Shown: positions 1 through 64,000, counted from the first letter of the stretch. The stretch is 64,000 bases of DNA from Nitrosopumilus sp. (GCA_965218695.1 OZ244651.1:1408001-1472000); one strand, 5' to 3'. Numbers and translations are program-made. The notes: generated by a model not told the origin, from the sequence alone.

Positions 1-193
1 TCATCAGGCTTCTCATCATAGCAGCTGCAGCAGCAGCTGCAGCAGCCTGTTGCATGGTTACTCCCAGGATATTATAGTGAATTGCGTCGTCTGCCCGAGA
101 CTAAGAATCAAAGAAATATGGCCAACGCAAGATCCTGCCCCAAAAATCCAGCCAGGCGCACCATCCCTTAAAGGCTCCCGGAAATCCATACGC

Positions 194-206
194 AAAATAT
201 ACTTAA
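194..206 (+). promoter_or_regulatory. putative BRE/TATA element
   Basis: AAAATATACTTAA about 25-35 bp upstream of the ATG at 230. Confidence 0.4.
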
Positions 207-229
207 GCCGTCCACACCCAACCATATTC

Positions 230-787
230 ATGCTTCCCAGGATAGAGTCCATCAGGCAGATAAGGCAGAAGGTCGGAGTTACGCAAAAAAAGCTTGCAGA
301 CATGACCGGCGTCAGCACGTCGATGATAAACCAGATAGAGTCAGGCAGGAGCAGGCCAAGCTACGACACGGCAAGAAGGATATTTGACAGCCTTGCAACG
401 CTGGAGGGGGCATCCTCGTCGCACACGGTGGGGGACTTTTGCAGCAGCGACATCGTAAGGCTAAAGCCCTCCGACACGCTGCACGACGCAATCAGAAGGA
501 TGCACGAGCTGTCCATCAGCCAGATTCCGGTCATTGACGGAGCCGACGTGGTGGGGCTAATATCCGAAGACGGCATCGTAAGGCACATCTCGGAGATGGG
601 GGAGGCAGGGATCAAGAAGGCAAGGCTCTCAGACACCATGGAGCCGGTCCCCCCGATCGTGGATCACAAGACCCCTGCAAACGTGCTTGTCCCGCTGATA
701 AGATACTCAAAGTGCATACTGGTCTCAAGGAACACGAGGATCGTGGGGATAATTACGGCCTCAGACACCCTCAAGATGATGGAGTGA
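230..787 (+). CDS. XRE-family HTH regulator with C-terminal CBS pair
   Basis: HTH (TQKKLADMTGVSTSMINQIESG) then two CBS motifs; ATG 230 preferred to ORF start 50. Confidence 0.88.
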   Translation: MLPRIESIRQIRQKVGVTQKKLADMTGVSTSMINQIESGRSRPSYDTARRIFDSLATLEGASSSHTVGDFCSSDIVRLKPSDTLHDAIRRMHELSISQIPVIDGADVVGLISEDGIVRHISEMGEAGIKKARLSDTMEPVPPIVDHKTPANVLVPLIRYSKCILVSRNTRIVGIITASDTLKMME

Positions 788-1183
788 CTATTCCGGGCGG
801 GAGCAGAGTTCTGCAAGCACGCCGCCAAGCGACTTTGGGTGGATGAATGTGACCTGCGTTCCCGCAGAGCCCGGCCTTAGCTTTCCCAGGAACCGGATTC
901 CGCACCCCTCCATCCGCTCCACCTCGCCTGAGATGTCGTCAGTCTCCAGCGCGATGTGGTGAAGCCCCGGGCCCCTGCGGTCAAGGAACTTTTTAATCGG
1001 GCTGTCCGGGCTTGTGGGCTGCATCAGCTCAATCCGGCCGTTCTCCAGGTGAATTATTGCCACGCGGACCCCTTCAGACTCCACCGTCTCAAACTCGACT
1101 TCATCGACTCCGAGGGCCTGCTGGTAGACGCGCGCCGACTCCTCCACGTCACTTACGGCGATTGCGACATGATCGATCAGCAC
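788..1183 (-). CDS. mce: methylmalonyl-CoA epimerase
   Basis: VOC motifs IDHVAIAV, IELMQP, GLHHIA, FIHPKSLGGVLAEL; adjacent to the mutase. Confidence 0.93.
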   Translation of the reverse strand: MLIDHVAIAVSDVEESARVYQQALGVDEVEFETVESEGVRVAIIHLENGRIELMQPTSPDSPIKKFLDRRGPGLHHIALETDDISGEVERMEGCGIRFLGKLRPGSAGTQVTFIHPKSLGGVLAELCSRPE

Positions 1184-2776
1184 CTAAAAGACCTCCCTTG
1201 GACGGTACTGGCCAAACACGTCGCGGAACGCATTGCTGATCTCGCCGGTGGTGGCATACGCCCTTGCCGATTCCACGATATACGGCATCAGGTTCTCGTC
1301 GGTGTCGGCTGCCGACTTCATCGCGTGCAGCGCGTCCTGGCATCTTTTTTCGTCCCGGGATGCGCGCAGTGCCTTGATCGCCCTCTTCTGCTGGACCTCG
1401 ATCTTGCCGCCGATCCTGAGCAGCTTGGGCTGCGCCTCCTCCTCTGAGTATTTGTTGACGCCCACAAGTATCCTCTGGCCCTCGTCTGCCTCCTTTTTGA
1501 GCCGGTAGGCGTTCTGCCTAATCTCGGACTGGAAGAACCCCCTCTCGATTGCCCGAACCGAGCCGCCCATCCTCTCGATCCTCTTGAGGTACCGCCAGAC
1601 GCCTGCCTCTATCCCGTCGCACAGATCCTCTAGGTAGTGCGAGCCTGCCATCGGGTCGACAGTCTTTGTGATTCCGCTCTCGTGTGCCACGATCTGCTGC
1701 GTCCTGAGCGCGATCTTGGCAGACTCTTGCGTCGGAAGGGCAAGCGCCTCGTCCCGGGAATTGGTGTGAAGCGACTGGGTGCCGCCCATCACCGCAGCCA
1801 TGGTCTGGATTGCGACCCGGACTATGTTGTTGTCCGGCTGCTGTGCGGTGAGCGACTCGCCGCTGGTCTGGGTGTGAAACTTTAGCTGCATCGAGCGCGG
1901 GTTCTTTGCATGAAACATCTCCTTGAGTATCTTGGCGTAGACCTTTCTTGCGACCCTGAACTTGGCCACCTCCTCGAAGAACTCGATGGTACAGCAAAAG
2001 AAGAACGACAGGCGCGGGGCAAAGTCGTCTATCTTGAGGCCCCTGTCGAGGCATGTCTGGATGTATGCGATGGCGTTTGCCAGCGTGAACGCGACCTCCT
2101 GGGTTGCGGTGCATCCGGCCTCCCTCATGTGGTACCCGGATATCGATACAGGATACCATGACGGGACGTGCTCTGCGCAGTACCCTATCATGTCGCCGAT
2201 CAGGCGCATTGAGGGCTTTGGCGGATAGATGTACGTGTTTCGTGCGATGTACTCCTTGAGGATGTCGTTTTGTGTCGTGCCCCGCAGCTGATTACTCTGG
2301 AATCTCTGGGACTGGCCCACTGCGATATAGTATGCAAGCAGCGTGGATGCAGTGGAGTTGATGGTCATGGAGGTGCTGACCTTTCCCAGCGGAATACCGT
2401 CAAACGCAGTCATCATGTCCTTGATTGACGTGATGGATACCCCGACCTTTCCCACCTCGCCTTCTGCCTGCGGGGAGTCAGAGTCGTAGCCTATCTGGGT
2501 TGGCAGGTCAAATGCCATGCTCAGGCCCGTCTGGCCCTTCTCAAGCATGAACTTGAACCGCTCGTTGGTGAGCTGCGCGTCGCCAAACCCGGAGTACTGC
2601 CTCATCGTCCACAGCCGGTCCCGGTACATCCCGGGATGAATTCCCCTGGTGAACGGGTACCTTCCGGAATCCCCGGACGGCGGCCTGTCCTTGGAGGATC
2701 TGCGGTGGATCCTCTTTACGGGTATGTTCGAATCAGTAAATATCTTGGCATTATCACCATTAGGCTTTGCATTCAT
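1184..2776 (-). CDS. methylmalonyl-CoA mutase, large (substrate-binding) subunit
   Basis: YPFTRG, WTMRQYSGFG, GLSMAFDLPTQ, QNDILKEY, GGTQSLHTNSRDEA. Confidence 0.96.
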   Translation of the reverse strand: MNAKPNGDNAKIFTDSNIPVKRIHRRSSKDRPPSGDSGRYPFTRGIHPGMYRDRLWTMRQYSGFGDAQLTNERFKFMLEKGQTGLSMAFDLPTQIGYDSDSPQAEGEVGKVGVSITSIKDMMTAFDGIPLGKVSTSMTINSTASTLLAYYIAVGQSQRFQSNQLRGTTQNDILKEYIARNTYIYPPKPSMRLIGDMIGYCAEHVPSWYPVSISGYHMREAGCTATQEVAFTLANAIAYIQTCLDRGLKIDDFAPRLSFFFCCTIEFFEEVAKFRVARKVYAKILKEMFHAKNPRSMQLKFHTQTSGESLTAQQPDNNIVRVAIQTMAAVMGGTQSLHTNSRDEALALPTQESAKIALRTQQIVAHESGITKTVDPMAGSHYLEDLCDGIEAGVWRYLKRIERMGGSVRAIERGFFQSEIRQNAYRLKKEADEGQRILVGVNKYSEEEAQPKLLRIGGKIEVQQKRAIKALRASRDEKRCQDALHAMKSAADTDENLMPYIVESARAYATTGEISNAFRDVFGQYRPREVF

Positions 2777-2782
2777 TAGTCA

Positions 2783-3709
2783 TCACTTCAGTATGGATTT
2801 GGTTATCCTGGCACCTGCCTCAAGCGGATCCATGCTGCCCTCCTGCACCTTGAGAAGGTGCCGCGCAGTGGCCTTGTCGGAGAGTAGCATGTCATCGATT
2901 CTGCCGCGAATGTTATTTAAAATGATATCCTTTAGCTCTGCCTCGAGGCGCAGTTTGCGCGTCTCCTTTTTGGACTCTGCCCTGGACTTCATCATGTCCT
3001 TGAGCACCTTTGCAAACTCGCCGATTCCCGTATTCCTCTTTGCAGACGTCTTGAGGACGATCGGCCTTCTCTCAGAGCCTCCTATGAAGTCCTGCACGGC
3101 ATCAAAGAGCCGGCTAGAGCCTGCAAGATCGCTTTTGTTGATGAGGTAGATGTCGCCAATCTCGGTCAGCCCGGCCTTGATGGTCTGGATGCTGTCGCCG
3201 GTATTGGGGTTGAATACCACCACGGTTATGTCTGCAATCTTGGATATCTCCACCTCGGTCTGTCCTGCCCCGACGCTCTCGATTATTATCGGGTTGAACC
3301 CGGCATACTCCAGCACGCGGATGCTGTTTCTCAGGGAGTCTGCCACCGCGCCTGTCGCGCCCCTTGATGCGATGCTCCGGATATACACGCCAGAGTCGGT
3401 GGACTCGCTCATCCTGACCCTGTCTCCGAGTATGGCGCCCCCGGTGATGTGGCTCGTGGGATCTATTGCCAGCACCGCAGGCTTGGTGCGCAGCTTCCTC
3501 AGGTCCAGAATGGTCTGGTTGATAAGCGAGCTCTTGCCGGCGCCTGCAGGCCCGGTTATCCCGATTATGACAGAGTTTCCAGTCTCCCTGAATATCTCCT
3601 TTAGCAGTTCCCGGGTCCCATCCGGATCGTTTTCCACCGTGGTTATGGCCTTTGCAATGGCACCCCGCCTCCCCTTCTTCAGATCAGGTATCAGATCCAA
3701 TACGGTCAT
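2783..3709 (-). CDS. meaB: MeaB/ArgK GTPase chaperone of methylmalonyl-CoA mutase
   Basis: GITGPAGAGKSS, AIDPTS-GGAILGDRVRM, ESVGAGQTE, NKSD; ATG 3709 chosen. Confidence 0.92.
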   Translation of the reverse strand: MTVLDLIPDLKKGRRGAIAKAITTVENDPDGTRELLKEIFRETGNSVIIGITGPAGAGKSSLINQTILDLRKLRTKPAVLAIDPTSHITGGAILGDRVRMSESTDSGVYIRSIASRGATGAVADSLRNSIRVLEYAGFNPIIIESVGAGQTEVEISKIADITVVVFNPNTGDSIQTIKAGLTEIGDIYLINKSDLAGSSRLFDAVQDFIGGSERRPIVLKTSAKRNTGIGEFAKVLKDMMKSRAESKKETRKLRLEAELKDIILNNIRGRIDDMLLSDKATARHLLKVQEGSMDPLEAGARITKSILK

Positions 3710-4962
3710 GGCTCCAAGGGGCAATAAAATCTTGTTCCCCTTTTTCTTCCCGGAATTTTTCATAATACAGGCAGGCGGACCCGGCAGGGTCGCAGTCACG
3801 GCATACAGCAACGACTCCAGAATTCTTAAACGCTGGGTGACAATGGCGTGCAAGGATCCCGTAATGGAGGGGTGAAATTCTATGGATCAAGGTCGTCAAT
3901 GTGCTTTTGTGCCTGCCTGTTTTTGGGCATGCCATTTTTTACCTTGCCTGCCAACTCCTTTTTGCATGATTCACGCGGAGTCTTGATCATTCTGCGAATT
4001 ACATGGATGGCCATGCATGGGCCTGCCACATAGATGCCTGCAATAACTCCAATCGAGAGAATCCCAAATGTCAGGATCGATGCATCCGAGTTGGAATCTG
4101 CAAGCGTCATGATTCCCAGAGCGTACATTGCAGGCATGATCATTCCCCTCACCACATCGCCAAACATGGGATTCTCCCTTTGGAGATCGGCAATCGCAGG
4201 CGAGAAGGAATAATAGAATTGGTTGAATGCCGTCATGAACGATGCGCCGACGTCGGCGGATAGTAATGTATTGTCCCGGATTTCTCTAAGGAACTGGACC
4301 TGGGGCGCAAGTTCGCTGCCATATGCAGCAGTTGCAACAAGGCATCCACCGCCGTCAGACGACTGTCCGTTCTCTTTTTCAAAAGACGGGTCAGATTCTG
4401 TGCCATACGTGATCTTTATCTGCTCTACCCCCCTCCCAGAATACTCATCCAACGTCAAGTATAGTTCGTCAGTCGTTATCCCTCTGAAAATCTCCCCGTC
4501 TATCTGAGTACTGAATCTGTTTTCCGAATCAATCTGGATGGGCTTCGAATCAAAAGCGACCCATTTTCCGACATAGTCGCTGAACTGGCCCGATACCGTG
4601 ACCGGCTCCCCGTATTCGTAATGTTGCTTGTCGCTGGCAAATGTTACAAAAACGTCATCTCCCCTAAAATTTTTGAACGGGTGGCCGTCAGTCGTATTGT
4701 TTGCGACGTTAAAATACATGATGTCGTAGCCGTAGAATCTTCCGTCCGCCTTGACGGTGGCAGGCCCCTCACCCACTGCGCGGATCGTCGCCTCCAAATG
4801 AAATGACAGCAGGACGGGTGGAAGATCTTGGTAGTATGCCAAAGTACCGCTATCGGTCCGTTCTGAATCCGGGGCGTCTACAAACACAAGGTTATCACTC
4901 AGTGTTATGCCAAAACGTTTGTAATCGTCGGGGAATGGGAGAATCTTCTCAGGATCCACGTT

Positions 4963-6254
4963 CAGTCTTCCCAGAAGTACCTGAAAACAGCCCAAAATCA
5001 AAACAGATCAATTAGGGCAATCTCAGAAGGTCATCGAACTACCAATGAACCAACTGAGACGCGACTTGCTTAACAACCCACGCATATATCAAGATGTTCT
5101 GGACACGGTAGGGGCAGGCATGTCCCCGTGCATCATGGTCTCACACAGGCACAATGCCATCTACGGCACCGAGGATTTTCACAGAAGCATGGCAGGCGCA
5201 TGTGCGCACGGCAGGCAGGTGGCCGGATGCACCAGGTCCTCCAAGAGAATCGGCGGTGCAGACGGGGACTCACGCCCAAGTGATGAGTGGATGCGCGATG
5301 CGGCATCCCGGACGCGTGGCAGCAACGTCTACAAATGCTTTGCCAAGACAGTCGTTCTGCAGCTTGACCAGATGCGCAAGATGAGACTGCTCAAGAAAGA
5401 CCAGGAGATTGACTTGGCAATCGACATGCACCTGATACCCAGATACGACAAGAGCTACGGGGCAGAACTGGTGCGCTCAAAGGCCAAGGACGGGACACAC
5501 GTCTTTGAGAGGTACATCACGATACAGTCCACGGTTCAGAACCTTCGCCTCGTGTTAGGCGTCCTGAACATGCCGTCACTTGAGGATACTGCCGATTTCG
5601 TGCGTAAAATCATCGGCTCTGCACGGGACGTGGGGGCCTGCATCGGAATGGCGATGCTGGACAGGGAGTTCTTTACGGCAGACGTAATGGGGACGCTTGG
5701 GGACATGGGCATCAAATATCTGATACCATGCAAGAATACGGATACTGTGGTGGATGCCATCGCAGAGTTTGCTACAGGCAGGCGCGGCCGCGTCTCCAAA
5801 TCCGTCATCGTCGGGGGAGATGGCAGGGAGGTGTCGTATACGATGACCATCACAGAAAGGAAGAAGAGGAAGAAAAGAAAGGACGACGACGAGCTGCTGC
5901 CGCACGAGAAATACATCGGGTTTGTCACCAACGTCCCCGACGTGGATCCGGACTCGTACGGGAACAGGTGGGGCATAGAGACTGGATACCGGATGATAGA
6001 AAACACAAGGGCCAAGACGCACAGCAAGAACCCGATGGCGCGACTTTTGTGCTTTGTGTACTCTGTAGCCGTCTTTAACGCTTGGGTAATGGCAAACGCA
6101 ACGCTGATGCACGTTACCGGGATTTATCCCACGGATCCCCCGATCACCCAACAGGATCTCAGGGACATGCTGCTGTTGCTGATCGTATTTGGCTACAAAG
6201 AGCCGCCGGAGCCCCCGCCGCCGGTGCTACCCTGAGCTACTTCTGGGAAGACTG
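4963..6254 (+). mobile_element. IS4-superfamily (ISH3-like) insertion sequence
   Basis: Perfect 17-bp TIR CAGTCTTCCCAGAAGTA / TACTTCTGGGAAGACTG; 5-bp TSD ACGTT (4958-62, 6255-59). Confidence 0.93.
5045..6235 (+). CDS. ISH3-like DDE transposase
   Basis: AIDMHLIPRY, LDREFF, Y-x2-RWGIETGYR. Confidence 0.9.
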   Translation: MNQLRRDLLNNPRIYQDVLDTVGAGMSPCIMVSHRHNAIYGTEDFHRSMAGACAHGRQVAGCTRSSKRIGGADGDSRPSDEWMRDAASRTRGSNVYKCFAKTVVLQLDQMRKMRLLKKDQEIDLAIDMHLIPRYDKSYGAELVRSKAKDGTHVFERYITIQSTVQNLRLVLGVLNMPSLEDTADFVRKIIGSARDVGACIGMAMLDREFFTADVMGTLGDMGIKYLIPCKNTDTVVDAIAEFATGRRGRVSKSVIVGGDGREVSYTMTITERKKRKKRKDDDELLPHEKYIGFVTNVPDVDPDSYGNRWGIETGYRMIENTRAKTHSKNPMARLLCFVYSVAVFNAWVMANATLMHVTGIYPTDPPITQQDLRDMLLLLIVFGYKEPPEPPPPVLP

Positions 6255-7142
6255 ACGTTTGAAACTGTAACCGTCGCAGTTTCTCCCAAGTTTGGCAAGT
6301 TTGAGATGGATATGTCGGTATTGCCCATCTTGGCATTCCATGACAAACCAACTGAGTATGGAATACAATAGTTGCCGGTGCTTGCTCTCACTCCAGTGGA
6401 GCAGAATGCATTGGATGCATACGCGTTGACGTCTAGTGGCGGATTGTCGCCTATGTGTTTCCATTCATAAAATGACAGGCCGGGAAGATAAAATCCATAT
6501 CCGCTCTTGATCAATTCGTTCCTTTCGTCATGCGAAACACAGACTTTTTCCCGATCTGAGTTTCTAATCAGATAATGCTTGTCGGCATCGCATGGATTTG
6601 TCAGTAGGTCCTCATAAAATGCCGCAAACTCAACAAACGACATGGGTTCAAGCACAGTGCACTCGTCCCCGATATGCCAGTTCTCTCCAGCCAGGCTGTA
6701 CCCGACAACGTATCTGTCCCCGGCCTTTACGGCGTGCGCATTGATCACACTCACGGAATCCGATTCCAGTGGGAATTCCTTGTTGCCATAAATTACTTCG
6801 TCAATGGTAAAAGCGGTGGTTGCCCGACTCGAGAGAAGAAAATCCCCATTGAATTCGGGAGGATCATAAATTTTCTCCTCGGAGGAGACAACGGTAACAG
6901 TCACGATTGCAACCCTTTCCCCGTCATATCCGAATAAGGCGTCTGGGTGATAGCACACGGTTGCGTTTGCCTCCTGACTGAAGACCATGCCATTGAGACC
7001 AAGCAACAGACTTGCAAAAAAGACAGCTCTGACTGATTGCATCATCTTGCCCTGACGGCCAGCATTGCGGGCGGTGTCCATGGAGTTGATTATCAGCGGA
7101 CTTGTAAATAACTGCCATGCCCAACCCTGCCGGCCTGCATCA

Positions 7143-7553
7143 TCATTCCCCGGCATAGATTATCGGGGGGACGGGATCCCCCAGGGGGTAAATCTCGGTC
7201 TTGATCTGCACGTGTCCGAACTCGCTGTGCTCGACTTCAAGCACTACCGGGTGCACTGCCCAGCCGTGCTTGGGGGTACCCTGGAATGGCACAGTCTCGG
7301 TAAACCCGGAGCCCTCGAACCTTTTCTGGAACGATTCGGACATTCCAAGAATCTCGAGCACCACCGAGTCGGTGTTGCCTGAGATGTCATCATAGATGAT
7401 CTCCACGTTTCCGGTGTCATGGTATATGGCGCTGACATGAAGCGTCTCCCTAAGGGCCGTATCGTCCCCCCCTCTGTCCCCGGTCAAAAATATGAGTGCC
7501 AATATAGTGACCACTCCAAGAAGGATCGGGGCGGTAAACCTAGCCATCCCCAA
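7143..7553 (-). CDS. hypothetical membrane-anchored protein
   Basis: N-terminal hydrophobic helix; overlaps the end of the aminopeptidase gene, operon-like. Confidence 0.7.
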   Translation of the reverse strand: MGMARFTAPILLGVVTILALIFLTGDRGGDDTALRETLHVSAIYHDTGNVEIIYDDISGNTDSVVLEILGMSESFQKRFEGSGFTETVPFQGTPKHGWAVHPVVLEVEHSEFGHVQIKTEIYPLGDPVPPIIYAGE

Positions 7554-10044
7554 ACTCCCGATTCATCCTTCTGAGAAGGGCAGAGTGTATACGCACCCTC
7601 TCAAGCATCTGTGCCTGCGTCCTCTCTGTTCCGGGCGCGGGGTTCTCCTTGAAGAATGCCGCTATCTCGGACTCCATGGAGTCGTCTGCCACAGACGATA
7701 TGCTGGCAACTATCCGGTTGAGCAGCGGGTTTCCGGAGCCGACCTTCCTGTTGAGCCGCTTCCAGTTCTTCTTCAGCCACGGCCACAGGATCTTTTTGCC
7801 GTGCGGGTTGGCAGCCACCTTCATTATCGGCAGCTGCATGTTCTGGGAGCGGACCTCGGGTGTCTGTGAAAAGTTGAGTGTCTTGGTGAGAAGCCGCGTG
7901 TCTTGGAACCCGCACATGGCGCCCAGAAACCTGAGCCTCTCCTCTGCGGTGCCGGCGTTCCTGTACAGATCCAGCAGCTGGGCAAACGTCTTGGCGTTTC
8001 CGTTCCAGGCTGCAATGGAGCAGACAGGCTCGATGAGGTCGGGCCTGAGGGAGTCGGGGGATTCCAGGAATCGGTCGTACCGCGCACGCGCCTCGGCAGC
8101 CACTTCTGCATCATTCATCCGCCCCAGCGCAGATATCACAAACGTGCGCAGCATGGCATCGGTGTGGCTGTCCGTCTTTTTGGGGTTCCATCCCAGGCGC
8201 CGAAGCATCGCCTTGAGGTGGCGCCGGGCGTACCTGCCGACCTCTCCTGAGAACCCCTCGTGGAATGCGCCAAAGTACAGCGATGCCAGGTTGCGTGCGA
8301 CGTTGAGGGATGCCATGTAGCTCTCCTCGTCAATGTACGCATCCGAAAAGTCCAGGTAGTTTCGTACCGTCTTGTCGCCGGATACGCAAAGAGAGAAGAG
8401 ATCGTTTTGGATTGCCCACCGGTCTATTGCGGGAATCTCCTTTTTATCCACCAGCGGCTTGAGGTCAGAGAGCATCGCGTCATCGTACCTGACCCGGTAG
8501 AATCCCTTTCGTCCGTGGTTCACGACGGGTCCCAGGGTACCCTTGGGAAGCCTCACCGACACGGACTCTTTCTTGAGGAGCCTCCTTGATGACTCGTCTT
8601 GGAGTCCCATGGACAGCGGGATGTGCCAGAGTCCGCCGGAGTGATCCTCGTCGTGCTCCAGCAGGTAGCGCCTCTGCTCGAGGCGCAGGGTGCTGCTGCC
8701 GCTCCGGCTTGCCAGGACCAGCGGGAACCCGGGCTGCTTGAGCCAGGTGTCCACCATGGATGCCACGGGCATCCCAGACGCCCTGCCAATCGCGTTCCAC
8801 AGATCCCTTCCCTCTGCGTTTCCGTACTTGAAGTCGGACAGGTACCTCTTGAGGCCCTTTTGGAAGTTCGGCTCGCCGACATAGTGCTCAAGCATCCGCA
8901 GTATGCACCCCCCCTTGTCGTACGATATCGCGTCAAATATCTCCCGGATCTCTGCAGGCGAGTTTACCGTGACGTCTATCGGGTGGGTGGTCTTCAGGGA
9001 GTCGATTCCCATTGCAGCCAGCATGGCATCATCTACAAACTGGCTCCACAGGTCCCATTCTGGATAGAACCGGTCGACAAACTTTGTCGCCATGAACGTG
9101 GCAAAGCTCTCGTTGAGCCACAGGTCGTTCCACCACTTCATGGTGACCAGGTTTCCAAACCACTGGTGCGCGATCTCGTGGGAGATGACTTCTGCGATGA
9201 ACTGCTTGGTCCTAGTGGAGGAGGTCTTGGGGTCGTAAAGCAGGATCGTCTCCCGGAACGTGATGGCCCCCCAGTTCTCCATGGCGCCTGCAGCAAAGTC
9301 CGGGATGGCAATCAGGTCCAGTTTGGGCAGGGGGTACTTTATCCCAAAGTATTCCTCGTATGAGGCCAGCAGCTTCTTGCCCAGATTCAGCGAGTATCTT
9401 CCGCGGGACTTGTTTCCCTTTGTGGTTACGACCCGGATTCTGGTATCTCCTGTCCGTCCCGAGAGGTACTCAAACTCGCCCACGCCAAGATAGATCAGGT
9501 AGGTGGGGGTTACCGGGGTCTTTGCAAACCGGTGTGTCGTTTTGCCCCCGGATCTCTTCTTTGAGAGGACGGGCATGTTTGATATTGCAGAGAGGGCGTC
9601 GTCTGCCACTATGGATATCTCAAATGTGGCCTTTGCCATGGGCTCGTCCCAGCACGGAAACGCGCGCCTTGCATCGGCTGCCTCAAACTGCGTCGTGGCA
9701 AGATACTTTGTCGTGCCGTCCTGCTCGTACCGGCTTCGGTAGAAGCCAAGGAGACGGTCGTTTAGCGTCCCCTGAAACTTTACAGATATCGTTACAGGGC
9801 CCTTGATCTTCTCGTCCAGCGTTATCCTCAGTTCCTCTTGTTTATCGTCGGTGGCATGGGTGGAGCCGATCTTTTTGCCTTCGTACTCCACCACGCATGA
9901 TCTTATCTTCAGTTCTGCACAGTGCATGGTTATCCTGTCGGTATTTACCATGCAGGATGCAGAGATTGTCTCGGTTCCCTCAAAGACAAACTTTTCAAGA
10001 TCCGGCTCAAAGATCAGATTATAGTTAATGGGCTTTACGTCCAC
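7540..10044 (-). CDS. pepN: M1 family aminopeptidase (aminopeptidase N / tricorn-interacting factor type)
   Basis: GAMENWG, HEIAH-x18-E zinc motif, YDKG, ERAP1-like C-terminus; GTG 10044 chosen. Confidence 0.94.
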   Translation of the reverse strand: MDVKPINYNLIFEPDLEKFVFEGTETISASCMVNTDRITMHCAELKIRSCVVEYEGKKIGSTHATDDKQEELRITLDEKIKGPVTISVKFQGTLNDRLLGFYRSRYEQDGTTKYLATTQFEAADARRAFPCWDEPMAKATFEISIVADDALSAISNMPVLSKKRSGGKTTHRFAKTPVTPTYLIYLGVGEFEYLSGRTGDTRIRVVTTKGNKSRGRYSLNLGKKLLASYEEYFGIKYPLPKLDLIAIPDFAAGAMENWGAITFRETILLYDPKTSSTRTKQFIAEVISHEIAHQWFGNLVTMKWWNDLWLNESFATFMATKFVDRFYPEWDLWSQFVDDAMLAAMGIDSLKTTHPIDVTVNSPAEIREIFDAISYDKGGCILRMLEHYVGEPNFQKGLKRYLSDFKYGNAEGRDLWNAIGRASGMPVASMVDTWLKQPGFPLVLASRSGSSTLRLEQRRYLLEHDEDHSGGLWHIPLSMGLQDESSRRLLKKESVSVRLPKGTLGPVVNHGRKGFYRVRYDDAMLSDLKPLVDKKEIPAIDRWAIQNDLFSLCVSGDKTVRNYLDFSDAYIDEESYMASLNVARNLASLYFGAFHEGFSGEVGRYARRHLKAMLRRLGWNPKKTDSHTDAMLRTFVISALGRMNDAEVAAEARARYDRFLESPDSLRPDLIEPVCSIAAWNGNAKTFAQLLDLYRNAGTAEERLRFLGAMCGFQDTRLLTKTLNFSQTPEVRSQNMQLPIMKVAANPHGKKILWPWLKKNWKRLNRKVGSGNPLLNRIVASISSVADDSMESEIAAFFKENPAPGTERTQAQMLERVRIHSALLRRMNREFGDG

Positions 10045-10155
10045 GGCTGTTCTCTTTTTGTTGCGCCATAAGTAGATTTTCCGGCATGGGATTACATGCA
10101 GAGCCCAGTGGGGGCAATGCAAACCTCAAATACGCACGCTCCATGTGTAATCATA

Positions 10156-11076
10156 TTGGATTTTGAAGAGCTGCAGCACTTTATCGGGCACAAGATGAGG
10201 ATGACCCACGTCTACCAGCCGCTGCTGATCAAGACCCTGCTGCTCTCCGGAGGCAGCGCGGCCGCCGAGAATGTTGCCAGGGGTTTTTTGAACGAGGACA
10301 AGGCGCAGCTGGAATACTATGTCCAGATAGCAAAGCGCTGGCCCCTGCAGACCCTGAGAAAACACAAGGTGGTAGACTATGACCGCGGCGTCTTTACGCT
10401 GCTGCTGGATGACATCACAAAGGAACAGGGGGAGAGGCTCGTGGAGCTCTGCGATCTGAGATACCAAGAGTACGTTGACAAGACGCTCAGGCTGCCGTGG
10501 TTTGACAGGCGCGGCTCCAGGGAGCACATCCCGGGCCAGATCAGGTTTGCCGTGCTAGCCAAGTCAAAGGGCGTCTGCGTGGCGTGCGGCGTCTCTTCCC
10601 TGGATAGGGCCCTTGAGATCGACCACATAGTGCCCGTGAGCATGGGAGGCGCAAACGAGCTTTCAAACCTCCAGGCGCTCTGCTACAAGTGCAACGCGCA
10701 AAAAAAGAACAGGGACGACACGGACTTTGTCATGGTCTTGAACCGGCTCAAGTACAGGAATCCCAAATGCCCGTTCTGCACGTCAAAGGATCCCGTGTTT
10801 GACAACCGCATGGCCTTTGCCCTGCGGGATGCAAAACCTGCCACCCACCTGCACTCGCTGGTCCTGCCGAGGCGACACACGGGCAACTTTTTTGATCTCA
10901 TACCTGCAGAAAAGTCGCTCTGCCTCGCCCTGATAGATTCGGTCAAGTCAGACATACAGGAGAAGGACGGTACCGTGACAGGGTTCACGGTGAGGTTCGA
11001 GACGGGCCAGATGGCAGGCAGCATGGCAGAGCACTGCCAGATTCACGTGATTCCAAACCGGCACGAGAAGGCGTGA
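10156..11076 (+). CDS. HNH endonuclease-HIT domain fusion protein
   Basis: CVACG, LEIDHIVP-GG-NELSNLQALCYKCN (HNH); CPFC, HSLVLPRRH, HCQIHVIP (HIT); TTG 10156 chosen. Confidence 0.88.
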   Translation: MDFEELQHFIGHKMRMTHVYQPLLIKTLLLSGGSAAAENVARGFLNEDKAQLEYYVQIAKRWPLQTLRKHKVVDYDRGVFTLLLDDITKEQGERLVELCDLRYQEYVDKTLRLPWFDRRGSREHIPGQIRFAVLAKSKGVCVACGVSSLDRALEIDHIVPVSMGGANELSNLQALCYKCNAQKKNRDDTDFVMVLNRLKYRNPKCPFCTSKDPVFDNRMAFALRDAKPATHLHSLVLPRRHTGNFFDLIPAEKSLCLALIDSVKSDIQEKDGTVTGFTVRFETGQMAGSMAEHCQIHVIPNRHEKA

Positions 11077-11149
11077 ACGGTCACACCACGGATGAGGCGG
11101 TGGCGATCCGGGTTCCATAGTTAATATTTGTGTCATTCCCACCATACCC

Positions 11150-12148
11150 ATGGCAAAGACGTGGAAGGACGAGGAGATCAGCCTCGAGAAGATCAAGGAT
11201 CAGACCGTTGCCGTGATTGGCTACGGGATCCAGGGAGACGCGCAGGCCAACAACATGAAGGACTCCGGCCTGAAGGTAATCGTGGGCCTCAAGGAGGGCG
11301 GCAACAGCTGGGGCAAGGCAAAGACAGACGGCCACAACGTAATGCCGGTCGCAGACGCAGTCAAGCAGGCAGACATCATCCACATACTGGTACCAGACAT
11401 GATCCAGGGCGAGATGTACAAAAGCGAGATAGCCCCCAACCTTTCGGAGGGCAACGCGCTGTCATTTTCCCATGCAGCTGCCATCTACTGGAAGTGGGTT
11501 GAGGCTCCAAGCAACGTGGATCTTATCATGGTCGCCCCCAAGGGACCAGGCTCCAAGGTACGGGAGACGTACCTTGACGGCTTTGGGACGCCGTCCATAG
11601 TAGCAGTCGAGCAGGACTTTACCGGAATGGCATGGGACAGGACGCTTGGAATTGCAAAGGCCATAGGAAGCGCAAGGGCCGGCCTCATCAGGACCACCTT
11701 CAAGGAGGAGGTGGAGACTGACTGGTTTGGCGAACAGGCCGACCTGTGCGGCGGTGCGGCATCCATGGTGACAAACGCCTTTGAGACGCTAGTCGAGGCA
11801 GGCTACCAGCCGGAAATCGCATACTTTGAGGTGCTGCACGAGCTGAAGCTCATAGTGGACATGATTCAAAGGTATGGCATCAACGGCATGTGGAATCGCG
11901 TCAGCGAGACTGCAAGGTATGGTGGCCTGACGCGCGGGCCGATGGTGATGGACGAGGCAAGCAAGGAGAGGATGAGAGACGTTCTGGCCATGATTCAGGA
12001 CGGAACCTTCAACGCCGAGTGGACATCCGAGTATCAAAAGAGCGGCAAGGACGCATTTGCCAAGTACATGAAGCAGTACGACAACCACCAGATAGAAAAG
12101 GTCGGCAAGCAGATGCGCAAGATGATGTGGCCAGACTCCACCGAATAA
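11150..12148 (+). CDS. ilvC: ketol-acid reductoisomerase
   Basis: VIGYGIQG, MVAPKGPG, ETDWFGEQADLCGG, AYFEVLHE, SETARYG. Confidence 0.96.
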   Translation: MAKTWKDEEISLEKIKDQTVAVIGYGIQGDAQANNMKDSGLKVIVGLKEGGNSWGKAKTDGHNVMPVADAVKQADIIHILVPDMIQGEMYKSEIAPNLSEGNALSFSHAAAIYWKWVEAPSNVDLIMVAPKGPGSKVRETYLDGFGTPSIVAVEQDFTGMAWDRTLGIAKAIGSARAGLIRTTFKEEVETDWFGEQADLCGGAASMVTNAFETLVEAGYQPEIAYFEVLHELKLIVDMIQRYGINGMWNRVSETARYGGLTRGPMVMDEASKERMRDVLAMIQDGTFNAEWTSEYQKSGKDAFAKYMKQYDNHQIEKVGKQMRKMMWPDSTE

Positions 12149-12156
12149 GAAGAGGA

Positions 12157-12579
12157 CTAAATTCTTCCCAGATCAGAGACGCCCGTGTTGATGTGATCTA
12201 TTATTGCCGGCAACGGCGTTCCGGGGCCAAACACGTGATCCACCCCCGACTTCATCAGCGCCTTGTGATCCACGTCGGGAATCACGCCGCCCCCTACTAC
12301 CAGCACGTTCTCAACGTCCCTCTTCTTCAGCTCCCTTATCACCCTTGGAAACAGCGTCCCGTGTGCGCCGTTGAGCAGGCTCATCGCAATCGCATCCACG
12401 TCCTCGTCCTGGGCAATCTGCGCCACCCTCTCGGGAGTTGCAAACAGGCCAGAATAGATTACCTCCATGCCGGCATCCCGAAAGGCCCTGCAGAGTACAA
12501 GCGCACCCCGGTCGTGGCCGTCAAGGCCAAGCTTGGCAACCAGGATCTTGATGCTTCTGGATGCGGCCTTCTGCTTCAT
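12157..12579 (-). CDS. methylmalonyl-CoA mutase, small (cobalamin-binding) subunit
   Basis: AKLGLDGHDRG (DxHxxG), SLLNGAH, VGGGVIP. Confidence 0.93.
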   Translation of the reverse strand: MKQKAASRSIKILVAKLGLDGHDRGALVLCRAFRDAGMEVIYSGLFATPERVAQIAQDEDVDAIAMSLLNGAHGTLFPRVIRELKKRDVENVLVVGGGVIPDVDHKALMKSGVDHVFGPGTPLPAIIDHINTGVSDLGRI

Positions 12580-12766
12580 ACCGGTAACTGGACTATGGAT
12601 CTTTTAAAATCCTTCTGCAGGATCCGGATACGTAGAGCAGGAGATTCCGCATGCGGGCAGATGAAACGGTGTCCCCCGCAATGGCATTAATCCGTGTCAT
12701 CTGGAAGGAATCCCCCAAACCGCGATTACGGCAGATTTGGTACCACCACCCGCAGGCCCTCTCCCT

Positions 12767-12800
<34 letters not shown>

Positions 12801-12923
12801 CATGTCAGATCTCAATTATTCGGCTGCACGACCTGCACTTGACTACAACCCCGTCGCCTGGAAGCCGGACAAACCTCTTCGAGCCGCATCCGGGGCAGAT
12901 TGGGCATGCACGGACCGGCTTCA

Positions 12924-13454
12924 TCAGTGTTTTGTGGGGACGGTGTCTGATTTAGATATTACCTCGAGCCTTTCTTTGGCGTTGATTCCCGTAAGAAAAG
13001 CATACACCGCATCCGGCACAAGGCTCTTCCAGTCCCCGCCGGATGCTATCAGCGAGCGAATCCGCGTGGCGTTGTACCTCGAGGTGTCTAGAAACTCCGG
13101 CAATATCACCTCCACCCCGGAGTCTGACAGCAGCATGGAGACGTAGTCGTTTCCGCTGTACACGCGATCAAAGCGGGGCAGTGCGGACATTAGGTAGGAG
13201 TGCCAGGTGGCAACATTGAACTGGTTTTCGATTGAGAGGACAAGAAACCTAGACCGGTCAAGGCCGGAGGCCTTGAGGGATTCGTGGATCATCTCGATGC
13301 GCTCTCCTGCCGTGAACGGATCCTTCTCCAGGTAGTTGAACTGGGCGCTTGTGACTGCTATTATCGCCTCGTCACAGTCCCCAAGGATGCGTTCTGCCAG
13401 ATGCAGGTGGCCAAGATGAAACGGCTGGAACCTGCCCATCATTAATCCGCGCAC
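12924..13454 (-). CDS. nadM: nicotinamide-nucleotide adenylyltransferase
   Basis: GRFQPFHLGH, PFTAGERIEMI, VYSGN, ATRIR, W-x2-LVP. Confidence 0.92.
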   Translation of the reverse strand: MRGLMMGRFQPFHLGHLHLAERILGDCDEAIIAVTSAQFNYLEKDPFTAGERIEMIHESLKASGLDRSRFLVLSIENQFNVATWHSYLMSALPRFDRVYSGNDYVSMLLSDSGVEVILPEFLDTSRYNATRIRSLIASGGDWKSLVPDAVYAFLTGINAKERLEVISKSDTVPTKH

Positions 13455-13483
13455 ATCAGGGAGTGGTTTTTGATTTAATTAAG

Positions 13484-14401
13484 TTAGACTATGGTGCCGC
13501 TTCCAAGGATGCGGACGGTGGGGGACTCGGGTTTCAGGATTACTGCGGTGTCGCCCGTCCGGCAGACCAGCGGTTTTTCAAACTCCAGTATCACGGGATC
13601 AACAGATGAGAACCGCGCAGCCTTTACCTGCAGGCCCGCGCTCACAAGGCATCCCTGGTTCTGCGTGATTTCGCCCTTGTAGAACCGGTTGGGCGTAAAG
13701 TCAAGCGTGATTGCCGTTCGGGTCTCGGCTGCCCCCTCTGCGCACAGCACGTCCCCGCGTCCAATCTCGTCGGGCCGCGCCCCCTTTACTGCAAGTCCCA
13801 CCCGTGCAGGGGAGACGGATTCTGGGGTGGGATCATCGTGCATCTGAATCGACTTTACCAGGACGTCATGCCCTCCGGGATAGTGCCGGAGCGTGTCATA
13901 CTGTTTGATCCTGCCGGAGGTCACCTTTCCCAGCACCACTGTGCCCACCCCCCGGACATCAAAGCAGTGATCAACTGTAACTACGGGTGGGCCGTCACAC
14001 GATACGGGGCCCAGTTTGATCATGGCGTCTTTCATCTGGTCCTGTTCAACCCGGGTATACCCTTCCACGACTGTTCCCTTGATCATCGCATCGAGCCTTG
14101 AGGCGTCCACATCAAACGTGTGCGACAGGATTCCCCTTGTCTTTTTGAGCAGGTCAAGGGCGATTATCTGCTCTCCGGTAAACCTGCCCAGCGCATCCAC
14201 GTGAAATATGACATACTCTGCCAGGTTGATTGCCTGGAGCAGGGGCTGTATCTTGTCAGGGAATCCACTCGGGGTAACCCACGTCCTGATGGTGCCGGAC
14301 TCTTTTCGGTCGTACATGGAGAGATCCGTGACTGTCCCCCTCTTTCCAAACTCGGATGCAGTGTCCTGTCTGCCCAGTACCACAAAGTTTACAGACTCCA
14401 C
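13484..14401 (-). CDS. SelB-like / EF-Tu domain-2 protein with degenerate G domain
   Basis: GKRGTVTD, VDHCFDVRGVGTVVLG, VKSIQMHD, RVGLAVKG; GTG 14401 chosen. Confidence 0.8.
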   Translation of the reverse strand: MESVNFVVLGRQDTASEFGKRGTVTDLSMYDRKESGTIRTWVTPSGFPDKIQPLLQAINLAEYVIFHVDALGRFTGEQIIALDLLKKTRGILSHTFDVDASRLDAMIKGTVVEGYTRVEQDQMKDAMIKLGPVSCDGPPVVTVDHCFDVRGVGTVVLGKVTSGRIKQYDTLRHYPGGHDVLVKSIQMHDDPTPESVSPARVGLAVKGARPDEIGRGDVLCAEGAAETRTAITLDFTPNRFYKGEITQNQGCLVSAGLQVKAARFSSVDPVILEFEKPLVCRTGDTAVILKPESPTVRILGSGTIV

Positions 14402-14447
14402 AGGGGACGTGCCGGTGCACAACCTTATGAAGTTTTGAATCATGCGC

Positions 14448-15682
14448 GGCGTTGTCCACCTTTTGATAATCCTGCTCTATTTCACACTATTTTTGGTTCA
14501 TTTTGGCATCCCAAACCTGGACTCTGAAGGGGTTTCTGGTGTCGGCAGGCTTGCGGTTGGTCGTTTTTGAGCCGTTTTCATCTAGTGGTGCATGGCATCC
14601 GCTGGAACCGGAAACCGGCATTCTGCCCCTACCGGGACCCCTATGCTATCAGGTTGTAGCAGATGCTTCGCAGGATTATCTGGAGTCTCTGCATGGGAAA
14701 CGTCTTTGCGGCCACGACGGAACCGAACCTCTCCTTCATGGATGAGAACACGGACTCGACAAGACTGCGCTGGTGGTACACCTTCTCGAACCCTTCCCGA
14801 TCCCGCCTGAACCAGCGGAGCATCTCTGCCCTGGGATTGAAGCCCTTTGCGGTGTGGTTCTTGCGGGGCCAGATCACCGGTTTTCTGCCGCTGTCGTAGA
14901 TCATCTTGCAGTTTGCGTGCGCGTCATACGCCGAATCCAGCATGACGTGCCCGTCGCCGTCTGGCGTGCGGGCAAACATCTTCCGGAATATCGGCGAGTC
15001 GTGGGCAAGTCCGGGCGTCACCATGCATGCGGCGATCCTTCCGTGCGGGGCTACCAGTATGTGCAGCTTGACGAACTGACGCCTGGGTATGATGCCCTTC
15101 TTGGCATCCTCCCAGTCGGCGTAGATGTTGATGGAAAATCCGCTTGCGTCCCCAAGGAGCGGACCGTGAGCGTCACTCCCTGCCTGTCCCAGGATCACTT
15201 CCATCAGAATCTTCTGCTTTTCTGCCAGCCTCTTGGCTGCCGCATGCAGGCACGATTTGGACGGAACGGCTTTTAAGCCGCAGACGTGCAGTGAACCTGG
15301 GTTTGCCTCGAGGTACGAGACGTGTTCCCGGTACGAGTTGCCGCGAAACTCCTTGTCCATGAGGCAGATCAAGTAGGAGATCATGCGCCGGTCCTTGTCG
15401 GACTTGGGCTTGCAGATCTCGTACAGGATGGTGGTAAGGGCGAGGATTCCGATTGACACTCGTTTCCCCTCCCCACTCCTTCGCATCTCGTATTTTTTGC
15501 TGTAGCCTTTCGGGCGCACCCATTTCTTCTTGTCTTCCTTGTCTCTGTTCTTTGCTTTCCTCTTTTTTCTATTGGAATTCATTAATTGTGGGCAGGATCG
15601 GTGATCCAAAACTTTTCGGATGTCTGACGCTAATGATCTTTAAGCGTAACGCTGCTTTTTTGAGGAAGATGTGGACAACGCC
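14448..15682 (-). mobile_element. IS5-like insertion sequence type B, copy 1
   Basis: TIR GGCGTTGTCCAC / GTGGACAACGCC; flanking direct repeat ATCATGCG(C) at 14439 and 15684. Confidence 0.9.
14641..15609 (-). CDS. IS5-like DDE transposase
   Basis: GDASGFS, VKLHI, LDSAYD, YHQRSLVESVFSSMK. Confidence 0.9.
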   Translation of the reverse strand: MDHRSCPQLMNSNRKKRKAKNRDKEDKKKWVRPKGYSKKYEMRRSGEGKRVSIGILALTTILYEICKPKSDKDRRMISYLICLMDKEFRGNSYREHVSYLEANPGSLHVCGLKAVPSKSCLHAAAKRLAEKQKILMEVILGQAGSDAHGPLLGDASGFSINIYADWEDAKKGIIPRRQFVKLHILVAPHGRIAACMVTPGLAHDSPIFRKMFARTPDGDGHVMLDSAYDAHANCKMIYDSGRKPVIWPRKNHTAKGFNPRAEMLRWFRRDREGFEKVYHQRSLVESVFSSMKERFGSVVAAKTFPMQRLQIILRSICYNLIA

Positions 15683-15761
15683 GATCATGCGCTGCAGGCC
15701 AGAAGGGTCGCAGACATCCGGGTGCTGTTGCTGCTGCATGTGCAAAGGCTGCCCGGCTGGC

Positions 15762-15788
15762 CTACTACTACTACTACTACTACTACTA
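15762..15788 (-). repeat. (TAG)9 microsatellite forming the purN stop
   Basis: Nine CTA units on the + strand, in frame with purN. Confidence 0.95.
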
Positions 15789-16526
15789 CCAGTCCACCAA
15801 GTTGCGCAGCCGCGCCGACACCACATCGGCGCCATCACCAGGCACCGACACCACACACGGCGTGTCTGCAGGACTCCTCTCAGATACTGCAAATGTGCCG
15901 CCGCCGCCATTCCACAGATACGCTACTCTGCCGCACCCGACTGCGGATGCAGCCGCGTTGCCTGCATCATCAAACATCATGCTGTTGCTGTCTGGTTCTG
16001 GTGTGCCGAGATCACTCCGCGCCAGAAACAGCCTGACTGCCCGCACGTACGCCTCATGCTCCCGCAGAATGATGCGGTCTGAGAGGGTATCCTCGGTGTC
16101 CCCGGGCATGACAGGCACTGCGTCCTGCAGGATGATCCTCCCGGTGTCCACGCCTGCATCTGCCATGTGGACGGTGCAACCAGAATACTTTACGCTGCCC
16201 TCTACGGCCTGCCTCTGTGCATGCAGTCCCGGAAACAGCGGCAGCAGCGAGGGGTGTATGTTCATGACGCTGTACCTTTCAGTCACGCGCGAGGGAAGGA
16301 TCCTCATGAATCCTGCCATGCACACCAGATCCGGATCAAGGGAGTCCAGCACGGATACGATTCCGTCCATGGCAGACTCCACGACGCACTCGATCCCCAT
16401 GTCCTGCGCAGTCTTGATTCCTGCCGCACCAGGCACGTTGCAGACTACTGCCTGCACGTCTACATTCTTGGCCAGCGACTCCATGTTGGAGCCGCGCCCG
16501 GATATCAGAACTACAATCCCGGTCAA
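15786..16526 (-). CDS. purN: phosphoribosylglycinamide formyltransferase with C-terminal extension
   Basis: LISGRGSNM, AGFMRIL, NIHPSLLP, SGCTVH, VDTG; TTG 16526 chosen. Confidence 0.9.
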   Translation of the reverse strand: MTGIVVLISGRGSNMESLAKNVDVQAVVCNVPGAAGIKTAQDMGIECVVESAMDGIVSVLDSLDPDLVCMAGFMRILPSRVTERYSVMNIHPSLLPLFPGLHAQRQAVEGSVKYSGCTVHMADAGVDTGRIILQDAVPVMPGDTEDTLSDRIILREHEAYVRAVRLFLARSDLGTPEPDSNSMMFDDAGNAAASAVGCGRVAYLWNGGGGTFAVSERSPADTPCVVSVPGDGADVVSARLRNLVDW

Positions 16527-16790
16527 TTCAGACCGCCTGCCCTCCTCCTCCTCCTCCTGCCCGCACAACCCCCACAGGAACGTGTCCTGTTATGGTATGC
16601 CCCGATACGCTTGAAGCCGAGCCGGCATGGTGTGAAAGGCGAACTACTGCCAAGTGGAACAGGATCAGCCTCCCTTCCGAGTTCTGTTCCACGGCACATG
16701 CAGACTCCCATGAACCAGCATTGCATGTACGGCTAAAAGATTCTTTTTGTCCGGCGGGAGTAGTTCTGGTATTCTTGTATCGGCGCACCC

Positions 16791-17549
16791 TCATGGAAAC
16801 GCATCAAGTACGGCAGCATAGCTTACAAACCTGTGATTCTCCGGCCGGACACGTATCTGCCGGTACTTGGAGGAGACCGGCCTGCCTGCAACCCCGCAAA
16901 GACCAAGCGAGCCGTGTATGTATCCTGTGTCATTGGCATAATTGAGCACCTCATCTGTAGGCGCGTAATGGTTGACTATCTCTTCAGACACGGCGTCATC
17001 AAGAATCCTGCCGTACTTTTCAGACGACGGGACCCGGTCGGAGATCGAGGCGCCAAACAGGTGGACGCTGCGGACCGCAGGTCCTCCCATCCGGCCTGCA
17101 AGGTACTCTAGCGTGCTGAGGATCACCTGGGAGCCCAGCGAGTGGCCCATTAGCCGTATCGCAGTGTCTGGGCTTGCACACCTGAAATCCTCGATGAACC
17201 GGCCCAGGTGGCACCCGTTCATCACGGCGATCCTCTGGCCGACTTCCAGTGCGGACTTTTCATGCTTTGCCAGGTGGGCGCCGGTGGTGTTAGAATCGTA
17301 GCTGAACCCCACCACCGGAAAGTCATACCCGAGGTGGCGCAGGCGCTCCCGGGCAATGGCCGTCTTTTGGATAGCGCCGCGGCTGTCGTTTCTCAGCCCG
17401 TGAATCATTATAGTGACCTCTGCAGAGACTCCTCTCCTGAGATCCTCAAAGTACCGCCTGGGGTACAGGTAGTATGCATCGTCTTTGAGCCTTTGGCCCG
17501 TGGAAAGATCATAGTATCCCCGAGTGGAGATGCGCGGAATCCTCCTCAT
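16791..17549 (-). CDS. alpha/beta hydrolase (DUF726/DUF900-like)
   Basis: IHG oxyanion motif, GHSLG nucleophile elbow, C-terminal His. Confidence 0.78.
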   Translation of the reverse strand: MRRIPRISTRGYYDLSTGQRLKDDAYYLYPRRYFEDLRRGVSAEVTIMIHGLRNDSRGAIQKTAIARERLRHLGYDFPVVGFSYDSNTTGAHLAKHEKSALEVGQRIAVMNGCHLGRFIEDFRCASPDTAIRLMGHSLGSQVILSTLEYLAGRMGGPAVRSVHLFGASISDRVPSSEKYGRILDDAVSEEIVNHYAPTDEVLNYANDTGYIHGSLGLCGVAGRPVSSKYRQIRVRPENHRFVSYAAVLDAFP

Positions 17550-19201
17550 TGGTGTGAACCCAGATTCTTCTTGTACGCTGCAACCTCAGACTTCTCGACT
17601 TTTGTAAAGAGTGGCGAGATGGTGCCCAGCGCGTGTCCGGGCTTGACTCCCAGGGAGGACATGCCGTCCCACGCAGAATCTGCGACATTCCCGTCCATGC
17701 CAAGCTGGTCCCATATCCTCTGGGCACTCTCGGGAATAAACGGCATGACGGCAATTGCCAGGCTCCGCACCGCATTGACTGAGAGAAACACGCAGTTGTT
17801 GGCGCCGCTGCCCCTTTTCCAGGGCTCCTTGTGTTGGAAGTACTGGTTGAAGAACGAGGAGAACTCCATTATCCTCTTCAGGGCCCTGTCAAGATGGTTC
17901 TGTCTCATGAGTGTGCCCGCGTCGGCTGCAAGGGAGAGGATCTGCTCTTCTGCCTTGGCGTCCATCTCGTCAAAGGGCGTGGCCTCTGGAACCACTCCCT
18001 CAAAGGCCTTTTTGGTGAATCCAAGCGCCCGGTTGACAAGGTTTCCCAGGTTCCCGATAAGCTCCGAGTTGATTCGGACGGTAAAGTCGTCCCAGTCAAA
18101 GTTCAAGTCGTCCTGGGAGTACGGGTTGATGGAGACCAGGTAGAACCGCAGGTAGTCGGCAGGATAATACTTGAGGAATTCCCTCAGCCCGATGTACCAG
18201 TTTCTGCTCTTGGAGATCTTTCTCCCCTGAAGGGTCAGGTGGCCCCGGGTGGGTATGTAGTCGGGCAGCTTGTACTCGCTGTCAATCCCCAGCCTCATCG
18301 CGGGCAGGAACAGGTAGTGGTGGTATGCTATGTCCTTGCCGATAAAGTGGTAGATGTCTGCAGAGTTCCAGAACTCTTTTCCGTCAATCCCCCGGTCATT
18401 GAGAAACTTTACCGCAGTGGAGATGTACGCCAGGTGGTTGTCAAACCACCCGTAGAACACCTTGCCCTTTGCAGAATCAAGGGGGACCGGAACGCCCCAC
18501 GGGATGTCCCGAGTGATGTCCCAGTCGATGAGTCCGGACTTTATCCAGTTCTGGACGTACTTTTTGACGTCCTTTTGGAGGTGTTTATTGCCCTCGAGCC
18601 ACTCGGACAGCGAGTCTCCAAAGTTCCGGAGCCGGAAGAAGTAATGGGCGGTCTTTCTCTTTGTGGGGGGCTGGCTGCATATGGAGCACCTGGGATCGGC
18701 TATCTCGTCGGGCACGCGCCCGCAGCTCTCGCAGAGATCAGAGTACTGGTCACGTGCGCCACAGTACGGGCACGTTCCCTGGACGTACCTGTCAGGCAGG
18801 AACTTTTTGTCATGTTCGCAGTAGAACTGTATTATCTCCTGCTCGTAGATGTGTCCTGCATCGTTGAGCTTTTGAAACACGCCCTGGACGAACTCGATGT
18901 TCTCAGGCGAGCTGGTCCTGTAAAAGTAGTCAAAGTTTATGTTGAATGCGGCAAAGTCATCATAGTCGCGCCTGTTCCAGTGGGCCACATACTCTGCGGG
19001 GGTCTTTCCCTCCTTTTCTGACTGGATCAGTATAGGGGTTCCAAAGTCGTCAGAGGCGCAGATATAGTATGCGTCGACCCCGTTGAGCTTGAGAAACCGC
19101 GTCGTGACGTCTGCAGGAAGGTACGTGGATGCGACATGCCCCAGGTGTATCTCCCCGTTGGAGTAGGGCAGGGCGCTTGTGATGATTGCCTTTTCTGTCA
19201 A
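17546..19201 (-). CDS. metG: methionine--tRNA ligase
   Basis: ALPYSNGEIHLGH, Zn knuckle, WDITRD, FIGKDI, KISKS. Confidence 0.96.
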   Translation of the reverse strand: MTEKAIITSALPYSNGEIHLGHVASTYLPADVTTRFLKLNGVDAYYICASDDFGTPILIQSEKEGKTPAEYVAHWNRRDYDDFAAFNINFDYFYRTSSPENIEFVQGVFQKLNDAGHIYEQEIIQFYCEHDKKFLPDRYVQGTCPYCGARDQYSDLCESCGRVPDEIADPRCSICSQPPTKRKTAHYFFRLRNFGDSLSEWLEGNKHLQKDVKKYVQNWIKSGLIDWDITRDIPWGVPVPLDSAKGKVFYGWFDNHLAYISTAVKFLNDRGIDGKEFWNSADIYHFIGKDIAYHHYLFLPAMRLGIDSEYKLPDYIPTRGHLTLQGRKISKSRNWYIGLREFLKYYPADYLRFYLVSINPYSQDDLNFDWDDFTVRINSELIGNLGNLVNRALGFTKKAFEGVVPEATPFDEMDAKAEEQILSLAADAGTLMRQNHLDRALKRIMEFSSFFNQYFQHKEPWKRGSGANNCVFLSVNAVRSLAIAVMPFIPESAQRIWDQLGMDGNVADSAWDGMSSLGVKPGHALGTISPLFTKVEKSEVAAYKKNLGSHQ

Positions 19202-19247
19202 TGTGGGGGGTAATGCAGGCTAATCTTAATAGTGTACGGTTATCGGT

Positions 19248-20460
19248 GGGTGTGTCCTAGTAATAAAAAATGCCATCCCATGTACCAGAATGCCAAAGAC
19301 ATGATTGGTGCCAGAACCCGTCGACGCCAACAGTGCCGCACCATCGATCCTCCACAACCCATAAAATCCCCCAAATCCAAGACACTGTGCGGAGGCTCCG
19401 CTAGGAGGCGCGTGTCAAGACGCGCCGGTTACGCTGCAAGTGTCGCGATTTGATCCTGTGTGAGCCTGCCGTCTTTTGCCTGCAATCTGGCCACGAGCTC
19501 GATGTTGTAGCACATGACACGGATCGCAGTCTCCCTTGTCCGGTTCTCGTGTTTTCGGCACCTGGTGCTGTCCCCGTACATCTTCTTGAGGGCGGCAAAG
19601 ACTGCCTCGATGATGCTGCGCTGGTGGTATTCCGAGTCAAACCTGTCCCGTTCATCCATGTACAGGCTTACCATCTCGCGCCACGACTGGCTTCCCCTGG
19701 CGTTGCGTATGGTGTTGGATTTTGGCTTGATGCGGGGCACCATTCCCATCGCAGATATCATGTTGCACATTAGCCTTGCCAGGTATGCAGAATCCAGGCA
19801 AAAGTCGCCGGTGCCCCGGCCTAACCTGCCGAGCATCGCGTACAGCCCGTTTATGTCTGCCACTGCGCTGTCAGTCACCATGCAGTCGATTATCACCCTG
19901 GTGCGGATATCCACGATTGCGTGCAGTTTGACCCATCCCTTTCTGGTACGAAAACTGTCGGTCCTGACGTCAAACCACCTGACAAACCGCAGGTACGAGT
20001 ATCCGGTACCGTCTGCTGCCAGGGAGCCTGCCTCCACCTCCCTGATGGCAATCCGGTGTGCCTCTGCCAGGTACCATTCCGGGATCAGGCCGTAGGCGCG
20101 TGCTATCGTGCTCTTGGAGGGAATTTTCTCTAGGCCCATCTTGGCTGCCATGGCGCTATTGTTTCGGAGGATGCCGACCATCTTACGGTAGGTCGTGCGC
20201 TGTGCCTCAAGCATGATGCAGACAGCTGCCATGGCGCCAGGCGGGTATGCCGTCATGCCGCCCAGGCCGGGCCTGACGGCGTACGGATCCCCAAGATTCT
20301 TGATTATTCCCAGCACGGTATTCAGCATGAGGCCCGACAGGTACTGCTGAACCAAATCGTACTGTCGTTGGTCGCGTTTCTTTGTAGTCATTAGGCGATG
20401 CCGTGATCCGCCGATCCATATCTTTTGTCATCCGGGGGTATATGCCTCTAGGACACACCC
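19248..20460 (-). mobile_element. IS5-like insertion sequence type A, copy 1 (1213 bp)
   Basis: 13-bp TIR GGGTGTGTCCTAG; 9-bp TSD GTTATCGGT. Confidence 0.95.
19429..20391 (-). CDS. IS5-like DDE transposase
   Basis: AADGTGY, WVKLHAIVD, LDSAY, YHQRSIIEAVF; protein identical to copies at 26033 and 53242. Confidence 0.92.
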   Translation of the reverse strand: MTTKKRDQRQYDLVQQYLSGLMLNTVLGIIKNLGDPYAVRPGLGGMTAYPPGAMAAVCIMLEAQRTTYRKMVGILRNNSAMAAKMGLEKIPSKSTIARAYGLIPEWYLAEAHRIAIREVEAGSLAADGTGYSYLRFVRWFDVRTDSFRTRKGWVKLHAIVDIRTRVIIDCMVTDSAVADINGLYAMLGRLGRGTGDFCLDSAYLARLMCNMISAMGMVPRIKPKSNTIRNARGSQSWREMVSLYMDERDRFDSEYHQRSIIEAVFAALKKMYGDSTRCRKHENRTRETAIRVMCYNIELVARLQAKDGRLTQDQIATLAA

Positions 20461-20545
20461 GTTATCGGTTGTGTGTTGCATAATTACGCCTACTTCATTA
20501 GAAAATATGCGTAATCCAGAATTTTTTCAAACTCCGCGTTGACAT

Positions 20546-21898
20546 GTTAGCCCTGCTGTCAAAAATTTATGATCCATCCAATTAAAACCAAAATATGCCG
20601 GTTCATACTGTTGTCGAATCAGAAAACAAGCGACCTGCAAAAAGAGAATAAGGCTCTCAGAGACATAATCAAGCGCCAGGACGCAGCTGCCAGGCACGAG
20701 CAAAGCCTGTGGCGCACACGGGACGGTTCCGAATCCGGAGCCGCAGGAGAGCCCGCCCTGTTGCACCGCGTGGAGGTGCTTGACGACATCATCAGAGTCG
20801 GGAAAAATCTTCATGACGCGACGCTGAAGTGCAGGGAACAGTTCCAATACATACTTGACAGGGCCGAGGCGTGGATAAGGCAAAGCGGCAAATCCCCACT
20901 CTTCAGGAATGACGAGACGAGGGCATCGGATCCCGGGAACCGCTGCAAGCTGTACCCAAGGCACGCGCTGCTCATGTCACTGATGTACAAAAAGGGCAAC
21001 CCCACGCAGGGCGTGCTTGCGGCATTCTTTGGAATAGACCAGGCAACCGTGTCCCGGTATATCGATGTACTAGACGAGGTGCTTGACGTGGCGCTGCCCA
21101 CTGCTGCCAACATCTCAAAGGAGATGGCAGACACGGAGACAAAAGAGGATCTCAAAAAAATAATTTCCGGACCTGACGGGGGCATCATGATGATCGACGG
21201 CACGCACTGCCCCATACAGAGGCCGGACGAAAAACAGATGAGAAGCATGATGTATTCTGGCAAGAAGAAAAAGTTCACCCTCAATACCACCGTGTGCATA
21301 AACGAAAACGGGGTGATAGTCGCCATATCCGACAGCACCGTGGGATCCGTCCACGACATCACGCTTCTCAGGGAGAGCCCGCTGCCATTTGGAAAGTGGT
21401 GGGACCGCATGTGCGACGAGAACACCCCCGAAGAGGACAGGGTCCACACCCTTACTGACCGCGGTTACAAGGGAATCGCAAAGGATATGCCCGGTACAAA
21501 CACCCTGCAGCCGCACAAGAAGACCAAGAACCACAAGCGCTTTACAAAGGAGGAAAAAGAACACAACCACAAAATCAATTCCGCCCGGGTAAAGGTAGAG
21601 CACTCCATTGGCAGGCTGAAGCGGTACGGCCGGCTTACCGCGCCATACAAGGGAAAGATTGGCGACTTTAACAGGGAATTTAACATAATAACCGGGCTTG
21701 TAAACCTGGACCTCGTGTGGAACTACCTGGAGAAGGGACCCCCTTCAGGCGGCAATCTGGGGCCGGTAATAAACTGGGAACAGGCAAACGTCCCCGGCAG
21801 CGCCGTTTCAAACAATTAATTCCGTGCACATCGCGGTGCTGCAAGGCTGCGCACGTTATTTCGCATTTCGGGCAGGACAGGATCCCCACATGGCTAAC
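20546..21898 (+). mobile_element. IS5-family ISL2-group-like element
   Basis: Ends GTTAGCCCTG / CATGGCTAAC flanked by AT. Confidence 0.7.
20569..21819 (+). CDS. transposase (HTH plus DDE_Tnp_4-like)
   Basis: LAAFFGIDQATVSR, IDGTHCPIQRP, YSGKKK, GSVHD, DRGY, RVKVEHSIGRLK. Confidence 0.9.
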   Translation: MIHPIKTKICRFILLSNQKTSDLQKENKALRDIIKRQDAAARHEQSLWRTRDGSESGAAGEPALLHRVEVLDDIIRVGKNLHDATLKCREQFQYILDRAEAWIRQSGKSPLFRNDETRASDPGNRCKLYPRHALLMSLMYKKGNPTQGVLAAFFGIDQATVSRYIDVLDEVLDVALPTAANISKEMADTETKEDLKKIISGPDGGIMMIDGTHCPIQRPDEKQMRSMMYSGKKKKFTLNTTVCINENGVIVAISDSTVGSVHDITLLRESPLPFGKWWDRMCDENTPEEDRVHTLTDRGYKGIAKDMPGTNTLQPHKKTKNHKRFTKEEKEHNHKINSARVKVEHSIGRLKRYGRLTAPYKGKIGDFNREFNIITGLVNLDLVWNYLEKGPPSGGNLGPVINWEQANVPGSAVSNN

Positions 21899-22047
21899 AT
21901 GGCGATAATTAAATTAGAATTTTTAATATTTTCTGGTTTTTCTGGTTTAACCCAACGAAATGGAGGGATTACGCATGGCTTCTATAGTACAATTCAGTTT
22001 CTCTGTCTTGATATGCCGGCGTTGGGAGTTCAATTATTGAAAATCTG

Positions 22048-23791
22048 GTAAGTGATTCGCTTTTTGAAGTGCCCTGATTCCCCTGCCGGTAGTCACCGTG
22101 CCGGGACGGAACCCAAGGATTTTTTCACGCTTTGTCAAAATTAATTGTCTGTAGAGATCCAAGTACTAGCGGGTGCCAGTCCCTTCAGCTAACCACAAAT
22201 GAAGGAACCGACACGCCAAACATGCTTGGAAGAGGAGGGATTTAAGGCAATCCTTGAACGTTCCGCGCAGGACTGCGGTGCCTGCATGAAATCCGAATGT
22301 AGATGCTGCCAGTACTGGTCAGGCGTGGTGCGTGATGCCGTGGATGCTGCCGTCAAGACCCTGAAAATGGCGCGCGAGGTTGCAGGTGCGTCAGACGGCA
22401 ATGAGGCGGAGAGTCTTCAGGCCCAGGTAAAGTCCCTGAAAGAAGACAACAAGAAGCACGCCGAGGCAAACCGCAAACTCAGCGCCCGGGCAAACGGGAT
22501 AAGCATGCCTTCCTCCAAAAAGAAGACCAATCCCGGTAAGGCAGGCAGGCCCAAGGGGCAAAAGGCCACGATCAACAAGAGGCCCGATAAGGTAGACTGC
22601 ACGGAGATCGTAGACTTTGACAGGTGCCCCGGGTGCGGCGGGAAGAACGTCTCGGAGAACCCCACGGGCGAATACGACCGGATCGTCAAGACGCTGACCC
22701 TGCTTGTAAAGACCATAAAGTACGTGACAGTCAGGCGCTGGTGCAGGGACTGCAAGAAACAGGTCTCTGCCAAGCCTCCCGGAACCGCGCCGCACGCGCG
22801 CTACGGGGCCAACGTCGGCGCCGTGCTCAACTTTTTGAATATGTCGGGTCTGTCCCACGCAAGATCCGCCGAATTCGCAGGCGACGCGCTTGGCACGCCC
22901 GTGTCCTGCTCGTCTGCATACAGGAACAAGATAAGCAGGGCCCTGCAGATGGCCCCGGAACGCGACGCCGTGAGGAAAAAGATCCTCAAAGAGCCGCACC
23001 TGGGGGCCGACGAGTTCCACTGGCCACTCAAGGGCAGGCGCGGCTACGGCGTGGTCGCACTCGGCAAGGAGTCGTGCCTGGTGGAAATAGTAGACTCCCG
23101 CAAGACAAAGACCATCAAGGGAGTACTGCCAGGCTACGAGGGGATCATCACGCAGGACTCGTACCCGGCGTGGCTCCATGTCGGGTCGGCCCGCCAGATG
23201 TGCGTGGTCCACCAGGAGCGCCTGGTGCAGAAGGATCTGGAGTGGAATCCAGGCGGGGACGTGACCGAATTCCTGGCCGGGCTGTCTGCCGTGCACAAAA
23301 AGATCTACCGCGCCTGGCGCGTCAAGGACCCGTATTCCAGGGCCGTGGCGGCTGACTGCATAGACTCGGAACCGGCGGGGCTGTTTGCCGCCCCGTACCA
23401 AGACGACAAGCACGGCACCATCGCCAAATACCGCAAGCGGCGCTACCGCGAGGGGTACTACATGACAACATGCCTGCGGACCCCGGGCATCAGTCCGGAC
23501 AACAACGCGGTGGAGAGAGCCAACCGAAGGTTCGTCTCAGTGAGGAACGACGGCGGGGGCAACCGGTCCCGGAAGGGCATGGACGCAAATTCCGTGCTGT
23601 TTACCATGCTGGCCACTGACCGCGTCCGTAGAGAAAGCTTCTTCGACCACTTGGTGCGTTCTGCGTCCGGCGACGGCTGACAACGGAGCCTGCGTCACCA
23701 TTTATTCGGCACGATCCGCGCTCTCGGATGGGGAGGCTGCGCGAGTATAGGCGCGCAAAGCCAGCGGAACTTCAAAAAGCGAATCACTTAC
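22048..23791 (+). mobile_element. IS66-family single-ORF element
   Basis: Perfect 23-bp TIR GTAAGTGATTCGCTTTTTGAAGT; 8-bp TSD AAAATCTG. Confidence 0.95.
22199..23680 (+). CDS. IS66 transposase
   Basis: Coiled coil, GRPKG, CPGC/CRDC zinc finger, ADE, QDSY, PDNNAVERANR. Confidence 0.92.
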   Translation: MKEPTRQTCLEEEGFKAILERSAQDCGACMKSECRCCQYWSGVVRDAVDAAVKTLKMAREVAGASDGNEAESLQAQVKSLKEDNKKHAEANRKLSARANGISMPSSKKKTNPGKAGRPKGQKATINKRPDKVDCTEIVDFDRCPGCGGKNVSENPTGEYDRIVKTLTLLVKTIKYVTVRRWCRDCKKQVSAKPPGTAPHARYGANVGAVLNFLNMSGLSHARSAEFAGDALGTPVSCSSAYRNKISRALQMAPERDAVRKKILKEPHLGADEFHWPLKGRRGYGVVALGKESCLVEIVDSRKTKTIKGVLPGYEGIITQDSYPAWLHVGSARQMCVVHQERLVQKDLEWNPGGDVTEFLAGLSAVHKKIYRAWRVKDPYSRAVAADCIDSEPAGLFAAPYQDDKHGTIAKYRKRRYREGYYMTTCLRTPGISPDNNAVERANRRFVSVRNDGGGNRSRKGMDANSVLFTMLATDRVRRESFFDHLVRSASGDG

Positions 23792-24478
23792 AAAATCTGC
23801 GTTTTAGTGCGTCTGATAGTGTATGTAAAAAATGCTTGTCTGCAGTGTTTTGGGTACCAATGATCCGGTAATCACGTGGAATCAACAAGTCCTCAAATGG
23901 TTTTTCAGGATCTGTAGTTGGGATTTGCAAATTGTTGTATTCCAAGGCGGTAAATAACTGGCCAAAGGCCCTGTCAATATTTGCACGGTTAAATTCATCA
24001 ATTACAAGCCAGATTCCCCTATATTTTGAATTTTTTCCATTAATTTTTTTTCCAGCAAAAATTCTTTTCTTGGAATTGCTAGTTCCATCGACCCAATTTT
24101 GTGCCACGGTGTCAGTCACACACCCTTTCTGAATTGAATATATTATTTGGCCATCTTGATCAAGTTTTGGGTAGATTCCCCCAATCACATCTTGAGTTGT
24201 CCAGTCAGCAGTTGCAGTATGAACTTGAGCAAAATATCCTTTAAATTCCCTCCAGCCTAGGCGGGGCAAGATGGTAGCAAGATGAGTTTTTCCAGAACCT
24301 ACTGGCCCAACAAGAAGAATATTTTTTCCAGCAATCAAGGTACTAAAAATTTGATTTAGGGTATCATCATCTATCAAAATTTCTTCCTTGATAGATTTTC
24401 TTGCTTCTTCAAGAGATTTAGTGGATGGGAAGGGCAGTGCCACATCTTCAAAAACATCATTGGGTTTTTCCATTTCTA

Positions 24479-25573
24479 TAGTGGCGATCAAAAGTTCCTG
24501 CAAAATAATTCGGCTTTTCTGTTAAGGAATTTGAACAAATCCAGATTGAATCTTGCAGTTCGATAATACTGGGAGACGGCACTGTGCATGTCCAAGAAGG
24601 TTTTGTAGTATTCTGAGACAAGCAGGTTCCGTTTTCCTTGGTGCCAGCATTCTTCCACGGCGTTGAGATACGGCGAGCCTTTTGGCAGGTATATGATCTT
24701 GATGTTCTTGTTCTCGCGCAGCAGCGTCCGGACGGCTTTTGCGCGGTGCGGGGACGCCCTGTCCACCATGACGGCCACCTTCCCAAAATGCCTCTGCAGG
24801 GCCTTGAGGTACGCAACAAATGTGGGCGCGTTAAACCCGCTGGCAGTCCTGAAGAACTGCCTGCCATCGGTCGTGACTGAACCGTACACGGCGATTCTTT
24901 TGTGGCTTCCCGTATATGGCACGGTTATTGGCACCCCCACAGGCGACCAATACTTGCGACCCGATTTTACGTCGTGTATGAAGAACGCCTCGTCTTCCAC
25001 GACTGGGACAAAATCGTCCTTTTCTAGGCGTGAAATTCTCTTTTTGAGGCGATATTGCCAGCTTTTTACGGCCGTTTTGGTGGCCCTGTTGATGTGGATC
25101 CTTTGCGACCCCTTGGGAGACAGGCCGTATTTTTGCATGATTTTCCTGATATTCGTTCTGTGCATCTTTGTTCCCGTTTCCCTGTGTATGACCTGCTGCA
25201 GTTCGGCAGGAGTGGTCTTGAACCGGTCCACTACCTTGTCCAGTATGCCGTCCATCGCTTCCGGCGAAATCTTGGGCGGCCTGCCGGATCTGGGAAGATC
25301 CCGGAGGCCTTCGAGGCCTCCTTCCTCGTATCTGCGCATCCAGCGGTATACCCACCGGTCAGCCTGCAAGAGAATGTCTGCGGCATCGCTTATGCTCATC
25401 TTGCGCACGTGTACCATGTGCACTGCAAGCATTCTGACACGCACCCTGCCGTCTTTTTCCTTTTTGTACGCCTTTTCGAGTTCTTCCTGTTTTGTTTCGT
25501 CCATGCTGCGTTCAAGGACCACGGATCTACATAGTTTTCGGGCAGAATTTGTCAAAACTTTTGCGCGTCACTA
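24479..25573 (-). mobile_element. IS630-family element
   Basis: TAGTG...CACTA ends, TA duplication at a CTAG target. Confidence 0.92.
24488..25504 (-). CDS. IS630 transposase
   Basis: PRSGRPPK, EDEAFF, DRASPH, LPKGSPYLNAVE. Confidence 0.92.
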   Translation of the reverse strand: MDETKQEELEKAYKKEKDGRVRVRMLAVHMVHVRKMSISDAADILLQADRWVYRWMRRYEEGGLEGLRDLPRSGRPPKISPEAMDGILDKVVDRFKTTPAELQQVIHRETGTKMHRTNIRKIMQKYGLSPKGSQRIHINRATKTAVKSWQYRLKKRISRLEKDDFVPVVEDEAFFIHDVKSGRKYWSPVGVPITVPYTGSHKRIAVYGSVTTDGRQFFRTASGFNAPTFVAYLKALQRHFGKVAVMVDRASPHRAKAVRTLLRENKNIKIIYLPKGSPYLNAVEECWHQGKRNLLVSEYYKTFLDMHSAVSQYYRTARFNLDLFKFLNRKAELFCRNF

Positions 25574-26032
25574 TAGAATTTGATTATAGACACTTTCATT
25601 GATTTTAATGATAGAATTATACGGATTCCATTCTGGCAGTTTCTTGATTTTTTGCTGTAGCATAGGAGAGGCCTTGATTGCATTAGGTACTTGGTCAGAC
25701 GATGGTTCATGCTGTTCATCAAAATAATGAAAATCTTTCATCTTTGCCACATGTTTGTTATCTTCGGTCGTTGTAATATTTTCTACAGTCCCAAATCCCC
25801 AAAAATGCAAGTCTTCGTTATCTGTATAAAACCAGACTGTTGTGGTGTTTTGATTTATTGTAGCATAATTTGACACGTTTGGGCCATATTGGTATTTCTT
25901 ACCTAACATGTCATTCCAATACATTCTGTCTTTTTTCTTTCTTTTAAAGCTTGGAGTGTGACGGGGTGTGTCCTAGAGGCATATACCCCCGGATGACAAA
26001 AGATATGGATCGGCGGATCACGGCATCGCCTA

Positions 26033-26995
26033 ATGACTACAAAGAAACGCGACCAACGACAGTACGATTTGGTTCAGCAGTACCTGTCGGGCCTCATGCT
26101 GAATACCGTGCTGGGAATAATCAAGAATCTTGGGGATCCGTACGCCGTCAGGCCCGGCCTGGGCGGCATGACGGCATACCCGCCTGGCGCCATGGCAGCT
26201 GTCTGCATCATGCTTGAGGCACAGCGCACGACCTACCGTAAGATGGTCGGCATCCTCCGAAACAATAGCGCCATGGCAGCCAAGATGGGCCTAGAGAAAA
26301 TTCCCTCCAAGAGCACGATAGCACGCGCCTACGGCCTGATCCCGGAATGGTACCTGGCAGAGGCACACCGGATTGCCATCAGGGAGGTGGAGGCAGGCTC
26401 CCTGGCAGCAGACGGTACCGGATACTCGTACCTGCGGTTTGTCAGGTGGTTTGACGTCAGGACCGACAGTTTTCGTACCAGAAAGGGATGGGTCAAACTG
26501 CACGCAATCGTGGATATCCGCACCAGGGTGATAATCGACTGCATGGTGACTGACAGCGCAGTGGCAGACATAAACGGGCTGTACGCGATGCTCGGCAGGT
26601 TAGGCCGGGGCACCGGCGACTTTTGCCTGGATTCTGCATACCTGGCAAGGCTCATGTGCAACATGATATCTGCGATGGGAATGGTGCCCCGCATCAAGCC
26701 AAAATCTAACACCATACGCAACGCCAGGGGAAGCCAGTCGTGGCGCGAGATGGTAAGCCTGTACATGGATGAACGGGACAGGTTTGACTCGGAATACCAC
26801 CAGCGCAGCATCATCGAGGCAGTCTTTGCCGCCCTCAAGAAGATGTACGGGGACAGCACCAGGTGCCGAAAACACGAGAACCGGACAAGGGAGACTGCGA
26901 TCCGTGTCATGTGCTACAACATCGAGCTCGTGGCCAGATTGCAGGCAAAAGACGGCAGGCTCACACAGGATCAAATCGCGACACTTGCAGCATAG
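26033..26995 (+). CDS. IS5-like DDE transposase
   Basis: Identical protein to 19429-20391. Confidence 0.92.
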   Translation: MTTKKRDQRQYDLVQQYLSGLMLNTVLGIIKNLGDPYAVRPGLGGMTAYPPGAMAAVCIMLEAQRTTYRKMVGILRNNSAMAAKMGLEKIPSKSTIARAYGLIPEWYLAEAHRIAIREVEAGSLAADGTGYSYLRFVRWFDVRTDSFRTRKGWVKLHAIVDIRTRVIIDCMVTDSAVADINGLYAMLGRLGRGTGDFCLDSAYLARLMCNMISAMGMVPRIKPKSNTIRNARGSQSWREMVSLYMDERDRFDSEYHQRSIIEAVFAALKKMYGDSTRCRKHENRTRETAIRVMCYNIELVARLQAKDGRLTQDQIATLAA

Positions 26996-27166
26996 CTGGC
27001 GCGTTTCACCACGCGCCTCCTAGCGGAGCCTCCGCACCGTGTCTTGGATTTGGGGGATTTTATGGGTTGTGGAGGATCGATGGTGCGGCACTGTTGGCGT
27101 CGACGGGTTCTGGCACCAATCGTGTCTTTGGCATCTTGGCACATGAAATGGCATTTTTTATTACTA

Positions 27167-28268
27167 TAGTGAAAAGCAAAAATTCGTTCCAAGTTCAGCA
27201 CCTCAGACCGAAAACTATGTAGATCATCTGGTCGCCTAACGCGGCATGAGCAAAGTAACACGGGAAGAACTCGAAGCAGCATACAAAAAAGAAAAAGACC
27301 TCAGGGTGGGAGTCAGAATGCTTGCAGTGCACATGGTATATTTTCGCAAAGTGAGCATAGAGGATGCAGCCGTCAATCTTTTGCGATGCCCTCGATGGGT
27401 GCGCAACTGGCTGGAACGCTTCGAGAAGGGAGGCCTTGAAGGCCTCCTGGATCTTCCCAGATCCGGCAGGCCGCCCAAGATTTCGCCGGAAACAATGGAC
27501 GGCATACTGGACAAGGTAGACAGGTTCAAGACCACTCCTGCCGAACTGCAACAGGTCATACACAAGGAAACGGGAACAAGGATGCACAGGACGAATGTCA
27601 GGAAAATCATGCAAAAATACGGCCTGTCTCCCAAGGGGTCGCAAAGGATCCACATTAACAGGGCCACCAAAACGGCCGTAAAAAGTTGGCAATATCGCCT
27701 CAAAAAGAGAATTTCACGCCTAGAAAAGGACGGTTTTGTCCTGGCCGTGCAAGACGAGGCGTTCTTCATACACGACGTAAAATCGGGTCGCAAGTATTGG
27801 TCGCCTGTGGGGGTGCCAATAACCGTACCATATACTGGAAGCCACAAAAGAATTGCCGTGTACGGTTCAATCACGACGGACGGCAGGCAGTTCTTCAGGA
27901 CTGCCAGCGGGTTTAATGCGCCCACATTTGTTGCCTATCTCAAGGCCATGCAGAGGCATTTTGGGAAGGTGGCCGTCATGGTGGACAGGGCGTCCCCGCA
28001 CCGCGCAAAAGCCGTCCGGACGCTGCTGCGCAAGAACAAGAACATCAGGATCATATACCTGCCAAAAGGCTCACCGCATCTCAACGCCGTGGAAGAATGC
28101 TGGCACCAGGGAAAACGGAACCTGCTTGTCTCAGAATACTACAAAACCTTCTTGGACATGCACAGGGCCATCTCCCAGTATTATCGAACTGCGAGATTCA
28201 ATCTGGATTTGATCAAATTCTTTAACAGAAAAGCCGAATTATTTTGCAAGAACTTTTGATCGCCACTA
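27167..28268 (+). mobile_element. IS630-family element (nested)
   Basis: TAGTG...CACTA ends, TA TSD within CTAG of the host TIR. Confidence 0.93.
27246..28259 (+). CDS. IS630 transposase
   Basis: QDEAFF, DRASPH, SPHLNAVE. Confidence 0.92.
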   Translation: MSKVTREELEAAYKKEKDLRVGVRMLAVHMVYFRKVSIEDAAVNLLRCPRWVRNWLERFEKGGLEGLLDLPRSGRPPKISPETMDGILDKVDRFKTTPAELQQVIHKETGTRMHRTNVRKIMQKYGLSPKGSQRIHINRATKTAVKSWQYRLKKRISRLEKDGFVLAVQDEAFFIHDVKSGRKYWSPVGVPITVPYTGSHKRIAVYGSITTDGRQFFRTASGFNAPTFVAYLKAMQRHFGKVAVMVDRASPHRAKAVRTLLRKNKNIRIIYLPKGSPHLNAVEECWHQGKRNLLVSEYYKTFLDMHRAISQYYRTARFNLDLIKFFNRKAELFCKNF

Positions 28269-28333
28269 TAGGACACACCCAGTGTGACGTAATAGTACAT
28301 AAGTTTGTTTTTTAGAACTTACTGGCGTACCTA

Positions 28334-29435
28334 TAGTGAAAAGTGAAAGTTCGTTCCAAGTTCAGCACCTCAGACCGAAAACTATGTAGATCAGCCGGTC
28401 GCCTAACGCGGCATGATCAAAGTAACACGGGAAGAACTCGAAGTAGCATACAAAAAAGAAAAGGACCTCAGGGTGGGAGCCAGAATGCTTGCAGTACACA
28501 TGGTACATTTTCGTAAAATGAGCATAGATGATGCGGCCGTCAATCTTCTGCGATGTCCCAGGTGGGTACGCAACTGGCTGGAACGCTTCGAGAATGGAGG
28601 TCTACAAGGCCTCCGGGATCTTCCCAGATCCGGCAGGCCGCCCAAGATTTCACCTGAAGCAATGGACGGCATACTGGACAAGGTAGACCGGTTCAAGACC
28701 ACTCCTGCCGAACTGCAACAGGTCATACACAGGGAGACGGGAACAAAGATGCACAGGACGAACATCAGGAAAATCATGCAAAAATACGGTCTGTCCCCCA
28801 AGGGGTCGCAAAGGATCCACATCAACAGGGCCACCAAGGCAGCCGTAAAAAGCTGGCAATATCGCCTCAAAAAGAGAATTTCACGCCTAGAAAAAGACGG
28901 TTTTGTCCTGGCCGTGCAAGACGAGGCGTTCTTCATACACGACGTAAAATCTGGCCGCAAGTATTGGTCCCCCGTGGGGGTGCCAATAACCGTGCCATAC
29001 ACTGGAAGCCACAAAAGAATTACCGCGTACGGTTCAATTACAATGGATGGCAGGCAGTTCTTCAGGACTGCCAGCGGGTTTAACGCGCCCACTTTTGTTG
29101 CTTATCTCAAGGCCATGCAGAGGCATTTTGGGAAGGTTGCCGTCCTGGTGGACAGGGCGTCCCCGCACCGCGCAAAAGCCGTCCGGACGCTGCTGCGCGA
29201 GAACAAGAACATCAGGATCATATACCTGCCAAAAGGCTCACCGTATCTCAACGCCGTGGAAGAATGCTGGCACCAGGGAAAACGGAACCTGCTTGTTTCA
29301 GAATACTACAAAACCTTCTTGGACATGCACAGTGCCGTCTCCCAGTACTATCGAACTGCGAGATTCAATCTGGATTTGATCAAATTCTTTAACAGAAAAG
29401 CCGAATTATTTTGCAAGAACTTTTGATCGCCACTA
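28334..29435 (+). mobile_element. IS630-family element
   Basis: TAGTG...CACTA ends, TA TSD in CCTAGG. Confidence 0.93.
28413..29426 (+). CDS. IS630 transposase
   Basis: Close paralogue of 27246-28259. Confidence 0.92.
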   Translation: MIKVTREELEVAYKKEKDLRVGARMLAVHMVHFRKMSIDDAAVNLLRCPRWVRNWLERFENGGLQGLRDLPRSGRPPKISPEAMDGILDKVDRFKTTPAELQQVIHRETGTKMHRTNIRKIMQKYGLSPKGSQRIHINRATKAAVKSWQYRLKKRISRLEKDGFVLAVQDEAFFIHDVKSGRKYWSPVGVPITVPYTGSHKRITAYGSITMDGRQFFRTASGFNAPTFVAYLKAMQRHFGKVAVLVDRASPHRAKAVRTLLRENKNIRIIYLPKGSPYLNAVEECWHQGKRNLLVSEYYKTFLDMHSAVSQYYRTARFNLDLIKFFNRKAELFCKNF

Positions 29436-29960
29436 TAGGATATGATCATACCAATAACAAAATACATCAAACACACCCAGATCTTTGAGCTCATCAATTT
29501 CAAGAAAATCAATCAATTTTTGGCATTTTTTAATGCCGTCTAGGTAACTCTCGATTTTCGGATCAATCTCATCTTTCCAATTATTAATAGATGCAAAATC
29601 TTTGTATGTACGTTTGATTCTATTATTTATCACAGGATATTTGTCATTAACACAAAAGAAAATCGGAGTAATCGAGCCAACTTGTAGCCTTCTCTGTAAT
29701 TTTTTATTTGCGGTAAATTTCTTAATGTGCTCTTCAAGTTTTTTTGGTTCTTTTTGAAAATTATATCCAAGATCATAGACCATGTTTGCTATCGTGTTCC
29801 AGTCTTCATCGGTGTAGTTGTAACTTTTGAAGTATTGCCTAATATTGCGAAAAGCTGGGAATGTACTAATTCGTTTTGCATACTCCCATTTGAATTGTGG
29901 TAATAATCCATTAAGAATCCATTCTGTAAATTCACTGCTTGATTTATCCATAGATTTAAG

Positions 29961-31486
29961 GTAAGTGTTCACGTGGTTTAACTCATTTTTAGGCGTATTT
30001 TGCAATCTCCGCCAAGTAATCCAATTTCTTGTTTTTCCATGTCATTACACATGAAAAGAAATTCGCCATCCACGTCATCGTCTCCTCTGCCCTTATGCTG
30101 CCCCGTATTTTTCTGTGCACGACTATCTCGCGCAACCCGCGTTCTGCAGCATTGTTTGTAGGCGGGATCTTTGGGTTCAGCACGAACCGGAACAGGTCGC
30201 TGCCAGCATTGCTGATCTTGACCATGAATTTTTCCAATATTGGATCGTCGGCGTACCTTGCAACGATCTTTTCGATGCATGACGTCAGCATGGCAGACGC
30301 GTTGTCCCGGAGAGAGCGCGAGCGTTTCCTGCTTGCCCTTCTGGCATAATCATAGATTATGCGCAGGTGCTTCAGGACGTTGCGCGCGCCTAGGCAGTCC
30401 GGATTGCGGTTGCAGATGTCCCTGGCCTCGCGTATTATGTGCGACCAGCAGCGCTGGACGCGGTATTTTCCGTACGCCGTCCAGCCGTCGCACACTAACG
30501 TGCCGTCCCAACCCCCAAGCGCTTCTTTCAGAACCTTTGCCCCCCGGCTGTCCCGTATCACGTACAGCGCGTGCCCGGTCAGCGGATCGTGCAGTATCCA
30601 CACCCAGACGTTGCGGCCGTTTAGGTGAATCGATGTCTCGTCGGCGTGCAGTATCTTGGCCTTGCGTATCATGGCGGCAATGGCTGCCGCAGGGGCGCCC
30701 AGCGACGTTCCCAGCCTGCGCATTATGTTGTGCGCCGTGCCCGAGGAGAGTGTAATTCCGTACCGCGACATGCGGTCTGCGATCATCCTAAACGGCATGC
30801 GACACACGTAATCGTCTGCAACATCAGTCGTTATGCTCGGATCGTAGCTGCCCTTGTCTGGAAGGCCGGTCTCGGGCTTGATGTCCACCAGACCGCAGGA
30901 GCAGCGACACGTGTTTATGGTGTGGCGCGTGGTGATGACCTTTATCGTGCGCTCCACCCTGGTAATGTCGCGTTTTTCTGACTGCACTATGGAAAGGCTA
31001 CCCGAGCCGCATTCGGGGCAGGCCTCCGGGGTGTGTTCCTCAAACTCGGTGGGTTTTGGCTTGCGGGTGCGGCCCATGTGGCCTTTTTGCCCCCCGCGCG
31101 ACTTCCCGCTGCCGGCCGCATCCACGCGGTCCTTTTGATCCCGGGAGGCTTTTGTGGATTTATTGTAGGCATTCTTTTCGTCGCCTTTTCCCTTTGTGTC
31201 AGGCCATCCGGGCCCCCTTTTTTGTGATGACGGGGTGTTGTAATTGTCATGCCGCACCAGCCTGCGCTTAAGATCAGCAACTGCCAGATTCAATTCCTCA
31301 ATTATCTGCCCTTGCATCTCAATCGTCTGCTTGAGCTTGATGTTCTCAGTCTTGAGATCCGTGTACATCTTTTTGAGTTCAGCCTGGCTTTTCACATCGG
31401 GTTTGGATTACCATCTTATTTGGATCTGTGGTTTGCACAAAATTTACCCAAGAGTGAACTGAATTAGGCACGACGTGAACACTTAC
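29961..31486 (-). mobile_element. IS66-family single-ORF element type 2, copy 1
   Basis: TIR GTAAGTGTTCACGT; 8-bp TSD GATTTAAG. Confidence 0.95.
29989..31395 (-). CDS. IS66 transposase
   Basis: GGQKGH, CPEC, HADET, VCDGW, QRCWSH, PTNNAAERGLR. Confidence 0.93.
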   Translation of the reverse strand: MKSQAELKKMYTDLKTENIKLKQTIEMQGQIIEELNLAVADLKRRLVRHDNYNTPSSQKRGPGWPDTKGKGDEKNAYNKSTKASRDQKDRVDAAGSGKSRGGQKGHMGRTRKPKPTEFEEHTPEACPECGSGSLSIVQSEKRDITRVERTIKVITTRHTINTCRCSCGLVDIKPETGLPDKGSYDPSITTDVADDYVCRMPFRMIADRMSRYGITLSSGTAHNIMRRLGTSLGAPAAAIAAMIRKAKILHADETSIHLNGRNVWVWILHDPLTGHALYVIRDSRGAKVLKEALGGWDGTLVCDGWTAYGKYRVQRCWSHIIREARDICNRNPDCLGARNVLKHLRIIYDYARRASRKRSRSLRDNASAMLTSCIEKIVARYADDPILEKFMVKISNAGSDLFRFVLNPKIPPTNNAAERGLREIVVHRKIRGSIRAEETMTWMANFFSCVMTWKNKKLDYLAEIAKYA

Positions 31487-31786
31487 GATTTAAGTTTGCC
31501 CATTAAACTTTTGACTTCATGTTTTTCCTTTTCTATATTTTTTAGATGATTTTTTGCCTCATCTGTTTGCAACCATTCTCTAAACTTTAAAATTAATTCT
31601 TTTGTCATCAAATCAGTTGCTTTCAAACTCAATGCTTTGATTAAAATGTGTTTGCTCGGCTCAAAATGAGAAACAATTCACAGTTAATCCTGAGACTTGG
31701 ACATATGTTACCACGATCCACCGGCCGCAAATGCTGGTGGACACTCCGGACTCCAAAAAATTGTACGCGTCACGCCGCGGGACTAA

Positions 31787-32910
31787 CGTGTTGCATAATC
31801 ACGTCCATCATGTTGCAGTAAGCGACAATCATCAGCACCCGTGCAGACCGAAAAAGCTAAAGATCATTAGAACCAGGGCATCCGGTTGAAGACGAACAAC
31901 AAAAAATACATCCGGCGTGGTCATACGTTAATCATCCACGATGACCCGGAGAGTCATGTCGAGATCAAAAGGGCCAACCGCCGCAAGGTCGGAGCTCCGT
32001 TCCAACACGCAAACTCATTTTTCGCTTCCCTGGCGGAGTCAAATCGATGATCCACATCACTTGCTGGAACCTGATGGGCATGGTGCTGGAAGTGTGCAAG
32101 GGTATGAAAGCGCCCTACTACGCCACCATCTTCAGAAGGATCCAGTCACTAGACATATAGACAAACGGCGGCACCGTCACTGTCATCGACAGCAGGGACA
32201 CGATCCGGTTTTCAGTCGACTCTATGGGCCTTAAGCAGCACAGCGGAGAGGGAAGTAGATACGGCAAAAGCGGATGGTAAGGCGCAGGTCTGTAAAGAGG
32301 CATGTCCTGGCGGATGTGGACACGAAAGAGATACTGCAGTCAGGGCCACTGATGATCGGATCGGGGATTCTCCCATGTTTGTTCCGCTGCTTGACGGTGC
32401 ATTGGAGAATTGCGTACGGGTAGATCCGGCATCAGAGTCCGGCCACAAAGACAGTTCCACAAAACGTTCTGCGTATGGCGATGGTGCTTACGCCTCCAGG
32501 GACAACCTAATGGCATGTGGGAAACGCGATATGGTTCCGTTTATCAAGCTCAAGGCAAGCTCCGTTCCAAAAGGAAAGGGCGCAGGCGATGCGCGGGGCA
32601 TGGAAGTCCGGGATCAATTTGGCGGCTCTGATCTCAATTGGGCGAAATGGCTGCCTGACGAGAAGACCAATCAGGAGGAGTGGAAGACTCGAATCAGATA
32701 CGACAAGGGATGGATGGTGGAGATTGTGTTTTCTGCATTCAAGAGGATGTTCGGGGAGCACCTGTACTCATTGAAATGGAAATGATTCAGGAGGTCAATC
32801 TCAAGGTGGCCGCCTACAACAGACTGATAGACATGGGGCTGGAGCGGTGTAGAACCAGATAAACGAATCAGGTACAAGTTGTGGCAGAACAAGTTGAATT
32901 ATGCAACACG
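31787..32910 (+). mobile_element. degenerate IS5-family (IS903-group-like) element, transposase pseudogene
   Basis: 13-bp TIR CGTGTTGCATAAT; frameshifted fragments (VDSMGLKQ, YGDGAY, WMVEIVFSAFKRMFGE). Confidence 0.8.
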
Positions 32911-32921
32911 CTACGCAGTCA

Positions 32922-34156
32922 GGCGTTGTCCACCTTTTGATAATCCTGCTCTATTTCACACTATTTTTGGTTCATTTTGGCATCCCAAACCTGGACTCTG
33001 AAGGGGTTTCTGGTGTCGGCAGGCTTGCGGTTGGTCGTTTTTGAGCCGTTTTCATCTAGTGGTGCATGGCATCCGCTGGAACCGGAAACCGGCATTCTGC
33101 CCCTACCGGAACCCCTATGCTATCAGGTTGTAGCAGATGCTTCGCAGGATTATCTGGAGTCTCTGCATGGGAAACGTCTTTGCGGCCACGACGGAACCGA
33201 ACCTCTCCTTCATGGATGAGAACACGGACTCGACAAGACTGCGCTGGTGGTACACCTTCTCGAACCCTTCCCGATCTTGTCTGAACCAGCGGAGCATCTC
33301 TGCCCTGGGATTGAAGCCCTTTGCGGTGTGGTTCCTGCGGGGCCAGATCACCGGTTTTCTGCCGCTGTCGTAGATCATTCTGTAGTTGGCGTGTGCGTCA
33401 TACGCCGAATCCAGCATGACGTGCCCGTCGCCGTCTGGCGTGCGGGCAAACATCTTTCGGAATATCGGCGAGTCGTGGGCAAGTCCGGGCGTCACCATGC
33501 ATGCGGCGATCCTTCCGTGGGGGGCTACCAGTATGTGCAGCTTGACGAACTGGCGCCTGGGTATGATGCCCTTCTTAGCATCCTCCCAGTCGGCGTAGAT
33601 GTTGATTGAAAACCCACTTGCATCCCCGAGGAGCGGACCGCATGCGTCGCCTCCTGCCTGCCTTGGGATCACCTCCATCAGCATCTCCTGTTGCTCTGCC
33701 AGATGTTTGGCTGCCGCATGCAGGCACGATTTGGACGGAACGGCTTTTAAGCCGCAGACGTGCAGTGAACCTGGGTTGGCCTCGAGGTACGAGACGTGTT
33801 CCCGGTACGAGTTGCCGCGAAACTCCTTGTCTGCGAGGCAGATCAAGTAGGAGATTCTGCGCCGGTCCTTGTCGGATCTGGGTTTGCAGATCTTGTACAG
33901 GGTGGTGGTAAGGGAACGGATGTTGGTAGCTACTCGCTTCCACTCTCCACTTCTTCGTATCTCGTATTCCTTGCTGTAGCCTTTCGGCCGTATCCATTTC
34001 TTCTTGTTTTCTTGGTCTGTGCTCTTTGTCTTCCTCTTTTTCCTATTGGAATTCATTAATTGTGGACGGGATCGGTGATCCAAAACTTTTCTGGCGCGTG
34101 ACGCTAATGATCTTTAAGCGTAACACCGTTTTTTTGAGGAAAATGTGGACAACGCC
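32922..34156 (-). mobile_element. IS5-like type B, copy 2 (no TSD)
   Basis: Same TIRs as 14448-15682; flanks do not match each other. Confidence 0.9.
33115..34083 (-). CDS. IS5-like DDE transposase
   Basis: Paralogue of 14641-15609. Confidence 0.9.
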   Translation of the reverse strand: MDHRSRPQLMNSNRKKRKTKSTDQENKKKWIRPKGYSKEYEIRRSGEWKRVATNIRSLTTTLYKICKPRSDKDRRRISYLICLADKEFRGNSYREHVSYLEANPGSLHVCGLKAVPSKSCLHAAAKHLAEQQEMLMEVIPRQAGGDACGPLLGDASGFSINIYADWEDAKKGIIPRRQFVKLHILVAPHGRIAACMVTPGLAHDSPIFRKMFARTPDGDGHVMLDSAYDAHANYRMIYDSGRKPVIWPRRNHTAKGFNPRAEMLRWFRQDREGFEKVYHQRSLVESVFSSMKERFGSVVAAKTFPMQRLQIILRSICYNLIA

Positions 34157-34457
34157 GATACGGGCATACAGAATCTATTATAACTTCAGACAAAATCTTG
34201 CACGAAACAAGTAGATCCAAAACAATGATCTGCTTTGTGTTCATTTATGGTTAGTGCAAACGTCGAGTTGACATCTATATCTGAAATGGTGCAGGCATGA
34301 TTGACTCTAATAATGCAATGTTATTACGCTAACCAGATTGTATACGGAACGGTTTTGCAGGCACGGCGGAACCCAAAAATACCTTGTTATCATGGCATGT
34401 CCCTTTAGGCCCACACCCACTGTGGGCACGAACCCCACCAATCCAGATTGCACCGCA

Positions 34458-35387
34458 TCATGGAATACCTATACGGGCGTACGAGCCGTCAGGCACCGGT
34501 ATGTCAGGGAATAGTCCGGGCCGGATTATCCTGGCAAGTATCTCTATACCGTCAACCACTCTTACGCCGGACTTGCTGAAGAACGAGTCTGCATCGACTG
34601 CAAACACGTTGTTGTCCCTTACCGCCCTGAGCGTGCGCCACTCCCGGTCGTCCCTCAGGACACCATACTCTGAGACGGCCCTGCCGGTATCAAAGCCGCA
34701 CGGCATCAAAATAATGATGTCGGGGTCCGCCCGGACCGCCTCTGTGATGTCCATCTGCCTAGAGTATTCGCCGGCCCTGCTTATCATGTTCTGGCCGCCT
34801 GCAATCTCGACCATCTCGGGAACCCAGTGGCCCGCGGTAAAGAGGGGCTCGATCCACTCTATTGCAAGGACCCTTGGCCGCTCGGGGCTTGGCACACCGC
34901 CGCCGCCGGCAATCCTGTCGATCCTTCCCTGGAGGGCGCGCGTGACCTCTGCTGCCCTTGCAGGCACCCCCAGAATTTCTCCCAGATCCGTCACCGAACC
35001 AAGTATGTCCGAAAGGCTGTGGGGATCCATGGAGTAGACAGTCGGCCGCCTTGCAAGGATTCGGAGCGCCTCATCCAGGTGGCCGGTGTGTGCCGCACAC
35101 GCCTCGCACGTCTCCTGGGATATGATAAGATCAGGTTGTGCCCTCCTGAGCACCTCCTCGTCGATCCGAAAGATCTCCTGGTGCTGGTTTATCAGGTTGT
35201 ACGTTGCAGCGTTAATCTGGCTGCTGGTCATCCCGTCAGGGTTGATTGCAGAGCTTATCACCCGGGGCTTTGCAGCAGCCTCCGGCGGATACCTGCACTC
35301 GTGGGTGACCCCGAATATCCTGTCCCCTACTCCCAGCTCGTACAGAATCTCAGTGGCGCCGGGCACCAGCGAGACGACCCTTTGCAT
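34458..35387 (-). CDS. cobalamin/iron ABC substrate-binding protein (BtuF-like)
   Basis: RVVSLVPGATEIL, GVTHEC, IEWIEP-AGHWVPEM, MPCGF. Confidence 0.85.
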   Translation of the reverse strand: MQRVVSLVPGATEILYELGVGDRIFGVTHECRYPPEAAAKPRVISSAINPDGMTSSQINAATYNLINQHQEIFRIDEEVLRRAQPDLIISQETCEACAAHTGHLDEALRILARRPTVYSMDPHSLSDILGSVTDLGEILGVPARAAEVTRALQGRIDRIAGGGGVPSPERPRVLAIEWIEPLFTAGHWVPEMVEIAGGQNMISRAGEYSRQMDITEAVRADPDIIILMPCGFDTGRAVSEYGVLRDDREWRTLRAVRDNNVFAVDADSFFSKSGVRVVDGIEILARIIRPGLFPDIPVPDGSYARIGIP

Positions 35388-35474
35388 GCATTTGATGGCC
35401 GCAGTCCACTTAAAAATCTCATCTCCCGGGAGTCATTCGGCAGGTTAATACGCATAATCCAGGCATGTACTGCG

Positions 35475-36635
35475 ATGCGTTCGGACTCCCAGAGAATACG
35501 CCATGCAATCCTGGCAGAGTGGCACAAAAACATGTCCAAAAACAGGGATCTCTTCTCGGCCGACTCTGTCAGCGGGGCAAGCCCGCCGTCAGTCTTTGTG
35601 GGGTCATACAACTATCCCAAGGTCTTTGTGGGCCCGATGGTGCCGCCCACCCACGGGGACACAAGCCTGCTGGACAGTCCGGAACGATGGGAGGGTAAGA
35701 CACTAGAAGAAATAGTCAACTTTAGGCTGAACCTGATCCGCGGAATAAAGCCTGTCCCGGTGCAGCAGACCGAGGGGCGCTACGTCGAGAGCCTTCAGGA
35801 GGTCGCGATGGCATCGCGGCCGGCCGAATCTGATCTGTCGTTTAGCAGGCCGGTCTCCCCCTCTGGAGTCTCCATCGACGGGGAGAGCGCCCCGTTTGGC
35901 CCCGTAGGCAGAATAGAATCGGCAAGGTTTTCAGGGGTGTCCCCCGTCAGGCAGATTGAGAAGGCATTCTATGACGGCGACCTCAAGGCACAGGATGCAG
36001 TCATGGACCTGTACTGTTCGGGAGTCGAGATATCCAGGATTCAAAGGTGCCTCAGCATTGGAATGCTAGGCAGAAGGCGGAGGCTCGTTCCCACCAAGTG
36101 GAGCATTACAGCAACCGACGATATGATCTCGTCTGCACTCGTCGAGGATGTCCTGGAGTATACCCTGATTGACTCGTGCAGGGTATTCTCCTTTGAGCAT
36201 CTGGGAAACGTCTTTGCGGTGATACTGTTCCCCCGCAGGTGGCTCTACGAGATGATCGAGGCATGGCACTCTGACGGGACAGTTGGGTTCGGCTCCGACT
36301 CAGAGGATGCGCGCGGGATAGACCATCCGCCTGCCATAGACGGCGCCTATTTTGCGGCAAAACTGGGGGTTGCAGAGTACCTGCACCGGAACAAAGTCCA
36401 GGCAGGCGCCGTGATCCTAAGGGAGATCAGGCCAGAGTACGCAATACCCGTGGGGGTATGGCAGGTCAGGGAGGGAATCCGCCAGACCATGAGGCAGGAG
36501 CCAGCAATTGCAGACGGCCTTGGCCACGGGCTGCTTTTGGCGTCTGAAAGGACCAGCATCAGCAAGACAGAGTGGCTCCTGCACGGCAGCATCTCAAGAT
36601 TGGTCAGGCAGAAGGTCCTGTCTGACTTTTTCTAG
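35475..36635 (+). CDS. Nre-family DNA repair protein
   Basis: SPPSVFVG-x2-YPKV, RLVPTKWSITA, PVGVWQVRE, C-terminal PIP box QKVLSDFF. Confidence 0.9.
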   Translation: MRSDSQRIRHAILAEWHKNMSKNRDLFSADSVSGASPPSVFVGSYNYPKVFVGPMVPPTHGDTSLLDSPERWEGKTLEEIVNFRLNLIRGIKPVPVQQTEGRYVESLQEVAMASRPAESDLSFSRPVSPSGVSIDGESAPFGPVGRIESARFSGVSPVRQIEKAFYDGDLKAQDAVMDLYCSGVEISRIQRCLSIGMLGRRRRLVPTKWSITATDDMISSALVEDVLEYTLIDSCRVFSFEHLGNVFAVILFPRRWLYEMIEAWHSDGTVGFGSDSEDARGIDHPPAIDGAYFAAKLGVAEYLHRNKVQAGAVILREIRPEYAIPVGVWQVREGIRQTMRQEPAIADGLGHGLLLASERTSISKTEWLLHGSISRLVRQKVLSDFF

Positions 36636-36751
36636 GATGTCTGGAGACATTGCAGACTTTTGGCAGGCATCTTTTGGATGGCATCAGGCTATACCCGCGT
36701 GCGGATCTCACGTACAGAAACATCCAGGGTATTCCAGAGCACATACCGATT

Positions 36752-37030
36752 CTATTCGGCAGTAATCCTGTTTTTGTCATGCCGCCTCTTCTTGAGCAGG
36801 CTGTACATGATCATTCCGACGTTTATGATGGAGACGATCTCAATCAGGTCCACTCCGTAGAGGAGCCAGTCCAGGACCGGGTGAACCCTTGAGACGATTC
36901 CTGCCTCCAGCATCAGATCCGCGTTCCACACCATGTGCGGAATCTGGATGAACTGTATTATGGTGATGATGATTATGCTTCCCAGAATCTTGTTCTCGTA
37001 CCATTTCCAGAATTTGTTCCATGCGTTCAT
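36752..37030 (-). CDS. small membrane protein
   Basis: Two hydrophobic helices; AT-rich TATA-like element about 25 bp upstream. Confidence 0.72.
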   Translation of the reverse strand: MNAWNKFWKWYENKILGSIIIITIIQFIQIPHMVWNADLMLEAGIVSRVHPVLDWLLYGVDLIEIVSIINVGMIMYSLLKKRRHDKNRITAE

Positions 37031-37102
37031 GCATTACTCTGGCGTTTGATTCTATTAAACGGTATGAAAATTAGATTGCCCTAACTTTGTACATGCAGGT
37101 TC

Positions 37103-37897
37103 TTATTCATGTCCAAGTGCCAGCGCGCCTTCCCTCTTGTGCCTGCTGTTCCGGCTCATCTCCTGAATCTTCTCGATTGTCGGTTCGGGGATTCCGGTTG
37201 CCGTATGAATATCACCGGCAGACATCTTCTTCTCAAGCAGGCAGTACAGGACCGAGTCGACCTCCTCGTACGTGACTCCCAGCTCGCCTTCTGCCTCATG
37301 GCCCTCCCACAGGTGCGGGCTGCTCTTCTTTTCGATGATGTCTGGGGGGATCCCAAGGTGCCTTGCAAGCTGGCGTATCTGGAGCTTGTACAGGGAGATG
37401 ATCGGCGTGATGTCCGAGGCGCCGTCGCCGAACTTTGTAAAGTATCCAATCTGGTACTCGCTTTTGTCGCTGGCGCCAAGCACCAGGTAGTTCTTGGCGT
37501 TTGCATAGTAGTACAGTATGTTTGCCCGAATCCTTGCGCGCAGGTTTCCCTGGGCTGAGGCATCGGGTTCAAGATACATCGAGTACTCACGAACGATGGG
37601 CCGGATGTCGACAAGCTTGTACTGGATTCCAAGCAGGGAGATTACCTTCATGGCGTCACCGGTCTCGGATTCCGGGGTTACTGCAGTGTCGGGCATGACG
37701 ACTGCGACGGTGTCATCCTTGAGGTATCTGCCGCACAGGTATGCCAGGACCGCAGAGTCCACTCCCCCGCTGAGCCCGAATATCACTCCCTCTGAGCGGT
37801 TCTGCCTGACCTGCTCGGAGAGGAGGCTCCCTATAGTCTGGGCAATCCGGGAGTAGTCCTGATCTTTTATCTCCTCTAGTATGTCCTGATTCAACAA
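37103..37897 (-). CDS. nadE: NH3-dependent NAD+ synthetase
   Basis: GLSGGVDS, GNLRARIR, GYFTKFGDG. Confidence 0.95.
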   Translation of the reverse strand: MLNQDILEEIKDQDYSRIAQTIGSLLSEQVRQNRSEGVIFGLSGGVDSAVLAYLCGRYLKDDTVAVVMPDTAVTPESETGDAMKVISLLGIQYKLVDIRPIVREYSMYLEPDASAQGNLRARIRANILYYYANAKNYLVLGASDKSEYQIGYFTKFGDGASDITPIISLYKLQIRQLARHLGIPPDIIEKKSSPHLWEGHEAEGELGVTYEEVDSVLYCLLEKKMSAGDIHTATGIPEPTIEKIQEMSRNSRHKREGALALGHE

Positions 37898-37975
37898 GTA
37901 TGCTGGACTGCCTGTAAGGATAAATCTTGTGCAGTAGTCACCACAGGCATCGGTTTGCCCCGGGTTCGGGACTCC

Positions 37976-38278
37976 TCAGACGTCTACGTATATGCCGTCG
38001 TCTCGAACCTCTACAGGATACGTCCTCAGCTTGACATCCTTGAGATAGTCCACCAGCTCCCCCGTCTTGATGTTGTAGTGCCAAAAGTGCAGCGGGCACT
38101 CCACGATGTCGCCGTCAAGTTTTCCCGGCGCAATCGAGCCGTCCTGGTGGACGCACAGGTTGTCCATCGCGTGATACCCGTCCTGGTTGAATACGGCGAT
38201 CTTTCTTCCGTCCATGTCAAACGCCCTGCCGCTTCCGGGATTCACGGCGCCCTTGAGCGCGATCTTTTTCCAGGTCAA
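37976..38278 (-). CDS. Rieske (2Fe-2S) ferredoxin
   Basis: CVH ... CPLH motifs. Confidence 0.92.
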   Translation of the reverse strand: MTWKKIALKGAVNPGSGRAFDMDGRKIAVFNQDGYHAMDNLCVHQDGSIAPGKLDGDIVECPLHFWHYNIKTGELVDYLKDVKLRTYPVEVRDDGIYVDV

Positions 38279-38425
38279 TGGTTTTAGGGTTTTATTGGCA
38301 TTTATTTAGATTCGTATGGGCGTTTCTAGGACAAGGCGTTGCCGCTTTTTGGACGGGGATGATACGATGCAGAGATCGTCTCCAGACGGTTGCCCGTATT
38401 GATCTTCGTGTTTGTTGTGCCCAGC

Positions 38426-39667
38426 CTACCAGCTGCTTGCGTATCTCTTCTGCTCTGGGGTGAGCCTGTCAATTCCCACTTCCATGGCCTTGAGCGCGTC
38501 GACTGCCACCTGCCTGTCAATCTTGGCAGGAACGTTGGTTATCTTGTTTTCCATGGTACCGTGGTTTTCAAGTATGTGCATTATGGACAGGATCTGGTTT
38601 GAGAAGGACTGCGCCATGACCTCCGGCGGATGGCCCTCTGCGGCGACCAGATTTGCAAGACGGCCCTGCCCGACAAGATACACCTTCTTTCCGTTGCCCA
38701 GCGTGCACTCGTCAAGATTGGGCCGCACCTCCCGGACGGATTTGGACTCGTTTAGGAGAAACTTGCAGTCAATCTCGACATCAAAGTGGCCCACATTGCC
38801 CAGGATCGCACCGTCGCGCATCTTGAGGATGTGCTCCTTTCTTATCACGCTGGTCATTCCCGTACAGGTTATGAAGATGTCCCCGATTCTTGCGGCCTTT
38901 GCCATCGGCATCACCTCGAATCCGTCCATGTGCGCCTCTAGGGCCTTGACGGGATCGACTTCGGTAACTATCACCTTGCATCCCATTCCCCGGCACCTTG
39001 CAGAGACACCCTTGCCTACCCAACCGTACCCCACGACGACGGCACGCTTTGATGCCATGAGCAGGTTCATGGCACGCAGGTAGCCGTCGATGGTGCTCTG
39101 TCCGGTTCCGTACCGGTTGTCAAACATGTGCTTGGTGTGCGCCTCGTTTACCAGTATTACGGGATACCGCAGCTTGCCCTGGTTCTCCACTGCCCTTATC
39201 CGGGTCACCCCGGCAGTGGTCTCTTCGGTTGCCCCAAGAATCTTCATGCTGCTGAACCTCTTGTCAAAATGCGCCTTGATGTTCATGTCGGCGCCGTCAT
39301 CAGTCAGGATGACCGGCTTGTGTTTTAGTACCTGGTCTATGCACCAATCATACTCCTTGACGGACTGCCCGTTCCAGGCGTACACGTGAATTCCTTGGGA
39401 TGCCAGAAATGCGGCAACGTCGTCCTGCGTGGTCAGCGGGTTCCCGCCGCAGCAGGCAACGGTCGCGCCAAGCTCCTTGGCGCCCATGAGCAGGACAGAC
39501 GTCTCCTTTGTGATGTGCAGGCAGAACCCAATGGTTATGCCCTCAAGGGGCTTTGATGGTCTGAGCCTGTCGATGGTGTTGTTTAGAATCTGCATGTGCG
39601 ACTTGGCCCATTCATAGGATCGCTTCCCGCCGCTGATCATCTTCTTGCTGGTCTTTACCTTGCTCAA
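38426..39667 (-). CDS. ahcY: adenosylhomocysteinase
   Basis: CLHITKET, TEETTAG, KHMFDNRYGTGQS, GYGWVGKG, GRLANL-x4-GHP. Confidence 0.96.
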   Translation of the reverse strand: MSKVKTSKKMISGGKRSYEWAKSHMQILNNTIDRLRPSKPLEGITIGFCLHITKETSVLLMGAKELGATVACCGGNPLTTQDDVAAFLASQGIHVYAWNGQSVKEYDWCIDQVLKHKPVILTDDGADMNIKAHFDKRFSSMKILGATEETTAGVTRIRAVENQGKLRYPVILVNEAHTKHMFDNRYGTGQSTIDGYLRAMNLLMASKRAVVVGYGWVGKGVSARCRGMGCKVIVTEVDPVKALEAHMDGFEVMPMAKAARIGDIFITCTGMTSVIRKEHILKMRDGAILGNVGHFDVEIDCKFLLNESKSVREVRPNLDECTLGNGKKVYLVGQGRLANLVAAEGHPPEVMAQSFSNQILSIMHILENHGTMENKITNVPAKIDRQVAVDALKAMEVGIDRLTPEQKRYASSW

Positions 39668-39843
39668 TGTTGAAATCTCCCGACCCGAATATAAAATCCT
39701 ATCAAAGGTTGGCCGCGTATGCACTCAGGTCCAATACGATTCTAGGCACGAGTTTGCAATGAATTATGCCTGTGTTTACAAGGGGCATGAGTGCGTACCG
39801 CTCAACAATTGGAAATTATTTAAATTTGGTAGATCTAATTATC

Positions 39844-39908
39844 GTGTTGCGAAATGGGTCGCAGCATTTCAGACACAGTGGTGGCGGGTATGCAATCCTG
39901 CGTCCGCC
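39844..39908 (-). ncRNA. candidate DUF3800-associated structured RNA
   Basis: Two hairpins directly after the FYP codons; position typical of DUF3800 RNA motifs. Confidence 0.45.
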
Positions 39909-40025
39909 TTGGGTAAAATGTCAATCCATAACCAAAAATTATTCCATATGGATTAGTCTGAAACTTTGTATTGATTAGATTCAAATATTCATCAAAAGCA
40001 TGCTGGCCGTACAGTCGCCTTCCTA

Positions 40026-41325
40026 TGCATAGTCGGGGACATAATGTTTCGCTAATTTGACGGTGCGGATTTGTGAGCAAACAACCGAAAAACTTTGATC
40101 CTAGGACATATTGAAAATTGGCATGATATTTTCAAAGGCGCTGTGCAGGAAAGACAGGCTGCCCAAGGGCAACGAATTCCTGCAGGATACAAACCAAGAT
40201 GAGATCCTCCGGATGATTAACCAGACGCTGTCCGGCAAGGCGCGGGACATATTGGTTGCATGCCACAAGAGAAAAGCCGGGATGAGCCTGCACGCCATAT
40301 CGAGTGCGATGATGAAGCCGTATTCCACCATACGCGGCTGGCTGGTAAGGGTCACCAGGCGCGGGCTGGCAGGCAGGTTTGACAAAAAGTCTACCGGAAG
40401 AAGGAGGATGCTGGGAGAACGCTCGGTTTGGATGATAAAGGCCTGGCTCCTGGAGGCGCCGTCAAAATTCGGGTTCGAGTCCGCGTCATGGAGCACAAGG
40501 ATGCTGCTTGGTGTAATCATGGACTGGATCGGCATGGGCGCCAGCGCCCGTACGCTGCGACGGGTATTGCGCCGGCTCGGATTCTCATACACGAAACCAA
40601 GACCCGTGCCCCGCAGGTCTGCCACGGCAGAAGAACAAAAGCGGTTCAAGGAGGAGACGACCGAGTCTATCCTAGGCATGATTTCGAGTGGACGCACGGT
40701 ACTTGCAGGAGACGAGGTCGCAGTCCAGCTGGGGGCAAGCGCCGGGTACGGGTGGAGGCCAATCGGAGGCGGCAATACGGTAGACACGGCGTTCAGCACA
40801 AAGTCATCCCGGATGTTTGGCGCGCTGTCATCTGAGAGGATCCACGTAAAGGACGTAGAGTACACAAATTCCGAGACGTTCAAGGATTTCCTGACGGACA
40901 TGCGCCAGACGTACGGGAAATTTGTCATGATCTTGGACAACGCGTCATACCACAAGACCGACACGGTCACGGATTTTGTAAATGGTACCAACGGGGACAT
41001 ACGGCTGATATTCCTCCCGCCGTACACCCCACAGCTCAACCCCATCGAGGTCCAGTGGAGGGTGCTCAAGAAAACACTTGCCGGGCGGCAGTTCAAAACA
41101 ACAGATGAAGTCGTGGATGTCGTCAAGAGAATAATCAACTCAGGCGAGATGAAGCCGGTCAAGATGATGAAATATCTTACGCCGTAAAGGCATTCCCGGA
41201 AATTCTTGCAACAAACTTAGTCAGATTACATCCCTGTACCCTGCCAACTTGGTATAATTCTAAGATGGGCGGTAGCTACAGTCTGGACGGGAAAAAGAGC
41301 GAAACATTATGTCCCCGACTATGCA
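40026..41325 (+). mobile_element. IS630-family element X
   Basis: Perfect 28-bp TIR TGCATAGTCGGGGACATAATGTTTCGCT; TA flanks. Confidence 0.92.
40111..41187 (+). CDS. IS630 transposase
   Basis: GDE, LDNASYH, LPPYTPQLNPIE. Confidence 0.93.
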   Translation: MKIGMIFSKALCRKDRLPKGNEFLQDTNQDEILRMINQTLSGKARDILVACHKRKAGMSLHAISSAMMKPYSTIRGWLVRVTRRGLAGRFDKKSTGRRRMLGERSVWMIKAWLLEAPSKFGFESASWSTRMLLGVIMDWIGMGASARTLRRVLRRLGFSYTKPRPVPRRSATAEEQKRFKEETTESILGMISSGRTVLAGDEVAVQLGASAGYGWRPIGGGNTVDTAFSTKSSRMFGALSSERIHVKDVEYTNSETFKDFLTDMRQTYGKFVMILDNASYHKTDTVTDFVNGTNGDIRLIFLPPYTPQLNPIEVQWRVLKKTLAGRQFKTTDEVVDVVKRIINSGEMKPVKMMKYLTP

Positions 41326-41327
41326 TA

Positions 41328-42621
41328 GTAGACGACAGAATGTTTCGCTCATTTTGCCATGAGTGGCAAGTACCTGATATTCAAATTAAAACCCCGCCAG
41401 GACGACACGGCGTAAGCATGGCCCAAATGGTTTTGGTGCAAAAATTCCCGTGAAGATCCTTACGGCGTAAGGTACTTCATGAGTTTGACGGGTTTCATCT
41501 CGCCTGTTCTGATTATTCTCTTGACGGCGCCTGCAACCTCACCTGTAGTCTTGAACTGCCTTCCGGCAAGTATTCTCTTGAGCACCCTCCACTGGACCTC
41601 GATGGGGTTGAGCTGCGGGGTGTACGGCGGGAGGAATATCAGCCGCACGTCTCCTCCGGTGCCCTTCACAAAATTCTTCACCGTATCCGTCTTGTGATAT
41701 GACGCGTTGTCCAAGACCATGACGAATCTTCCGTACGTCCGGCGCATGTCTTTTAGGAAATCTACGAACGTTTCGGAGTTTGTGGACTCGACTTCTTTTG
41801 CGTGGATCCGGCCCAGGGCCAGCGCGCCAAACATCCGGACTGATCTCGTGCTGAACTTGACGCTTACCGTGCCTCTGCCTCCTATGGGCCTCCACCCGTA
41901 TCCGGCGCCTGCCCCCAGCTGGACTGCAGCCTCGTCTCCTGCAAGCACGGCGTATCCGCGTGAAATTACGCTCAGGATCGTTCTTTTTGTCTTCTCCTTG
42001 AATTGCTCCTGCTCCTCGGTCGTGGCAGACTTGCGGGGCGCGGGCCGGGGTTTTGTGTATGAGAACCTGATCCGGTGCAGTGCCCGCTGTAGCGTGCGGA
42101 TGCAGCCGAATGCGCAGATCCTGCTCCTGATTGCGTCGCGCACCATGCCCAAGCTCCACGACGCGGATGCGAATCCGAATTTGGACGGATCCTCGTACAG
42201 CCAGTTTCTTATCATCCTGACTGTGTGCTCGTCCAGTATCCTCTTTCTCCCGGTTGACTTTTTGTCAAACCTGCCGTTCAATCCATCTTGGACGAGCCGC
42301 ACGAGCCACCCGCGGACGGTGGAGTACGGCCTCATCATGGAGCCGGATATGGCGCGCAGGCTCATTCCGTCTTTTCTCTTGCAGCACGCAACCAATATGT
42401 CGCGCGCCTTGCCTGACGGCGTTTGGGAAATCATCCGGCGGATCTTGTCTTGGCTCACGTCTTGCAGGAATTGGTCGCCTTTGGGCAGCCTGTCATTCTT
42501 GTATGGCGTGTTTGAGAATATCACCCAGATTTTCAGCACGTTCTGGGATCAAAATCTTTCGGTGGGAAATAACACCCACTCAATTTACGCGCTTAAATGA
42601 TCGAAACATTTTGTCGTCCAC
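41328..42621 (-). mobile_element. IS630-family element Y
   Basis: TIR GTAGACGACAGAATGTTTCG (18/20 match); TA flanks. Confidence 0.92.
41460..42539 (-). CDS. IS630 transposase
   Basis: Paralogue of 40111-41187. Confidence 0.93.
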   Translation of the reverse strand: MLKIWVIFSNTPYKNDRLPKGDQFLQDVSQDKIRRMISQTPSGKARDILVACCKRKDGMSLRAISGSMMRPYSTVRGWLVRLVQDGLNGRFDKKSTGRKRILDEHTVRMIRNWLYEDPSKFGFASASWSLGMVRDAIRSRICAFGCIRTLQRALHRIRFSYTKPRPAPRKSATTEEQEQFKEKTKRTILSVISRGYAVLAGDEAAVQLGAGAGYGWRPIGGRGTVSVKFSTRSVRMFGALALGRIHAKEVESTNSETFVDFLKDMRRTYGRFVMVLDNASYHKTDTVKNFVKGTGGDVRLIFLPPYTPQLNPIEVQWRVLKRILAGRQFKTTGEVAGAVKRIIRTGEMKPVKLMKYLTP

Positions 42622-43110
42622 TACGCAATATGAAATTGCATCGGCAATCTGTATCCCATTAGATTTTTTAGAATCTATGAAGAGAGGATCCTCAAGAATG
42701 TTGTCTATTTTTCTCCAATAACTCCCACGTGTTTGTAAGTTATATGTCGCCTCTTTGGTATTTTGATCTTTTTTGTTTAATACGTACTGTTGATTACTTG
42801 ATCTGTCAGTTCTGATCAAGCCAACGGTCTTGTTACGCTTTAGAGACAAATCAAATCGATCAACTAAAAGTATACGCAGTTTCTGAAATGCTATTTCCAG
42901 CATACTTTGTTTTTTTCCATTTTGTCTTGTCTATTACCACGGAAATTATTGTAAACGGAATGTTCGCCGGTGAGGAATAAATGCCATTCAAAACGCTTGA
43001 AACATTATATTCATTAATTGTAAGTGTTCACGTCGTGCCTAATTCAGTTCACTCTTGGGTAAATTTTGTGCAAACCACAGATCCAAATAGGATGGTAATC
43101 CAAACCCGAT

Positions 43111-44595
43111 GTGAAAAGCCAGGCTGAACTCAAAAAGATGTACACGGATCTCAAGACTGAGAACATCAAGCTCAAGCAGACGATTGAGATGCAAGGGCAG
43201 ATAATTGAGGAATTGAATCTGGCAGTTGCTGATCTTAAGCGCAGGCTGGTGCGGCATGACAATTACAACACCCCGTCATCACAAAAAAGGGGGCCCGGAT
43301 GGCCTGACACAAAGGGAAAAGGCGACGAAAAGAATGCCTACAATAAATCCACAAAAGCCTCCCGGGATCAAAAGGACCGCGTGGATGCAAAGGGAAAAGG
43401 CGACGAAAAGAATGCCTACAATAAATCCACAAAAGCCTCCCGGGATCAAAAGGACCGCGTGGATGCGGCCGGCAGCGGGAAGTCGCGCGGGGGGCAAAAA
43501 GGCCACATGGGCCGCACCCGCAAGCCAAAACCCACCGAGTTTGAGGAACACACCCCGGAGGCCTGCCCCGAATGCGGCTCGGGTAGCCTTTCCATAGTGC
43601 AGTCAGAAAAACGCGACATTACCAGAGTGGAGCGCACGATAAAGGTCATCACCACGCGCCACACCATAAACACGTGTCGCTGCTCCTGCGGTCTGGTGGA
43701 CATCAAGCCCGAGACCGGCCTTCCAGACAAGGGCAGCTACGATCCGAGCATAACGACTGATGTTGCAGACGATTACGTGTGTCGCATGCCGTTTAGGATG
43801 ATCGCAGACCGCATGTCGCGGTACGGAATTACACTCTCCTCGGGCACGGCGCACAACATAATGCGCAGGCTGGGAACGTCGCTGGGCGCCCCTGCGGCAG
43901 CCATTGCCGCCATGATACGCAAGGCCAAGATACTGCACGCCGACGAGACATCGATTCACCTAAACGGCCGCAACGTCTGGGTGTGGATACTGCACGATCC
44001 GCTGACCGGGCACGCGCTGTACGTGATACGGGACAGCCGGGGGGCAAAGGTTCTGAAAGAAGCGCTTGGGGGTTGGGACGGCACGTTAGTGTGCGACGGC
44101 TGGACGGCGTACGGAAAATACCGCGTCCAGCGCTGCTGGTCGCACATAATACGCGAGGCCAGGGACATCTGCAACCGCAATCCGGACTGCCCAGGCGCGC
44201 GCAACGTCCTGAAGCACCTGCGCATAATCTATGATTATGCCAGAAGGGCAAGCAGGAAACGCTCGCGCTCTCTCCGGGACAACGCGTCTGCCATGCTGAC
44301 GTCATGCATCGAAAAGATCGTTGCAAGGTACGCCGACGATCCAATATTGGAAAAATTCATGGTCAAGATCAGCAATGCTGGCAGCGACCTGTTCCGGTTC
44401 GTGCTGAACCCAAAGATCCCGCCTACAAACAATGCTGCAGAACGCGGGTTGCGCGAGATAGTCGTGCACAGAAAAATACGGGGCAGCATAAGGGCAGAGG
44501 AGACGATGACGTGGATGGCGAATTTCTTTTCATGTGTAATGACATGGAAAAACAAGAAATTGGATTACTTGGCGGAGATTGCAAAATACGCCTAA
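43111..44595 (+). CDS. IS66 transposase with 26-aa tandem duplication
   Basis: KGKGDEKNAYNKSTKASRDQKDRVDA x2. Confidence 0.93.
   Translation: MKSQAELKKMYTDLKTENIKLKQTIEMQGQIIEELNLAVADLKRRLVRHDNYNTPSSQKRGPGWPDTKGKGDEKNAYNKSTKASRDQKDRVDAKGKGDEKNAYNKSTKASRDQKDRVDAAGSGKSRGGQKGHMGRTRKPKPTEFEEHTPEACPECGSGSLSIVQSEKRDITRVERTIKVITTRHTINTCRCSCGLVDIKPETGLPDKGSYDPSITTDVADDYVCRMPFRMIADRMSRYGITLSSGTAHNIMRRLGTSLGAPAAAIAAMIRKAKILHADETSIHLNGRNVWVWILHDPLTGHALYVIRDSRGAKVLKEALGGWDGTLVCDGWTAYGKYRVQRCWSHIIREARDICNRNPDCPGARNVLKHLRIIYDYARRASRKRSRSLRDNASAMLTSCIEKIVARYADDPILEKFMVKISNAGSDLFRFVLNPKIPPTNNAAERGLREIVVHRKIRGSIRAEETMTWMANFFSCVMTWKNKKLDYLAEIAKYA
43310..43465 (+). repeat. 78-bp perfect tandem duplication
   Basis: Direct comparison with the single-unit copy at 29961-31486. 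Confidence 0.92.
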
Positions 44596-44668
44596 AAATG
44601 AGTTAAACCACGTGAACACTTACCATTAATTCCTTCGAACTCTTTTTTCCCCTTATGGATGTCATGTA

Positions 44669-45950
44669 TACCAAGGAAAATAAGTCTGTGAACGAAAATC
44701 AAATTTATTGCAAAATTCCATTCAAATTGCGCTCATGATGGGGGCAGATATTTTGCACGTTCAGACGTGCAGAAGAATCAGACCATCTCGTCAGACGGAT
44801 GTGCGCAGAATCCCCTGCGTGGAAAGCCGGCTCCCGGCTTATGCCTTCCTGTAAAGGTATTTTTCGATGTCCAGGTTCGGCACGGATGACCTCAGCCAGT
44901 TGTCAACGTCGTGGCACATGTTGCCAAACGTGACGTATCTGGCATCCAGCACGGCATGCTTCATCTGCCGCCAGACCTACTCGATTGCGCTCAGGTCCGG
45001 ACAGCCGGGTGGCAGAAACGCCAGCTCCAGGCCGTCCAGGCTTGCGAGTTCCGCCTTGACGTCGTTTGCCCTGTGCTGCGGCGCCCCGTCAAGAATCATC
45101 AGGATCTTGCCGAATTTCTTGTGTGCCTTCCTCAGAAAGTCCACAAACTCTTCCTTGCGGAACCTGTCATACCTCACAAAGAAGTACTTCCCGTCAGAGG
45201 TGATCAGCCCGAACACGACGGTCCTGGAGTGCGTCCCGGTGTACGTGTAGGCTGCCCGTACGCCCCTTGGGGTGTAGACGCCCTTTCGAGGCCTGGCATC
45301 GGCAGTCACGATTGACTCGTCCTGAACGCATATCGTGTAGCCCTCGCGCCTCTTGGATCCTATCAGTCCCCTGAGCTTCTTTCTGAACCAGGCGATCTTT
45401 TGGCGGCTTGCCCTCCTGACATGCCTTCCCACCGGGACCTTTCTGGTGAATCCCCACGACCGCAGTATCTTGCGGGCGTATTGCAGCGAATATTCCGTCA
45501 GGTACTCTATCCCGGACATGTTTCGTATGAGATCCAGCATGTCCGTGGCCACCACGTAGATTATCTTTTTGGTCTTTTTTTTACCTCTTTCAGGGTATCC
45601 TTCGATACCCGTGGCGGCCTTCCGGACCTGCTGCGCGTCTGCATCCCGTCCACGCCCTCCTTTACGTAACGCCGTCGCCACTTGACGCCCCATGACGGGA
45701 CCATTCCCAGATGGCGTGAAGCCTCAGATATGGACATCTTGTCCCGAATGACGAGCACGTTCAGCATTATCCTGTCCCTGACGAAGGGATCCCTTTCCGT
45801 TTTGCGAATTGCAAGCAGCTTCTTTGGTTTCATGGGTGTTGTAGGATGGTCGGATCCAAATAGTTTTCCTGAGTCATGACAGATTAGGCACATTCTGCAA
45901 AATTATTTGCAATTCCTGATGGAACGATCTCGGACTTTGTTTCCGTGGTA
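44669..45950 (-). mobile_element. IS630-family element, split and nonsense-inactivated transposase
   Basis: TIR TACCAAGGAAAATAAGTC / GACTTTGTTTCCGTGGTA, TA TSD; frameshift at an A8 run near 45580; TAG at 44977 inside AIE*VWRQMK. Confidence 0.87.
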
Positions 45951-46277
45951 TAGATGCATTTCGCTACCCTGAAATTTGTTTGGAAATACAGTATTTCGGA
46001 CATAATCTACACTAGATTCCATATTTTTACATGTCTGTCCTCTACGATGGCTCCACTAACAATATAGTATGCTGTTTGTTCTGTTGCCTCTTCGCTCCCA
46101 GATTCATCCACATACATAAAATACATGAGGCATGATATGAGTTTCTGATATAAATATTAGATGATGACAACCAGATAGCCCAGATGTTATCATGACAAGA
46201 CAGGATCGGGCGGCGGTTCAGGCTACATGATGCTTAGCAAGAGACATGGGTCACACAAATTCCATGGCAGGGTGGGG

Positions 46278-47489
46278 TTATTTTTTTGCGGCACTAACCA
46301 GGGATATCACGTCCCTGTCCCTCAGCTGGTAGTCTGTTGGTAGCCTCAGGTTGTATCTGAGATCGTTTGCGTACAGCAGCCCCTTGGTCAGGTCCGTATG
46401 AATCTCCCTTGCAAGATCCCGGACAGTCGAGCCGTCCTTTAGCAGGATCAGATCAGGCAGGATCCTGCCCTTCCCGTCAGAGAGGTTCTTTGCGTCGGCC
46501 ACGGGATATATCGAGTTCATCTTGAGCAGTTTGAAGACTGCCACGTTTATTGCAAACTGGACTCCGGTCTGCATGTACTCGCCCAGTATTCCCCTTTTGA
46601 TGATATCCAGGGCTCTGATCTGCTTCTCTGTGAGATCCTCGGGCCGGATTATCTCGAACTGCTCGGAACCCGGAGAGTATCTTATCATGCCCTTCTGCTC
46701 TGCGAGCCGGAGGCTGAACTCGCTGTCGCCGCTTACCGGAATCACTATGGAGTCGGCATACCTCTCCCTGAGCCGTACAAAGTTCTTGTCTGCGCCTTCA
46801 ACGTCAATCTTGTTTGCCACGATCAGCGTGGGCTTGGAGATTTTTCTGAGAACCGCCGCAAGCTGCTTGCTCTCGATCATGTCAAAATCATCAAACGGCT
46901 TGTCTTCGAGTTTGGTCTCTGTCAGTGCGGCCCGGACGTGTGCCCTTTTGACTCCGATGCCGCGGTAGAGATCGGTGATTGTGGTGGTAGTGTCGGCGCC
47001 ATCGTTGATCAGTTTTGAGGCCTTGTCCCGGTTTCCCTCCAGAATCTTATGGTACCACATGAGCAGCTCCTCTTCAATGTCTGCAAAGTCAGAGATTGGA
47101 TCGCCTGTACCGGCGCTGGTGATCCTTCCGGCAGAGTCGATTCCGCCGGAGGCATCGACTACGTGAAGCAGCGCGTCAGACTGTGCCGCGACTGACAGGA
47201 AGCGGTTCCCAAGGCCCTTTCCCCTCCACGCATCCTTGATCAGGCCCGGCAGGTCTATGAGTTCAATCGGGATGTACCTCCACCCGTCGACGCACCTTGA
47301 GTTGTTTGGGTTGTCTTGGACTTGGAACTCCGGATGCACGCACAGCGCCACTGCGTGTCCTGTTCCGGACACGGGGGACTTTGTAGTGAACGGGTACGAT
47401 GAGATCTTCTCAGAGGAGATGGTGGCAGAGTTGAAGAACGTGGTCTTGCCGGTGTTTGTCTTTCCGACAAGGCCTATCTTGAGGGTCAT
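46278..47489 (-). CDS. YchF/Obg-family translation-associated GTPase with TGS domain
   Basis: GKTNTGKTT, YPFTT, DLPGL-x6-GKGLGN, NKID, IHTDL. Confidence 0.92.
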   Translation of the reverse strand: MTLKIGLVGKTNTGKTTFFNSATISSEKISSYPFTTKSPVSGTGHAVALCVHPEFQVQDNPNNSRCVDGWRYIPIELIDLPGLIKDAWRGKGLGNRFLSVAAQSDALLHVVDASGGIDSAGRITSAGTGDPISDFADIEEELLMWYHKILEGNRDKASKLINDGADTTTTITDLYRGIGVKRAHVRAALTETKLEDKPFDDFDMIESKQLAAVLRKISKPTLIVANKIDVEGADKNFVRLRERYADSIVIPVSGDSEFSLRLAEQKGMIRYSPGSEQFEIIRPEDLTEKQIRALDIIKRGILGEYMQTGVQFAINVAVFKLLKMNSIYPVADAKNLSDGKGRILPDLILLKDGSTVRDLAREIHTDLTKGLLYANDLRYNLRLPTDYQLRDRDVISLVSAAKK

Positions 47490-47541
47490 GCAGTGGTTGC
47501 AGCCTCAGAATATTTATAATGTGAGTCGCGGTGAAGGCTGC

Positions 47542-47916
47542 TCAGTCGTGGCAGTCATCATGTGCGGATCTCTTGATTCTCTCAAGGGAGTCGCTGATGC
47601 TTCTCAGCGCCCAGTCAATCTCCGAGAGATCGTCAGGGGACAGGGAGTCGTGCCATCTCTCCAGAATGGCGTCTGCAATGTCCGAACAGCCCGACAGCAC
47701 CTGCCAGTATGGATGGTGCTCGGCAGTGGCATGTGCAAGTTCTGCCACGTCACACAGGCCTGTCTTTGCCCTTGCAAGCGGGGTGATCCTCTGATCGAGT
47801 ATCTTGATGATGCCAGAGTCGGCGTCCCTCTCAATCTTCAGATGAAGGCCCTGCCGCTCATGCCTCTTTGCCAGATCAATCAGATCGTCGTAAAAGTCCC
47901 CAAGGCTGTCGGTCAT
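47542..47916 (-). CDS. hypothetical protein
   Basis: ATGA overlap with the upstream CoA-binding gene. Confidence 0.7.
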   Translation of the reverse strand: MTDSLGDFYDDLIDLAKRHERQGLHLKIERDADSGIIKILDQRITPLARAKTGLCDVAELAHATAEHHPYWQVLSGCSDIADAILERWHDSLSPDDLSEIDWALRSISDSLERIKRSAHDDCHD

Positions 47917-48323
47917 GACAGCCTCCGGTGTTCTGCCAGCATGCATCTGTTAAAGACGATTGGGATCCCCTCCCTCGCAGCCAGGTCCTCAGCATCCTGG
48001 TTGTGTATTCCCTCCTGCAGCCAGATTACCTTGGGTCTCTTTTGGATGGCCTCCTGCACAAACGGCACCACCTGATCAGAGGGACGGAATACCTCTACAA
48101 TGTCAACGTCATCCTGTATCTCCAGGACAGAGCCATATGCCCTGCGCCCCATGATCTCGTCTGCTGCAGGATTAACCGGAACCACGTCATAGCCGTTCTC
48201 TGAGAGATATCGGGGCACGTAGTGCGCAGCCTTTGCAGGATCCCGGGACATGCCGATCACGGCTACACGCTTCAACGAAAGGATGTCTCGAATCTGTCCA
48301 TCGGTGTGCGTGTCGGTCTTCAT
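47913..48323 (-). CDS. CoA-binding protein (YccU-like)
   Basis: VAVIGMS, VVPVNP, VFRPS, WLQEG. Confidence 0.92.
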   Translation of the reverse strand: MKTDTHTDGQIRDILSLKRVAVIGMSRDPAKAAHYVPRYLSENGYDVVPVNPAADEIMGRRAYGSVLEIQDDVDIVEVFRPSDQVVPFVQEAIQKRPKVIWLQEGIHNQDAEDLAAREGIPIVFNRCMLAEHRRLS

Positions 48324-48497
48324 GGTATGGGTTCGGGCATGCAGAATATAATTTTTGAATTATCTGGCACCCGGATGATTCCCGCGCATCCGACGGTTGT
48401 GTCGGCGGCATCTTTAGTCATTCCAGACATGATCCGGGCATTCCCAGGTATGATGAGGGTGCAAAGGATTTTTTAATGACATGCATTTGATCTAGTC

Positions 48498-49016
48498 ATG
48501 GAAGAAGAGCCAAATGACGTGATGGTTCTGGGCGCCATAATGCGCGGCACGAAAAAATTTCAAAAGATACAAAAGGCCACAAAGATCGACCCCGAGGAGC
48601 TCGAATCAATCCTGGAAAAGCTAGAGAGGCGCGGATTCATCCAAATAGAGGAGAAGAAGGGATGGACGGGAAGGAAGGTCGAGATATTCGTCACAGAAGA
48701 GGGTGCAAAGGAGGTTGATGAGCGTATCCATGAGCTCCAGTCAAAATGGAGCCAGATGTCGGCAGTCTACAAGACGGGAAACAAGGAGAAGATGAAGAGA
48801 TGTATGGATGACAACAGATCATTCCTGCCCATGATGATGTTCTTTGGAATCATGGACATTATGATGTTTAGCATGATGTTCAACATGATGGGCATGACAA
48901 TGGCAGACTATGTCCCTGCAGAAGGCACGGAGGGCGCAGGCATGGATGATGCGGGGGCCGACGCAGGCATGGACGGGGACGTGGGCGGCGGATTTGACTT
49001 TGATGTCGGATTTTAG
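48498..49016 (+). CDS. winged-helix (MarR-like) protein with Met-rich C-terminus
   Basis: LEKLERRGFI...VTEEG; FLPMMMFFGIMDIMMFSMMF. Confidence 0.78.
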   Translation: MEEEPNDVMVLGAIMRGTKKFQKIQKATKIDPEELESILEKLERRGFIQIEEKKGWTGRKVEIFVTEEGAKEVDERIHELQSKWSQMSAVYKTGNKEKMKRCMDDNRSFLPMMMFFGIMDIMMFSMMFNMMGMTMADYVPAEGTEGAGMDDAGADAGMDGDVGGGFDFDVGF

Positions 49017-49052
49017 GCGGCATTTTATACAGGAATCAAAGATCACCCATAA

Positions 49053-50057
49053 TTGAACTACAACTCCTTTGAGAATCCAGGACTGGTAAAGGTGCTCAGG
49101 TTCCTGCAGACACACAGTGACGAATACCTGTCAGGGCAGGACCTGAGCGACGTGCTGAGGATCAGCAGGGTGGCAGTATGGAAGCACATCAGGAAGATCC
49201 GGGAACTGGGATACTCTGTGAAATCAAGACAAAAGCTCGGATACAGGCTCCTGGCAGACTCGGAGATGCTGCTGCCGTGGGAGATTACGTCAGGACTGAA
49301 GACTGATGTCATCGGACAGAGGGCATACTACTTTGAGTCCACAGACTCTACCCAGGGACAGGCCCTAAGGCTTGCAGCGGATCCTGCAAACAACGGGGCC
49401 ATAGTAACTGCGGCAAGGCAGACTGACGGAAGGGGAAGGGGCGGAAGAAGATGGGTATCGCAGGATGGCGGGATCTGGTTTTCGGTCATACTGCAGCCGG
49501 AATTTGGGATCTCAGATGCCACACTGTTCCCAATTGCATCGTCAGTTGCCCTCTCAGAGGCAATAGAGCAGACGTTTGGAATTGCCCCTGAGCTGAAATG
49601 GCCAAACGACCTGACCATTAATGGCAAAAAGGTTGCAGGAATGCTGGTTGATGCGTCGCTGGAGTCAAACAGGATCCAAAACATGATCCTCGGAGTGGGG
49701 ATAAACTTCGATGTCGATACCGGCAGGATAGAGGATGCGCTAAGGGACAGCCCGGGATTCTACGGGGCCTCGTCGCTGAGCCACGGGGAGGAAAAGGTCA
49801 GGCCGGTGAGGCTGGTCCAGTCATTCCTGATGGCGCTGGAAAGAGTCTGCAATGAACTGAATGCAGGTCATGCAGAAAGAATAGTTTCAGAATGGACGGG
49901 GAGATCATCCACCATCGGGAGGCATGTTGAACTGGATGCGCCGAATGGAAGAATCAGCGGGAGGGCCGTAAGGGTCGACAGGGACGGCGCACTGGTGGTC
50001 CTGCACGACGGTGTATCACACAGGGTCATAGCAGGGGACATAACAAGTTCGTCCTGA
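49053..50057 (+). CDS. birA: bifunctional biotin protein ligase/repressor
   Basis: HTH ISRVAVWKHI, QTDGRGRGGR-x-W, KWPND, KVAGML. Confidence 0.95.
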   Translation: MNYNSFENPGLVKVLRFLQTHSDEYLSGQDLSDVLRISRVAVWKHIRKIRELGYSVKSRQKLGYRLLADSEMLLPWEITSGLKTDVIGQRAYYFESTDSTQGQALRLAADPANNGAIVTAARQTDGRGRGGRRWVSQDGGIWFSVILQPEFGISDATLFPIASSVALSEAIEQTFGIAPELKWPNDLTINGKKVAGMLVDASLESNRIQNMILGVGINFDVDTGRIEDALRDSPGFYGASSLSHGEEKVRPVRLVQSFLMALERVCNELNAGHAERIVSEWTGRSSTIGRHVELDAPNGRISGRAVRVDRDGALVVLHDGVSHRVIAGDITSSS

Positions 50058-50919
50058 TTATCATGTGCAGTACGTCAGACAAATGGTGATCTCCAAATGA
50101 GTCTTTCGTAGCGTAAACTGAATCGTGATTTTGCCAAATTGGCCGGGGGATCCGTCCACGTCAATTGCGTCATGTGCCGTCGCGCGCATATCGTATTTAT
50201 GGAAAGAACCTCGTAGTGACACATGTGGGCACTGGTATTTGCCGCAGTCACAGTTATGCTGGCAGCTGTGGCAGGCACGGGCGAATTTGCGTGGGGGGAG
50301 ACCACCCTCGAGGCGTCCATTAATCCAAGCGCCGAGTCGTCCCCGTTCAGGGTAAAGTATCAGGACTACACCATATACGAGTACGGCCATGGAAGCCTGC
50401 TCCATCAGCATCTTGGCGGCAAGAAGTGGACCTTGGAAGGCACCGCATCCGGCAGTCAGGACGTCCTGGATCTGGAAGACGTCTTAAACCGGAAGCTCGC
50501 CTCTGACGGAAGCTTTGCAAGGGTGTCGGATCTGAAAGTAATCTACAAATTCTATCTGGTTCCCGCCAGCCACGGTTCCATCATTGGCTATAAAGTCGAG
50601 GTGGAGGGGATGCTTACCGGGCATGTGATAGCCACCTCGGAGCGCCAACATGTAGTAGACTTGATGTGGAGGGGCCTGACCGTAACCGACGACGTCACAA
50701 TCGACGGCGTCCCGATAAACATACCAGCCAGCCTGCTCAGGGTCATGGAACCCGGAGCATACGAACTGCTGGCCGGGACCGAGGCCGACAGAATCCTGCT
50801 CATACCGCTGATGGATGCCGAGGCAATCCTGGAGCGGTCCATGTCTTCATGGAAGGAGTGGCCTAGAACCAGTACATGGGCGATGGGAAACAGCAGGCAA
50901 TCAGACACTCGGCCAGGAG

Positions 50920-52683
50920 GTAATAGTTTCGCTTTTTGAAGTGGGCTGCTTGGCAGCGGAGCGGGTGCAGCCTTCCCCTTACCGTGGACTCTTTTTCCCC
51001 GTGACGCACTGCACGTGCCGTCGGACGGCGCCTCATCCGTCCCCGGAAGACGAGCGGACCAGGTGATCAAAGAAGCTGTCCTTGTTGATCCTGTCAGTTG
51101 CCAGCAGCGTGAACAGGATCGAGTTGGCATCCATGCCCTTCCTGGAGCGGTTCCCGCCCCCGTCGCTCCTTACGGCCACGAACCTCCGGTTGGCCCTCTC
51201 GACTGCGTTGTTGTCAGGCTCGATGCCGTCCACGTGCAGGCAGGTGGTCATGAAATATCCCTCCCGCGGGTACCTCTTCTTGTGCCGGGCGATGGTGCCG
51301 TCCCCGTCGCCTGCAAACGGTTCGTTCATCAGCTCGCGCAGCTCCGCGTCTATGCAGCGGGCAGCGACGATCCTTGGGTGCCGGTCCTTGATCCTGGAGG
51401 CGCGGTAAATCTTCATGTGGATTGCCGACAGCCTGTCCAGAAACGCCGGAACGTCACCCCCGGGGTTGGTCAGGACGTCCTTTTGCACCAGGCGTTCCTG
51501 GTGCCACACGCACATCTGGCGGCACGATCCCACGTGGAGCCACCCGGGATACGAGTCCTGCGTTATGGTTCCCCGGTAGCCCGGGAGCGTCTGGCGGAGC
51601 GTCTTGATGTCCCGCGAGTCGGCCACCTCCACGAGGCAGTGATTTTTTGCCAGAGCCACTATCCCGTAGCCGCGCTTGCCGCCCAGCGGCCAGTGAAACT
51701 CGTCTACGTTCAGGTGTGGCGCCTCCAGCACGCGCTCCCTTACCGAATCGCGTTCCGGCGCCATGCGCCCGGCCTGCCTGATCTTGCCGCGGTAGGCAGA
51801 CGAGCGCGAGGTTACGTGCCCCAACGCGTCGCCGCCAAATTCTGCGGTCCTGGCATGCGACATGCCATTCATGTTCAGGGACGTCATGACCGCGTCAAAG
51901 TTTGATGAACGGCGCGCGTGTTTTGCCGCGCCGGGAACCCTCCCGGAGACCTGTCTTTTGCACACGCGGCACCAGCGCCGCTTGATGACGTACCTGACGT
52001 TCTCCAACAGGACGCGCATGACAGTCACGATGCGATCGTACTCGGCAGTCACCCTCCCAGAGAGCCCGCCGCCGCAGTCGGGGCACTCCTTGCAGTCGAT
52101 CTCCTCGACGCGGTCCACGCGCTTTGGCCTGCAGTTGACGGTGGGTTTCTGCCCCTTGGGCCTGCCGGCGGCCTTCTTTCCCTGACCGGCCTTCTTCTTG
52201 GGCGCGGGGACGCTGATCCCGTTTGCCTTGGCGTTGAGATCCCTGTTTGTCTTGGCGTACCTCTTGTTGTCCTCTGTGAGGGACGAGACGAGCGCCTGCA
52301 GGCGCCCGGCCTCCTTCCAGTCTGCGCCCGACTCGCCTGCAATTTCGCAGGCTGCCTCCAGGATCTTGCGGGTTGGGCCTAGCACGTCGCCGAACATTTT
52401 TGCCCAGTGCAGGCAGCACCTGCACCCTGGTTCCATGCACGCCCCGGCATCCAGCGGGATTTGCGGCAAGGAGTGTTCGTGCATTGCCTTAAATTCCTCC
52501 GCCTCCAAGCATGTTCGGCGTGCTGGTTCCTTCATTTCCAAAGATCGAAGGGACTGGCACCCACTCGTACTTGGATCGCGATGGTCTAACTTTGTCATCC
52601 CGAGTACGAAATTATTAGATTCATTCCCGGTACCATGGATGTCCGCTAGGCCATCCGGTTACTTCAAAAAGCGAAACAATTAC
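50920..52683 (-). mobile_element. IS66-family single-ORF element
   Basis: TIR GTAATAGTTTCGCTTTTTGAAGT (22/23); TSD GCCAGGAG. Confidence 0.95.
51033..52535 (-). CDS. IS66 transposase
   Basis: Paralogue of 22199-23680; start aligned to MKEP. Confidence 0.9.
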   Translation of the reverse strand: MKEPARRTCLEAEEFKAMHEHSLPQIPLDAGACMEPGCRCCLHWAKMFGDVLGPTRKILEAACEIAGESGADWKEAGRLQALVSSLTEDNKRYAKTNRDLNAKANGISVPAPKKKAGQGKKAAGRPKGQKPTVNCRPKRVDRVEEIDCKECPDCGGGLSGRVTAEYDRIVTVMRVLLENVRYVIKRRWCRVCKRQVSGRVPGAAKHARRSSNFDAVMTSLNMNGMSHARTAEFGGDALGHVTSRSSAYRGKIRQAGRMAPERDSVRERVLEAPHLNVDEFHWPLGGKRGYGIVALAKNHCLVEVADSRDIKTLRQTLPGYRGTITQDSYPGWLHVGSCRQMCVWHQERLVQKDVLTNPGGDVPAFLDRLSAIHMKIYRASRIKDRHPRIVAARCIDAELRELMNEPFAGDGDGTIARHKKRYPREGYFMTTCLHVDGIEPDNNAVERANRRFVAVRSDGGGNRSRKGMDANSILFTLLATDRINKDSFFDHLVRSSSGDG

Positions 52684-53172
52684 GCCAGGAGAGATCTATT
52701 CGGTGACTGCAGCGCTGGACCAGACGTACAATATAACGAGGAAGCAGGCATCAGACGACGCAAGGATCAGGATCGCAGGATTTGCAATCCTCGACACATT
52801 GGACGGGCTTGGGGTCTCTCCCTCCGGCATTGTCAGCACCTCCGCGTCGTCATTTGGAACCCCCGACACATTGGACGGACATGAGATTGCAGGAGTCTTT
52901 TCGGACTATCCAGTAAACTACTTTATCATAACACACTACATCCCGAGATTTGCATTATCCATGATGCCCATTATTGCCATTGCCGCAGGCATCGGGTTCT
53001 TCCTGGCGCGGAAGAGGATCCTCAAGGTCAAAGACAAGGATCGGTAGCGGATCGGCATCATGTGTCGTGCAGGCGTTGGCATAGGCGCAGTTTTAGACAC
53101 GGGTCCCCACATGGACGGTCCTGCAGATAGCCGTGTCCGGTTTTTGGAGCGGCCTGAGCGTCCCCGCGAAGA

Positions 53173-54385
53173 GGGTGTGTCCTAGAGGCATATACCCCCG
53201 GATGACAAAAGATATGGATCGGCGGATCACGGCATCGCCTAATGACTACAAAGAAACGCGACCAACGACAGTACGATTTGGTTCAGCAGTACCTGTCGGG
53301 CCTCATGCTGAATACCGTGCTGGGAATAATCAAGAATCTTGGGGATCCGTACGCCGTCAGGCCCGGTCTGGGCGGCATGACGGCATACCCGCCTGGCGCC
53401 ATGGCAGCTGTCTGCATCATGCTTGAGGCACAGCGCACGACCTACCGTAAGATGGTCGGCATCCTCCGAAACAATAGCGCCATGGCAGCCAAGATGGGCC
53501 TAGAGAAAATTCCCTCCAAGAGCACGATAGCACGCGCCTACGGCCTGATCCCGGAATGGTACCTGGCAGAGGCACACCGGATTGCCATCAGGGAGGTGGA
53601 GGCAGGCTCCCTGGCAGCAGACGGTACCGGATACTCGTACCTGCGGTTTGTCAGGTGGTTTGACGTCAGGACCGACAGTTTTCGTACCAGAAAGGGATGG
53701 GTCAAACTGCACGCAATCGTGGATATCCGCACCAGGGTGATAATCGACTGCATGGTGACTGACAGCGCAGTGGCAGACATAAACGGGCTGTACGCGATGC
53801 TCGGCAGGTTAGGCCGGGGCACCGGCGACTTTTGCCTGGATTCTGCATACCTGGCAAGGCTAATGTGCAACATGATATCTGCGATGGGAATGGTACCCCG
53901 CATCAAGCCAAAATCCAACACCATACGCAACGCCAGGGGAAGCCAGTCGTGGCGCGAGATGGTAAGCCTGTACATGGATGAACGGGACAGGTTTGACTCG
54001 GAATACCACCAGCGCAGCATCATCGAGGCAGTCTTTGCCGCCCTCAAGAAGATGTACGGGGACAGCACCAGGTGCCGAAAACACGAGAACCGGACAAGGG
54101 AGACTGCGATCCGTGTCATGTGCTACAACATCGAGCTCGTGGCCAGATTGCAGGCAAAAGACGGCAGGCTCACACAGGATCAAATCGCGACACTTGCAGC
54201 ATAGCTGGCGCGTTTCACCACGCGCTTCCTAGCGGAGCCTCCGCACCGTGTCTTGGATTTGGGGGATTTTATGGGTTGTGGAGGATCGATGGTGCGGCAC
54301 TGTTGGCGTCGACGGGTTCTGGCACCAATCGTGTCTTTGGCATTCTGGTACATGGGATGGCATTTTTTATTACTAGGACACACCC
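53173..54385 (+). mobile_element. IS5-like type A, copy 3 (1213 bp)
   Basis: TIR GGGTGTGTCCTAG; TSD CCGCGAAGA. Confidence 0.95.
53242..54204 (+). CDS. IS5-like DDE transposase
   Basis: Identical protein to the other two copies. Confidence 0.92.
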   Translation: MTTKKRDQRQYDLVQQYLSGLMLNTVLGIIKNLGDPYAVRPGLGGMTAYPPGAMAAVCIMLEAQRTTYRKMVGILRNNSAMAAKMGLEKIPSKSTIARAYGLIPEWYLAEAHRIAIREVEAGSLAADGTGYSYLRFVRWFDVRTDSFRTRKGWVKLHAIVDIRTRVIIDCMVTDSAVADINGLYAMLGRLGRGTGDFCLDSAYLARLMCNMISAMGMVPRIKPKSNTIRNARGSQSWREMVSLYMDERDRFDSEYHQRSIIEAVFAALKKMYGDSTRCRKHENRTRETAIRVMCYNIELVARLQAKDGRLTQDQIATLAA

Positions 54386-54406
54386 CCGCGAAGAGATCGA
54401 TTTATT

Positions 54407-55009
54407 ATGAGCCATCCACACAGGGTGCCTGTGCAATCAGATTCCCTCAATGATATTACAGACAGCTACAAGCATTTGTCGCTTTTTTGGACCGACATCC
54501 TACACCTGATGTCAGGCAAGCCACACGCGCTTACATCCGTGGGTCCGATGAGGGCGTTTGCTACAAACTCAAAAAAGATCTCCACGGAGATGATTGAGAT
54601 TAACGAGAACCTGATGGAGTTTAACAAGTATCTTGCAGAATACTATGAACAGCTCATGGAGACGTGGAATACTGCCCAGAAGAAGGTCAACCAGAATGCA
54701 TTAAGGATTCCCCAGGATGCAGAACATGCAGATACCCTCAAAAGGGCATGGATAAACATCTTTGACAATGACTTTACGGAGCTGTTTGATTCTGCAAAAT
54801 TCGGGGAAAATTACGGGATGCTAGTCTCCAAGGAGCTCGAGCTGGCAAAGCACTGGAATGCCATTGTCAGCACCATCCTAAAGTCTGCAAACATTCCAAG
54901 CAAGGAGGAGATGGACGAGGTATACAAGGAGGTTCACTCTCTTAAAAAACGGATTAGCAGGCTAGAGATGGACCTAAAGAAGGCGGGGATGAGAAAAAAT
55001 GCAAAGTAA
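54407..55009 (+). CDS. phaE: class III PHA synthase subunit PhaE
   Basis: PhaE box IPSKEEMDEVYKEVHSLKKRI; overlaps the phaC start. Confidence 0.88.
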   Translation: MSHPHRVPVQSDSLNDITDSYKHLSLFWTDILHLMSGKPHALTSVGPMRAFATNSKKISTEMIEINENLMEFNKYLAEYYEQLMETWNTAQKKVNQNALRIPQDAEHADTLKRAWINIFDNDFTELFDSAKFGENYGMLVSKELELAKHWNAIVSTILKSANIPSKEEMDEVYKEVHSLKKRISRLEMDLKKAGMRKNAK

Positions 55010-56063
55010 TCCCAGGCTGGATCCCAAAATAATAGAGGAGATGATCAGGTTCGGCGAGAACGTGGTCAAGGCGCCAAGGATGGTTGCAGCGCCAGACGAG
55101 ATCAACATGGAGGTAACCCCGCACAGCATAGTACAGAAGATTGACAAGACAAGACTGTTGCGCTACAAGCCCCTGACAGACAGGCAGCACAGGACGCCGT
55201 TGCTCATATCGTATGCCCTGATCAACAGGTTCCACATACTGGACATCCACCCCGAAAAGAGCTGGATACGAAACCTGCTGCTGCAGGGGTTTGACGTATA
55301 CGTGCTGGACTGGGGGACGCCGACCAGCATGGACAAGTACCTTGATTTTGACGACTATGTAAACGGGTATCTGGATTACTACGTAGAGTACATCAAAAAC
55401 GAGTCAGCAGTTGAAAAGATCTCCCTTCAGGGGTATTGCACCGGTGCCACCATCACTACGGTATACACAGCATTGCACCCGGAGAATGTAAAGAACTACA
55501 TATCAACGGCTCCGGTCATCGACGGATGGCACGATACGACTGTAATCAGCAATCTTGCAAAGCACATGGATGTGGACAAGATGGTAGAGACGATCGGAAA
55601 CATGCCTCCGGAGTTCATGTACTACTGCTTTTCGGTACTCAAGCCGTTTGAGCAGGGACTGGAAAAATATGTCAACTTTTTCAAAAACATAGACAACAAA
55701 AAATTTGTCGACAGCTTTCTCAGAATTGAGAGGTGGCTAAGCGACACGCCGCCGATTCCAGGCGAGCTGTTCAGGCAGTGGATCAAGAACATCTACCAGG
55801 ACAACCTGCTAATCCAGAACAAGATGTACGTGGGTGGAAACCACGTAAATCTGAAGAACATAGACATGCCGGCATTCACCCAGATAGCAGTCGGGGATCA
55901 TCTGGTGTCCCCCGAGTGCAGCATGCCGTTGCATTACGCCATCGGAAGCCAGGACAAGACAATGAGGATATACCCGTCAGGCCACGTTGGAATGATCGCC
56001 AGCTCCCTGTCGCAAAGAAGGGTGCTGCCTGAGCTAGGGCAGTGGCTTACCGAGAGATCATAG
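54999..56063 (+). CDS. phaC: class III PHA synthase subunit PhaC
   Basis: PLLISYALINR-x2-ILD, DWG, lipase box GYCTG, GDHLV, GHVG. Confidence 0.95.
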   Translation: MQSNPRLDPKIIEEMIRFGENVVKAPRMVAAPDEINMEVTPHSIVQKIDKTRLLRYKPLTDRQHRTPLLISYALINRFHILDIHPEKSWIRNLLLQGFDVYVLDWGTPTSMDKYLDFDDYVNGYLDYYVEYIKNESAVEKISLQGYCTGATITTVYTALHPENVKNYISTAPVIDGWHDTTVISNLAKHMDVDKMVETIGNMPPEFMYYCFSVLKPFEQGLEKYVNFFKNIDNKKFVDSFLRIERWLSDTPPIPGELFRQWIKNIYQDNLLIQNKMYVGGNHVNLKNIDMPAFTQIAVGDHLVSPECSMPLHYAIGSQDKTMRIYPSGHVGMIASSLSQRRVLPELGQWLTERS

Positions 56064-56281
56064 GCTGCATGCACGGCAGTCCGCAGAATCACGACTGCGC
56101 CTCAGGTGCGGCGTGATTCGCCTCCAGAAAGTGCGTGCCGAGACCCGGCAGTCCCATTATTCCCGAAGGGATTGGACAGGAATCAAGCCAAGGCAGACAA
56201 GCGGGGCGCCAGAAAAGAACAGCAGCCCGCACACCATCTTCATAACGACAGACATATTATGTATTCAATAAAAATTACGGT

Positions 56282-56701
56282 ATGAAGGATGTTACCAAGT
56301 TGCTGGTTCCTCTTGACGGATCAGAAAACTCCATGAGGGGCCTAGAGATGGCAATTGTTCTTGCCAAACAGTGCAACGCATCCATTACATCGGTGCATTC
56401 CATACACACCCAGGCACACTCGTCGTTTCAAAGCATGCACGTAGACACCGAGAATACAGACGAGTACATACAGGAGGTGATGGAGAAGGCCAGGCATGCT
56501 GCGACAGAGAATGGGGTCGAGTTTGACTACAAAGTGATGAACGGCGATATAGGATACAACATAATCAAGTTTGCCCAGGAGAATGCCTTTGATATGATCG
56601 TAATGGGTTCGCGTGGGAGGCACGGCATAAAGATGCTGTTTGGAAGCGTGACAAACTCTGTTCTGCAGTCCTCAAAGATTCCTGTACTTGTCGTAAAGTA
56701 G
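56282..56701 (+). CDS. universal stress protein
   Basis: LVPLDGSENS, IVMGSRG, FGSVT, PVLVVK. Confidence 0.94.
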   Translation: MKDVTKLLVPLDGSENSMRGLEMAIVLAKQCNASITSVHSIHTQAHSSFQSMHVDTENTDEYIQEVMEKARHAATENGVEFDYKVMNGDIGYNIIKFAQENAFDMIVMGSRGRHGIKMLFGSVTNSVLQSSKIPVLVVK

Positions 56702-56703
56702 TT

Positions 56704-57177
56704 TTACGGCAGTCCGTGTTTTTTAAAATATTTTTGATGGTACTCCTCTGCACGATAAAACACAGGCGCCGGCACGATCGTAGTCACGATGGGTCGGTTG
56801 TACCGTTTCGATCCATCCAGTCGTAGTTTGGACGTCTCTGCTGCATCCTTTTGTTCCTGATTGTGATAGAATATTGCCGAACGGTACTGGATGCCGACGT
56901 CAGGTCCCTGCCGGTTTAGGGTGGTCGGATTGTGGTTGTTCCAGAATATATCAAGAAGATCATCATAGGAGAGGACCTCCGGGTCGTAGTCGACCTCCAC
57001 GGCCTCTGCATGTCCTGTCCTGTCGGTGCACACCTCCTCGTATGTGGGGTTCGGTATGCTGCCGCCGGTATACCCGGCAGCAGTGGATCTCACTCCGGGT
57101 GTCTTGCCAAACAGATCCTCCACATGCCAGAAGCATCCTGCGCCAAACGTAGCCTTCAAGTTGGCAGGTATTGGCAT
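56704..57177 (-). CDS. msrA: peptide-methionine (S)-S-oxide reductase
   Basis: GCFW, TYEEVC-x3-[17 protein letters not shown]. Confidence 0.96.
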
Positions 57178-57369
57178 CTGTCAAATTAAAACCATGCCAT
57201 TGAACGTGCTCCTCTTCATCATCATCATCATCCTCCTCCTATATGGGACTTGATGGGGCATCCAAAGGGATCCGCCGGCAGCGTCCCGGGCATGAAGAAT
57301 ATAAAAAATATCAGGCGACCGCCGCCGCGAGGCTGCCCGGCCGCCGGATTATAAAAAATCAGATTATAG

Positions 57370-57795
57370 TTATTTGGTCTTTTGTGCGAATATAGAAACC
57401 CATGACTGGAAGATGTTCTTGGTTAGATCAACGAATGATTTTGTGTTGTCGTTGAATGTCTTGATGTTTCTCTGTGCTGCATCAATGGTTGCAAGTGTAA
57501 TCTGGTTCTGGGTTGCTGCAGTCTTGATTACCTCGTTGGTGGCACTCTGGATTGTCTTAAGTGTGATTTCAGGAATCGTGGTTGCAAGTCCGGTCTTGAC
57601 TACGTATGCCTTCTGCAGTTCAATAGCTGAACCTGTAATGCTCTCGTATGCCTGAATGTACTCCTGCTGCATGTTGGTGACTGCCTGGTGGTACTGTGGT
57701 ACTGACTGTCTGATGCTGGTAAAGATTTTGTTCGTGTTATTCTGATACATGGAAAATAGATCCTTTGGGTGTTCTGTCTGTTCTGTCTTACTCAT
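57370..57795 (-). CDS. phasin-like helical protein
   Basis: Gln/Thr-rich amphipathic helices; coupled to an AbrB gene near phaEC; function inferred. Confidence 0.6.
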   Translation of the reverse strand: MSKTEQTEHPKDLFSMYQNNTNKIFTSIRQSVPQYHQAVTNMQQEYIQAYESITGSAIELQKAYVVKTGLATTIPEITLKTIQSATNEVIKTAATQNQITLATIDAAQRNIKTFNDNTKSFVDLTKNIFQSWVSIFAQKTK

Positions 57796-58217
57796 TTTTT
57801 CACCTCCTCATTATTTGATTTTTTTGCTATTGGCAGTACAATTACTTGAACCAAGTCACCGTCCGAAAGGCCAAGCGCGTTGCGCTCAGCTTCCGGAATT
57901 GAGATCCTGCCGTTGCTGCTGATGGTCGTCTTGTATGCACCCCAGTTCATAAAGCACGAAAACATCTGTCCGATGTTAAACATCGTGTCCATGCCTTTGT
58001 TCTGCATCGAGTACATGCTCTGCATCAGGTTTGACTGGGTCTGTTTGGCGTTATCAGATACTTCTTTCAGCGTTGTCAGGGGGTTGAATGTCTGGCTGTT
58101 TTGATTTGTCATCAGAGAGCCAAAGTTCTTCACGAACTCGGCTTGCGCGTTGCCGCTCTTTTGAATCCAATCCCTAAACATCCGTGTTGGGTCGTATTGG
58201 TTCTCATTACCGCTCAT
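57792..58217 (-). CDS. AbrB/SpoVT-domain regulator (PhaR-like)
   Basis: TTISSNGRISIPEAERNALGLSDGDLVQVIV. Confidence 0.85.
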   Translation of the reverse strand: MSGNENQYDPTRMFRDWIQKSGNAQAEFVKNFGSLMTNQNSQTFNPLTTLKEVSDNAKQTQSNLMQSMYSMQNKGMDTMFNIGQMFSCFMNWGAYKTTISSNGRISIPEAERNALGLSDGDLVQVIVLPIAKKSNNEEVKK

Positions 58218-58240
58218 TGGTAATGTATGGAATCAGGAGG

Positions 58241-58248
58241 TATTTAAA
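58241..58248 (-). promoter_or_regulatory. TATA box
   Basis: TTTAAATA 24-31 bp upstream of ATG 58217. Confidence 0.6.
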
Positions 58249-58332
58249 CCGATCTGTTTCCTCAATTCCAGACCATGACACCGTCATGTACTGACATGGC
58301 AGCCACAGGCCAGATGCGTTGTACATGAGTTC

Positions 58333-59142
58333 TCAGGCATCATCTCCGTCAAAAAATTTGAGGATAGATGCTACAAAGGCGTCAGGGTCATGCACGTATG
58401 GGGTGTGGCCGGATCCTTCCATTACATGAAGCCGGCAGTTTGGAATTGCGGAGGTAAAATTATCTGCGAATTTGAGCGGGATTACCGGATCATTAGCACC
58501 CCAGACCAGCATTGTGGGAACGGAGATCGTCTCCAAGTCCGAATGAGCCAGTTTTGAGTTCTGCAGTCCCAACAGGGCAGACATGAAGGCAAACTTGGAG
58601 TTGTGTATCATCATTCTAGAGACAAAGCCATCAACGATGTCCTGATCGGCATGGGCGTCAGAACCACCCATCATCGCAAATGCCCTTGTGGCATTGTCAC
58701 GGTTTGGGTATAATGCAGCCATGACGTATGCATCCAGGGCGACAGTGGATCTCTTCATAAAGCCTGCAGGCGATACAAGCACAAGCTTTTCAATGTTTTT
58801 GGGATTGGATATGCTATGGACCGCGGCGATCTGCCCCCCCATTGAAGAGCCAATCATGTATAGATTGGAGATGCCGATGCGTGCGAAAAAATCATTCAAA
58901 AAACCTGAAAAAAAGTCAAGCGTGTAATCCAAGGAGGGCCTGTCGCTGTATCCGGATCCAAGAAGATCAGGGGCCACCACGCGGAAGGCCCTTGCAAAGA
59001 GAGGGATTACACGGCTCCACCTGTCAGCAGAAGCGCCTAGGCCGTGCACCAGAACTAGGACTTTTTTGGAACTGCCTGATTCCAGATAGCGTATCCTGTG
59101 CCCGCCTACAGTGACGAATTTTTCCTTCACTATTCCTAACAT
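58333..59142 (-). CDS. alpha/beta hydrolase
   Basis: VHGLG, GSSMGG, WGAND, SGHTP triad. Confidence 0.9.
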   Translation of the reverse strand: MLGIVKEKFVTVGGHRIRYLESGSSKKVLVLVHGLGASADRWSRVIPLFARAFRVVAPDLLGSGYSDRPSLDYTLDFFSGFLNDFFARIGISNLYMIGSSMGGQIAAVHSISNPKNIEKLVLVSPAGFMKRSTVALDAYVMAALYPNRDNATRAFAMMGGSDAHADQDIVDGFVSRMMIHNSKFAFMSALLGLQNSKLAHSDLETISVPTMLVWGANDPVIPLKFADNFTSAIPNCRLHVMEGSGHTPYVHDPDAFVASILKFFDGDDA

Positions 59143-59481
59143 CGTACTTCATAACTAGATAAATCTTGATCCATATACAGATGACCCAGATGTGGCTAAT
59201 TCTGACGAACTTTCAAGACCACGGAGTCTCTTGCTAGGCTTCACGTCGCCTGAGTCACCGCCCGATCCTGCCGCGCCGTGATCACATCTGGGTTGTCTGG
59301 TATCGGTTTGTGGTGGCATGCAGGGGACTTTCAGTCAGGTATCGTTTATGGTACAAACGGGCATGGTTGCGCACGGTCGTGCCTGCTGCAAGCAGGATGC
59401 GGCGACATCATGCCATGGCAAACCAGGCGCAGAGACAATGCCTCAAGGACAGAGATTAATAGTCATTGGGCTTGAACAAGG

Positions 59482-60345
59482 TTGAAGATATTTTTGGTCT
59501 CAATAAATCCTCTTGATGTCTTTCTATGGACCCTACGTAGGAATGAAAGGGATGTCATAAACCTCTATGACGTGCTGTCGCCCATGATGCAGATTGCCAC
59601 GGGGGGAGACATGCTTAACTTTGGGTACTGGGATGACAGGCACCCGGATCCGGTCTCGGCACAGAGAAACCTGTGCAGGCATGTTGCCGTGATGGCAGAG
59701 ATGGAGCGTGCCAGAACTGTCCTTGATGTTGGAAGCGGATTGGCTGCCCCGGCTTCATACTGGAAGGAGGCGTATGAAGGGTTACAGATATGCTGCATAA
59801 ACATCAACTATTCCCAGCTGCGCATGGGTCTGCGCCCGAATCTCAGATGTGTCAATGCATCATCTACCAGACTGCCATTCAGGAATGACTCCGTGGATAG
59901 GATCATAGCCCTGGAATCTGCACAGCATTTCAGGCCGTTTTCGGATTTTATAACACACGCCGGCAGGATTCTGTCGGATTCCGGGCTGCTTGTGCTGGCA
60001 GTTCCCGTAACAATGGGCAGGCAGTCGGCCATGAAGCTGGGAATCCTGAAATTTACATGGTCGTCAGAGCATTATTCCCTGGAGCAGATCCGGAAAGATG
60101 TGACATCCGGGGGATTTGTGGTGGATAAGGAAGAGATGATAGGCCGGTCAGTGTATGATCCGCTTGCCGATTATTACATCAAAAACCGCAGCATGCTAAG
60201 GGAGACCATACTGCAGCAGTATCCGTCATATGCCGAGACGGTTCTCTTCAAATCAGTACAAAAGATGAAAAAGGCATCAGAGGACGGAGTGATTGATTAT
60301 GTGCTGTTGAAGTGCCATTTGCGGGACATCAGTCATGATGCATGA
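59482..60345 (+). CDS. SAM-dependent methyltransferase (sterol/tocopherol MT-like)
   Basis: LNFGYW, VLDVGSG, LPF, ALESAQHF. Confidence 0.9.
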   Translation: MKIFLVSINPLDVFLWTLRRNERDVINLYDVLSPMMQIATGGDMLNFGYWDDRHPDPVSAQRNLCRHVAVMAEMERARTVLDVGSGLAAPASYWKEAYEGLQICCININYSQLRMGLRPNLRCVNASSTRLPFRNDSVDRIIALESAQHFRPFSDFITHAGRILSDSGLLVLAVPVTMGRQSAMKLGILKFTWSSEHYSLEQIRKDVTSGGFVVDKEEMIGRSVYDPLADYYIKNRSMLRETILQQYPSYAETVLFKSVQKMKKASEDGVIDYVLLKCHLRDISHDA

Positions 60346-60422
60346 AGACGGTGCAACGAAGGGCACGGCTCTATTTTACATCATGCGGCTACCTTGACAG
60401 AATGCACAGGTAGCCCGGGGGA

Positions 60423-61331
60423 TCACCGGAGTATCTTTCGGAGCCCTGCACACCGGTTTCTTATGGTAACCTCGGTGACTCCGGATGCAATTGATATGTC
60501 CTTTTGGGACTTGGTCTCGCCGGTACTGTTGCACGCAAGGTATAATGCAGCAGCTGCCATTCCCATCGGATCCTTGCCTGCCACCATGCCCACTTTTTTG
60601 GCCTCGTTTAGGATCGAGACTGCCTTGCGCTTGCTTTTTTCTGTCAGTTCGGCAACACTTGCAATTCTTGCAATTCCCCTCACGGGATCGACTACGGGCA
60701 TCTTCAGATCGAGTTCCCTAAAGATCAGCCGGTAGCACCTTGCAACGTCCTTTCTTCTGATGTTGATTCCGTTTGCAATATCATCCAGCGTCCTTGGCGT
60801 CTCGGTGTTTCGGCATGAGGCATAAATGCATGCTGCAACAAGTCCCTGAATGGAGCGGCCCCGGACCAGTTTTTTTTCCATGGCCTTTCTGTAAATGTAT
60901 GCGGCCTTTTCCACAACCACATCGGTTAATGCAATCTTGTCCTTTAGCTTGTCCATCTCATTGAGGGCATGGCGCAGGTTTCGGTCTGCAGACGTATGCG
61001 CTTGCGTCCTGCTATCCCAGGTTCTCAGCCTCTCAATGGTGGTCTTTACACTGGCAGACAGGGGCTTTCCGGTAGAGTCCTTGTTGGCCACGCCGATAAT
61101 AGTTGACAGCCCCATATCGTGCATCTTCAATGACGAACCGGCTCCAACGCGCGTCCTGCTGACATCGTCGCTTGAAAATGAGCGCCACTCGGCACCGGTA
61201 TCAATAATCTTGTCGGTGACAACGATTCCACATCTTCCACAAAACATCTCTCCGGTATTGTCGTCGGTAACGATCCTCTTGTTGCCGCATGCGGGGCACC
61301 GCGATCCAGAGATCATGGAGTTTACAAGCAT
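60423..61331 (-). CDS. tfb: transcription initiation factor IIB
   Basis: Zn ribbon CPAC/CGRC, AEWRSF, cyclin repeats, GVTEVTIRNR. Confidence 0.96.
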   Translation of the reverse strand: MLVNSMISGSRCPACGNKRIVTDDNTGEMFCGRCGIVVTDKIIDTGAEWRSFSSDDVSRTRVGAGSSLKMHDMGLSTIIGVANKDSTGKPLSASVKTTIERLRTWDSRTQAHTSADRNLRHALNEMDKLKDKIALTDVVVEKAAYIYRKAMEKKLVRGRSIQGLVAACIYASCRNTETPRTLDDIANGINIRRKDVARCYRLIFRELDLKMPVVDPVRGIARIASVAELTEKSKRKAVSILNEAKKVGMVAGKDPMGMAAAALYLACNSTGETKSQKDISIASGVTEVTIRNRCAGLRKILR

Positions 61332-61520
61332 GGCATTCTGAGCCCCTATTCCTTATTATCAGTTTTACACACTTTCTAAAGGTTAACTGTGTGTAGGTTA
61401 AGCTAAGCGGCCGCATCCGTGGCATGCCCGCAAATGCAGTTGCAGGAATGCGCATGCAGGTGCAGGCATCAAAGCCAAGCGGCACGGTGTTTTATTGCCG
61501 GGGATTACACGTAAGAATAG

Positions 61521-61703
61521 TCAGGCCTTGCAGTCGTCACACGCGACGTCGTTAAAGCACCTGCAGCAAAATACTCTGCCGCAATCCTGGCATTTCAGGC
61601 CGTCGCGGTAAATTCCGCACCAGCTGCACCACAGGTTTCCGCATTCGCTGCATTTGCCGGAATCTACTTCCGCCAGTGCATGGCCGCAGGTATGGCATTC
61701 CAT
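61521..61703 (-). CDS. small Cys-rich zinc-finger protein
   Basis: Six CxxC pairs in 60 aa. Confidence 0.65.
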   Translation of the reverse strand: MECHTCGHALAEVDSGKCSECGNLWCSWCGIYRDGLKCQDCGRVFCCRCFNDVACDDCKA

Positions 61704-62260
61704 GAAATAACAACGCGCACTTTCTAGAAAAGGTTATTCATGTTCTTCCAAGAATTTGCAAGTGCCGCAGTAGCGCCAGCTGCGAAATGCTGACACGATC
61801 CCGGCCTGTCGCGTAGCCGGCTCCGACCGGTATTTGTCTTGCCCCGGTCGGTCCAATGAATTGTGCGGTGACAGGCATCTTAAAGCGTCAAAAAAGTTCT
61901 GTGAACTTGCCAAAATACTTAATTTGGTCATGGAGTATGTCATTTTTTGCAAAATTCGCCGTAATGGTGGATTCTCTGTAACCTCGAGGCGATACGAGGA
62001 GTTGGCAGCAGGTACATGGCGAATTTATTCGCCCCAAAATCTAGAATAATATGCGCAGTCTTGCGGCACTTCGATGTGCCCGGGAAATTTTACTTGACGG
62101 GCGCGTCTTGCCACGCTTTGATCCAAATGTTGATGATTTAGACGGTTGTATGCTCCGGCCGATTTTCAGGCATTGAGCGTGTCCTGAATCTGCATTACGG
62201 CGTATTTGTATTATTTTAGAAAAATGGCCGATTACGCACAAGATCTGACAGGCTGCTGCA

Positions 62261-62853
62261 TCAGGGCTGCTGTTCGGGCGGGTTCGCAGTCAGGCTGTTT
62301 TCTTCTGCGACGCTTTCGGGATCCGCTGCATCCGGGATGCCGCGCAGGAGCGTCCTGGTTCTTCTTGCAGTCCAGCATGCGGCAAGGACGGGGGCCGGCG
62401 CGTACACCCCTGCCATTGCCAGCATCGTCACCGCCCCGATGGTCACGACGGATGCCTTGGAGTCGGGGTCCGCTGCAGACATGATCCCCAGAATGTAGAG
62501 GGCCGGCGTAATGGTGGTTCTGATGATCCCGCGAAGCTCGATGTTGTTTGAGGTCGCATACCCCATCACGTTGCGCAGTTCGGCGCTAGAGTACGTACCC
62601 ACCACCGAGTCTATTCAGTGCGCCTTGATCGCGGCAAGCTTCTCTAGGGCGCTGGCAGGGCTTGTCGCGCTGTCCTCCACCACGATCTCGAGTTCCCATC
62701 CGGCTCCCCCCTCCTGCAGGTACCGGTTTATTTCAGACTCTGCAACATCCAAGGTAACACGTATGTCCTGGCCGTGGAGGGAACCGTCGTCCGTGATGGG
62801 CACGAGTGCGCCTATCTGGACCGTCCCCTCTAGGTGCGGGAAGGTCTGACTGT
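62261..62853 (-). pseudogene. remnant of a LivJ-type substrate-binding protein with CFI-box-type membrane tail
   Basis: VQIGALVPIT...VEDSATSP...H*IDSVVGTYSSAEL; internal TGA at 62615; tail resembles that of 3880-4200. Confidence 0.7.
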
Positions 62854-64000
62854 CAGTCTGGCCATCGCGACAGTGCCGGGGGCGGCAAGCAAACATGCTG
62901 CGGCAATGCAGTTAAGTCAAATGTGCGCCCCAACTACGGAGGCGGTTCAGGCTCCGGTTTGATCTCGAACATGGCCATCATCAAGGTCTCCAAAAATGTG
63001 ATCTGTGCAATGACTGGCTCGCCGTCCCATCGGGATTGTGCCAACTCGACGTTTGCGCACACCCACATGTTGTACATGAGCAGCGCGTACGCAAAGTAAA
63101 TCGTCCTGGGGGCCACGCCGGCGCTCGAGGTCTTTATCCGGGTATTTTCGATCATCCGGTATCCGGTCTCTATCCCCCAGCGCATGGCGTACTTTTCAAC
63201 GTCAAGCCAGGGGGCGTTCGTGGCAAACATGATGAATTTTTCTTCAGGCTTTAGATCCTTCTTTTCTTTCTTCTTTTTGCTGATTCTCTTTCTTGGGACG
63301 ATGATTCCATAGTATGACGCGCTGATCTTGTCGGGGTTGGAGATGCTCATCTTGGATACCTTTTTGGATCCGGTGGATGCATGGTGTGCCAGAGCCTTCT
63401 TGATGGGACCTGTGTTGATGCACGGAATCAGGTACCGCACTCCCGTGGAGTCAAGCGTCCTGATCACGTCCGTGGAGTAAAACTCGCGGTCAAGCAAGAA
63501 CAGTCTGGGGTTTACGCCTGCATGCCTGACTTGTTCGATGATTTTACGCACGAAAACTGCATTCAAGGAGTGCTGCGTCATGTTCAGGACCGCAAGGTTC
63601 AGCCGCGAGCCCGCGTTGACGCATTGGGCCGTGATGTACGTCTCAAACACGTTCGTGCCACCCTTGCGCTTGCTGCGCACCAGCTTGTTCTCCCATTTTT
63701 TGTCGTACCGCGGTATGAGGTGCTTGTCTATTGCCACGACGGGTCTTTTTGGGAACCTTCCTGCTGCCCTGATCGAGGCGACCTGCCCGGATATGATCGT
63801 GCCGATGCATCCTTCCGCGAGACCAGTCTCTACGTTCTTTGTGCGTTGCCTGAACCACTCTGCAGTCGGCATGCGGGGGTTCCGTGCAGAAGTCGCCATC
63901 CTCGACTCCCGGATGGCTGTTACGACCGACGTCAGGTTGGAGCCGGTCATCACCGCCTTTATCATCATCTTGTGGAATATTTCGGGATCGTAGACGGTGT
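62854..64000 (-). mobile_element. ISH3-like IS, running off the window
   Basis: CAGTC end as in 4963; other end not visible. Confidence 0.75.
62934..63968 (-). CDS. ISH3-like DDE transposase (may be 5' partial)
   Basis: AIDKHLIPRY, LDREFY, RWGIETGYR; PEPPP end as in 5045-6235. Confidence 0.9.
   Translation of the reverse strand: MMIKAVMTGSNLTSVVTAIRESRMATSARNPRMPTAEWFRQRTKNVETGLAEGCIGTIISGQVASIRAAGRFPKRPVVAIDKHLIPRYDKKWENKLVRSKRKGGTNVFETYITAQCVNAGSRLNLAVLNMTQHSLNAVFVRKIIEQVRHAGVNPRLFLLDREFYSTDVIRTLDSTGVRYLIPCINTGPIKKALAHHASTGSKKVSKMSISNPDKISASYYGIIVPRKRISKKKKEKKDLKPEEKFIMFATNAPWLDVEKYAMRWGIETGYRMIENTRIKTSSAGVAPRTIYFAYALLMYNMWVCANVELAQSRWDGEPVIAQITFLETLMMAMFEIKPEPEPPP

Follow-up and report, generated by a model that had tools for sequence, protein, structure and literature searches.

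The locus described here is a McrB-like restriction pseudogene on the minus strand of the chromosome of an ammonia-oxidising archaeon, which has been shattered by insertion sequences (IS) and truncated at its 3' end, i.e., a real but ordinary IS-nested pseudogene produced by ordinary transposon-driven gene decay. It lies in a window of 64,000 nucleotides from Nitrosopumilus sp. (GCA_965218695.1 OZ244651.1:1408001-1472000), which is the whole stretch of DNA first described, and the genome encodes the archaeal AmoA. With a probability of roughly 90%, the locus is what remains of a McrB-like type IV (modification-dependent) restriction gene, AT-rich and acquired by horizontal transfer, that is now dead, broken by IS copies and deprived of its 3' end and its nuclease, and in which the insertions are recent and have piled up in non-functional, AT-rich DNA; within this reading, the working of the ancestor, the order of the events and the cause of the pile-up are what we infer. 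The features of the locus are given below in the direction of the gene.

31780..32916, no strand assigned: ISF, 1137 bp with inverted ends, directly upstream of the gene start
31487..31608, minus: gene piece 1, with ATG at 31608; first 40 codons and 2 nt, first helix of the N-terminal helical domain; open frame
29961..31486, minus: ISD, IS66 family, 1526 bp; 468-aa transposase (29989-31395; DDE_Tnp_IS66 1.8e-39); 17-nt inverted ends
29436..29952, minus: gene piece 2, 172 codons; encodes most of the N-terminal helical domain
28334..29435, plus: ISB3, IS630 family, 1102 bp; 337-aa transposase (28413-29426; DDE_3 and HTH domains)
28281..28331, minus: gene piece 3, 17 codons; linker from the N-terminal domain to the PUA-like domain; open frame
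25964..28280, plus: ISA2, IS5-like, 1213 bp when counted without ISB2; transposase of 320 aa (26033-26995; DDE_Tnp_1 and DUF772); ISB2 nested in its right end
27167..28268, plus: ISB2, IS630 family, nested inside ISA2; 337-aa transposase (27246-28259; DDE_3)
25574..25954, minus: gene piece 4, 127 codons; putative PUA-like domain resembling EVE/YTH/ASCH, adjoining the AAA+ domain on its N-terminal side
24479..25573, minus: ISB1, IS630 family, 1095 bp; 355-aa ORF (24488-25555; DDE_3 and HTH domains)
23792..24476, minus: gene piece 5, 228 codons; McrB-type AAA+ GTPase core
22048..23791, plus: ISC, IS66 family, 1744 bp; 493-aa transposase (22199-23680; DDE_Tnp_IS66 9e-16); 31-nt inverted ends
21985..22039, minus: gene piece 6, 18 codons; last surviving part, whose frame enters ISE without a stop codon
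20499..21984, plus: ISE, DDE_Tnp_4 element, 1486 bp; 416-aa transposase (20569-21819; DDE_Tnp_4 and HTH_Tnp_4); 19-nt inverted ends; truncates the gene
20470..20498, plus: ISF-family end stub, cut by ISE; 20 nt shared without mismatch with the ends of two further ISF-family copies on C1
19248..20460, minus: ISA1, second IS5-like copy, 1213 bp, between the stub and metG; 1203 nt 99% complementary to ISA2
17546..19201, minus: metG (methionyl-tRNA synthetase; tRNA-synt_1g 1.6e-136), first host gene past the locus

A preliminary description of this DNA had joined six segments into a single stop-free frame, which holds except for the last 1-2 nt (21983-21984), as these are already the terminal bases of the IS that truncates the gene. 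All six minus-strand pieces are open in the phases claimed for them (122, 517, 51, 381, 685 and 57 nt; 1813 nt in sum), and the frame joined by script, after removal of every insert along with a single copy of its target-site duplication and with the last piece ending at 21985, comprises 1811 nt, or 603 codons with 0 stops. The junctions read LMGKLK/SMDKSSS, WYDHIL/GTPVSSK, VLLRHT/PSFKRKK, VYNQIL/EMEKPND and ALKRRF/SIIELPT in the joined product, so that the peptides announced beforehand (GKLK-SMDK, DHIL-GTPV, LRHT-PSFK, NQIL-EMEK and KRRF-SIIELP) are all found in the translation.

Joined residues 220-603 match P0001 763-1146 in a single block without gaps (286 of 384 identical), residues 210-603 align without gaps with P0003 254-647, an alignment that includes piece 3, and residues 3-210 align, also without gaps, with P0124 2-209 (105/208 identical); jointly, these blocks span all five junctions. 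At the two extremes of the gene, piece 1 aligns directly ahead of where the homologues match piece 2 (e.g. P0124 2-38 and P0123 111-146), and piece 6 aligns to P0001 1127-1147. The joined product is collinear with intact homologues and the joined ORF is stop-free, the two points on which the preliminary description had let its reconstruction depend. Such exact joins, together with ungapped alignment across the junctions, lie far beyond chance. The 172-aa fragment is already an ORF of its own in the protein collection (P0122), which contradicts the statement that the gene is invisible to gene callers.

The joined product consists of a helical domain of ~210 aa, followed by a predicted PUA-like domain and then by a McrB-type AAA+ domain. 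The last of these, which had been proposed from its NTAD motif, is confirmed by piece 5, which matches Pfam AAA_5 (PF07728) at 2.2e-15 over piece residues 52-228 and has the E. coli and Thermococcus McrB as its best PDB sequence matches (6hz4, 6ut6 and 7vsr, ~3e-12). Its Walker A (GPVGSGKT), Walker B (DEFNRAN) and NTAD signature are aligned by phmmer to GPPGVGKT, DEINRAN and NTAD of the E. coli McrB, and the piece is 78-81% identical to P0001-P0004. The NxxD signature is needed for GTP hydrolysis in McrB, according to PMC11090510.

Piece 4 is 68% identical to P0001 771-900, and its AF2 model (pLDDT 85) has as its best VIA matches the EVE protein PH1033 (Z 6.5, 99 aligned), the Mmi1 YTH domain (6.0) and ASCH (5.9), with the N-domains of the McrB of S. 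marinus (6n0s, Z 5.4, 103 aligned) and T. gammatolerans (6p0g, Z 4.2) also found. The leading ranks are mostly EVE, YTH, ASCH and McrB N-domains (Z 5.3-6.5 over 91-103 of the 127 residues), the best Foldseek E is 0.12, i.e., middling fold support, and the piece has no Pfam EVE match. These moderate fold matches support the predicted PUA-like nature of piece 4, in agreement with the PUA/EVE-like middle domain that had been suggested for it.

The N-terminal helical domain of ~210 aa has no match in Pfam, NCBIfam or the PDB and so, as had been stated, belongs to no family named there. The AF2 model of piece 2 is all-helical (pLDDT 93.7), 100 representative proteins match its region at E<=0.001, and the domain recurs in GmrSD, McrB and EVE-Mrr enzymes; 10 of its 11 nearest relatives (56-65% identity) are fused to GmrSD_N, a fusion present in 13 of the 33 scanned representatives. 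HhH-GPD folds are marked by a helix-hairpin-helix, a Gly/Pro-rich loop and a conserved Asp. The alignments of the N-terminal domain with them are long but weak (3n0u, Z 4.2, 139 aligned; 2jhj, Z 4.1, 127; 8a5f, Z 3.3, 117), Foldseek gives an E of 1.4 against AGOG (3knt), and hhalign of the A2 profile with two HhH-GPD proteins of the same genome gives a probability below 1%. It is a doubtful proposal that the domain serves as a so far undescribed sensor in restriction enzymes that depend on modification, exchanged between GmrSD, McrB and EVE-Mrr/HNH effectors, and that it might go back to a base-flipping, HhH-GPD glycosylase-like fold that has lost its catalytic activity; in such a fold, the nearly invariant Asn of the domain would stand at what we take to be the catalytic Asp position of the glycosylases. 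If true, it would provide these enzymes with a second, independent read-out of DNA modification.

The three-domain layout had been considered a possibly new two-reader architecture, an idea that finds no support: given that intact proteins with this layout exist, it is uncharacterised rather than new. For example, P0142 is an intact protein of 787 aa with an identical domain order and a Pfam EVE domain at the PUA-like position, collinear over joined residues 3-602 and 42% identical overall. The searches found no close, intact orthologue that shares the N-domain; P0142 is the best protein of the same layout, and since it is just 42% identical, we infer the ancestral length and the partner from relatives only. 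In 41 of 55 related loci, a partner gene lies directly downstream; the E, PD and DxK residues of its product are invariant, PF04411 is matched by 6 of 14 members, and the partner profile finds the McrC of E. coli with an E of 0.0024.

Given these relatives, the ancestor would have been a protein of ~800 aa, with a helical N-terminal module, a PUA-like reader of modified bases and a McrB-type AAA+ GTPase, and would have been followed immediately downstream by a gene for a McrC-like PD-DxK nuclease. By analogy with McrBC, which cleaves modified DNA in a GTP-dependent manner, the reader may have bound modified DNA, the GTPase ring translocated and the partner cut. The locus resembles McrBC (McrB/McrC of E. 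coli K-12 and McrBC of Thermococcus gammatolerans) in its AAA_5 core with Walker A, Walker B and NxxD (here NTAD), which are signature features of McrB according to PMC11090510, as well as in the N-terminal specificity region before the motor and in the PD-DxK partner gene directly downstream in the relatives. It differs in that the reader region is not ADAM/DUF3578 but a helical module of an unnamed family plus a putative PUA-like domain, in that the partner of the relatives is too divergent for Pfam McrBC, and in that the present copy is broken in five places, truncated and without a partner. Archaeal and bacterial EVE/YTH-McrB fusions (Bell et al. 2020, 2024) carry a PUA-like domain directly before the McrB GTPase, as is predicted here, whereas piece 4 falls below Pfam EVE, has middling fold matches and is preceded by an extra helical domain. 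The GmrSD-family type IV enzymes with N-terminal extensions share the N-terminal helical domain, although the effector here is the McrB motor and not DUF262/DUF1524.

That the joined frame lacks a stop codon is due to the truncation, and the gene is not complete. The homologues run ~200 aa beyond the last piece (P0001 to 1350, P0142 to 787), and the AAA+ module, whose C-terminal helical part should follow, is incomplete, as the frame stops at ISE. The flanks of this element are unlike, with the ISF-family end stub, similar to the ISF ends at 31784-31799 and 32898-32913, on the left and the gene on the right, and metG marks where the missing 3' part of the gene and its nuclease partner would have been located. 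Searches of the whole assembly by tblastn, with the C-termini of the homologues and two partner proteins as queries, recover neither the ~200 C-terminal codons nor the McrC-like nuclease gene. As the assembly consists of 9 contigs, a location in unassembled DNA is possible in principle, although the estimated completeness is 99.99%. The sole match of these searches is a 45%-identical paralogous system on contig C9, which is intact. In McrBC systems, the adjacent McrC combines DUF2357 with a PD-(D/E)xK nuclease. There is no mcrC-like gene in the window, as had been noted, or beside the gene, and PF10117 has no match in the genome. Given this loss, the "perfect reading frame" does not amount to a restorable gene.

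The inserts are seven IS copies, of the IS66 family (two), the IS630 family (three, one of them nested), IS5-like (one) and DDE_Tnp_4 (one). The IS66 family is characterised by a DDE_Tnp_IS66 transposase, terminal inverted repeats beginning GTAAG and an 8-bp duplication, all of which are found in ISC and ISD, each with one long ORF, and the IS630 family by a DDE_3 transposase and a TA target duplication, as found in ISB1-3. Classical IS66 elements typically also carry the accessory genes TnpA/TnpB. The duplications are GATTTAAG for ISD (29953-29960 and 31487-31494) and AAAATCTG for ISC (22040-47 and 23792-99), both of 8 bp, the 9-bp AGTGTGACG for ISA2 (25955-63 and 28281-89), and TA for ISB3 (28332-3 and 29436-7), ISB2 (27165-6 and 28269-70) and ISB1 (24477-8 and 25574-5); ISA1, past the truncation, has the 9-bp GTTATCGGT.

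Every IS copy at the locus has other copies in the genome at 99.46-100% identity: 31 near-full ones for ISD (best 99.87%), 25 for ISA2 (best 99.75%), five full ones for ISE (best 99.46%), a best copy at 99.94% for ISC, and 100% identical ones for ISB1, ISB2 and ISB3. The chromosome holds 26 near-full copies of ISA, ~28 of ISB, 32 of ISD, 6 of ISE and 3 of ISC, and the genome more than 150 IS copies. As these copies are (near-)identical and the gene pieces stop-free, the suggestion that insertions outpaced point mutations is supported. ISF, with four other copies at 77-80% identity, has no recognisable transposase, its two ORFs being without a Pfam match.

During the IS expansion, the gene would have received five internal hits (two IS66, two IS630 and one IS5-like), with another IS630 inside one of them, and an event at the sixth element, ISE, would have removed the ~200 3' codons and the nuclease gene. 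The gene pieces would have escaped point decay because the insertions are recent, and the insertions may have accumulated at this place because it was rich in AT and had already lost its function. The IS copies of this genome are concentrated in AT-rich DNA, either through more frequent insertion or through tolerance there: 232 IS flanks outside the locus have a mean GC of 44.7% vs 52.7% in 5000 random windows (Mann-Whitney p 1.5e-47), and 35% of the IS flanks vs 6% of the random windows have a GC below 42%, a bias compatible with both target preference and neutral survival, given that intergenic DNA is also AT-rich. With 9 IS in 15 kb, the locus has the highest IS density on the chromosome, a rank that is partly circular because the IS queries came from this locus.

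The first insertion, or the deletion, may instead have been selected, with only the later insertions being neutral, if the new modification-dependent nuclease attacked the modified DNA of the host itself or blocked the uptake of useful DNA. Type IV systems are known to become self-toxic after a change in host methylation, which favours this explanation, as does the foreign origin of the gene, whose pieces have a GC of 34.8% vs 52.8% for the chromosome and 50-60% for the IS elements, and whose closest relatives are found in low-GC Nitrososphaerota and metagenomes. In addition, the intact C9 paralogue indicates that the host tolerates such systems in principle, maybe not with this specificity. 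A single hit would have been sufficient, however, and neutral decay fits the data equally well, which leaves selection a rather unlikely initial cause.

It is highly improbable that repeated IS copies were misplaced by the assembly between the pieces of an intact or less broken gene. More than 150 IS copies are difficult to assemble, and the public contigs at the locus end at IS ends, yet each internal insertion is bordered by a target-site duplication that is perfect and has the length typical of its family, the removal of the nested ISB2 gives ISA2 the exact 1213 bp of ISA1, and the chromosome contig is 2.46 Mb in length. Furthermore, contigs of run X5, possibly the source sample of the assembly, contain the unique junctions of pieces 5, 4, 2 and 1 with the IS at 0 mismatches. 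That the precise excision of IS630-type elements restores a phase-variable defence in a subpopulation is hardly credible. The frame is indeed restored at every join, and one contig of run X9 (another study; depth 2) joins 28331 directly to 29436, with an empty ISB3 site and a single TA, but this is equally well the ancestral allele of another strain. A switch would require the excision of all five independent elements, which belong to three families, and as the assembly lacks both the nuclease partner and the 3' third of the AAA+ domain, no excision restores function.

The decay of a dead gene under recent IS insertions probably has counterparts in other IS-expanded genomes, such as that of the Azolla cyanobiont with its "local hopping" of mobile DNA (PMC4369082). 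Such pseudogene nests would share with this locus the many near-identical IS copies, the serial and nested insertions concentrated in an already dead gene and the exact target duplications that permit gene reconstruction. The present case differs in that a foreign, AT-rich gene for defence is affected and that it belongs to an ammonia-oxidising archaeon.

Six minus-strand pieces of one McrB-like gene, numbered 1 to 6 in the 5' to 3' direction (31608 down to 21985), were joined by script, with the last piece ending at 21985, immediately beyond ISE, the element that truncates the gene. These segments, which had been named in a preliminary description, are all open in the required phases and give 1811 nt, or 603 codons, with 0 stops, and the five junction peptides reported there were reproduced exactly in the joined product. 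Residues 220-603 of this product align with residues 763-1146 of the database homologue P0001 in one ungapped block (286/384 identical), residues 210-603 with residues 254-647 of the homologue P0003 in another, and residues 3-210 with residues 2-209 of P0124 in a third (105/208 identical). Together, these blocks span all five junctions, and the single reading frame running through the six pieces is confirmed, far beyond chance.

Every internal gap of the gene consists of one insertion sequence (IS) and one copy of its target-site duplication, with ISB2 nested in ISA2.

Insertion elements within the gene (window positions)
29961-31486: gap occupied by ISD, 8-bp target-site duplication GATTTAAG
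28334-29435: gap occupied by ISB3, TA target-site duplication
25964-28280: gap occupied by ISA2 with the nested ISB2, 9-bp target-site duplication AGTGTGACG
27167-28268: ISB2, in the right end of ISA2, with its own TA duplication
24479-25573: gap occupied by ISB1, TA target-site duplication
22048-23791: gap occupied by ISC, 8-bp target-site duplication AAAATCTG

Once ISB2 and one TA are removed, ISA2 measures 1213 bp, the same as its sister copy ISA1, and the nesting fixes the order of insertion for this one pair of elements. The long ORFs in the gaps belong to known transposase families in Pfam, namely DDE_Tnp_IS66 in ISC and ISD, DDE_3 with HTH domains in ISB1-3, which are IS630-like, in keeping with their TA duplications, and DDE_Tnp_1 with DUF772 in ISA; the corresponding domains of ISE are DDE_Tnp_4 and HTH_Tnp_4. 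The lengths of the duplications and the terminal GTAAG are family traits of these elements. All the IS copies at the locus have counterparts elsewhere that are 99.46-100% identical, three of them having perfectly identical twins, and the insertions are therefore recent. Next to the gene lies ISF (31780-32916), which is 1.1 kb long and has inverted ends of 16 nt, no recognisable transposase and two short ORFs without a Pfam match. Four other copies of ISF are 77-80% identical, and the element may be old or non-autonomous.

The 3' end of the gene is missing. The homologues run about 200 residues past piece 6, and the frame in the window enters ISE (20499-21984) without a stop codon. On its left, ISE is bordered not by the gene but by a 29-nt stub of an ISF-family element end (20470-20498), followed by ISA1 and then metG; unlike flanks of this kind usually point to an IS-mediated deletion or to recombination between two copies, either of which may have removed the end of the gene. 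In the neighbourhoods of the homologues, which the preliminary description had proposed for examination, a gene of about 470-560 aa is found directly downstream in 41 of the 55 related loci. In a 14-member alignment of this partner the E, PD and D-x-K residues are invariant, its profile matches E. coli McrC at E 0.0024, and PF04411 is matched by 6 of the 14 members, which together identify it as a divergent McrC-like nuclease. When P0001, the C-terminal ends of P0001 and P0003, and two partner proteins were searched against the whole assembly, only a separate, paralogous pair on another contig was retrieved, and Pfam McrBC (PF10117) has no match in the genome. Given that both the 3' end and the partner are absent from the assembly, the gene would be non-functional even if all of the elements were excised, and it thus differs from the McrBC type IV systems in being both incomplete and without its nuclease.

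McrB-like/McrC-like pairs elsewhere
L002:1462-3906 (-): intact paralogue in the same genome, 814 aa, AAA_5, with a motor 45% identical to that of P0001; its residues 145-363 match PADLOC PD-T4-1
L002:2-1459 (-): its partner, a 486-aa McrC-like PD-DxK protein, directly downstream
L006:13157-16243 (+) and L006:5539-8238 (-): entries of a related pair in a Nitrosopumilus MAG

The paralogous pair lies on a 39-kb contig and adjoins an rve/IS240-type transposase. The pair in the MAG is flanked on one side by an MmeI/Eco57I-type methyltransferase-restriction gene and on the other by a DEAD-box helicase that has an MrfA zinc-binding (MZB) domain, a neighbourhood that looks like a small defence island.

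The window belongs to a 2.46-Mb contig of an assembly of 2.63 Mb in nine contigs (52.8% GC), which encodes an archaeal AmoA, so that the host is an ammonia-oxidising archaeon. Near-full copies of the elements are numerous on this contig (26 of ISA, about 28 of ISB, 32 of ISD, six of ISE and three of ISC), and the seven queries, which included the ISF candidate, yielded, after merging, 161 IS intervals that amount to about 167 kb. At this density about 0.12 intervals are expected per 1.8 kb (161 on 2.46 Mb), and the Poisson probability of six events in 1.8 kb is about 4e-9, rising to about 5e-6 when some 1,360 windows are allowed for, under a model that ignores the intolerance of most of the DNA of a compact genome to insertions. 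With nine of these elements, the locus ranks first in density among 15-kb windows, in a ranking that is partly circular, given that the queries were taken from the locus itself.

The base composition offers a way to understand this concentration. The gene pieces have 34.8% GC, compared with 50-60% in the ISs and 52.8% in the chromosome, and the 232 IS flanks outside the locus have a mean of 44.7%, against 52.7% in random windows (p 1.5e-47), with 35% of the IS flanks and 6% of the random windows falling below 42%. On the simplest reading, foreign DNA that was dead and AT-rich would have served as a sink for insertions while an IS burst was under way. It is also possible that selection favoured the first knock-out of the gene. 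As regards the sink, the bias of the elements towards AT-rich DNA provides a simple, testable explanation of how foreign, low-GC genes may come to accumulate ISs. Serial and nested IS insertions in the pseudogenes of IS-expanded genomes are well known and are described in PMC4369082. The locus itself is of little weight; it is a well-preserved record of an IS burst dismantling, in an archaeon, a defence gene of foreign origin.

The whole 64 kb contains about 18 copies of ISs or transposase ORFs, interspersed with archaeal housekeeping genes (methylmalonyl-CoA mutase, MeaB, TFIIB, Nre, SAH hydrolase, NAD synthase and PHA synthase), the additional ORFs being IS630-like at 40111, 41460 and 44977, IS66-like at 43111 and 51033, and DDE_Tnp_1 at 14641, 33115 and 62934. 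A 326-aa ORF with HNH endonuclease and HIT domains is found at 10096-11076 (+), flanked by an M1 aminopeptidase gene and a ketol-acid reductoisomerase.

Logan contigs from four public runs, belonging to four studies, were compared with the locus, setting aside as repeat artefacts the contig joints that had 30 letters or fewer on one side, including one from 29438 to 31847 that is present in two runs. Contigs of the run X5 span pieces 5, 4, 2 and 1 and their IS junctions with no mismatches, and this run may be the source sample. The search for alleles with fewer insertions, which had been suggested previously, returned a single contig of the run X9 (depth 2, shorter side 63 letters) that joins 28331 to 29436 through one TA, i.e., an empty ISB3 site, and this site is possibly polymorphic in another sample. 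A single low-depth contig of the same run joins 24461 to an end of ISE in the opposite orientation (shorter side 46 letters), which suggests that piece 5 carries a different insertion in that population.

Piece 5 is a Pfam AAA_5 domain (2e-15), whose best solved sequence relatives are the McrB proteins of E. coli (about 3e-12) and Thermococcus (about 1e-9), with DEFNRAN aligned with DEINRAN and NTAD with the NTAD of McrB, where a signature NxxD is required for GTP hydrolysis, as stated in PMC11090510. The core of the gene belongs to the McrB branch of the type IV systems and is predicted to work alike. The closest database proteins, P0001-P0004 (847-1355 aa), which derive from metagenomes and one NCBI genome, are 79-81% identical over piece 5, and the nearest loci among species genomes are from Nitrososphaerota. 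In the same family, matches at 1e-10 were obtained in 5 of the 151 genomes, including the source assembly, and none outside this assembly exceeded 40% identity. The nearest species-genome relative (L008:8677-10100, in a Nitrososphaerota MAG), with 74% identity over piece 5, seems to be divided among several short ORFs and may be frameshifted or broken as well. The closest intact homologues (P0001, P0002, P0004 and P0005, ~1350 aa) have about 500 additional N-terminal residues, with PADLOC PDC-S02 matches, a PD-T4-1-like domain and a Cys-rich part that, by eye, is a putative zinc ribbon; this Cys-rich part alone has a 52%-identical match at 2184420-2184644 of the source chromosome.

Piece 4 is 65-69% identical to the segment that immediately precedes the AAA+ domain of P0001-P0004, and it was found in 49 of 221 proteins, always directly upstream of the motor, including Mrr_N-X-AAA_5 proteins; this count refers to the first round of phmmer, the second-round HMM being disregarded for its many spurious extra stretches. 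Its AlphaFold model (pLDDT 85) has a best Foldseek match at E 0.12, which is not significant, and an exhaustive VIA search places PUA-like readers of modified bases at the top, with middling Z values.

VIA matches of the piece 4 model
PH1033 EVE: Z 6.5, 99 aligned
Mmi1 YTH: Z 6.0
ASCH: Z 5.9
Rpa0253: Z 5.6
Staphylothermus McrB N-domain: Z 5.4, 103 aligned
VcaM4I: Z 5.3

Piece 4 is plausibly, though not conclusively, PUA-like on the basis of this model. BLASTP gives no significant match between it and the EVE domain of the database protein P0142, the two being aligned only within the whole-protein comparison.

Pieces 1 and 2 make up one N-terminal domain, given that piece 1 aligns immediately upstream of the piece 2 homology in dozens of proteins. 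Among 1.84 billion representatives, a full HMMER scan recovered 100 proteins at E<=0.001, 48 of them at 1e-10 or better, including P0122, the gene's own 172-aa fragment. In a Pfam scan of 33 relatives, 13 carry GmrSD_N, 15 AAA_5, six MrcB_N and four EVE (one of these with Mrr_cat), and two have nothing; no Pfam family covers the N-terminal domain in any of them, which bears out its earlier designation as an unknown domain. GmrSD_N fusions account for 10 of the 11 closest relatives (46-65% identical). The model of the domain is of high confidence (pLDDT 93.7) and all-helical, with 0 Foldseek matches at E<=0.001 and, in VIA, 0 of 48,161 chains at Z>=5; a sequence profile found nothing in the PDB below E 0.19, NCBIfam gave no match, and the ESM Atlas gave unnamed clusters only, plus a 0.91 lead to DUF8425.

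Identity with the PD-T4-1-like domain of P0001 and of the paralogue was rejected, with piece 2 having no PADLOC match and BLASTP giving only a 17-residue match to P0003 (E 0.002) and nothing in the paralogue. HhH-GPD glycosylases recur among the long, weak fold alignments (3n0u, Z 4.2, 139 aligned; 2jhj, Z 4.1; 8a5f, Z 3.3), AGOG matches the domain weakly (E 1.4), and two HhH-GPD proteins encoded in this genome gave hhalign probabilities of <1%; an HhH-GPD origin is a lead of low probability. The domain, which has no counterpart in Pfam, NCBIfam or the PDB, fronts type IV restriction enzymes of at least three classes. It is a candidate module for specificity or regulation, and this shared, unannotated helical domain is of more use and interest than the locus itself.

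The architecture, which had been described as possibly new, is not so, because the intact P0142 (787 aa) carries the same order, with the same helical domain followed by Pfam EVE and AAA_5, and is collinear with residues 3-602 of the joined product (235/560 identical). What is particular here is the combination of a GmrSD-type N-terminal domain (about 64% identity) with a P0001-type core (about 74% identity).
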